From: Macrostomum lignano
Lineage: Eukaryota
Length of the DNA: 64,000 nucleotides
Assembly: GCA_002269645.1 (NCBI GenBank)
Contig: NIVC01002158.1
Span: 1 to 64,000 of the forward strand
Reading direction: 5' to 3'
Position numbers and translations under genes: made by a program. The notes below the pieces were generated by a model. The model worked only from the letters and a program-made list of their open reading frames with translations. It made no database searches and was not told where the DNA came from. Below are positions 1 through 64,000 of the stretch, piece by piece. How positions within the stretch are numbered: position 1 is the first letter of the stretch; every line of letters begins with the position of its first letter.

Positions 1-129
1 GTCTTCTTCTATCTATGCCTAAAAAATTGTTTATTCGACTTGTATTGTTTGTTGTACAAAACTTTTCTTTCAGAATTTTTAACAAAAAAAAATGTTATGT
101 ATATTACTTTCTTCATACCAACACCTGAC

Positions 130-992
130 ATCCTTCTCATGTTGTTCATCCAGGGAAATACCGCTCGATTTGCATCTTCATATAAGTCCGCAAAGCGTTC
201 ATCGATTTTGCCTTCTCTTCAATCGCCGATTTGTAGCGAAGCAGGGTTCCCATTGTGTAACTTGAAAATATTAGACCTGGTACATGATACAGAGAGAGTA
301 AAATTTGTCGTAGTCTCCCAACTGTTCGCTTTGCTGATGTTGAAAGTGGTGGCGAGCTCTTCCACATTCATTTTGTGCTTGTAGACCAAAACTTGAAATT
401 AAGCGCCCTGCCAAACTGCATCATGCCTTCCGCAGTTGACAGGTTCTCGAAGAATAGGTCAGCTTTCTAAAACCTCGCTTCCAAGTCTAACCTTTTCGTT
501 CCATTCAAATTCATGGCGAACCAAGTTGAAGACCTTCGAAATTGCACCCAGAGACAACATTACCCCGACTCTCATTCTCTTCAGCTTCGCGTATATCCTC
601 GCAATAACTCTCTCTCGCTCGCTCTCTTCCTTTTCTTGGAAGCGCCCTCTTCTTATCCGGAATACCTTCAAGCTTTCCAACTCTCTGAAACCTTACAACT
701 CTTCTTCTTTCCAGCTGCTCATCTGCTTCCCATTGCCACCTTTTTTAGATGACAGCGTGACCGCCAGTTCAGCAATCGTTGCAATTCTTGTCTCTTTGAC
801 ATGGCCATGATAAAAAGTATTCCTTTTATTGAAAAATTTCGGTTTGAACTTGCGGGGCGAGGTCCGGTGTGAATCGGTTGTTTTTATCACCTTTGGTGGT
901 ATAACGGTAGTACTCGGAAATCCCTGAATATTATCTATTCGATATCCAAAATATTCTAAATATTCCCTTCTAGAAGGGAAACCCGCATGCAT
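130..992 (-). pseudogene. Decayed ORF of about 290 codons, unknown product, inside element A
   Basis: Track ORFs 693..992 and 459..680 are in the same frame, separated by one TAA. The frame continues past further in-frame stops (..YKHKMNVEELATTFNISKANSW..). No family recognised. Confidence 0.4.
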
Positions 993-1110
993 GGGTTTTA
1001 TTTTTAGATCTTATCGTCTGCACTCTACAGGTACAACCTTTGTATTGCCCAGCATGTGGGTTTTATTTTTAGATCTTGCGTCTGCACTCTACAGGGGTAC
1101 AACCTTGTAC
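985..1110 (+). repeat. About 70-bp tandem duplication
   Basis: gggttttatttttagatctt..gtctgcactctacagg..tacaacct..gta occurs twice in tandem. Confidence 0.75.
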
Positions 1111-1125
1111 GAGCGTAGTTGCCAA

Positions 1126-1366
1126 CTACAACTGTCTTATGACTTCAGCAAAGTTATAGTAGCTGTCGTTAATCTTTTACATAGGTTACTCCATACTTAT
1201 GAAACCAGTGTCTTTGGAGAGCTAGATTAATATTAGGGACATTGATATGAACGTCGGGCCATATATTTTTTCATGTATTCGCTGCATTCAAGTTTGCATC
1301 GGTACTTGGATTTGTACAATGGATGAGGCTGAGTATAATAAGAACCTGGAAGACAACTGGAAACAT
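1126..1366 (-). pseudogene. Frameshifted homolog of the 79-aa ORF at 34154-34393
   Basis: Hand translation MFPVV.PGSYYTQPHPLYKSKYRCKLECSEYMKK..WPDVHINVPNINLALQRHWFHKYGVTYVKD.DSYYNFAEVIRQL* needs three 1-bp indels; it aligns end to end with the intact copy. Confidence 0.75.
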
Positions 1367-1808
1367 AGAGAAATTTAGATTTTTTCAAAGGAAGGACCCT
1401 GCGCTGATGCTTTAAAGTCTTAGGGATCTGGTCTCGGCGTTGCAAATTGAATGTGGAGAAGAATGCAGATTATTTTCTGATTGTCTCGAAGATGCTATGG
1501 TGGATTTGGAGCTGTTATGCTCAGAGCATAAACCCTCAGAGCATAACAGTAGGACACCTGTTATGCTCTGATTTCTGTCAGAGATAATATGGATGGATTT
1601 AATGTTATGGAGGACGTTTTGTGAGCGAGTGCGACCCCCCTTTTTTCTGATTCTGTCAGGGATAATATGGATGGATTTAATGGGATTATGGAGGACGTGA
1701 AAATATTTTGTCCCAGAAGCCCCCTCATGCCTTCTACTTTTTAATTCCATACTGTATTTTAGTCCTAAAAATCATCAAAATTCTTGCATTATTTGTTTAA
1801 TATTAACC

Positions 1809-2576
1809 ATGATAAAAAGCACGTTTTTTAAAGAAAAAAAAATTGTTATTCCAGCCAAGAGCTCGCTGCCTGGTTTGTCGAAAGACCTTCCGCAATGTGG
1901 CTGCGCTGCATGCTCACTCGCATGGAGAATGCTTTGCGCACAGATCGACTGTTGGAGGGGCCATTCGAGGAGCTTCAGGCGCACCCACCAGACGGTTGGT
2001 CTGTTCACCTGGAAAAAGTGCGCATCAGGGGCGAGCCAACTTTCTGCAGTTTGTTCCTAATTCCGCTGAATCTCCATCGCAAACATCCGCCACCACCGAC
2101 GACCTTCTACCTGCCGACAAGCTGAACCAGCTGCGCGCCCCAATCTATTGGCTTTTCAATATGACTTTACAAAAAGGACTGATGTTGAGAACATGTCTGC
2201 ATGTCAAGGTGAAGCTGTTTCGGATGCTGGCGGATTTGCGGCAACACCCCGATCTCTCAACAGGCGCTTTAAATTCACCAGCAACTGAAATAATCTCTGC
2301 ATATTTCAACAGTCACATGGTTACAATTTCACTGGATAAAGAGCACCGGTACTGGCGAACTGTCTGAGGAGAGTTTCAACGACTGGTTTATGCGTGCAAT
2401 CACCGAAGTGACAAGCAAAATTGACAGCTTCCAGAAACGTGGCAGTGGTTGGAAGTATGACAGCATTGAACAGCTTGACCTGATGCTATGCCCCTATAGG
2501 AAGTCTCGTTCTCGGCCAAGCTACAACCCGGGCAGTAGGAATTCCACAGCGGCAGAGCAACAGCTGGGCGGTGGTA

Positions 2577-2611
<35 letters not shown>

Positions 2612-5600
2612 GCCAGAACATTTAAAGTCCCGTTGTCGGTTGGATGCAAGAGAGGAGCCGTAATATTTTTGAAGCCAAACAATAATCGGCAGCCTAACTG
2701 CTTCAAGTATGCAATCGTAGCAAGCATCTTTTATGCCCAAGTGAAGCGTCCTCATTTGAAGAGCAGCTATACAGAACATTTGCGAGAATTGGATTTTGGA
2801 ACTAAATTACAAGTCGGATCAGCGAGACATGCCAAATGCTCATATATTAAATTTTTGAACAAAAATCCAGGGTTAAGTTTGCGTGTATTCGTTTGGGATT
2901 ACGAAGCAAAGACTGCCGTGCATTACTTTTCGCGCCACTGTTCCCCGGAGACAGCCCGCTTCATGGCAAACTGTTTGTTCATCCCACCATATGGCAAATT
3001 CAAGCTGGGCCACTACATGCCTGTTCGTAATTTGAACTCACTTCTAAGCTGCCGAGGCAAACGACGGCGTGTCTGCCCAACTTGCCTGGCTCCGTTTTCG
3101 GAAAAAATATCATTTCATTCTGAACGAGCACCAATGCATCGAGGGTGCGAGAGCCAGTCCTCGCTCCGCTGGATGTCCGAGCCGCTGCCACAAATACGGG
3201 AGGTGCGCAGGCCGCCAATTGAGAAGATGCCTCTGCCGGAGAATGCTAGTCTTGAGTTTACCGAACATGCTGCAAGGCTGCCGGCGCTGTACGTAGTTTA
3301 TGCCGACATGGAATGCCTATGTGCACCGCCGGACGCCAGCGCTCCACATGTGGGAGCCTCTCAAAGATTCGCGAGATCCACAAACCGCTTTGCATCGGTT
3401 ATCGGGTGGTGGCCTGTCCCGGAGTTGAAAGCCGGCTGCCTTCACTATATGGCGAAAGGTCCGCCTGTTCGGTTATCTATTCGCGGCCCAACGGTGGAGA
3501 TGATTGCATTGGCTGTTTTTGATCAAGCTCCGCCAGCTAGCAAGCGAGATCTACCGACACGCCAAGGATGAAACATATGTTCCTTTGCTTAAAAAATATC
3601 TTCATCTGACGGACCGTGTCGAGAAGCGGCGCCACAAGCATTGTCAGCTATGTAATCGCGTTTTTGAGCTTGATGAACGCCAAGTCCTGGATCACGATCA
3701 TCTTACTGGCCTGCCTAGGGGAGTTTTGTGTGTCAGCTGCAATCGCAAATTGAGCTTGAATCGCCACCGGCTGTTGTCTATTTTCACAACCTGTCGGCAT
3801 ATGATGGCAAGTTTATTGTTCGCCAAGTTTACGAAACCTTTTCCGGTGAAGAAGTTAAACTTTATGTTTTGCCTGAAAATCGCGAGCGATTCAAAACGTT
3901 CTCTATCAAGTTCAAGCTGCCTGCTGCTGATGGCAGCACCACGTTTGGTTTGAAATCTGCTTCAAGGACACTTTTGCGTATTTACCAACTAGCCTAGCAA
4001 GTCTAGCTGAACGCCTGCTCCCTTCTCAGCTGGTGCACACAAGCAAACTATTGGAGCAATACCCGAGACTACGACCGGAGACGTTGCAGCAGAAGGGAGT
4101 TTTTCCCTATTCGTTCCTTGATCGAATGGACAAATTGGACAGCGTAAAATCTCTGCCAGCAAAGGAGAGGTTTTTCAATAGACTAACAATGCAGCATTGC
4201 TCTGACGCCGACTACGCTCGAGCCAAGGCCAGCTGGGAGGAATTCGGCTGCCACACTCTGCGTGACTACACTACTGCCTACCTGCGATTGGATGTGCTTT
4301 TGCTCTGCGACGTGTTTGAAAATTTCAGAAATAATGCAATCAAAGAGTATCAAATTGATCCCGCTCATTTTCTTGGCTCTCCAATGTACAGCCTGGCGGC
4401 GTGCTTGCTTCAACTTGCAGAGCCAATTCAACTCTTCACTGATACAGCCATGTATGCTGAAATTGAGAGCTCTGTGCGCGGCGGTTTCAGCTTTGGGACA
4501 CGTCACGTAACCACAGCAAATAACTCGTTGGTTTCGCTCATTCGTCAAGATTTGGACAGGGACGAGGGCAACTTTGCGAGCCTGAGGGCAAATGCACCAG
4601 AAAACACCTTTTTGGTTTACTTGGATGCAAACTCGCTCTATTCTAGTTGCATGGTACAACCTCTACCATACAAGAACTTTCGTTGGCTTTCTGCTCGAGA
4701 TGTGAATCGCATACCATGCGATAACACCCCGGCGCAGGCTATTACCTCGAAAATCCGCAAGTGAAGAGTCAAATGCTAGACTGGCTGACGAAGTTTTGTT
4801 CTGAGGAGCGAGGAGCTTATTTCACAGTCGATCTGCATTATCCCGAGTTTCTACACGATAGCACTGCTGACCTCCCACTGGCGATTGGGCACGAGATTGT
4901 GAGAGAAGATCGGCTGACGGATCAAATGCGGCAAGATTGGACAGCACTTCAACGACAACTGAACCCCGAGCGATATGCCTCTGCCAGCTGTTACCAAGAC
5001 GTGAAGGCATTCAAGAGCCCTGCGCGCAAGCTCATCGGTTCTGTCGAGCACAAGCGCGAATATGTGTTGCACCACCGTGCATTGCGACTTTACCTCGAGT
5101 TGGGGATGCGAGTCACAAGGGTCTATCGCGTCATCTGTTTCACCGAGAAGCCAATATTACGCTCTTACATTGAGCGCAACATTAGCCGACGAATAGAAGC
5201 CAAGACGGAATTTGAACGTGATCTGTTCAAGCTACTCAACAATGCTTTGTTTGGCAAGTTTCTGCAACGTGTTCGTGACCGATTGTGCTTCAAGATGTGC
5301 ACCGACGCTGCAAAGCTGGAGTCCTATGTCAGCATGGAAAGCTTCCTAGATGTTATCATTTACAACGAGAATTTGGCGGGAGTTAGTCTATCTCCTCGTC
5401 AAGTTTTGCTTAACAAGCCAATTATCATTGGCGCGTCAATTCTGGACATTGCCAAAACTATGGTTTACAATTTTTATTACAACCATGTTCAGGCTCATCA
5501 TTCGCTTTCATGTGCACGCGTTCTGGCAGGCGACACCGACAGTCTGATGATGGCACTGGTGATGCGCAGACCTGGTGACACGCCCTATAATTCATTGTTC

Positions 5601-6077
5601 AAGGACCTGATCGCTCAAGGACTACTTGATACCAGCAACTATCCGCCGGATCATGCCCTTTATTCTACCCAACACAAGGGTCGGCTGCTTGCATGGAAAG
5701 ACGAATTTGCTGGAGCGGTTCCAATCGAGTTGGTATTTTTACGACCAAAGAACTACTCTTTTCTCTACGTTACCGATACGATTCGGCAACTCTCTCGATG
5801 CAAAGGCGTGAGCAAGCAAGTGGCTCGCACGTTCAAGCACACGGCCTACCTCTCGGTCTTGGAGAAGAGAAGAGTGATGTATGCAAGCTTCGCTCGAATT
5901 GCTTCTAAGAAGAAAGTTGTTTTTCTCATGGAACAGAAGAAGCTCGCGCTCGGATTTTTTGATACAAAGCGCGCTTGGACAACCCTCCTTGCTTCTCAAC
6001 CATTCGGACATTGGCGGCTGCGAGCAGCATGCGAAACGCAGGCAAGAATTACTTTCTTGATACTGTTTAGCATCTAG
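1809..6077 (+). pseudogene. polB: Protein-primed family B DNA polymerase (pPolB), broken by at least 7 frameshifts in its first 3 kb (real decay or assembly error)
   Basis: N-terminal C2H2 (CLVCRKTF..H..H), GSGW, endonuclease VII-like (C..C..DHDHLTG..RG..C..CN), ExoII FHNLSAYDGKF, QKGVFPY, ExoIII DVLLLCDVFENFR, motif A DANSLY, motif B KLLNNALFGK, motif C GDTDS, KNYS, CKGV. A possible GC-AG intron 6042-6128 would extend the CDS to 6176. Confidence 0.95.
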
Positions 6078-6359
6078 ATGATACAGTAGCATCTTTAGCT
6101 TAATATTTTTTCGTTTTTTTAATTTCAGGCAACAATCGATTCGGAAAAGGAGGACTATTCGATGGATGAAAATTGACTTTTGCTTTGTACATTAACACCA
6201 TATATGCCAGGCATCGTGTGTAGACTAGTCATCATTTTAGCATGGTGTCCTATCTCTTGAGGTTCACTCATTTTCGTTGGCTGACACAGCGCTCTAGAAT
6301 AAATGTGTATTGAATGACTAACGAACGTGATTGGTTTTTCGCTCCTTCTTTTGCAAGAG

Positions 6360-6367
6360 TATATAAG
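6360..6367 (+). promoter_or_regulatory. TATA box upstream of the dUTPase gene
   Basis: TATATAAG about 40 bp before ATG 6407, preceded by gattgg (reverse CCAAT) and following an AATAAA near 6299. Confidence 0.5.
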
Positions 6368-6406
6368 CCCAGATGTTGAGACTTTAGTTTAACTTTTGTC
6401 CGAAAA

Positions 6407-7276
6407 ATGCAGTCGTCCTCTTCGCCTAGCCAACCGAGTTTAAGAAGTAGGAAAAGCCAATTATCGAAACTGTTCATTTCGCCATATACACAAACGAGTG
6501 GTTTGTGCAATTTCCCAGTCCCGCCACCAACTCCCACTCCCGAGAATGCAAACAAAAAATTTATTTTCAATGTTTCAGCCAGTACAATGCAGCGCCAGCA
6601 GCAAGAATCTCTAAATCCAAGTGACACTAGCAGCTGTAAAGACGCAGCGCCAGTTCCGCTACGCCTAAATCCCGATTGGTGTCAACAATACCTCGCAGGC
6701 TCACCACCGATCGAGAAAAATCTAATTGTCCGCCTTCTCAGCAATCATGCTGCGGTTCCGGCCAGACAGACAGAGGGCTCTATCGGGTATGATCTGACTG
6801 CAGCCGAGACCAAGACCGTCCCTGCGCAGGGACGAGCGATTTTTGATATTGGGATTTCAGTCCGAGTACCGGCTGGCACCTATGGAAGAATCGCTGGGCG
6901 CTCTGGTCTGTCAGCGTTTCACGGAATCACGGTGGGCGGCGGAGTAATTGACCCAGACTACTGCGGACGAATTACGGTGATTCTCTTCAACCACGGCATA
7001 CGAGACTATCATGTTCGCATCGGCGAAAGGATTGCGCAGCTGGTTCTGGAGAAGGCGGAAATCGCTCCGGTCAAGGTAGAGAACTACACTATCGCTCGCG
7101 GGAAGAAGCGTGAAGCGCTGGACAACCAGCGTCAGTTGTCAGCGTCAGCATCGTCAGTTGCGGAGACCGCCAAGGTTGATGAAGAAGAGAAGATGAAGAA
7201 TCTGGCGGACGCAATCGTTCAACAAGAAGCTTGCAAGCAGCGGGGCGATTCAGGCTTTGGCAGCACGGGGATGTAA
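6407..7276 (+). CDS. dut: Trimeric dUTPase with N-terminal extension and a charged insert before motif V
   Basis: Motifs GYDL, GRSGL, GVIDPDYCG, ERIAQL and RGDSGFGSTG in order. Confidence 0.95.
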   Translation: MQSSSSPSQPSLRSRKSQLSKLFISPYTQTSGLCNFPVPPPTPTPENANKKFIFNVSASTMQRQQQESLNPSDTSSCKDAAPVPLRLNPDWCQQYLAGSPPIEKNLIVRLLSNHAAVPARQTEGSIGYDLTAAETKTVPAQGRAIFDIGISVRVPAGTYGRIAGRSGLSAFHGITVGGGVIDPDYCGRITVILFNHGIRDYHVRIGERIAQLVLEKAEIAPVKVENYTIARGKKREALDNQRQLSASASSVAETAKVDEEEKMKNLADAIVQQEACKQRGDSGFGSTGM

Positions 7277-7341
7277 AGATTGCAGGTTTAAATTGCGCGC
7301 AAGAGCGGTAGTATCTGGAAATTACTGCAGTTCATTCTTTT

Positions 7342-7556
7342 TTCAAGAATAAACAATTCTGCATGCATATAAAGACTATAAGTTATGCTCCAAAATTGCA
7401 AGGAACAAATATATCTGTATCTGAATCCTTAACGCATATAAGCTATCTTTTATTCAAGAATAAACAATTCTGCATGCATATAAAGACTATAAGTTATGCT
7501 CCAAAATTGCAAGGAACAAATATATCTGTATCTGAATCCTTAACGCATATAAGCTA
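7342..7556 (+). repeat. 111-bp-period tandem duplication between dut and PLA2
   Basis: ttcaagaataaacaattctgcatgcatataaagac..gcatataagcta starts at both 7342 and 7453. Confidence 0.9.
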
Positions 7557-7607
7557 AACTAAATTATTTGCTATTGGTTTTCAAGTCTTTACTATTTAAG
7601 CAACAAA

Positions 7608-8101
7608 ATGTACGCATCAAAACGCAGAAAAGGTGTCTGCAAGCAAAAGAGGAAATCTGTCCCGAATCGGAAATCGCGCTCTAGCAAACGTGTTCAGAGA
7701 GGATCTGGGATTGTAAACTGGTTAATCAATCACCTACCATTTGAGGTCCACCTCCCTGGTTACAATTTTTGTGGACCGTAAGTGAGCCAAACTTTTTCAT
7801 GATTTAGTTTGACACTGTTCTAACTAGGAAGTATTAAATTCGCTCTTAATTAAGGGGCACGCGGTTGCGAAAACGGCTTGCGGAAGGACAGCGAGGGAAA
7901 AACCGGTTGGATGATCTTTGCCTACTACATGATGTTGCATACGAAAAGAGCTCGGACACAAACTCTCGTCTGGAAGCTGATCGGTTGTTAGAAGCCGGAG
8001 CTAGAGAGATTATAAGCGATCCGAATACTGGGTGGGGAGAACGCCTTGCTTCAAAATTCGTGGCTAAGGTGATGCACGCTAAGCAGCGATTGGCAGCCTG
8101 A
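7608..8101 (+). CDS. Parvovirus-VP1-type phospholipase A2 virion protein, spliced (exons 7608-7777 and 7855-8101; 138 aa)
   Basis: Joining CC|gtaagt..ctaac..taag|G restores HLPGYNFCGPGTRLRKRL..NRLDDLCLLHDVAY (Ca loop plus HDxxY). Basic N-terminus followed by VQRGSG. Confidence 0.9.
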
Positions 8102-8107
8102 ACACAA

Positions 8108-8815
8108 ATGGAAACTTTCAATCTGCAGTTGGCACACGATTCCTCAATCATCTTGGCCGGACCATCAAACTCTGGCAAAACTGAATGGGCGCTGCGTTTG
8201 CTGCGCGAACGAAATTTGTTATTTAAGCAAGCGCCAACGCGTCTCGTGTGGTGTCATGGCACGGACCTGAGTCCTGGTGAACAGCACCGCATTCGTTCAA
8301 GCTGGGAGGAGGGCGGGAGCGGGCAGCATAATTTGATTCGAGGATTTCCGCTCGAGCTTATCTCTCAACTTCGCCCACACGATTTGCTGGTTGTCGATGA
8401 TCTCCAGAGTGAAATGGCCAAGTCCCCCGAATTTACAGCAATTTTTACAAAATATGCCCACCACACACCACTAACTTGTCTCTATTTATGTCAGAATCTC
8501 TTTCATCGTTCTGATGCTGAAGCGCGCTCGCGAAGCCTCTCTGCTAGCTACATCTGCCTGACCCGAAATATTCGCGATCGAACGGTTGTTCAAAGCCTAG
8601 GGAAGCAAATGTTTCCAAAGAGGAGCAACTTTCTAGTTCGTGTCTATGAAAACGCAACTGACAATAGGCCCTATTCATACCTGTTTATTGATCTGCGACA
8701 AGAAACTCCCGACTTTTTAAGGCTTCGTACTGGTATTTTCCCGGGTGACAAACAGCTTGCGTACACCTCTGGTAAAAGCAACTCTGTTTCACTTGATTTT
8801 ATAAGCAATCCATAG
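8108..8815 (+). CDS. FtsK/A32-like genome packaging ATPase
   Basis: Walker A GPSNSGKT, Walker B LLVVDD, QNLF, and C-terminal PYSYLFIDL..LRLRTGIF typical of Mavericks. Confidence 0.93.
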   Translation: METFNLQLAHDSSIILAGPSNSGKTEWALRLLRERNLLFKQAPTRLVWCHGTDLSPGEQHRIRSSWEEGGSGQHNLIRGFPLELISQLRPHDLLVVDDLQSEMAKSPEFTAIFTKYAHHTPLTCLYLCQNLFHRSDAEARSRSLSASYICLTRNIRDRTVVQSLGKQMFPKRSNFLVRVYENATDNRPYSYLFIDLRQETPDFLRLRTGIFPGDKQLAYTSGKSNSVSLDFISNP

Positions 8816-8848
8816 ATTGCACTTTGCTCCTTTGTAGAAATTTTGAAA

Positions 8849-9838
8849 ATGAGTTTTTATGTGTTTTTGCCTTCGAATGACAAGAGTTATGCAGATAATT
8901 CACCCAGCGAGTTTCGAGTCCGGCTAAAGGATCCACTGAATGTTGGAACGCGCTATGAAGTAGCACTGGTTGAGCTAATCTGCGGAGGGTTTCCTGCTTC
9001 GGCTGCAAAGGACTCTTCGTTAGATAAAAAGGAAATTGTCTACTATCAAAGAGACGTGCAAACGTATTTTTCTTCAACAGCACCTCGATTTGTGAAGTTG
9101 TGGTCCCAAGCAAACTTGGAGGCATATCTTTTGTGGAGGCAAGCGGAGGCGGGCTCGGGAGCAAAAATCACATATCAGTGGTTCCTGCGAAACGGTGGTA
9201 GCCGATCGGTTCATGTGGAAATTCCAATGACGTTTCTCAGTACATTTGCCCTAGACGAGTGGGTTGTGGTTCGAGCGGGGATAGGCAATGAAGAAGGTGA
9301 ATGGAGTGAGGCTTCTCTACGGACTTTGGAAGAGGTTTCAGCGAAGATGGATAGATTGAACGATAAGTATACTATGATTTTTAATTTTGTTCTGGACCCA
9401 TATCATGCTGTGAAATTTTTGGGCGATGGAGAACGCATGAAATCTCTACAAAGTGGTTCAGTGGACGACGCTCTGAAAAAAAATGTTTGGAAGCTTGTGC
9501 ACCCGTGGACATTTACCATACAATATTTGCCTGGTGAGCCGTCCGGTGCTGGGGACGACAATAGCAAGCAGTATATGCATTGCTACACTGACATCATCGA
9601 CTATCAGCCCGTTGGAAGCACATCTGTTCCACTGTTGCGCGTCGTGGATTTGCAGCGGAAGGGACACGAAGTAACGCATGAACATAGTTCCTTGACAAAT
9701 CCTTACTATGTTGGAGTGAATCGTCAGGGCATCAGCGAGATTTCAATTCGACTGACTGATCAGCGTGGCAAAGGAATACAATTTCAACCGGGCTCGCATA
9801 CTGTGGCGGTGCTCCATTTTCGTCCTAGAATTGACTAG
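8849..9838 (+). CDS. Minor capsid protein (penton, PX)
   Basis: SFYVFLPSN..NSPSEFRVRL..YEVALVE at the N-terminus; YTDIIDYQPVG..PLLRVV, PYYV and IRLTDQRG..VLHFR at the C-terminus. Confidence 0.9.
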   Translation: MSFYVFLPSNDKSYADNSPSEFRVRLKDPLNVGTRYEVALVELICGGFPASAAKDSSLDKKEIVYYQRDVQTYFSSTAPRFVKLWSQANLEAYLLWRQAEAGSGAKITYQWFLRNGGSRSVHVEIPMTFLSTFALDEWVVVRAGIGNEEGEWSEASLRTLEEVSAKMDRLNDKYTMIFNFVLDPYHAVKFLGDGERMKSLQSGSVDDALKKNVWKLVHPWTFTIQYLPGEPSGAGDDNSKQYMHCYTDIIDYQPVGSTSVPLLRVVDLQRKGHEVTHEHSSLTNPYYVGVNRQGISEISIRLTDQRGKGIQFQPGSHTVAVLHFRPRID

Positions 9839-9895
9839 GTGACTAATTTATAAGCAAACTTTGGGGTGTTGAGTATGATTTGACCAATAATTTAA

Positions 9896-20100: not shown

Positions 20101-23100
20101 GGCCGTGCGGACTTCCACGGTCGTCGGGACTGCCGGGTCTCCGATGGTGACCACAGCGGCCGCCCCGCCAGCCTCGGAGCCGCCGGCCGCCGAACCGTCG
20201 CAGTATATGACGAGCTCAGCCGGGTGAGACCGGATGACGTCAAGAGCGGCAAGACAGCGCTCCAACGGGGGCGTGGTGGCCGGAGGCAAAGGATTGTCAG
20301 CTAGGATCGCCGGGAGATGTTGGTCCAGCCAGGGGCATGGAAAGGCCGGTGTGAGCGGCAAACGCGGCGTGAGATCAATGCCAAGGCCATTGGCGAGCTG
20401 AGCCGAGCGGAGTCTCCAGCTACTTCGGGCGAGCCGGTGTTGCACGGTGCCCGAGAGGGCGATGGCGCGAGGATGGTCGTTGGGCAGCCTGAGCGCGCGT
20501 TCTCTGGCGATGAGGCAAAGGCGGTCGCTGGTGTTCCTGTAGCTGCCGATGCCGGCCTCCAGGTGCACAGCGTCAAGCGGCGCCGAGCGGTGCAAGCCCG
20601 TGACGATTCTGAGGGCCTGGTTTTGCGCGCGCTCAAGGCGTTCGAAGGAGGAGCTGGAAAGCCAAGGTTGCCAAGCCGGGGCCGCGTAGTTAAGAAGGCT
20701 CTGCTGCATAGCCAGGTAGACGCCGCGAAGGCGCTCCTTGCGCCAACCCCAGTCCCGAGCCGCGAGGCAGGACAGCATGCGGCAGCGGGACAGGACTCTG
20801 CTGCAGATGTCGTTGACGTGCGCGTTAAAGCTGAGCGTACGGTCCAGGGTAATGCCTAGGAGTCTAGGAGTGCTACAGTGCCGAACTTGGGAATGCACAA
20901 TGAAGTTTGTTGCTGCTCTGGCCGGTGCTGCTTCATTTCAGCAAATGCACTGTAATGGCCAACACAGCAAGCCCAAGTTTTTTGTTCAAACAGCTGGTAA
21001 TGGGCTAAACTGCTTTCTACTGCTTTTCGCGTCAGATTAGTTTTGGGACTTCTATTTTTCGAAAATTTTGTTGTCTGGATAGAGAGTCCAAATCCTTTTC
21101 ATTGACAACTCCTGGATAAACTTTTTCGCTAACTGAAACACACTATTTTTGCTATTAGGGGTCCTGGCCGTGTAAAAGACAGACTAGAGCAAATTATCCC
21201 AAACTTCCTGAGACTAGAGAATCTCATCAATATCTTTTGGTGAGCTCGTTGAAAATAATGACAGTAGCCTCCTGATTCACTGAAGCCAGCCGAGAGCCCG
21301 AAACGCCAATAAGGCGGGAAAGGTCAATGTAGAGCATTGCAGTCATGGCGCAACTGAAAGTTAACATTCCTTTAATTAGCCGAGAAGCTAACCTTTCAAT
21401 TCATCTTTTGTCATTTGAAAGCTTATGAGTCAACTAGCATTTCAATATAAGATTCACAAAATCTGCTACCTCTCTCGTCACACAACATTAGTTGACTCAA
21501 AACTGCCGCTCACCGATCCAGAAGTCAGTGCCGTCACCGAACCCAGTCTCGTACTCAGTCCAGTTTCGTTGGAAACTCACTCTGCCCGTAAGTCGCTGCT
21601 GAATCTTCAGGAAGCAGCGACCGTCTGGCTGCAGTTGAACCGCACTGGAAGAGTTCGCTGTGCGTTGAGCAGAGGCGCATTGCAGCCTGGCGCAGGACTG
21701 CAGACTGAAGCAGCTGTCGCTTACAGGCGGTTTCATTCTCCATGATGAAGTGATTTGGCTGGACTTGGAGAGGCACTGCTCAGCAACCAGCGACGTCACC
21801 CGCCACTGCACGTGTCGCCACAGGTCAGCGGGCTCCGCCAGCACAGCAGCCCTGGAAGTCGTCAATTACTTTTTTAACGGCACTGTGCTACGAAGGAATG
21901 AAACAGAAAAAGTCAGAGCAAGTTTTTAAAGCCAATAATGCCTAGGTATATAATTTTAGAATGTAATGATGCCGCAGAAATTCAATTATTTTACGCTCGT
22001 ATAAACTTTACAACTGTGCAATGTGTGCTTATGCGATATTTACGTCAGAAATTCGAGCCAGCTAAAACTTACCCAATCAAATATCCTCTGCTTCCAAACT
22101 CATGCTAAAAAAGTATTTTTGTCTCCCTAAAACTGTAAGAAGCAGTCCAGAAAAGAGCAGCTCAAAAGCAGCACTAAAGTTTTTGATTACGGTGAACGAA
22201 TTGTCAGACCTTCTGCCACATGTCTTAGAAAATGTCAGCCAACCTGAGATCGCGGCACTCCGTCCAGTTTCCGCAGTACAGCCGCAGCCGAGCGGACCTC
22301 CAGTCTGTCGACGCCATCAGCGGACCGACCTCGAACCGAGCACTCAACGAAGAGCTCACCGATCTCTCAGCAGTCCACAGTCGCATGAAGTCGACCGAGC
22401 GAGGCGACAAGTCGGCCAACTGAGTCCTCAAAGCATCGCGTGTGGCCTCATCTTGCAGCACCAGATCCAGCTTCAGGTAGTGCATGTCTCGGCTGTAGTC
22501 ATACCTGACTGACTCGCTGCTCAAGCTGGAGATGTTGTGGCACAGCAGAGGCTCAATGAGGAAGTGGCCCTTGATGTCGAGTCTCTGGTGCACTCGGACA
22601 GAGCAGTTCTCGAGTTTGACGTACCGACTGAACCGCATTTGTCGGCATGCGGGTAAGAATTTTTTCCTGTACAAGCCGACTTCGATGAAGCTGTCGTTTT
22701 GCAGCATGATGCGGCTCTGAACCTCATGGAAACAGCCATTCAACAGAAGAGTAGCTGAGAGTTTTACATTTTTTAGAGTCTCGATTGTTGAATTTTCAAT
22801 TTTATTTCGTCTGCTTATATGAGTGTTTGGTAACAGAAAAACTTTGGTCAATTGGTCGATATTCGCCAGTCCCAGCATGCTTGCTCGTAGATTTAGGGCT
22901 TCATATGTGATCTTCTCTCCGAAGCCGAGTCTCAGAGTGGCTACTGACTCATTTGGAGTCCACGGGAAGCCCAAAACCCGAACCGATGAGCGGGTGTCGG
23001 CTGAGACGCTGATGTTGGTCACCGTGGCGAAGCTCACAGACCTCGGTGACAGATGCCGCAGTTGACGCTTAGCCTCTGCAAGCATCCCAGCATCCTTCAT

Positions 23101-23385
23101 CAATACAGGAACGCTGAAGTAGAGCTGCTGGGTGATGAAGTCGAATCGGGGAACAATGCCTCTCAGGCTGTCTGTCACGCACACGAGCGGCTCGACTGCC
23201 AAGTGCGGACCGTCGCTCGCTCCCGTGTCGTGCACGAACAGCGCGCAGCCGTTCACGCTGAGCTGCGCCACGAAGCGGAGCCGCGGAGAGTCAGCGGGAG
23301 CGCACTGGGAGACCTGGCGGCCGGCTGCCAGCGAGCAGAGCAGCAGAGCCAACGCTGCAGAAACTCGCAACTGAAAGAGCTGCAT
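17161..23385 (-). CDS. Secreted fibrinogen-related-domain (FReD) protein, 3 exons (23385-22244, 21851-21514, 17576-17161; 631 aa)
   Basis: Signal peptide MQLFQLRVSAALALLLCSLAAG. Phase-compatible GT-AG junctions give IQQR..SFQRNWTEYETGFG..FWIG|LSAIH..LRVEM..FSTMDRDND..C..GGWWFKDC..N. Confidence 0.88.
18253..18916 (+). mobile_element. Possible Crypton/DUF3504-like fragment in FReD intron 2
   Basis: ENQCQSTIAKELASVGRFEKFL..DIAKFVRYFYAGLRK resembles the Crypton N-terminal F..F(Y)..R motif; no catalytic recombinase part is seen. Confidence 0.35.
19391..20907 (-). mobile_element. 5'-truncated I-group LINE with RNase H, (CAA)n tail and 12-bp TSD
   Basis: ORF 19405..20898: LGITLD, RIVTG..AP, RNase H (YCDGS, EELRA, SDSQS, WVPGHVGIPVNELAD), C..C..EH..C. 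TSD tgttgctgctct at 19379-19390 and 20908-20919. Confidence 0.92.
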
Positions 23386-23457
23386 CGAGTCAAGTTCACC
23401 TTTCGTTGTTGTATCGGTAAGCGGAGGATTGCAGCTGCATCCTGTAAAATGGCTGCA

Positions 23458-23465
23458 TTTATATA
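23458..23465 (-). promoter_or_regulatory. TATA box of the FReD gene
   Basis: TATATAAA on the minus strand about 75 bp upstream of ATG 23385. Confidence 0.55.
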
Positions 23466-24084
23466 GAGAAGAAGCATTCCCTGCCTATGGGATCAATTTC
23501 ACGTGACTGCAGGCTGCACTTCGCATTCCAGACGCGTCACGCGGTTTGCCATTTACATCAGACTGTTTGCCTCAGCTGGGGATTCGGTTGGCCAGAATCC
23601 CGTGACTAAATGCACCTTTATCTCTGCCAGACAGTGTCTGGAATCCCGAGGCACTGCATGCGTCACTCGAAACCTTTGCGCCATGCAGCGCATCAATTTT
23701 ACCTGCCTTGCTGCAAGAAATTCTGTTTGTGCTGGATGTCATTTCGGAATTTCGGGCTTTGATTTTGCAGTCTTCAGTGCGAACTGTGTTTAAGTTTGTG
23801 TTTTCAGATTATGTCAATCCGCAGCATGCGCAGTGTTTTCTTGGGCATTTGGTTTTAGATAATTCTATACAATACTGGTTTCTTGCAACAGCCGGTTTGC
23901 TTTAGATGTGGAACTTCTAAGGTTTCCTTGTCGGAAAATATTTCCGGATTTTTGTTCGTTGGCGGTTTATGGTGTATTTTATACACCTCTTTACGCTAAG
24001 CAGGGAATACTCTACATATGGAAGTGACACTCCCAAATGAGGGCGGAACAACCGGCTAAACTCGTCCCCAAGACCCACCCAGGT

Positions 24085-24300
24085 GAGAGTGGAAAGGTGA
24101 GGGAATGGGGAGAGAGAAGAATAAAGAGGAGAAGCGAGATTACAGAAGAGAGGCGAGATGGGAGACGCGATGAGAGAAGGTGAGAGAGAGAGAAGAAAGA
24201 AGATCGGTGAGAGGAGAAAAGAAAGGAGAGAAATGAGAGAAGAGAAGAAAGGTGAGGAGATGAGAGAGTAGATAAGGAAACAAAAGGAGAGAACTTAGAA
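24085..24300. repeat. GA-rich low-complexity tract
   Basis: Purine-rich degenerate (GA)/(GAGAA) sequence. Confidence 0.7.
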
Positions 24301-24564
24301 GAGTGACATACGCTCGTGCAATAGTCTATGGCCGCTGCGCCCAAATGCCACCTCCCTCATCCCTTCCTAATATATAAGTGTCCTAGTTTCATAATCTTGT
24401 TACAAGCCCCGGCTATCATTAATGTGGTCCTAAAGCCAAATAAACAAGCAAAGCAAGATACGAGCTTCGTTATTCATCAAGCACTAGAGTTGCCAGCAGA
24501 GCATCACAAAGAGACATCAACACCAACTTTGAGCGGGCCGAATTGCCATTGAAGTTTCAAAGGA

Positions 24565-24615
24565 CCCGAGGGCCGGATAGAGGTTCGCGGCCGGAGTTTA
24601 CCGGCCTCAGGCCTA
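24565..24615. mobile_element. Possible orphan hAT-type terminal sequence
   Basis: Reverse complement TAGGCCTGAGGCCGGTAAACTCCGGCCGCG..ATCCGGCCC resembles hAT/Charlie MITE ends; partner end not found. Confidence 0.3.
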
Positions 24616-26319
24616 AATTTTCAGTTGGCATTTCCAATGCTGGAAAGTTATTTTCGCTGACCAGAAACTGTCGATACTTATGATGACAGCGTTTACCAGT
24701 GGACTTTGACAGATATCCTGAGATGTAAAACATGACATTCAGGCAGCCTGAGTCTTTATGTCACAAGGCCAGGCAATGGATATAAGAAATGGATGCAAGC
24801 GAAATCACTCTAATCTTATTTTTAGACTGAATAATCTTTTTTCGAGTTGATGTAGTATTGACCACCTGACATCTGTCGGTGGTGTGACGTTGTCAGCTTA
24901 GGTGGCCCCGTCAAGGGCCGTTTTAGCATACAGTACCAATCTATAATATTGCTAATTTAATGGTCTCGTACTCTCACGGCTGCTTAAAGTAGCGTCCAAA
25001 GAATTTTAAACAACTTGCTTACGTTTGTAAAGCCTAAGTACAGTATGCGATCGATAATTCCTGTTTTTCTCGCCGGCCAATAGAAAAGCCGCGCATAAAT
25101 TATGTTAGCCTGAAATTAAGTTCTCCTCGCGCACCCACACCCAGCCCGCTCTTTATCAGTCCTGTCTGGCTGGGGCGCTCGGGGTTAGACCGCCCCCGGC
25201 TGCCCTTCGTTCCTCCAACCCATTGTTGGCTTGTTTACCCGCCTTCTCTCTCCGCCTCGCTTCGCCACGGTTCTAAACCACGCCTCTGCCAAGTCTCAGT
25301 CACGCCACTGCCACCGTCAATTCTCGACCACGCCACCTCTACCGTCTGCAACGGGTTCTCGCTACGAGTACCGCCACCACACGATCACTGCCATCACATC
25401 GTCGCCATTGCCTCAGGCTCATCGACTCGATCTATCGCCTATCATCTATCTCTATGGGCGTAGCCGCCCAGTGCTTTTCTTACTGATTCAGCAAGTACTC
25501 TGACCTATCTCTATTAGCTACCCAGACGGAATTAATAATAACGAGCCCTAACTATCCACTCATACGGTTACAATAAATACATACTGCGGCCACCGCCCGC
25601 ATCATTCACTACTATCATCAAGTGCTACCGCTACAAAATTTGCCTCTGTCGTGTTTGTCTTTATCAATTAATTTCGAGTCTGCCGGATAATCGTCACAGT
25701 ACCTTCCGAACTGCCTCTGGATGGGATCCGAAGAAAACTTTCCAAACAAAGCATACTGAAAGTACACCGTAGCAAGTAGTCTTAAGCAAAGTTTCGGAAT
25801 CGCAGAACACGTCTAAATGAAGCTACCGACTGTTTCATTCGTCAAGCAGTTCTTTCCTGCTGCACCTGAGCGCCAGTTTTTTTATAAACTCGGCGAATGC
25901 TAGTAGGTGTTCAAGTTGCCAGAGTTCTCTTGTAATCGGCGGGCATTCAGGCTTTTTTAACTGCTTACCAAGATAGGTGTTGGAACATTTAAAATGCTGA
26001 TGCACTTTGACTTTTGTTCGGAATGGCATGTGGCCGTCACTGCAGCAATGAAGTGTCTTTTGGAAAGGAATAGAAGATAATTTGCTTCCCTGTCGGTGCT
26101 GCATTCGCATAGCCGGAATTGCAGTCAATAACACAGCATTTGGAAGCCATGCTGTTTTTCAGGTAAAGTTGCTCGCTTGGTGTTGCTCGCTTGGTAAAAC
26201 GAAATCGAAAGCGAAGAGAAGAAGCGAGCGGTATTCCTCAGCTTGTGCGGCACCTATAGGGTGACACCTATAGGCTTGTCACCAGTCTTCTGGCCCCAGT
26301 TAGCCTTCAGAGGCTTCCT

Positions 26320-29300
26320 TCGCTAACATCTGCAAAATGCTTGACGATCACTGGGACCCAAAGCCGTCAGAGATCGTGCAAAGGTTCCACTTCTACCAGC
26401 GCGTTCGAGAGCTCGGAGTCCGTGGCCGACTTCTTGGCGGCACTGCGGCGTTTGGCTGTCCACTGCAACTTCGGAAACAGCTTGAGCACCATGCTGAGAG
26501 ATCGTCTGGTGCTTGGAATCCAAGATGATCGCATACAGCGCAGACTCCTGTCCGAGACAGAGTTGGACCTAGAGAGAGCACTGGCGATCTCCCAGGTGGT
26601 GGAGCTGGCAACCAAGGGCTGCAACTTGGTCAAGGGCTCGTCCGCAGGAACTCCGCAAGCCGCCTCGGCAGCATCGGTAGACCAAGTCGGCCAGACCAAT
26701 GTGGTAGCGACTCAGCGACCAGCGAAAAGGTGCTACAGGTGCCTGTCTGCAAAACACCTGGCGGCGAAGTGCCCATCCATGAAGAAGGTCTGTTTCAAGT
26801 GCGGCAAGATGGGGCACACCACTGCAGCCCGTCTAGGAGGCGTGGATTCGGCTGGAGCTGAGCCGCGGTCGCAAGTCGCCGCCGTGGAGGAGGAAAGCCA
26901 AGACTGCGGCTCCCTGAACACCTTGCCCAGTGCAGCTGCCAAAGTGCCGCCGTACATCACCACGGTCCTGCTCAACGGAGTGTCCTGCCAGATGGAGATC
27001 GACACGGGCGCGGCTGTATCGCTGATATCGGCTAGAGCCTATCACGACCTGCTGGGCGGGGCTCCTGAGCTCGAGCGGACCCCGATTCGGCTGCGGAACT
27101 ACTGCGGACAGCCAGTCAGCGTGCTTGGTCAGATCAGCGTGTCTGTAGAGATTCCAGGTAAAGCCAAGCAGCTTCTTCCTCTTCTAGTGGTATCTGGATC
27201 CGGTTCCAGCCTCATCGGTAGGAACTGGCTGGCTGCGCTGCCGTTAAATTGGGGGAGCGTCAAGCAGCTGCCCGAAGCGTCGGCTCCAAAGGATCAGCAA
27301 GTGCAGAAGTTGCTAGAGAGGTTCAGCCCCGTTTTCTCGAGTGGCCTCGGCTGCTACACGGGTGAACCTCTGAAACTGCGAGTGAAGCCTGGGGCGCGAC
27401 CCAAGTTCATGAAGGCGCGGCAGGTGCCCTTCGCTTTGAAGTCCAAGGTGGAAGAGCAGCTCGAGCGGGAGATCCAGCAGGGCATTCTGCGGCCGGTCTC
27501 CGATTCGGAGTATGCGTCCCCAATCGTGCCGGTGCTGAAGTCGGACGGCTCCATCAGAAGCAAGGAGCTGCTACTGAGCTCGCAGGCGCTTGTCCATTTC
27601 GACGTCAAAAAGGAGGTGATTCTGGAGTGCGATAGTTCGCCATACGGGGTCGGGGCCGTTATCTGCCACCGGATTGATGGCCTTGAAAGGCCGATTGCCT
27701 TTGCGTTCCGATCGCTCGCCGACGCCGAGAGGAAGGAACTATTCGCAGACAGAGAAAGAAGCCCTGGCGATCATTTATGGGATCAAGCACTTCCACGCCT
27801 ACCTCTATGGCAAAACCTTCGAGCTCAAGAGTGATCACAAACCGCTACTGGGCCTGCTATACGAGAGCAAGACCATTCCACCACTGGCTTTAACGAAGAT
27901 CCAATGCTGGGCTCTGCTGCTTTCGAACTACTCGTATCGACTGCAGTATCGCAAGGGAACTTCGCTGCTGCGGGCTGACGCGCTGAGTCGGCTGCCGCTG
28001 CCGACGAAGACAGTGGAGACGCCGTCACCGGCTGAGGTAGTGCTGCTCATCGATGCGTTCAATGAGGGACCCGTGACGGCTGCTCAGGTTCGCGGCTGGA
28101 CAAGTCGAGTGCTGCGGTTCGTGCTCGGCTGGATGCGGAACTGCAGCCGAATGCGGTCAGGGCGACAGAACTGAGCCTGGAGGACGGCTGCCTGCTGTGG
28201 GGCAACCGTGTCATTGTGCCGGTTCAGGGACGACAAGCGCTGATCGACTGTCTACATCAGAGCCACCAAGGAGCTTCAAGGATGAAGTCCCTGGCCCGAG
28301 GATATTTCTGGTGGCCGGGATTGGACCGCGACATCGAGCAGCTGTCACAGAACTGTGGCGAGTGCCAGCGTCATCAGAACTGCTCGCTGCCAGCCTTCCT
28401 GCAGCCGTGGCCGTGGCCGGACGAGCCGTGGTCCCGGATCCACCTGGACTACGCTGCACCAGTCGAGGGAAAAATGCTGTTAGTATTGGTGGACCTCATT
28501 TGAAATGTATTGAAGTCCACATTTGCCAGTCCGCCACCAGTGCTGCCACAATCGATCGACTGAGAAGGACTTTCAGTCAGCTGGGATTGCCAGAGGTGGT
28601 AGTGAGTGACAACGGTCCGAATTTCGTGAGCCAAGAGATGAGCAACTTCTTGGCCAGTAACGGCATCCGGCACATCAAAGTGGCTCCATATCATCCATCG
28701 TCCAATGGTTTGGCCGAGCGAGCGGTCCAGACGGTGAAGGCGGCCCTGGCGAAGGGGCAGCCCGCGTCCCTGCAGTTTCGGCTAGCTCGGTTCCTGCTGA
28801 CCTACCGCGTCACTCCGCACAGCATAACCAGTGCTCCACCCTGCCAGCTGATGATGGGCAGGCAGCTGCGGACGCTTCTAGACATATCGTGCGGCCCGAT
28901 GTCTCTGCTACAGTCAGGCGCAGTCAGGACTCGCAAAAGAAGTACCACAACCTGCGAGCCAGGGATCGCAACTTCGAAAAAGGCGACGGTGTCCTGGTGC
29001 GCGACTTCAATGGTCCGGAGAAGTGGGCACCGGCCTCCGTGAGCCGGCGGACCGGGCCGCTGTCCTACGAGTGCCGCCTGCCCGACAAGCGTATCGTGCG
29101 GCGGCATGCCAACCACCTGGTGCCGGCGATCATCCCACCTGAGCAAGCGGCAGAATTGGGCCAGTCAGGCGGGGCGGGGCCACGGCAGCTGTCTCCGTCG
29201 GTGACAACGTCTAAAGCGCCACCACCGCCGCCGCTGCCGCCACCGCCGCCGATGCTGCGGCGTTTAGAGAGGACCACAAGGGTGACTGACCTACGAGTGA

Positions 29301-29520
29301 ACTGATCTGACAGTGACTGATTGTTTTCTTTGGTAGAGGGTTTTTCTTTTTTGTTGCAAGTTCTGTTGCTTTTGTCTTGGCATGGAGGGATATGGTAGCT
29401 TGGCCTGCGTGCGCGCCGGGGGCGGGGGTTGGGTTAGGTTGTTTTGGTGACTCTCTCTCTCGCTGCATGTACTTTGCTAGCGCGGGTTGGTGGTTGCGGT
29501 GGGTCAGTCAATCGATAACA
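26320..29520 (+). mobile_element. Ty3/Gypsy element, 5'-truncated, RT core deleted (gag-PR-RNase H-IN plus probable 3' LTR)
   Basis: Two CCHC knuckles, IDTGAAVS, ASPIVPVLKSDGSIR fused to LECDSSPYGVGAV, YSQTEKEALA, SDHKPL, HQSHQG..C..C, SDNGPNF, PYHPSSNGLAERAV; purine run then LTR-like sequence about 29392-29520. Confidence 0.9.
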
Positions 29521-31375
29521 AATAGTTTCAATATAAGGCAGGTTTCTAGCCTGTAATGTTTTTCGTGCTTTTGTGCCACAATAAAGTTCTGTCATGACTT
29601 TATTTCAATAAACTTTCATTTATTCAGCTTAATAATTTAATGCATACTATGCGACGCTGGGAGCCCGACACTGCCAACGGGGCGAACTTCGTCTGTTCTT
29701 AAGATTTGGGACGCGCCATCTGACATGTCCTGCTCTAACTGTGACTTGCATGCTGGGCTGCGTACTTTGTTGTTGTTGCTGTTGTTTGTTGGATTCGAGC
29801 GTCGTACGAAAAATTACTTGTTTGTAACATGACATCCAATTCAGCGCAGAGCCTACAGAGGAATACTTACACATATAAAATATAAATACAGATTTTTAAG
29901 ATGAAGGCATACAATTTTCGAAAAGCTGGAAAAGATGTAAGAAAAAGTTTAGCTATTCATTTACAGAGCCACCAACCAACGAACGTTATTACGAGTAATT
30001 GTACGGCCTAAATGACACTCTTATGGCAGTTGATAAGACCTGATTCAGTTCCTGACGCACACCAATTGACAAGCCACTCACCGATCCAGAAGTCAGTGCC
30101 GTCACCGAACCCAGTCTCGTACTCAGTCCAGTTTCGTTGGAAACTCACTCTGTCAGTAAGTCGCTGCTGAAACTTCACGAAGCAGCGACCGTCTGGCTGC
30201 AGTTGAACCGCACTGGAAGAGTTCGCTGTGCGTTGAGCAGAGGCGCATTGCAGCCTGGCGCAGGACTTCAGACTGTAGCAGCTATCGCTTACAAGCGGTT
30301 TCATTCTCCATGATGAAGTGATTTGGCTGGACTTGGAGATGCACTGCTCAGCAACCAGCGATGTCACCCGCCACTGCACGTGTCGCCACAGGTCAGCGGG
30401 CTTCGCCAGCACAGCATTCCTGGAAGTCGTCAATTACTTGTTTAAACGGCACAGGGCTACGAAGGAATGAAAAAAAACAAAAATACAAATGAGCACGCAT
30501 TTAAAATAACAAACAAGTATTTCGAATGCATCCAAAATCTCGAAATTTTGGTACGCGAATACTGTTTGGTTGACGATTGAGCCAGAAATGCCATGTCTTT
30601 CAGAAGAGACATCGTCCCTGATAAGACGTGCAACAGATGTGACACATTAAAAGTCACATTTGTTAACTTTTAAACGTTGCCACCGTGACGAAGTTCACAG
30701 ACCTCGGTGACAGATGCCGCAGTTGACGCTGAGCCTCTGCAAGCATCCCAGCATCCTTCATCAATATCGGAACGCTGAAGTACAGCTGTTGGGTGATGAA
30801 GTCGAATCGGGGAACAATGCCTTTCAGGCTGTCTGTCACGCACATGAGCGGCTCGACTGCCAAATGCAGACCGTCGCTCGCTCCCGTGTCGTGCACGAAC
30901 AGCGCGCAGCCGTTCACGCTGAGCTGCGCCACAAAGCGGAGCCGCGGAGAGTCAGCGGGAGCGCACTGGGAGACCTGGCCGGCTGCCAGCGAGCAGAGCA
31001 GCAGAGCCAACGCTAGTAGAATGCATGAAGGGGCTTCTGGGACATGCAGTAAAGTTTAAATAATTTTTTATGGGTGAGAAAAATGGAAGCGATTGCTGAA
31101 AGCTAAATAATATTCTTTCTCACTCCAAGGAGAGCATTCCTATTCCAATAACTGGGCGAATTAATGACTCAAACGGGATATTTGTTCAAAAATTAGAGCA
31201 GGAGATTCACCTGGATCCAGGTGCTAATTACCATGTCTATCTTAACGACTTCACTGGTTGGTCAAACGTTCCCAATGGGACAGCAGCAAGTAATAAGTTT
31301 TATTACAAATGGAAAGGTGCGGCAGCAGAACCTGTGGTATTCCCTGTGAGCACGCAAAGTGTGGATACCTACAAT

Positions 31376-33578
31376 TGATATAACCGCCCTTGTCGCCTGT
31401 CCGCTCCGTAGAGAGACGAACGCATGACTAGAGGGGGCAATGACCGTAGGCTGCCTATGACCGGGCAACGACCTGACGGACCTCCAGCACCAGACTGTCC
31501 CGCCCACATGATTAGTAGCTTTTGGTAGCGCTTCGTGACCAGAGGGCCAAGGACCCACATAGACCCCACCTGTAGCCAAGGTGCAATAGTTGGTCACTCG
31601 GTCATGGTATGACCGAGTCGCTGCCACCACTCTGTGACCTGGCGCACCTGGATCTTTCTACCAGACCTCTCGAGGCTAGAGCCCCGTCTGGATTGGTTAC
31701 CAGGGGATTTAGGCTAACAGGGGAGACGCATGCAGCCGAGTACAGGGACTCTGCTTGGGGCATGATCGGGAACTCTGGGCTCAATCCTGGAGGATTTCTC
31801 AGCAGGGGATCCTTTGTGGCTGTGAGCGAGGCTGACTTGCGACTTTGATTACTAAGAGTAGTATGAGGCGAACATGTACTGTCTCCAGTTTAGATTGCTC
31901 AGGGCGAAGGGACGCGTTAGCATGGGGTTGCAACCTTCCTACTGCCATTCTGTGCCAAGACTCGCTAATCCCTCTACTGCACGCACACGCGGCCCCGCAG
32001 CACGCACTCACAGGCGGGCTTTGCACGGGGAGAGGCCATTAGCTTACCCAAACTCCCTTATGCTTTGCCACCCCGGGAGAAAGGCTTAGCAAGCCATGAG
32101 TTAAATGATGGTGAAAGATTGAATAATGATGAAGTTAGTTAATAGTTAATAATTAGGCCCTTAGGCGAATAATCAGGCAATTAGGCGGCTTCACTATTGA
32201 GTAAAATACAGCAAAAGATACGGTATCACAATTGGCTCAGCTCTCTAATCAGACAATGGAAAATAGGCAAACCCCGGATAAGCAAAGGCAATTAGAGCAC
32301 AAATTAGTAACAGGAACTTACCGGCAGCTGCACAGAGAGAGAGAGAGAGGCGGAGTGACCGAGGGTGGCTGTAGGCTGCAGTCAGGCAGAAAGTAAAGCG
32401 GCGATGCGCTGGAGCGGCGAGGCGCTGATGTAGATCAGGCGATGCTGATGATGCTGGGCGGTATCAGACCGCTGGCCGATAGGCGAGCTCGCTTGGGGAG
32501 CTAAGGATAACTTGACGGTAACAGACCGCGGACCGGCAGGGATTCGTCTAATAGACGAAAGGGCAAGTCTAAAGAAAGACTAGGAGCCCGAAGGTGGGCA
32601 GAAGTTTTGGATTCTCATGCCGAAATCGCTTCCTTTTATAGACCTCACAGCCGCCTCCTCAAGGTCGTTACCATGGCTCCCTCTCTCTGATTGGCTGCCG
32701 GCAGAATGACGTCAGAATGAGTCATGATGAGAAGCATGAGACCGGCATAGCAACATGAGAAATGGGGAAATTGCGCAATCCGGAGGTGGAGTGGGGGGAT
32801 AATTGGCGCAGCGGGTGGTCGCGAAAGTGTTGCGCAAGCAAACATTGAGAACAATAGGGCTGGGGTCGAGAACAAAGGAATTGGAAATCGGGGATAATTG
32901 GGGAAAACTGAGAACAATGGAAAAGTAAACATTGGAGAAAAGGTGATAATTAGGTGCGAAAACGAGAACAAAAGAAAGAGAAAATCGGAGAAAATGTGAT
33001 AATTGGTGGGGGTCGAGAGAACAAAAGAATAAAAAACGAGAACAATAGAAGCGGAGGTGGGGTGGGTGTCGCATGAGAAATTTGGGGAGGAGAACAATGG
33101 CATGAGAAAAGGTTGCGCAAGAGAGGGGGGATGAGTCATCGATGAGTCATCGGGGGGAAGAAGGGGTCACACGACTTGCGTCACCGTTTGGGAGTTTGGG
33201 AGGGGATGGGGAGACGGTGAGCACACAAAATAATGTAAGTAGACACAGAGAAGGAGGGGACAGCGCAGGAAAAGAGTGCAGAGAGAGACAAAAAGAGGGG
33301 GGAAAGGGAAAGTACAAGAAGAATAGGGTGGAGTGCAGGGGAGATAAGGTAGAGGGGAGGGTACAGAGAGGGACAGGGAGTTCCGGAAAGGCAGGTGTGG
33401 CGGCAGGGGAGACGGAACCAAGGCAGTAGGAGGGGGGGGGGCAGCAGAGCGGGAGTCTCCAGGCCTGGGCGGAGACCTGGCCGAGTCTCGACAGCTCTGT
33501 GCAGAGGGTACACGGGATAGGAGGCACTTTCGAAAAAGTTCCCATGCCCTATCCCGCGACCAGAGCGTGGTTACATCA
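31376..33578 (-). mobile_element. 2203-bp TG..CA insertion (long solo LTR or Ginger-like non-autonomous element)
   Basis: Termini TGATATAACC / GGTTACATCA (9/10 inverted), 4-bp TSD caat (31372-31375, 33579-33582); no recognisable ORF. Confidence 0.85.
32633..32724 (-). promoter_or_regulatory. Pol II promoter cluster inside the TG..CA insertion
   Basis: On the minus strand: TGAGTCA site (32718-32724), TGACGTCA (32707-32714), CCAAT (about 32690), TATAAAAG (32633-32640), then a gtaagt donor at 32321. Confidence 0.6.
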
Positions 33579-34153
33579 CAATAACTTTCTGGAAAACGTC
33601 TTTACTAAAAGAGGCCATTTTGAGACACCTGATCTGATTCAGCCAGAACTGTTCCCTGTCAAACTAGCCTATGATCTCACTGTAATGAGAGTGGTCATGC
33701 AAGTTCACAAAGATGCGGAGGTTGAGTTTAAAGATGACACTTGGTATAGGGAATTGGGATTCGAGAAGAAAGTTTATAAGGCAGAATCCACGGCGCGGAC
33801 CGCCACTCAAGCGTCGGGGACTGTTAGCATGGCCCGGGAAAGTGTAAGCGGTTTGTTCTTAGCACCCAATATTGCAGACATTGTAAAGGGTTTGAATATT
33901 CTAATCAGAAGTAATCTCAGTCTTGATTGGGTATTTAAGGGAAAGCGAACGAATATTTTGTACAACATCTCCAACTCTGTAGCTGGAGGACAGATGCTGG
34001 TAGAGAAACCAAATCCAGTGAAAAGAGTTGTATTGAGTAATAAGGAGATTCACGAGATTGTGCTACAGTTTGAGACTGAAGATGGGGTGGGTGTTGATTT
34101 CAACGGTGAAGGGTTTGTATTGACGTTGATCATTGAGAGAATGTGAGAAGAAA

Positions 34154-34393
34154 TTACAATTGCCTAATGATTTCTGCAAAGTTATAGTAGCTGTCGTAAT
34201 CTTTTACGTAGGTTACTCCATACTTAAGAAACCAGTGGCTTTGGAGAGCTAGATTAATATTAGGGACATTTATTGTGTGGTCGGGCCAACATTTTCTCAT
34301 GTACTCACTGCATTCTAGTTTGCATTGGTATTTACTCTTGTAATTAGGCTCGTGCGCTTTGTAATAAGAACCTGGAGAGACAACTGGAAGCAT
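34154..34393 (-). CDS. 79-aa Tyr/Cys-rich hypothetical protein of the mini-Polinton family
   Basis: aaaaATG context, intact ORF, and a homolog at 1126-1366 differing by many synonymous codons. Confidence 0.75.
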   Translation of the reverse strand: MLPVVSPGSYYKAHEPNYKSKYQCKLECSEYMRKCWPDHTINVPNINLALQSHWFLKYGVTYVKDYDSYYNFAEIIRQL

Positions 34394-35670
34394 TTTTATT
34401 AAGAATTTAGTTTTTTTCGGAGGATGAGCACCCTGCGCTGAGGATCTGGTTTCTCGTTGCAAATTGAATGTGGGGAGAAGAATGCAGATTATCTTCTGAT
34501 TGTTTCGAAGATGCTATGGGTGGATGTCAGTGGATTATGTAGGACACCTGTTAGCTCGTATGCTCTGATTCTGTCAGGGATAATATGGATGGATTTAGGA
34601 GGATTATGTTTTCGGAGTTTTCGGATCAAGTGCTCCCCCTCTTTTTCCTGATTCTGTCGGGGATGATTATGGATGGATTTAATGGGATTATGGAGGACGT
34701 TAAAAATTGTCCCAGAAGCCCCCTCATGCATTCTAACGCTGCAGAAACTCGCAACTGAAAAAGCTGCAAGGCTTTAGATGCAAGTGTAAGGCCTGAATGT
34801 CTTTAAACTTTATATTGCTTTGATTTGCACAATGGAATTCTGATGCGTCTCGCAGTGTGTGGACGCAGCCAAGTCAGAAGCGATGTGGGCTGTGAGCTGC
34901 ACCGGCTTATGTAGAGCTCGCACTGGGTGGGGGCATGCCGTCCAATAGTGAAAGTCGCAATGGCGTGAGTTCGTTTCAAACCTGAGCAGGGTGCATCCGA
35001 ACCCCCAGCTGGACTGGCGAGCTGTTAAGTGCCGGTGCACTCGTGCTGCACCAGTTGATGTCCCCACAAGGCACGGCTTTGCCTCCGCGCGCAGTAAAAA
35101 TTGAATTTCTGCGCGCGTGACCGCAGGTCGCAGCATTTAATTTTTGCATACAAGCTTTTTGCAACTCGTAATCAGACCGTTTACAAAATCTTGGAGACAA
35201 TTTCGCAGATTTGTAAGTCATCACGTGGTTTAATTTAACGGACCTTCAACGTGTTGTTTTTATTGTCAGAACTGAGCATAGTGTAAAAAAATTAGAAAGC
35301 CTAATAGAAAGAAAGGAATTCAAAGCATTTAATGTACTCAGTCTATAGCCCAATTGAGCTCCTGAGTACAAACCCTAGGACTGTTTCCTCTTTCCAACCT
35401 TACCTGAGCTCAGACTCAGGCCTCCTCTCCAAGACCCAACCGACCTTCCCGTCGCTTCTCTCCCCTCTTTTTTCTATTGTACAGCCTTGCTGCCAGCTAT
35501 TTTCTCTCCCCTCCCGATGCCGTGAAATTCCTGGAGCAGTTCCTCACCAAGGCCACAAGCGAGTTATAATATGCAATAGTTTGTACAAGCCTCGCATTGT
35601 TCGTAGCTGCAAGCAGAATAGACTTCCTAGCTCAGCGTCTGCTTCAATCAGCAACAAACTCTTGGCCAAG

Positions 35671-38044
<2,374 letters not shown>

Positions 38045-39988
38045 TGGCTCTGCTATTGAGGTCAAGAACTGATTTCAGCAGTTTAAATGATAGTAGGTTT
38101 AGTTTGTATCGGGTAACTGTGTTTACGCATCGCACATACCCTATATTATCTAGCACCATGTTTTCGTACTTTGCCTCTCTGCTATCTTCTTGCATTGGCA
38201 TCTTGAGGAATTTTATCGCTATCAAAAACAATTATCAATTTGTAATGTCATTAAATTGCCTTTATTTGTGCCTGACATTGACATTCGAAAAAATATTTAC
38301 AATATAATGACGTGCTTACTGTCGTACCATAATTAATATTATAAATCAATGCAACTGCAGTCTGTCTGCAGCTAACTTTCCTCTAACTAAAATAACTAAA
38401 ACTGGTCGTAAATCTGACAATCTCAATTATGGAATAGGTTTTACGGTAGATTCCCGAGGGTAAATATAGTCTAGGTAATCTTTATATTACGAATATTAGT
38501 AGTAAATGATATAATTATTATACTAAATGCACACAAACAGGCTGCAGATAGGCTCACTCGTATATTTATGATTATAATATTTAATAAACTCGAAGATCTC
38601 TTATCCAAGATTTCCAATTCAAATTGATCACCTTTATGCTCGTAGAGCTTACTGTACTCTTGAAGTAACAAGATGGAACTCAGAAAAACTTTAAATAAAT
38701 TATTTCTATTTGAGGCACGAAGGTACCGTTGTGTATTTTACTAGCTTACACAAAATAGTTTTGTTGTGCGGGGGCGCAAGCAGCTTTATACTAAAGTCAA
38801 AAAAGTCAATAAAGTTGATAAATAATAAAAAGTATCAGCGAAATAAAAACATATTCTAAAGAAGCGGATTCATATTGTGGGAAACATTACAGAAATTAGT
38901 TATCATGTTATTTCAGGTGTCTGGGCAGAAATGCGAACCAATAGATAGATATCCCGAATTCAAAAAATCATATATTGAGTATTATTGAGCCCTGTGGAAG
39001 CATAAAACCGTAGCTAACAATGGTTCTGACCGGCAGTATGGATACAACAAAACTGTAGCTAGCTAAATAAAATTTAACCAGAATAAAACCAATAGAATTG
39101 TAGCAACGTCATATTATAATAAATAAATCTATAGGTCAGGGCGTTGTCTGGTTAACATAGATTTTTCGTGAACAGGCACGCATATAGATATGTAGTAATA
39201 ATTTGTCATGCATTGCGATAAACAGAGAAGCTACGAAGTATAAAGACGAAGCCAGAGTCCCGCAAAAAATAGATAAACAATTTTTCATATCAAATAGATA
39301 TATGCTAGTGAGCTTCAGAGACACATTAATATTCCGACGTCCGCCGATGTCGATAAAACGATTGGTATTTTGGTAACAATTGTACAGACAACGGCGTCGA
39401 ACGACTTTCGGAGGAGGTGAGAAATTCGAAATATTCGGAAAAATACTTTTTTATGGTTGGCGCCGCACCAGAGGATTACAGTATCGCGCAAGCAACATGA
39501 TCATAATTTTCCATCACCAAAGACGATCAAGGACGCACCTGCAAAAAGGCTTGTACACTCTGGAAAGTGTAAAGCTTTACAAGGACACGTTAAGAAAGCT
39601 GGGTATTTCTATTGGCCTAAAATTTAGTACTCGTAACTGGGTGCACTTCCTGCCTTGCTGAGCCACCAGAACGACAGGTAGATGTGTCCAGTGGCAGTTG
39701 CTATAGCAATTGATCTAGTCATGCCCCGAACGAAATTGTATGTTTCTATCTACAGGCTACTACGGAGTGTGGGGTTCCGCTTGTCTGAAGTCTTCTTGAA
39801 CTGGACCCACCACTGAATCCCGTTTGTGACTGTCAGGATCATCAACTCTATCTGAAGTAACGTAAAGCAAATCAGTTTCATGTTAATACGGCTCGTAAAT
39901 AGGTCTATAAAACATCTTTAACAAGTGTTTTACCCAACTGTGAATGAATTTACATACTTTGAAAAAGTGTTGCCTTTCAAGTGTCCTG

Positions 39989-41122
39989 TTACGTGTTCAA
40001 TGAACCGCCAATTCGAAGGCTATCGTTGGAACCATCCGGTCGATGAGTCGATCTGCCGACTCCGGCGCCACTTACGCGCACATCGTTGTCAATGTCTCTC
40101 GCTTGACTGATTGCGTCACCAGAACCAGCACGGCTGCTATAGTTGTTGACAGATATGTGTGGCGTCACTTTCAAAGGCTGTTGAGTGTATCTGGGCTGCT
40201 GCTGTTGTTGCTGCAAGTATCGACTGCTGTCCTCCGTCTGTCGGTACTGAGGAGAGTCGCAGCTTCGCTGCTGATATTCTTCGACATTTCGTCTGTCGCT
40301 TCTAGCGTTGAATTCGATCAGTCTCTTCTGTTGTTGCTGCTGCGTGTATGGCATCGGCTGTCTGGTTGAGCTAATGTCCTGTTCTGGTGACACCGATGTC
40401 ATCGGTCGGACAATATTCTGATGGCTTCTTTGATCTGTTTGGTGGTTGTTGCTGTACATAAACTGCTGATTAGGTAAGGCGAATTCAACCGGTACTATTC
40501 TGTGATTGCTTTCAATTGTGATGTCGTAATCAGTTGCCGGGTGGGGCGGCAGTGGCGGCGGCGTCATGTCCGGCGGAGTTGGCAGCTTCTGGCGCTGTGT
40601 TCGGCCGTTGCTGTGCCACTGGCCGGGCTCCGAACTTGAGGGCGTCACTTTGTCCCGTCGGAAGCTGGCTCTTCGCGACTTGCCCCGTGTTGAATTCCTT
40701 CCAGACCGGAAGCTGCGGTAGGAACTGGTGCCAGCGTACTCTTCCCAGTCGGGATCCTTTGCTCGGGATTCCGTTACCGACTCAGCCAGCACAGAGCCGC
40801 CGTCTCCCCTGTTTGAATTGGTGGTGGCAGCGTCTTCCGGCAGGTCATCCGCTGGCGGCATCGGCGGTCGTGGGCCGTACAACTTCAAAGCGATCTGGGA
40901 CTTCCTGTCGGGCGTGCAGAAGAACCTGTTGCACCAGCAGCCGAGACCAGCCAGGCACAGGAGCAGAATACTCAAGGAAAACATCACGATGCCGCTGACG
41001 GTTTTCTGCCTATCATCGTTGTAGTCGCCGCTGCCCCAGAAGCTGCCACCAACGATGAAGAGTACCGCGCCCACGAGGCAGAGTGCCATCACTACTGGCG
41101 TTCCTTCGTCTAGGCACAGCAT
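39989..41122 (-). CDS. Two-TM membrane protein with a Pro/Gln-rich cytoplasmic tail (377 aa)
   Basis: Two hydrophobic segments (about aa 10-30 and 43-63), a juxtamembrane Cys cluster and a long open frame. Confidence 0.75.
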   Translation of the reverse strand: MLCLDEGTPVVMALCLVGAVLFIVGGSFWGSGDYNDDRQKTVSGIVMFSLSILLLCLAGLGCWCNRFFCTPDRKSQIALKLYGPRPPMPPADDLPEDAATTNSNRGDGGSVLAESVTESRAKDPDWEEYAGTSSYRSFRSGRNSTRGKSRRASFRRDKVTPSSSEPGQWHSNGRTQRQKLPTPPDMTPPPLPPHPATDYDITIESNHRIVPVEFALPNQQFMYSNNHQTDQRSHQNIVRPMTSVSPEQDISSTRQPMPYTQQQQQKRLIEFNARSDRRNVEEYQQRSCDSPQYRQTEDSSRYLQQQQQQPRYTQQPLKVTPHISVNNYSSRAGSGDAISQARDIDNDVRVSGAGVGRSTHRPDGSNDSLRIGGSLNT

Positions 41123-43012
41123 GGCTGGCAGCCAGAGCCCCTCCGGTAGGAGGTTTGCTAGCGATTGCTGTTACCGAAAGGCAGCGGAAAAAATCGTGCA
41201 CAATCACAAAGCTTATGATTCGGGATAATCCATGTTTAGGCTAGAAATAACACTCCTGTGCCTGGTGGTACGAATGCGTTTGGGTGGATCGCTGGGACTG
41301 ACTCAGCTGCACTGAGTACCAGGAGTTGCCGGGACAGGAATTTGTAGGGGATGAGAAGAGTAAGGGTTTAGCGGGGAAGACGGGAACTCACTCTGAGCTG
41401 AGGCCGGTGAACAGGGAGCTCTGTAAGATTTTCTCTACAGCTCTCTCACGGCCTCCCCCCTCTAGTTCTGTTTCTGTGTGCCTGACCGCTGTGGCTTGGG
41501 TGAGCGGCTCCCTCTCTTGCTCTGTCTGTCCGTCTGTCTCAGCCTTGTTCCGCTGCGCCGTCTAATGCAAAGAATGGCACTCCGTCGACTCCGCTATGCT
41601 CAAATGGACGGAAAACGTGTACGCAGAAGGGTTTAGACAGAAATGAATGGGTGAGATTGCAGAGCGATTGTACGTGCCAAACTCTGCGTCGCAGTTCGTG
41701 CCACACAGAGCAACTGATATTTTCGGCATGGAAACGGAGACGCGCTCTGAGTAAATTTTCATTGTGCTCACTCACTGTATTTTTTCTGGTCCTGTCTCGT
41801 CTTCTTCTCTTAATCTTTTTTTCGAATTATAGCGAGGTGCTCTCAGAGCACACTTGTCTGTATGCAAGAATTTGAGCCGCCCACCAATGTACTTCAAGTA
41901 GTTATTTGTCCTTTGTCTGCGTTTGGCAAAACGGCCTGCTTTGACACGACTCAATTTTATAGCTTGTTTAGCACAAAAGTACACGAGTACTTATACTTTA
42001 GCCAAGAGTTAAGCCGATATTTTTTCCTCAGTAAGTTGCATCCTGTTTGCAACAGGTGTAAATTTGTGAAAAGACATGCAATAATTTGGTTGCTGTATTT
42101 ATGTCGACAGGTCGCGTAGATTCGGTTGGGTGGGGGGTACGTGGGCATCTAAATTGTTAATATTGTAACGAAAAATCGTTAAAAGAAAAAAACCACAGCG
42201 AAAAAGAAAGAGCCAGAGAAAAGTGGAGAGACAGTTCGGCAGTTGCACTTTTATTGTACACTTCTTGTTCCATGCATCATTTCCGTGTTTTGTCGGTTTA
42301 CCTAACTAATCCAACGATGCCGATTTCTGTACGATTGTGATCCTTGTTTTTCGACCTGTAGGACAATCGTGTACTGCATAACACCTGTAGCGATCCATGC
42401 ACTATGAACTTAGCCAACAAAAAGTTCAATAATCAGATGCAGCAGGGCGCCTGTCCTAAAAGAGCTACTGAACTTTCGTAATCCTCATGACAGTACAACC
42501 ACGCACTACTCAACCAGCTGTTCGCGAGTTTGCAGACTCTTTAGAGACGGGGTTTGGATGTTTGGATTTTTGTTTAGCGAGGATTATAACTGCGAAGTAA
42601 AAACAGCTGCATTTGCGGGACCTCCGAACGGCATTAGTGAAAAATGTCCTGCATTTTCTACATGTATGCATGTCGATTCTGAATATGGCCGCTATATATG
42701 TATATATAGTCAATTTTTTTAATTGTTGCTGTAACAGTTTTTATCAAAAGGTTGGTGTTTTAATTGCTTAAAATAAAATCCTACAGGTTGTCGACACGTT
42801 TAAGGATATGAAGTGTACGCAAACCATTTTAGGGGCCACACACAAAGCACATGTACTATAGCAGGTAAATTTTTACAGCCTGCATTTTCGTCTGCTTATA
42901 ATATTGCCTTCCAAAAATGATGTGCCCTACTTTTTTTGCATGTATTTTGCATGCATAAGCAGCTCTTTTACTCATTGTACACGCGTCCTCTGGTGCTGGC
43001 GTCCCTGCAGGT

Positions 43013-43180
43013 GCTAAGGTGGTGCTAAAAGCCCTTGTGCTAAAGCCCCTGGGTGCTAAAGCCCCTGGTGCTAAAGCCCCTGGTGCTAAAGCCCCTGGTG
43101 CTAAAGCCCTGGTGCTAAAACCCCTGGTGCAAAAGCCCATATGGTGCTAAGCCTCTGGTGCTAAAAGCCCCTGGTGCTAA
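43013..43180. repeat. About 15-bp tandem repeat (ggtgctaaagcccct)n
   Basis: Direct inspection. Confidence 0.9.
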
Positions 43181-44409
43181 AGCTAGATGCGGCAAAATAA
43201 GTACCAGACCAAAATGGGGTGGCAGAGAGCAGACGGCAGCAAGCCAATCAGCGCATAGTGAAGGATCAAAGCTACTGATAGGCTGGTTAAGGGTAAGGAG
43301 AGAAAAAAAGGCATATTAAGCTGGATTGGGGAATACAGCTGTATAGGCTCGCAGAAAAGCTGAGCTAGGCAGGGCTGTTTAATAAATGGGGTGGATTTTG
43401 AATTAACAAATGAAATATTAAAAAACAAACGTCATGATTGCGTCATAATATGTATTACGCCATGGTGTACAAAATGCAAATTGTAAAATACATCTAAATC
43501 TAAAAAAATTACAGCAGTTCAGTCTGTTATGTGCAGCTCATTATATTCTCGAGTATTGTATTGTAATTGGATTAAATTGCGCTTATACTCGTATATGCTA
43601 TTACATGCAAACGGTGACAACAGTAGCAACTGTACGGTTCATTTGTTACATGTAAATGTGTAACATGGACGAGTACTCCGTATCATGAACCGGCAATCCA
43701 CATTTTGTCGGATCAAAGAAATAGGCGGGATAAGAAGAAAGGGTTGAATATTTCTGACATTTAATAAAAACTGGCCGTCAAACAGCTGGTACTGGCAACC
43801 ATGAAAACAATTAACAATTATTTAATGCACAACGGTGTTACGTGGATACTACATAAATTCAAACCGACTGTTTTCTTCGAAAACTATTTCGGCAACTGAT
43901 AAATCTGTCTCAATAAAGTACAGTACAGTGTACAGGGCTAAGACTTCAGAATAATTTGTAACAATATCCATCGCATTTTGTTTCTATATGACGTCGCAGC
44001 TTAAATATTTTTCTTCAGTGATTTTTATTCATCATAAACCAGGCCTATAATGAATGTTAAATGCATTCAAATTCGATTATAATATAATTTAAGCAATGCA
44101 TTGTCAGCATTGACAAAAAAACTATAGGCTAGGCCTATATACTTAACTTTGGAGCCTGCTAGATGCTAAAATATGTCCTGTTAAATGAATGATAGGCTAG
44201 TTTACATATACAGGGTTTACATTTTCCATTTTACAATATTCCCATAGTCTCGTAGATGCCTTTTTGGTGAAAATTCCTGCGTGGATGGCCCTAGGAATAT
44301 CTGTGCCATGCACAGCACAGCGTGGAGCCATTTCCACTGGCTTGCAAATTGTGTGCTGCTGCGCGGCATTGGTGTGCTGCATATAGGCCTAGCGTGCAGT
44401 GGTACTCAT

Positions 44410-45341
44410 TAGGGATTCCAATCCCGGGATCCCGGGATCCCGGGATCCCGGGATTGGGGCCAAAAATCCGGGATTTGAATCCCGGGATTTTTTTGGGAAT
44501 CGAATCCCGGGATTTCTAATCCCGGGATTGCAAAAGTCCGGGATCGGGATCCCGGGATTTCAAGGCCTTAATCCCGGGATTGGTCCGGGATTAAAACAAC
44601 CTTTCAATGCCTAAATTAGATAATTTATAGTCTAAACGTTTATTGGAATAATAAAACATTTATTTGTTTTTGCTGTTTCTCAATGAAACGTTACACATTT
44701 GCAAAGCTCCTTTCCTAATTGAGCTAAAAATTGTTGATGTGAACTGTAAATGATAGATAATTTTAACTTTTTTTCGTTTTCCACCACGAGACGAGACTGA
44801 GGGCCTTTTCATATTGCTTGCTCTGGTTCCAGAACCAGAACCAATTTGTGAAGTATAACTTTTTGTCTCCATAACTAGAGGGAGATACGTGCTATAAAGT
44901 TTTTATCATTGAATGACAGTCGCCAAAAAGAAAGTGAAAAATTGTGCTAAGTGAGGCTGTTAAGGCAGTCAAATATTAACAGAGTTTAATAGTTATACTG
45001 CTGTTTTTTCTTGGAATTCCGAACCGATTCTGGTTCTGGAATTGGTAATATGAAAAGGCCCTGAGACTCTGAGAGTCGCGAGACCATGACTACTGCACGC
45101 GGCACGCCGCACAGTCCGTCTTAGGATTCCAATCCCGGGATCCCGGGATCCCGGGATTGGGGCCAAAAATCCGGGATTTGAATCCCGGGATTTTTTTGGG
45201 AATCGAATCCCGGGATTTTTAATCCCGGGATTGCAAAAGCACCGGGATTCCGGGATTTTGAATCCCGGGATTTCAACAGCATCGGGATTTCGGGACTATT
45301 CAATCCCGGGATTGTAAAATGTCGGGATTTTGGAATCCCTA
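44410..45341. mobile_element. Non-autonomous hAT element (MITE) with 8-bp TSD
   Basis: TAGGGATTCCA..TGGAATCCCTA ends; TSD gtactcat at 44402-44409 and 45342-45349; subterminal AATCCCGGGATT palindromes. Confidence 0.92.
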
Positions 45342-45500
45342 GTACTCATAACATAAATCAAATCAAAACCAAATAGAAAATTAAATAAAATTAATTAACA
45401 CTCTTGTTAATGTAGGTGTGTTTTTGTTTTGTAAAAAATATTCTAGTGATCATGACTATTAGTTTAAATAGAAAGTCTTATGAGAATTCATTTTTATTAT

Positions 45501-45879
45501 GGGTCTCCCTAAAACACGCCCCGCACCGCCCTGCAGCGCTACACATTAAAACAAATTGGACTATAACTGAAGACACTTGAAAATGCGTTTTCTGTTAAGC
45601 TTTAAAGTTTTTATTAAATTAAGTTTTTTTACTATGAAATATAAAATTCGGTGAATAATAAGTGATAATATTAATAATATTAATAAAAAATATTAATAAA
45701 ATTTAATAATGAAAACGAGAATATAAAAAATAATAACAGTATTTATAATAATAATTAAAGATATTTATTCCATTACTCGTACAACAAGTATTTTTCTTTG
45801 CAATCAAATACTGCGTTGACAAAAAATGTTATAATGTGTAGCGGTTCGGGGCGGGGCGGTGCGTGTTTTAGGGAGACCC
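45501..45879. mobile_element. MITE with about 45-bp TIRs (GGG..CCC ends, PIF/Harbinger-like)
   Basis: gggtctccctaaaacacgc..gctaca versus tgtagc..gcgtgttttagggagaccc around an AT-rich interior; TSD imperfect (tat/ttt). Confidence 0.75.
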
Positions 45880-47495
45880 TTTATTATTTATTGATGAAAG
45901 TATAAGCCCAGTTTTCATTTTAGTCTTAATTCCTTAATTCAATTTCTGACTGTTCACTTTACTTGAGGCCTGAGCACCCATACATGCGCAACTGCTGGCC
46001 GACCTGGCCGATCTGGCCACCGTAAATTATGGGGGACCGGGGGTAAGTCGCAAAAATGCCCAGCCTAAAGAATACAGACGTAGTACTAATTTGATGACGA
46101 GGCTTTTAGCCCTTATAAGACAGTAACAGTTACTCCTGCCATTTACCCAAAATTGCATTAGGGTTTCTTTTTTTAAGTAATTTGCATTTTTGGTCAAAAA
46201 GTAAGTCGCATGGCCAGTGTAAATCAGGGGGTTGCGCATATATGTGAGTACCTAGTGGTTAGCTCCTAATTTTAGTATTGTTTATTATTATTAAAAGACA
46301 AGGGCCCCATGCTAATGTCAGCCATGGCCTAGGTTTATTTATTATCAATATTAACATTATATTAATTAGAGTATATATTGATCATTAAAAGACATTTTAA
46401 AATTGAAAATGCTCTACTAAAGAGTTTTAGGTATAATAATATGTTGTGCATTTAATCAATTAATCTGCTAATACTAAACACTTCCTTACCTTATAATTAT
46501 AAGCTTATTTTTTTAGTCTATGGTTCCTAAGAACTCAATATGATATGATATGATATGATTTTTTGTATTAAGATTTTACAGCTAATTTTCAAGAAGGTAA
46601 ACAAGTGCTATAAGCCATTGCAACCAATGCAGCAACTAAAATACTTCAAATCATTTTAGCCCAGCTCTTTGTTATCTTTTTCTTTCAAAAATTTAACATC
46701 CTGTATATAGAAATATCATTTTAGACAGGAGTAGATAGGAAAGAAAACTGAATATGCAAGTTGATAGCAATGAAGTGGGGTGGCTTTAGAATATTTGAAC
46801 TGCTGTCTGCATTTGAGTTTGTGCAGTTCAAGCTAGAAAATCTATTGCAATTAAGTTATAAAATCTGATAGGTTACTCTGTCTATTAGGATCTTCTATTT
46901 CAGGGGAAGATAAGATAAAATTACAGTTTAGCTGGTTGTTAGCATAGTTTTTTATGTCCTCAGACACTAATTTAATGTATATTCACTTTCTTTTATGCTT
47001 ACTTAGAGTAGGATAATGCTATCACAACTATAATAATGCTACAGCTTCTTGAATAATCAAGAATAAATGGATGCTCATTGGCTTATTGTGTAAATATGAT
47101 TTGGGTTAAATAAGTTTCAGTTTGAGCAATACATACAAAAAGGGGGGATCCATTTGTGAGGCTCCGAGGTCCAAACAAGGAAAGGAGAACTTCAGCAGCA
47201 AGGAATGGAAGCTCCTGACCAGAGACCATCCGGGATGATGCCATATGGCATCATAAAGTCCATTCGATGGCCTCATGGTCCCAAAAAGTGATTAGAAAAG
47301 TTCGTTTTGCAAAAAATCTGAAATTTGAAATGTCAAAAGTGATAGCCCCAACTACCACATATTCTTTGCCACTTTCTTCTATTCTAATATTATTATCATT
47401 ATCATTTTTCTTATTATCAGCATTTGGCCTGTTCGTAAACAAATGAACAATGCACCCTGGTGCTTATTTACAGTACTCAACTTGACCTAAATTAG

Positions 47496-49373
47496 TGAAA
47501 GCAGAGCCGGTGCAATGCCAAAGCACCACCAGTCAGGCAGGCGGCCAGACAGACCAAACCGCAATCAGCTGCAGCAGCAACAGAGACAGCCGCGAAAGCC
47601 AAGCAAAGTTGCACCACAACAGGTGCCCAGAGATCTTAGTCCAGAACCATTGGATGATGAGTCTGACAGATCTGGTGGCCCCGGAGCTGTGCCTCATGGT
47701 CGCCACTTTGATGCCCTGCTGCAGGAGTCTGCTTTTCGTCAGCTTGGCCAACAACAGCAGCAGAAACTTCCATTACAGCACCAGGTGTCTCCACAGGTGA
47801 ACTCATTGTCATGAACACTATGTGGTGTCATAAATCCAGAGAATCCGCCGTATCCACTCTAGGGAATCCCCCATATCCACTCCAGAGAATCCCCCGTATC
47901 CACTCTTGGGAATCCCCCATATCCACTCTAGGGAATCCCCATATCCACTCCAGAGAATCCCCCGTATCCACTCCAGGTAATCCCCCGTATCCACTCAAGG
48001 GAACCCCGTATCCACTCTAGGGAATCCCCCATATCCACTCCAGAGAATCCCCCGTATCCACTTTAGGGAATCCCCCATATCCACTGTAGGGAATCCCCGT
48101 ATCCTCTCTAAGGAATCCCACATATCCACTGTAGAGAATCCCCCGTATCCTCTCTAAGGAATTCCCCGTATCCTCTCTAAGGAATTCCCCGTATCCTCTC
48201 TAAGGAATCCCCCGTATCCTCTAGGGAATCCCCGTATCCTCTAGGGAATCCCCGTATCCACTTCAGGTAATCCCCAGTATCCTCTCTAAGGAATTCCCCG
48301 TATTCACTTCAGATGATCCTCCGTATCCTCTCTAGGAAATCCCACGTATCCACTCCAGGGAATCCCCCGTATTCTCTCTAGAGAAGCCTATCCACTTCGG
48401 GTAATCTCTCATATCCACTCCAGGGAATCACTCATATCCACTCTAGGGAATCCCTCATATCCATTCCAGGAAATCCCTCATATCCATTCCAGGAAATCCC
48501 TCATATCCATTCCAGGAAATCCCTCATATCCATTCCAGGAAATCCCTCATATCCATACCAGAAAATCTCTGTATCCTTTCCAGAAAATTTCCAATATCAA
48601 CTCGAATTGATCCATTTGTCTACCTCAGGGAATCCCAGTATCCACCCCAGGGAACCCCAATTCCTCCCAGATAATCTGTTTCATCCCCAGCTATTTCTCT
48701 GAAAGTGAGGTCTTTGAGAATGGTCTCTAATGGCAGCACTTAAAATTCCCCCGAATCCCAGGCGCTGGATTCATCAGGCACGCGTTCCGTCCACCAGCTC
48801 CATCCTCTCTGGCCAGATCCCAGCCTCCTTGGCGCCGCAATCGCCCTGGCCTCAGTTCGCGAGCCCTCGGAACATCCCAGCAGTGTGACGTCTTCCTCTT
48901 CGGAAGCCTCCGCGCAGGACCGGGAGGCAGCCCTGGCCGACGCCTACCTGCAGCTGCTGGGCGCGGAGTCGCTCCCAGACTGCCTGCCAGACACGGACCC
49001 GGTTGACCTTGAGACGTCTCCAGCCCGCGGCGATGACGAGCCATCTGACAGCGAAGACGATCAGCTGATTGTTGTCAATGAGGAAGCCGATGATGAGTTC
49101 GATTGGCTGGATCTCGACTGCGTGGCTGCGGTTGCTCCACCGAGGCTGAAGTTAAAGACTCCTGAGACTCATGAGACTCCTGAGGCTCCTACTATTAAGC
49201 AGGAACTCGATGAAGCTGCTCCATCATCGGCCGTGCAGCATCCGCCAGTCCCCGCGCCTCTGCCGCCGCCTCCGCCGCCCCTGGTTCTGCCGGATTCCCG
49301 ACCGGAACTCAGGCGGACTCGCGACTTGAACGAACTGGACGATGATTTGGATAAACTGCTGCAGGATGATTGA
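47496..49373 (+). CDS. Probable last two exons of a host gene (about 47496-47796 and 48798-49373), low-complexity acidic protein
   Basis: Phase-0 cag|gtgaac donor and ccaccag|ctc acceptor are in frame; stop at 49373, AATAAA near 49459; upstream exons not resolved. Confidence 0.45.
47830..48670. repeat. About 22-bp degenerate minisatellite (tatccactctagggaatcccc)n
   Basis: Direct inspection; lies in the putative intron. Confidence 0.9.
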
Positions 49374-49950
49374 CAGCTGTGATAGGACTTTGTTATTTTG
49401 CAGTGTTTTCTGCTCTCTTACAAAATGTACATACGTGTATTGAAGTATCTTGCCGTGAATAAACGTTGCGTTTTGTGTTTGTTGCATTTTCTATTGAATT
49501 TTGTAATCATACTGCACTTCTAAGTGGAATTAAGTCGGCCTACTTTTCTTTAATAATACTACTAATTGACTACACTTGTCCCAATTGGGCCAAATGTGCA
49601 ACCGACAGCTCAGCCGCAGCTATTGCGCGGCGTATCTGATGGCTGCGTACGGCTGTTCAGTCCAAGGACTGGAGGTGGCACACACGCACTTTCAATTGCC
49701 CCAGCTATTTTATTACAGGCAGGGGGTTGTGTGCACCCTGGCGCACTTTAAGCGACATAAGCACACAACCGGCGAGAGGCATTACTGCCCATTCCGCCGA
49801 CTCCCTGAGCAGGCATACAAGCGCGCGGATACGTACGCAGGCACACACACACAGGAGTGTACAGCGGCCCTAACTTTATATTATCGTTAGGCATGTACAC
49901 TTCCCTGCGCCTTTGGGGGTTGGCTCTCAAGGCCGTTTATTGCACGAGCA

Positions 49951-50534
49951 GAGCCAAGCCGGGATTCCAATTCAGCCCCAAATTAATTTGACTGCACTTG
50001 GAATCGAGCCTGGGTCGCTGGCACACCAGAGCAGCTGCGCTACCGCTGGGCTACGGCCCCCCGGGGTTGTAGCTTAGTGGTCAGAGCGTCGCGGAGTTGC
50101 GACTATAAACGGTCCGGAGTTCGATTCTCGAACCCACTCGAAACGATTTGTAGCTTTGAGCAAAACAATTAACTCTGCATTGCTTCAGTTCACCCAGCTG
50201 TAACATGGGTACCAGCATTAGCTGGGGTAATCGAGTGTGATTGTTGCGACCCCCCAGTCCTTGGACCTAAACAGCCGAGCCAAGCCCAGATTCCAATTCA
50301 GCCCCAAATTAATGTGACTGCACTTGGAATCGAGCCTGGGTCGCTGGCACACCAGAGCAGCTGCGCTACCGCTGGGCTACGGCCCCCCTTTTCCCCCAGC
50401 TAATGCTGGCGCCCATTTTACAGCTGGGCAATGCAGAGTTGAGCGTCTTGCTCAAAGACAACTTGTTCCGAGTTGGTCGAGAATCGAACCCTCGACCTTC
50501 CAGTCGCGACTTGTGACTCCAGTGCTACAACCCC
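49951..50534. mobile_element. Cluster of four tRNA-derived SINE pieces: X(-) 49951-50062, Y(+) 50063-about 50240, X(-) 50277-50388, Y(-) 50393-50534
   Basis: A/B boxes (tagcttagtgg / gagttcgattc; tagcccagcgg / ggctcgattcc); Y carries a ttgagcaa..ttaactct..cccagctgtaa.atgggtacc SINE core. Confidence 0.75.
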
Positions 50535-51530
50535 ATTTGCCTCTTACTGCGAAGACTCAAACTTGTACGCACTGTCAGGGTGTGTATGTAGGAACTAGTA
50601 TGCATTGAAATGGGGTTATACCTGCATGAAACCTGATTAATTCTGTAAAAATTATAACAGATTAGCATGCTGTGCATGCTAAATTAAAATAATGATGAAT
50701 CTTCACTGCCCAAGATCAAATTATGCAATCACTGATCATCAATGCCATGTTTGTCTGCATATGCAGCCTGAAATATTGAATCCAAAACCTAGGAAATACA
50801 AAATTTTAATATAATTTCTATTTCTAACTGTTTTAAGCTATTCTATTCATTATTGATTCCATGCAGTAACTTGAGAATAGTATGAAGCATTCTTCAGTTA
50901 ATACTACTATCACCTTATTAATTAAGGCAGTAGTCGGTTGCGGAGGGCTTGCTGAAACTACACACATTATTGTTTTCCAAAGCCTGCATGTACCAATTTT
51001 AGATTAATTTGTCTGTCTGCATGTTTGTCTTAATAGATATATGTGCCTTTTATAATCATTCGTATTATTTTTGGGATAATTATAAAACGTTTAATTCCAA
51101 CAAGCACCAGTAAGAATTGGCGTTGGCATGTGCTTCCGGTTTGGCATATTTTGGGCAATTTTGTAGCTGAAGTTGCCATTTAGAGCGTTTACGAGCTTGA
51201 CGGAGACGAAGCGAGAGGGCCATTTGCTAATTTAGCTGATTACTGCCTTTATAATCACATTAAGTTCGCGTGCATGTAGATGTAGTATGTAACAAATTAA
51301 TGTACAGACGCATGTATTGTGCAACTTAAACGCTTTTAAAACCTATCATGTACATGTACGAGTACATGCAGTATGTGAGTGTCGTTATTTACGTCGTTAC
51401 GTCGTTATTTACGAGATAAATAAATATTTACGTGAACGCCACTTCCAATTTAGTTACATGGATTAATTAGCACTTTTAGTTCATGAATATCTTTCTGGCC
51501 TAAAATCTTATTTAAGGTCTTAAGAATGGT

Positions 51531-52245
51531 GTCCAAACCTCAAATCGCCTCCAAACCTCAACAATCGCCTCCAAACATCAATAATCGCATTCAAACCTCA
51601 ATAATCGCCTCCGAACCTCAATAATCGCCTCCGAACAACAATTATCGCCTCCAAACAACAATAATCGCCCACAAACCTCAATTATCGCCTCCGAACCTCA
51701 ATAATCGCCTCCAAACAACAATAATCGCCCACAAACCTCAATAATCGCCCCAAACCTTAATAATCGCCCCCCAAACTTCAATAAGAGCCTCCAAACAACA
51801 ATAATCGCCCACAAACCTCAATAATCGCCCCAAACCTTAATAATCGCCCCCCAAACTTCAATAAGAGCCTCCAAACAACAATAATCGCCCACAAACCTCA
51901 ATTATCGCCTCCGAACCTCAATAATCGCCTCCAAACAACAATAATCGCCCACAAACCTCAATAATCGCCCCAAACCTTAATAATCGCCCCACAAACTTCA
52001 ATAAGAGCCTCCAAACCTCAATTATTGTCCCCAAACCTCAAATCGCCCCAAACTTCAATAACCGCCGCCAAACATCAATTATTGTCCCCAAACCTCAATA
52101 ATCGCCCCAAACTTCAATAATCGCCTTCAAACCTCAATTATCGCCCCCAAACATCAATAATCGCCTCCAAACCTCAATAATCGCCTCCAAACCTCAATTA
52201 TCGCCCCCAAACCTCAAAAATCGCCTCCAAACCTCAATAACCGCA
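51531..52245. repeat. About 20-bp minisatellite (aacctcaataatcgcctcca)n with higher-order blocks
   Basis: Direct inspection. Confidence 0.92.
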
Positions 52246-55200
52246 AGTAAAAATTAATTGCCTATGGAGAACACGAGGCGCTCGCGGACCTCACAGATGA
52301 TTTTATAAATTCAAATTCAAATTTGGTTGGATGAACGGCTTCTTCGATTTCTGTCCAATATCATATCTGGAATCGTGGTTTACCTTGAGTGGCTGCTTTT
52401 CCTTTACTCGTGTTTTATATTATACTCAAAGTGCGAGTATTCAAGGCAAAATAAGAATATGCCTCATGCTTTGACAGGCAATTTTCCGCATTTAAGAAGG
52501 CCAGCTCAAATTCTCAGTTGATTGACTGCCTTATAAAAAACTCTCCAATGTTGGCCATTGAAGATCTCGAATTTTCAGACGTTCTCTCCTCAACAGCTGG
52601 TTTTGCTCATTATATATAGTCCAACACATGTCAATCACGAGACATTGCACATTCCACTTTCTATACTGTGTATACGCAAGCCTTAATAACTGAAAGTCTC
52701 CATGCAATATAAAAATACTGGCTATTACCGCCTGTAATCCAAATATACTAAATCTCTAAGGTTTGTATGTTTGAATGAGTGTCCATAAGGCTCTAGAGAT
52801 TGCAATAGAATACTAATGTCAACTCAGACAAGATACATTTGGTACACTGTATATGGCTGCTCAGCATGCCAAATTGAGCTCACAAATTTGCATACTGATG
52901 ATGATGAGCGCTGGATCGAGCTGTGTTGAGTTTATGGGGTTAAAAATGGCATAAATTTGCATTCGTGTGTGTGTGTGTGCGTGTGTGTGATTGCGTAAAG
53001 ATCCAACTTGCCGCATGCGGTTGCATGCACTAGCTACTACTACATGTACTACTGACGGGGCGCAGGCAACCCCAAAGTAAAATAAACCAATGCTTAACCC
53101 TGGGGGTCAGCAGGTTCATTGAGACATGACATCGTCGACCCTCATCTCTCGGCCGGTATCTCGGACGAAGGCACGAGAAGGTCACGGATGTTGTCCGAGG
53201 ATGGTCAGCTCGTCCATCCGGGGGGGGGAGTTGGCCGAGGCGTTTTGTGCCACGCCTTAATGAAGTAAGGGCAGAGGTGACATGATCTGCTCCGCGGTTT
53301 CCTCTACTGCATGCATGCCATAGAAAGGACAGGTGGGAGGGCAACCGGTTTGCAACGAGATGTCGCTGGAAGAATCCACGGCTATGGTTAGGATGCGATT
53401 GCATTGCAGGCAAGTCTGTGACCTGGCTATATTATATATACATGTACTCAGCAACATCACAGAAGATTCCGTCTGTTGTCGCCACTTTTGAGAGTGCAGG
53501 TAAAGTCTCTCAATCTTTGCGAGTGACGCAGGTTAAGTCGAGGTTTGGACGGATCAAAGCTACCACGATCAGTTTTCTCGTGTCTTTTATTTCAGAACTG
53601 TCCAAGAGAAATTGCTCACTGGCGCATAGACTGGCGACTTTTCAATGTTGCTGAGTATATATGTAATAAACAGTATCGGTTAACACATAATTAACGCCTG
53701 CAATTTTTATTTATTACTCAATATTTCTATCTTAGTTTCTAGCCGCACAGCTGGGTGGATTACCGCACAGATTGGTCCCTGCAGGCCTGGCAGGCCCCGA
53801 CCGCCTGCCTCCACCTCTGCCCCCAGTAGTCTCTCTGTATTGATTCGCCCAGTGCACTATACCACCAAGGCTGTGCCGCCCCCCCCCCCGCGCACTGACG
53901 CGCCCCTGGTATCGGGGATATGGGATATTTTTATACGCCCCAGCCATGCATGCATTGAACACAGTTTCTCTCCCTTGGCCTCGCCTCCCCCCCCCCCCAG
54001 CCCTCTCTTCCCAACGGCCGCGACCCCGATTTACCCAAAGTGGGCAGACCCGGGGTGTGGCCGCATGGCAGGCGAGAGTGTGGGGAGATTTTGTCGGGGT
54101 TGGCTGCGCGGGAACGGCGGACCAGGGGTGGGGGTGGGATCGGCAATTGTGGGCTTTGTGGGGAAGCCAATCCTCAACCCCCCCCCGTCAGTCGATTCTC
54201 CCCCCCCAGCAACCTCCGACAGTGCGGCAGTGCAGCCCCCTCTGCTCAGTCCCCTCCTCCGACCCTCTTCTCCCTTTGCTCCCCTCCACTCCCTGCGTGT
54301 CTATTAACGACTGGCAGCTCACGCACGTCCAGCGGAAAGGCATCTCTTGCGCTTTGGCAACTGTCCCGCTGGTGTATGTCAGTAAATTGGCGCGTGCAGT
54401 GCTGCTGCATGTCCAGTCTGTGCTTGAGCCAGAGAAAATTTGACCAGCTGGCAGGCAAAAACGTCTGCTTGGAGGACAGCGGCTAATTTTTTCTGTTGAA
54501 ATTCATCCGCGGACAGGAACGAGGCTTTTTGCTTTGACCCGCTTTGACCTTTCAACTCTGGGAGCATTGCATTAAAACCGAATAAGCTGCAGCACGAGAA
54601 GCTAAACGTCAGGCTCGTTGCATCAGAGAGTTGAGCTGAGTTCCAAAGAGCCTCCTGGAGTCCTTGATCCGCCGTCTCTGAGGCTTGAGCGCCTTGATGG
54701 CATTGTCCGAATGCTATTCAAACGAGGTAAGAGTGGTCAAGCACCGCATGTTCTCAAGCTTTGGTTACTAACTAATTTTCTCCAACAAAGTCGCCATTGA
54801 CGTTGGATAGTGGTAAAGATTAAAGCTTCTTGTCGCAACTCTTTCTTTTGAAAGATACGCAGACATTTGAGAACGCAGTACGTAAGAGCCGGGGGCCTCT
54901 ATAATTATAGCAAAGGAGAGACTGGGAATTAGATTAGTACTGAGCTCTCGATGATAAAGGCTGGACTATCTTGTTGAACAGCAGTGTGTACGAGAATAGC
55001 AAAGCATCGAGCATCGAGAAACCTGTTAGAAGAACCAAAACGTCTGCGTGCTGTCGCGATACGTTCGGCCGTTTAACAATAAATTCAATGAATTCAATTT
55101 CATCCAGGCTCAAAATGAAAAAGAAGCAGAAAAAAGTTTTTTTTTGAATCAAGTCGGTTTCATACAGCCATTTCATACAGGAGCCGTAAAAATCCATAGC

Positions 55201-55861
55201 GACAGAGGCGCGCGGACGTTCGCGAGCGCGCACGCAACCTGCAGAGTATGGAGAATCAGAAGTTCCAATTAGAACCTTTCGGATTCAATTTGTATCCGGG
55301 CGTGTGGAAAGTTGCTGACTTGCCAAGTCGAGGCGCACGCCAAGTCGCTGTTAGGAAATTCACTTTTTTGCCTGGGCGAGAGAATTCTCGTCCCCAGCTC
55401 TTCTTATCTAGATTTTTTCGTCCATTCTTAATCCTCTCATAATCCAGACTTGAAAATTGGGGGAATTTCCAAATCCGACGAGTCTTCCCGTCTTTGACCC
55501 CGATGCCGGTTGGGAATTTTTCAATCTGACAGACTGCAAGGAAGGAGGTCCTTTATGGCGCGTAGGCTTTGTGAAGATAAAAAATGTACTTCTGTCTCGC
55601 GTTTGGGCCGACTATAAAGAGCTAAAAAAACTTAATTACAGTGGAGTGCCCACTGGAGCATGGAAGTGAACCCCGTGAACTTATTAGTGAACATATTATA
55701 GCAGCAAAGCATTAATAGGATTCGCTTGAGATAGTCAGAATGGCCGTCTCCGAGCTAAAGAATTTGCTGGCGCGTGAGACTTAACGTACTTGATGTACTT
55801 TACGTGTCTGCGTTAACGCTTAGATTTATCATAATTAACTTTACGACCATTTTGATGTCAG

Positions 55862-56481
55862 GATCAGTGTGTCAGCTCATTGAACGCCAAGATCTGTGTG
55901 TCAGCTCATTGAACGCCAAGATCAGTGTGTCAGCTCATAGAACGCCAAGATCGGTGTGTCAGCTCATAGAACGCCAAGATCGGTGTGTCAGCTCATTGAA
56001 CGCCAAGATCAGTGTGTCAGCTCATTGAACGCCAAGATCAGTGTGTCAGCTCATAGAACGCCAAGATCAGTGTGTCAGCTCATTGAACGCCAAGATCAGT
56101 GTGTCAGCTCATAGAACGCCAAGATCGGTGTGTCAGCTCATTGAACGCCAAGATCAGTGTGTCAGCTCATTGAACGCCAAGATCAGTGTGTCAGCTCATA
56201 GAACGCCAAGATCTGTGTGTCAGCTCATAGAACGCCAAGATCGGTGTGTCAGCTCATTGAACGCCAAGATCAGTGTGTCAGCTCATAGAACGCCAAGATC
56301 GGTGTGTCAGCTCATAGAACGCCAAGATCAGTGTGTCAGCTCATAGAACGCCAAGATCGGTGTGTCAGCTCATAGAACGCCAAGATCTGTGTGTCAGCTC
56401 ATAGAACGCCAAGATCGGTGTGTCAGCATAGAACGCCAAGATCAGTGTGTCAGCATAGAACGCCAAGATCAGTGTGTCAGC
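55862..56481. repeat. 28/29-bp minisatellite (gatcagtgtgtcagctcattgaacgccaa)n
   Basis: Direct inspection; no spacers. Confidence 0.95.
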
Positions 56482-58156
56482 CAGCTCACAATGCTAGCTA
56501 ATCTCACACCAGCTTGTATTGCTCAAGCCGACCAACCACAGAGCAGTCGTAGGTGCAACATAAATTAATCAACAGTAAAACTCTGCCTTCCCTACCAGCT
56601 GTGAAAATGACACTCAGAGATTCTTTTCTATTTGCCTACGGAGTGGCTTGCCAACAGCAGTATATATAAACACGATATACGCTATAGTAGCTCCCGTCCA
56701 GGCGGGGTGAGGTTTGACTTGCTAGGCTAAAGTCAGTTTGGGTGACAGTTTTAGTACAAGTACAATTCAGTACGTACGAACGTTTGTCTTCAGCACTGGG
56801 TTACGTATACGTCGTAGTTGAGGGATAGGGTATTGCAGAATTTCCCTGACTTCACAACCTGAGAGGCGATGACGGGGAGAGGCTGCATCACGAGGCGCTG
56901 ATTGCCTCTCACCCTGCAAAAATGGCTGGCAAAGTCAGCGGCGAGAGGCGTCTGCTGTTCCTCCGCTCATAAAACTTTGCAGTGCCTTTCCACATCCACT
57001 TTGCATCTTAGTCGCATCTGTTCCTTTGTTCTCAGCTCTTCTATCTCGGTGTAAATGCTATCTCATCCTCAAATATCATTGTACTTCAACTTCATGTCAT
57101 TTTAGTCCCATCCCAATCCTGTCTCGCCTGCCATTATTTTCATTATTTTCATATCTTCCTTCTCCCATCGCAAGACGGACTTCTGCAACTGTGATCATTT
57201 CTGATCAGAAGCAGCGCAGCACTTCTGGCTTCAATAATTCCCAACAGTCACCAGCAGGTTGGCGTGTGAAAGACTGACCACTGGCTGATTCTCTGGCCCA
57301 GATCATTCGCCCAAATAGATGAATGAAATCTGGCTTTTCTCACAGAGATTAGTGCCCGTCGATGGCATTCATGCGTTCTTTGAAGGGGCCACGCGGGAGA
57401 GGAGAATGCAGAGAATACAGACGGAGGCGACCGCTTTGATGAGGCTTCCCCAACAACACACATATCGGCTTTCCTCTGAGGCGTGACGATTCGGCTCTGA
57501 GCCTGTCTGGCCGTGTCATTTCAGCTTAACACGTGGATCATGTCGGAGCGCGAGGCACTTCTCGCTTAGTTGAACATGAATGACTGCCATCAATAGTTGC
57601 ACAAGTTCAAGTTTGAATTGTTAAGCCCAAAGCAACCCCGTGCGGATTTTGTGCGTGAAATCGCAGGAAGAATCAGGAAGAATCTTGTTGAACAGTGGCA
57701 GCAGCACCAGGTTCGATCACCTGTTTGTTGCAAAATTCCCTTGGGTGCTGTTTTCTGGATGGTGGCATCCTGCAGCAGAGGCGCTTCAATTCCGCAGGCT
57801 CAGGGCTTTCTTGTTCGAGGGATTTCTAGGAATGGGGATCTTTGGATCTTCTTGCAGTTAATTGGATAGTTGCGCAGCTTGCGCTGGGCTTCCAGTCAGC
57901 GCAGCTGGCGTTGGACAAGTTTTCCGGATTGCCAGAAATTGACAGATCGCTGCAGATGCGCGTTGACGGTTCTAATTTGAGCGATTTTTTTGCGTCTGCA
58001 GTGAATGGCTGCATCAAATGTAGATATTGGCTCCAGTACATAATAAAGGGCACAATTACTCGTAATATGGCGAAGGCGTATTCTCATGCGTTTTCAAATA
58101 ACTTATTCAGGGTTTTTGTTACGAGCGTACGTATGCTAGTACTTTAGAGGAACAAA

Positions 58157-58470
58157 GTGTGTCACATCCATATGCGGTTGTGGATCAGAAATGTGTCACA
58201 TCCATATGCGGTTGTGGCTCAGAAATGTGTCACATCCAGATGCGGTTGTGGCTCGGAAATGTGTCACATTCTGATGCGTTTGTGGCCCAGAAATGTGTCA
58301 CATCCTGACTCGGTTGTGGCCCAGAAATGTGTCACATCCTGACTCGGTTGTGGCCCAGAAATGTGTCACATCCTGACTCGGTTGTGGCCCAGAAATGTGT
58401 CACATTCTGACGCGGTTGTGGATCAGAAATGGGTCACATCCTGATGCGTTTGTGGCTCAGAAATGTGGCA
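58157..58470. repeat. 34-bp minisatellite (cagaaatgtgtcacatcctgactcggttgtggcc)n, about 9 copies
   Basis: Period measured at 58321/58355. Confidence 0.92.
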
Positions 58471-59147
58471 CAATTTTGGAAATTTTGTATGGCAAAAAAT
58501 CAGAGTGACTCATGCGCATTTAGCATGTTTACTAAAGCAAGTCAAAAGTATCTGACAGAAGTTCCTTCGCCCATTTCCAGAGGCGCCATTCTCTCACCGA
58601 GCACTGAGTGTCGGAAGCTGCTGTGAAAGCGCCGCGTCATCATGGTGAGCTCTCCACTTTTGTGTGAATATTGATTGTCAGAAAATGCCTCTGAAGCAGG
58701 GCGCGCCATTGAATTGGTGAGCAACCCTCGAGATGCCAGCGAAGAAAAGTGACTCTCACAGCGACCCCGCCTTCTCCCGCTCTCGGCTCGATGAATTCAA
58801 TAATGCTCTCGAGCTTTAGGGGTAGCTCAGGTGGGGAGTTAAAATGGGAAGGCAAGCGGAAGAAGCGGGAAGATGGCCTTCCCAGTTCGTGTCCCATTAT
58901 CAGCTCCGCCTCGAAAGTCCTCTCTGGGCTGGCTGAATGCGTGTTCCATTACTATATTTTTCTTCGCCAAAATCGTTTTCTGTTCCACTGCGGCTTTCAG
59001 GTGGAAGTTTCAGGCAACTGCCGAGGGGAGACGGCAGATTAGGCAGGCGGTTTAAGTCAGCTGTGGGGTGCTAAGCTGCCGGGCACCTGGGGTGAAAATG
59101 TATTTTTATAGGTTGAAAGCAGCTTTATGGATGGATCTATTTCTGGA

Positions 59148-59828
<681 letters not shown>

Positions 59829-60856
59829 ATACCTAAATCAGAATTCCCTAAAGTGCAGATTTGCACTTCATCAGCCTCAGCATCCCCAGCCAGTCCTGAA
59901 AGCTTCTGCCTGATTGCAGCGCTCTCGCATCGTGTGAAAAAACACACGCAGTGTTTTCGGTGCCTCGCCAGAGCCAGAAGTGGCTGGCAAAGGTGTGGGC
60001 CAGGCGGATAGCGCTTATCACTTTTTCCTATCTTCAATACCAGATCCCGATTCAGGCATCAAACTCTCAGTCAGCGCGACTTGGGTTTGCTTTCTTGCCA
60101 GAAAAAAACAAATTAGGTATTGGAAATCTTTCTGCAGACAGCTTGCAGGAGTGCCATTGGCACCTCTCCAGACCAGAAAGAAGTCACTGGCTGATAAATT
60201 TGTACTTTTATTTGCAAGCGTTAAAGTGGCCATTATTAACGGAAAAGAACTGAAAGCAAACGGTGGTGACAGTGAGACAGTAGAGTGACGGCGAGAAGTG
60301 TGACAGCGAGTAGTGTGACGGCGAGAAGTGTGACGGTGAGAAGAGTGACAATAAGGATTAGATAAACTCCTAAAACAAAAAATAATCAATTGATCTTAAA
60401 TAATTATGAGCATCTCAGAGCAAGCCAATCTGGGCACAGCAACAATAAAATCGGAATAAAAAAGCCAGAAATTGAAACTGTAAAAGAAGACTTCCGAGGC
60501 AAGCAGTTGAGGAAGTGGACAAGAGGAAATGGAGGGCGGACTGCTGGAAGTAAGCAGGAAACAGAAATTCGAGATGGGATGGAGAGAGAGAGCGGATCCT
60601 GCGGGATTCCAGACACAGTGGGGGCGATCAATCAGTGTCAGGGGGGTTCAGGCAGAGAAGCAGCGCATCGTAGAAGCAATTTGAGTTGCTCAGCTCTTCT
60701 CCCTCCCTTAGCCAGAGCCCACTGGCGGAGGGGAACTTTTACTTGAGCACTGCTTCTCGCTGCATGGGATAGAAAGTGTCCGTGGCCACGCCGCGGTCGA
60801 GTCCAATCCGCCAAGTGCAGTTAAAACTGGCCGCCTTTTCTGGGGAGATTTCTTTT

Positions 60857-62515
60857 CTCAGCATGTCTGTTCTCAGCATGTCAGCTTGTCTGTTCCCAGC
60901 ATGTCTGTTCTCAGCATGTCTGTTCTCAGCATATCTGTTCTCACCATGTCTATTCTCACCATGTCTATTCTCAGCATGTCTGTTCTCAGCATGTCTGTTC
61001 TCAGCATGTCTGTTCTCAGCATATCTGTTCTCACCATGTCTATTCTCAGCATGTCTATTCTCACCATGTCTATTCTCACCATGTCTATTCTCAGCATGTC
61101 TGTTCTCAGCATGTCTATTCTCACCATGTCTATTCTCAGCATGTCTATTCTCACCATGTCTATTCTCAGCATGTCTATTCTCAGCATGTCTGTTCTCAGC
61201 ATGTCTGTTCTCAGCATGTCTGTTCTCAGCATGTCTGTTCTCAGCATGTCTATTCTCAGCATATCTGTTCTCAGCATGTCTGTTCTCAGCATGTCTATTC
61301 TCAGCATATCTGTTCTCACCATGTCTATTCTCAGCATGTCTGTTCTCAGCATATCTGTTCTCACCATGTCTATTCTCAGCATGTCTGTTCTCAGCATATG
61401 TTCTCAGCATGTCTGTTCTCAGCATGTCTGTTCTCAGCATGTCTGTTCTCAGCATGTCTGTTCTCAGCATGTCTGTTCTCAGCATGTCTGTTCTCAGCAT
61501 GTCTGTTCTCAGCATGTCTTTTCTCAGCATGTCTGTTCTCAGCATGTCTATTCTCAGCATATCTGTTCTCACCATGTCTATTCTCAGCATGTCTGTTCTC
61601 AGCATATCTGTTCTCACCATGTCTATTCTCAGCATGTCTGTTCTCAGCATATGTTCTCAGCATGTCTGTTCTCAGCATGTCTGTTCTCAGCATGTCTGTT
61701 CTCAGCATGTCTGTTCTCAGCATATCTGTTCTCACCATGTCTATTCTCAGCATGTCTGTTCTCAGCATATCTGTTCTCACCATGTCTATTCTCAGCATGT
61801 CTGTTCTCAGCATATCTGTTCTCACCATGTCTATTCTCAGCATGTCTGTTCTCAGCATGTCTATTCTCAGCATGTCTGTTCTCAGCATATGTTCTCAGCA
61901 TGTCTGTTCCCAGCATGTCTGCATGTCTGTTCCCAGCATGTCTGCATATCTGTTCCCAGCATGTCAGCATGTCTGTTCCCAGCATGTCAGCATGTCTGTT
62001 CCCAGCATGTCAGCATGTCTGTTCCCAGCATGCTGAGAAAATGTCTGTTCTCAGCATGTCTGTTCTCACCATGTCTATTCTCAGCATGTCTGTTCTCAGC
62101 ATATCTGTTCTCAGCATGTCTATTCTCAGCATATCTGTTCTCAGCATGTCTATTCTCAGCATGTCTGTTCTCAGCATGTCAGTTCTCAGCATGTCTGTTC
62201 TCAGCATGTCTGTTCTCAGCATGTCTGTTCTCAGCATGTCTGTTCTCAGCATGTCTGTTCTCAGCATGTCTGTTCTCAGCATGTCTGTTCTCAGCATGTC
62301 TGTTCTCAGCATGTCTGTTCTTAGCATGTCTGTTCTCAGCATGTCTGTTCTCAGCATGTCTGTTCTCAGCATGTCTGTTCTCAGCATGTCTGTTCTCAGC
62401 ATGTCTGTTCTCAGCATGTCTGTTCTCAGCATGTCTGTTCTCAGCATGTCTGTTCTCAGCATGTCTATTGTCACCATGTCTAATCTTAGCATGTCTATTC
62501 TCACCCTGTCAATTC
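60857..62515. repeat. 15-bp minisatellite (ctcagcatgtctgtt)n, about 1.65 kb
   Basis: Direct inspection; variant units form higher-order patterns. Confidence 0.97.
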
Positions 62516-63042
62516 TCAGTGGGTGTTATAATTCAAAGCCACTAGTACATGTAACTACATGTATATTCACTAGTGCTCAAGCTGCTGCTCAAAAGTCGAG
62601 GCGCCAATGCTGTACAAAATTATTTTCCCGAGTACTCACCGTGGCAGTAGAAGACACTCCTTCATCCCAGTTAGCTCGCTTCGGTTTGCTCAAATTCCTA
62701 GTTGCGCCCCAATCGTTGAAACGAGCCAATGCATCCTGCAGTCAAGCATTATTGAATTTTCTCCCATAGCAGCCGCTCCAATGAGCACGGGGAGCTCCCG
62801 TGCAGAATAGGATGCATGAGCTTAAAAATATCTGCTTTCCATAAGTGCATGTCTCCAGGGACAGCGAAATCTCCCTTCAGTCCAGCCTTACACTCACATT
62901 CACCAAAAAGTAAGGAGATATCATCCTGATATCGGAAAGAATCAAATTTCTCACGAATGCACTTGATGCGGTCAGTGCATCTGCCCGCTGTCTGAGTACC
63001 AGCGGTTTGTCCCTGGATAACTGGAATTTATATAGATAATCA

Positions 63043-63600
63043 GTCTCGCCTCTCTCCCTCTCCCCTGTCCTCTCTCACTCTCCTCTCTCTCTCTCCCTCT
63101 CCCCTGTCCTCTCTCCCCTCTCTCCCTCTCCTCTCTCTCTCTCTCTCCTCTCTCCTTTCCCTTCTCCTCTCTCCCTTCTCCTCTCTCCCTTCTCCCCTCT
63201 CCCTTCTCCTCTTTCCCTTCTCCCCTCTCCCTTCTCCTCTTTCCCTTCTCCTCTTTCCCTTCTCCCCTCTCCCTTCTCCTCTTTCCCTTCTCCTCTTTCC
63301 CTCTCCTCTCTCCCTCTCCTGTCTCCCCTCACCCCTCCCTCTCCTCTCTCCCTTCTCTCTGCCACTCCATTTTGCTCTTCCCAATTTCCCTCTTCCTCTC
63401 CCCTCTCCTCTCTTCATCTTCTCTTTCCCTCTACATCTCTCCTCTCTCCTCCCTCTCCCTCTCTCCCTCTCTTCTCTCCCTCTCCTGTCTCCATTCTCCC
63501 CTCTTCCCTCTTCCCTCTTCCCTCTCCTCTCCCCGTCTCCTCTCTCTCCACTCCTCTCTTTTCCTCTCCCCACTCCCTTTTCCTTCCTATCCCCTTCCTT
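63043..63600. repeat. CT-rich polypyrimidine low-complexity tract
   Basis: Almost exclusively C/T. Confidence 0.9.
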
Positions 63601-64000
63601 CGCCCTTCTACTCAGTTCTCTGTGTCCTTTGTCCACTTTTCCCAGCTTCGAGAAGCCCGCATTTTTACTCTTTTATGGAAAATTTTGTCACATGAAAATT
63701 GAAAAGAATGACTGGAGCATCGTAATGAGAAATACTAAGGATCATCTGTGGGTCACGATCCCCACAATCTGCGCTTCGATGCGTATATGAAAAAGGAAAA
63801 TTAGAAATAAAGCAAGTAGGATGCTTCCTCAGCTCTTCATTATTCATGACTTTCCTCTTTCAAGATGAAGAGCAGACAGGGCTCCGAGTCTGAGGTTATT
63901 ATTTTTATGACTAGTGGCCAGATACCCATACTAATCCGTGCTGGGTATTGAAGTCGGGGCTTTCCGACACCAATGAAGGAGTTCATGAGTGACTTCATGA

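What the first reader, a model, noticed from the sequence alone, without database searches (positions are those of the whole stretch)
1126..1738. Shared end-module (TIR + subterminal repeats + conserved 79-aa ORF) attached to different cargo in two elements
Seen: 1126-1738 and 34154-34734 are homologous, and homology stops at the stop codon of the small ORF. Beyond it, element C has a convergent penton while element A has an unrelated decayed ORF in the same orientation as the small ORF. By hand alignment the two small ORFs differ at about 13 synonymous codons (e.g. Ser agt/tcc, Leu cta/ctt, Glu gag/gaa, Arg agg/aga, plus stop taa/tag) and about 14 replacement codons. Neutral drift would give clearly more replacement than synonymous changes. 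Inference: a real, previously selected protein (MLPVVSPGSYY..CKLECSEY..HWFLKYGVTYVKDYDSYYNF) marks a family of Polinton-ended elements with interchangeable cargo, as expected for a segmented or satellite system. I do not recognise the protein.
Basis: partly seen in the sequence, partly recalled or inferred. Interest (0 to 1): 0.8.

Follow-up and report, generated by a model that had tools for sequence, protein, structure and literature searches.

The report
Small gene inside Polinton end repeats
The shared piece is the end of one abundant virus-like transposon (a Polinton) family and carries a new, conserved 79-amino-acid gene that is likely copied between the element's two ends; the two elements here are a full-size copy and a one-off deletion, not segments of a split virus.

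Summary
The homology is real, and the 79-aa ORF is a real gene: variants shared between copies give pN/pS 0.16-0.19, singletons 0.74. The module is the ~620-bp end of a 15-20 kb Polinton family with 297 exact tips in the genome. It often forms the whole terminal inverted repeat, ending at the ORF's stop codon in 13 of 23 two-ended elements. Element A is a full-size Polinton: the same insertion on another contig has the core genes and the penton, then a 2.3-kb accessory block with an intact helix-turn-helix-like ORF. The 'decay' seen in the window is probably assembly error. Element C is a deletion derivative at one insertion site. What remains new is a protein with no homologue found, concerted evolution of the two ends, and target-site-bounded palindromic derivatives that carry only capsid or only replication genes; all five derivative junctions tested were found at one site each. 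The scan had not seen this protein, but noted palindromic Polinton derivatives in other genomes.

The parts
1..1738 (.). Penton-side end of element A, a full-size Polinton; the contig starts inside it
   Evidence: Same insertion on C4948 (continuous 97% alignment over window 1-3644) continues through penton, MCP, ATPase, protease, pPolB and integrase
1..992 (-). Accessory gene of A, predicted helix-turn-helix protein; frameshifted in this assembly, intact in sister copies
   Evidence: 347-aa ORF in C4948, 353 aa in C221; Pfam HTH_DeoR E 0.018, below cut-off; model residues ~129-183 match DeoR/SorC/ParB HTHs at Z 5.7-6.3, a weak level; window indels absent from short-read contigs
1126..1366 (-). 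ORF79 copy of A, with frameshifting indels in this assembly
   Evidence: 0 mismatches and 3 gaps against the unbroken C4948 copy
1367..1738 (-). Conserved ~120-bp block upstream of ORF79, subterminal ~80-bp repeats and the terminal tip (AGTAG on the minus strand)
   Evidence: Repeat cores at 1568/1647 and 1589/1667; tip pattern has 297 exact matches in the genome, 0 for the control
31009..31014 (+). Left 6-bp target-site duplication of C (AACGCT); right copy at 34735-34740
   Evidence: the interrupted host repeat is uninterrupted at 23020-23384
31015..34734 (+). Element C, internal-deletion derivative of the family (about 1.5 kb without its later insertion)
   Evidence: C1165 allele covers positions 13902-15421 of the complete C1 element at 91%; junction found 3 times, all with the same flank
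31015..31044 (+). 30-bp left tip joined to the last codons of the MCP gene with a 2-bp microhomology
   Evidence: Comparison with the complete C1 element
31083..34146 (+). Penton-like (minor capsid) gene, broken and split by the insertion
   Evidence: 285-287 aa in complete elements, directly after the MCP; named by position and recalled motifs, no library match
31376..33578 (.). 2.2-kb TG...CA insertion with 4-bp duplication (CAAT), solo-LTR-like; absent from the other two copies of this site
   Evidence: and the sequence itself
34154..34393 (-). Intact ORF79 of C
34394..34734 (-). Upstream block, subterminal repeats and right tip of C (last 3 nt of the tip missing)

Best explanation
The module is the end of one young, high-copy Polinton family: a terminal tip, a repeat array, a conserved upstream block and a selected 79-aa gene that is likely copied from one end to the other during protein-primed replication and likely acts as an early regulator. 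Shown: complete 15-20 kb elements with 6-bp duplications carry it at the penton end, the integrase end or both. The two ends of one element are more alike than ends of different elements. A is such an element with an extra accessory gene between penton and end; C is a deletion of one. Inferred: displaced single strands pair at their ends (panhandle), and fill-in copies a variable stretch from one end onto the other. This would explain repeats from ~250 bp to over 6 kb and the palindromic derivatives. Repeats stop at the stop codon so often probably because breakpoints inside the gene are lost and sequence beyond it is free to change. Deleted or fold-back genomes keep both tips and would be integrated by an integrase supplied in trans. 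For the protein I commit to a small soluble helical regulator, expressed first from the end and acting on the element's own transcription or on host silencing (about 0.4, from position only).
For: Copy number: 150 scored of 606 candidates; 297 tips. Complete element C1:1410497-1425919 with 622-bp repeats at 97.9% and duplication TATCTA. Ten two-tip elements of 14.7-18.9 kb, which I picked for full-size tip spacing, all have PLA2-integrase-pPolB-protease-ATPase-penton (MCP in 9 of 10) and at least one ORF79: 5 both ends, 4 penton end only, 1 integrase end only; 6 of 10 have perfect 6-bp duplications. Selection: among 109 distinct ungapped copies, shared single-base variants are 42 synonymous and 31 replacement, singletons 16 and 52; pairwise dN/dS 0.21-0.29; ML omega 0.35; penton control 0.26. 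Concerted ends: within-element ORF identity median 0.979 (n=23) versus 0.903 between elements (n=1012); 10 of 23 versus 3 of 1012 at 99% or more; in several elements the outer half is more alike than the inner half. A-type at three or more sites; C221 is complete, 20.4 kb, duplication GTCACC. C at one site.
Against: The two ends are not always alike (C221 0.81, C1518 0.87, C110 0.89), so recombination between elements also shapes the ends. 12 of 30 tip-chosen ends have no ORF79 within 1.5 kb, so it is not a fixed part of the repeat. The 23 pairs are not fully independent (C211 and C3895 share a site) and most were found through the ORF itself. No replication intermediate, transcript or protein activity was seen. 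The regulator role has no homology or fold support.
Confidence: 0.85

Rival explanations
1. A segmented or satellite system: capsid-only and replication-only elements with common ends complement each other and propagate as stable types.
For: Target-site-bounded derivatives exist that lack whole modules: C276 (11.2 kb) and C1584 (8.5 kb) carry capsid genes and ATPase without pPolB or integrase; C975 (11.5 kb) is a palindrome of PLA2, integrase and most of pPolB; C827 and C are small.
Against: Complete elements are common. Each junction tested was found at one insertion site: C (3 contigs, same flank; whole-genome pattern count), C276 type (3 contigs, same flanks), C1584, C827 and C975 (1 match each, but only 40 of 495, 215 and 515 candidates were scored). 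A itself has the full gene set.
Confidence: 0.07
2. End-to-end likeness and mosaic ends come from ectopic recombination or gene conversion between integrated copies in the chromosome, not from extrachromosomal replication.
For: Hundreds of near-identical copies (40 of 40 scored pPolB stretches 98-100% identical); mismatched ends and imperfect duplications in 4 of 10 elements.
Against: Rearranged elements with long arms have direct 6-bp duplications (C276, C1584, C2140, C975, C827), which fits integration after rearrangement. In C2140 a retroelement-like insert is present in both 6.2-kb arms at 99.9%.
Confidence: 0.2
3. ORF79 is a minor virion or packaging protein, not a regulator; its place at the end is incidental.
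For: In many copies it abuts the penton (74 of 140 inner flanks) and it is as constrained as the penton.
Against: It is transcribed opposite to the penton, from the end inward, and occurs at the integrase end alone in C70.
Confidence: 0.25
4. The ORF is not a gene; the conservation is DNA-level constraint on an origin or structured RNA.
For: No homologue, family or fold was found.
Against: The constraint is frame-specific: shared-variant pN/pS is 0.87-3.58 in four other frames and 0.31-0.37 only in one antisense frame with 8 stop columns; third positions are about twice as variable.
Confidence: 0.03

Closest known systems
Polintons/Mavericks of animals (Barreat and Katzourakis 2021, PMC8097293; passages read)
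   Same: [quoted passage not shown]
   Different: A whole selected gene lies inside the repeat and is often present twice; the passages seen do not describe this. Repeat length varies from ~250 bp to over 6 kb within one family.
Adintoviruses with PLA2X (Starrett et al. 2021, PMC8502044; passages read)
   Same: PLA2-like gene beside the integrase, pPolB, protease, ATPase and capsid genes.
   Different: Alpha/Beta class not tested here; ORF79 and the HTH-like accessory family match no library family.
Nematode Mavericks with cargo genes (bioRxiv 10.1101/2022.07.12.499685; passages read)
   Same: A variable 2-5 kb slot just inside the repeat holds exchangeable genes.
   Different: Here the slot occurs at either end, and its best-studied occupant is an intronless family found in Polinton-like contexts, not a shown host capture; no horizontal transfer was tested.
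Fragmented virophages/PLVs that keep repeats and duplications (bioRxiv 10.64898/2026.07.28.741278; passages read)
   Same: Derivatives lacking core genes but bounded by repeats and duplications, read as dependent on complete copies.
   Different: Here several are long-armed palindromes with only the capsid or only the replication module.
Adenovirus panhandle replication and end repair; bipartite bidnaviruses (both recalled, not checked in a paper)
   Same: Protein-primed replication with end pairing would give the tip-inward homogenisation; bidnavirus segments share ends.
   Different: No evidence for stable segments here; complete genomes dominate.

Membership tests
Polinton/Maverick | Protein-primed family B polymerase | tested here: met
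   Pfam DNA_pol_B_2 E 2.9e-5 on a 343-aa piece, under the curated cut-off; about 34% identity to the polymerase region of the window's other Polinton; present in A's sister C4948
Polinton/Maverick | Retroviral-like integrase | tested here: met
   Pfam rve E 1.2e-9 and 5.4e-10
Polinton/Maverick | Packaging ATPase and adenovirus-like protease | tested here: met
   Pox_A32 E 7.5e-7; Peptidase_C5 E 0.0023, under cut-off
Polinton/Maverick | Double-jelly-roll major capsid protein | tested here: met
   Pfam DJR-like E 3.1e-5, under cut-off
Polinton/Maverick | Minor capsid protein (penton) | tested here: inconclusive
   285-287 aa gene after the MCP; no Pfam or PDB sequence match; named by position and recalled motifs
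Polinton/Maverick | Terminal inverted repeats, AGT-type ends, 6-bp duplication | tested here: met
   C1, C221 and 6 of 10 tip-chosen elements have perfect duplications; C has AACGCT
Segmented or satellite system | Segments share ends | tested here: met
   All derivatives examined carry the family tips
Segmented or satellite system | Essential genes split among segments, no complete genome | tested here: not met
   Complete elements are common and A is one
Segmented or satellite system | Each segment type propagates (several independent sites) | tested here: not met
   0 of 5 junction types found at more than one site; three of these searches scored only 40 candidates
Segmented or satellite system | Separate packaging of segments in particles | not testable with these tools
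   No particle data
Non-autonomous (MITE-like) Polinton family, for element C | Amplification in trans to many sites | tested here: not met
   Junction in 3 contigs with identical flank
Helix-turn-helix DNA-binding proteins, for A's accessory gene | HTH fold | tested here: inconclusive
   Pfam HTH hits E 0.018-0.12; Z 5.7-6.3, rmsd 1.6-1.8 A over about 50 residues for the DeoR/SorC rows; no Foldseek hit at E <= 0.001

The most novel reading that the evidence does not exclude
This genome preserves a germline record of defective-interfering, copy-back Polinton genomes. Fold-back replication makes capsid-only and replication-only palindromes that keep both origins and a double dose of an end-encoded regulator (ORF79), and helpers integrate them. 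This would be an early step toward a bipartite, bidnavirus-like virus, with ORF79 as an unrecognised origin-linked control gene.
Probability: 0.1. Interest if true: 0.7.

Novelty: new variant of a known kind. Interest (0 to 1): 0.32.

Why it matters
Polinton replication has been modelled but, as far as I recall, not observed. A young family with hundreds of copies, a selected gene inside its end repeat and tip-inward homogenisation of the ends lets the end-pairing model be tested from sequence alone. It also adds an uncharacterised 79-aa protein and a fast-diverging HTH-like accessory family to the Polinton gene list. The headline claim of a segmented system does not hold, so the value is moderate.

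Tried and rejected
ORF79 homologue searches were empty: 5.8-billion-protein word search at near length and longer lengths with the alignment; HMMER over 1.84 billion representatives gave 2 hits at E 6e-4 and 1e-3, both repetitive proteins that I rejected; Pfam, PHROGs, PDB sequences, viral and metagenome contigs, ESM Atlas (best 0.77 and 0.89, leads only); a profile over all held loci and the window found only pieces of the family. The AlphaFold model is weak (pLDDT 56, three or four helices) and matched nothing (Foldseek viral best E 0.68; VIA best Z 3.9), which does not show the fold is new. A recalled likeness to RFX/D5-type winged helices got no support from these scans. Expression: no RNA holder listed; the runs marked RNA are guesses, so nothing is concluded. 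No Rfam family and no unusual hairpin upstream of the ORF (z -0.86). Tandem Repeats Finder found no array at 900-1800; the subterminal repeats rest. One search was aimed beside the C975 junction and only shows many near-identical pPolB copies; one search is the junction test. Literature: Polinton + defective interfering + satellite, 0 papers; Macrostomum + Polinton, 1 unrelated paper; Polinton + 'within the TIR' + ORF, 7 papers, 5 listed, 2 read in passages, neither describing a gene duplicated in a Polinton repeat; seen as listings. Kapitonov and Jurka 2006 is not held; its model is cited only through. No supplements were opened; those of PMC8097293 may list ORFs in repeats.

Full report
Observation. 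Window 1124-1736 aligns with 34152-34735 at 76% identity, and the alignment ends 2 nt past the stop codon of the small ORF. Both stretches hold a 30-bp tip, ~80-bp subterminal repeats and the ORF. C spans 31015-34734 with a 6-bp duplication, AACGCT. The ORF is open in C (34154-34393). In the window's A it is frameshifted: it differs from the same insertion on contig C4948 by 0 substitutions and 3 gaps.

The module is the end of one large Polinton family. The 79-aa protein gave 606 candidates in the 764-Mb genome, 150 scored at 84-100% identity, many as inverted pairs about 15 kb apart. The tip pattern has 297 exact matches and the control none. C1:1410497-1425919 is a complete element with 622-bp repeats at 97.9%, an ORF79 in each, duplication TATCTA, and PLA2, integrase, pPolB, protease, ATPase, MCP and a penton-like gene between. 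I picked ten two-tip elements of full-size spacing (14.7-18.9 kb) from the first 100 listed tips. All ten have this gene order (MCP not detected in one), and all have ORF79: five at both ends, four at the penton end only, one at the integrase end only; six have perfect duplications. Of 30 ends chosen by tip alone, 18 have ORF79 (one partial) within 1.5 kb and 12 do not. The gene is therefore a terminal gene that is often, not always, inside the repeat. The nearest named proteins to A's accessory gene are labelled Macrostomum lignano.

Element A. C4948 holds the same insertion (97% continuous alignment across the tip into the flank) and runs 14.6 kb leftward through penton, MCP, ATPase, protease, pPolB and part of the integrase before its contig ends. 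A 2.3-kb block lies between penton and end. The same block occurs at two more sites (C3267; C221/C3782), and C221 is complete at 20.4 kb with duplication GTCACC. The 'decayed ORF' is 347 aa in C4948 and 353 aa in C221. Short-read contigs of four runs lack four of the window's indels in it at full depth; the window begins at base 1 of its contig, so assembly error is likely. The gene belongs to a divergent family (113 matches among 136 scored, down to about 25% identity) that also sits just inside the integrase end of C110 and C298 and the penton end of C87, and in contexts with no match to this family. Its model (pLDDT 69) has a helix-turn-helix-like part matching DeoR/SorC/ParB at weak Z 5.7-6.3; Foldseek found nothing at E <= 0.001.

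Element C. Its left 30 bp join the last codons of the MCP gene through a 2-bp microhomology. The C1165 copy, 1.5 kb, covers positions 13902-15421 of the C1 element at 91%. The junction occurs three times in the genome, always with the same flank: one insertion. A 2.2-kb TG...CA insertion splits the penton in the window's copy only.

Selection. Of 140 distinct copies held, 120 were ungapped and 20 were left out for indels or truncation; 109 sequences were distinct, 7 with an internal stop. Against each column's commonest codon, single-base variants seen once were 16 synonymous and 52 replacement (pN/pS 0.74); seen 2-3 times, 16 and 13 (0.19); seen 4 or more times, 26 and 18 (0.16). Multi-base codon differences were not in these ratios (shared: 1 synonymous, 16 replacement; including them gives about 0.25). 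Pairwise dN/dS was 0.21-0.29 in all four divergence bins, and ML omega on 102 stop-free sequences was 0.35. Four other frames gave 0.87-3.58 for shared variants; one antisense frame with 8 stop columns gave 0.31-0.37. The penton's last 149 codons gave 0.26 shared and 0.50 singleton (60 sequences). The binomial P of 1.5e-13 ignores transition bias and relatedness. Synonymous excess covers all six segments of the ORF, weakest at codons 37-60.

Ends and derivatives. In 23 two-ended elements the ORF copies of one element are 97.9% identical (median) against 90.3% between elements; 10 of 23 versus 3 of 1012 pairs reach 99%. The repeat ends within -3 to +5 nt of the stop in 13 of 23 and runs 62 to over 2400 nt further in 10. 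Some pairs are unlike (C221 0.81, C1518 0.87), and at least two of the 23 are the same insertion. Inner flanks fall into 17 clusters, 74 of 140 being the penton. Derivatives with their own 6-bp duplications include long-armed palindromes without pPolB or integrase (C276, C1584, C2140), a palindrome of the replication side (C975), and minis of 0.7-3.8 kb. The C276 type is one site on three contigs; the junctions of C1584, C827 and C975 matched once each, with only 40 candidates scored per search.

Mechanism. Shown: terminal gene, selection, concerted ends, single-site derivatives. Inferred from established protein-primed replication (model cited through; adenovirus end repair recalled): end pairing of displaced strands copies a variable stretch from one end to the other, fold-back gives palindromes, and helper integrase inserts defective genomes. 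The protein's job is inferred from position alone: an early, soluble, helical regulator (about 0.4); a minor virion protein is the main rival (0.25). An 880-bp mini element without the gene (L190) shows it is not needed in cis.

Comparison. Vertebrate Mavericks have repeats of 46-1,447 bp, 6-bp duplications and accessory regions flanking the core (PMC8097293, passages). PLA2X marks some adintoviruses (PMC8502044, passages). Nematode Mavericks carry cargo beside the repeat (10.1101/2022.07.12.499685, passages). Fragmented elements that keep repeats and duplications are described in a protist (10.64898/2026.07.28.741278, passages). PMC3014272, PMC11414722, PMC11296320 and PMC6431247 were read in passages and added only general repeat lengths and background. 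I found no description of a gene duplicated inside a Polinton repeat in searches, which cover open papers only. The scan's notes hold no look-alike of this protein and nothing on this genome; they list palindromic Polinton derivatives and repeats reaching into genes in other genomes (unchecked).

Verdict. Observation partly confirmed, selection confirmed, segmented or satellite reading not supported. New variant of a known kind; interest 0.32.

Noticed in passing
window 1790-15300: A second, unrelated Polinton (pPolB, dUTPase-like ORF, ATPase, integrase, MCP, protease) starts just beyond A's tip; its polymerase region is only about 34% identical to the ORF79 family and no inverted repeat was found between the ends sampled.
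   Followed up: partly
L037-L038 (G000:C2140:107247-122715): 15.5-kb palindromic derivative with 6.2-kb arms at 99.9%; a tyrosine-recombinase retroelement-like insert is present in both arms, suggesting that an integrated copy was re-replicated with its passenger.
   Followed up: partly
L031-L032, L178, L182-L183: Target-site-bounded palindromes with only capsid-side genes (C276, C1584) or only replication-side genes (C975).
   Followed up: yes
L211 (G000:C124:22982-23697), L190 (G000:C32): MITE-size derivatives: 716 bp with a broken ORF79 and duplication ACCAGC; about 880 bp without ORF79. A 640-bp tip pair on C289 was not examined.
   Followed up: partly
L082, L084 (G000:C1157, C1638): A gene 88% identical to A's accessory gene sits beside a protease-like ORF of a different element; C1157 adds an ORF79 without a tip. 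This suggests exchange of the accessory gene between element families.
   Followed up: partly
L196, L255-L256 (G000:C66, C298), L023: A divergent capsid module (penton 79%, MCP 81-82% protein identity) is joined to a replication module 87-99% identical to the main family: module recombination within the family.
   Followed up: no
L193, L197, L186, L206, L049: Other unrecognised ORFs occupy the slot inside the end (142 aa, about 93-107 aa, 207 aa, 113 aa); those scanned had no convincing Pfam or PHROG match.
   Followed up: partly
window 31376-33578: 2.2-kb solo-LTR-like insertion (TG...CA, 4-bp duplication) present in one of three copies of the C site.
   Followed up: partly
window 21505-23384 and 30073-31014, 34735-34768: A duplicated host segment with fibrinogen-like ORF pieces (name recalled, not scanned); element C interrupts one copy.
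   Followed up: no
window 19405-20778, 26491-29042: An RNase H-bearing non-LTR retroelement fragment and a gypsy-like gag-pol remnant, judged by eye from translations.
   Followed up: no
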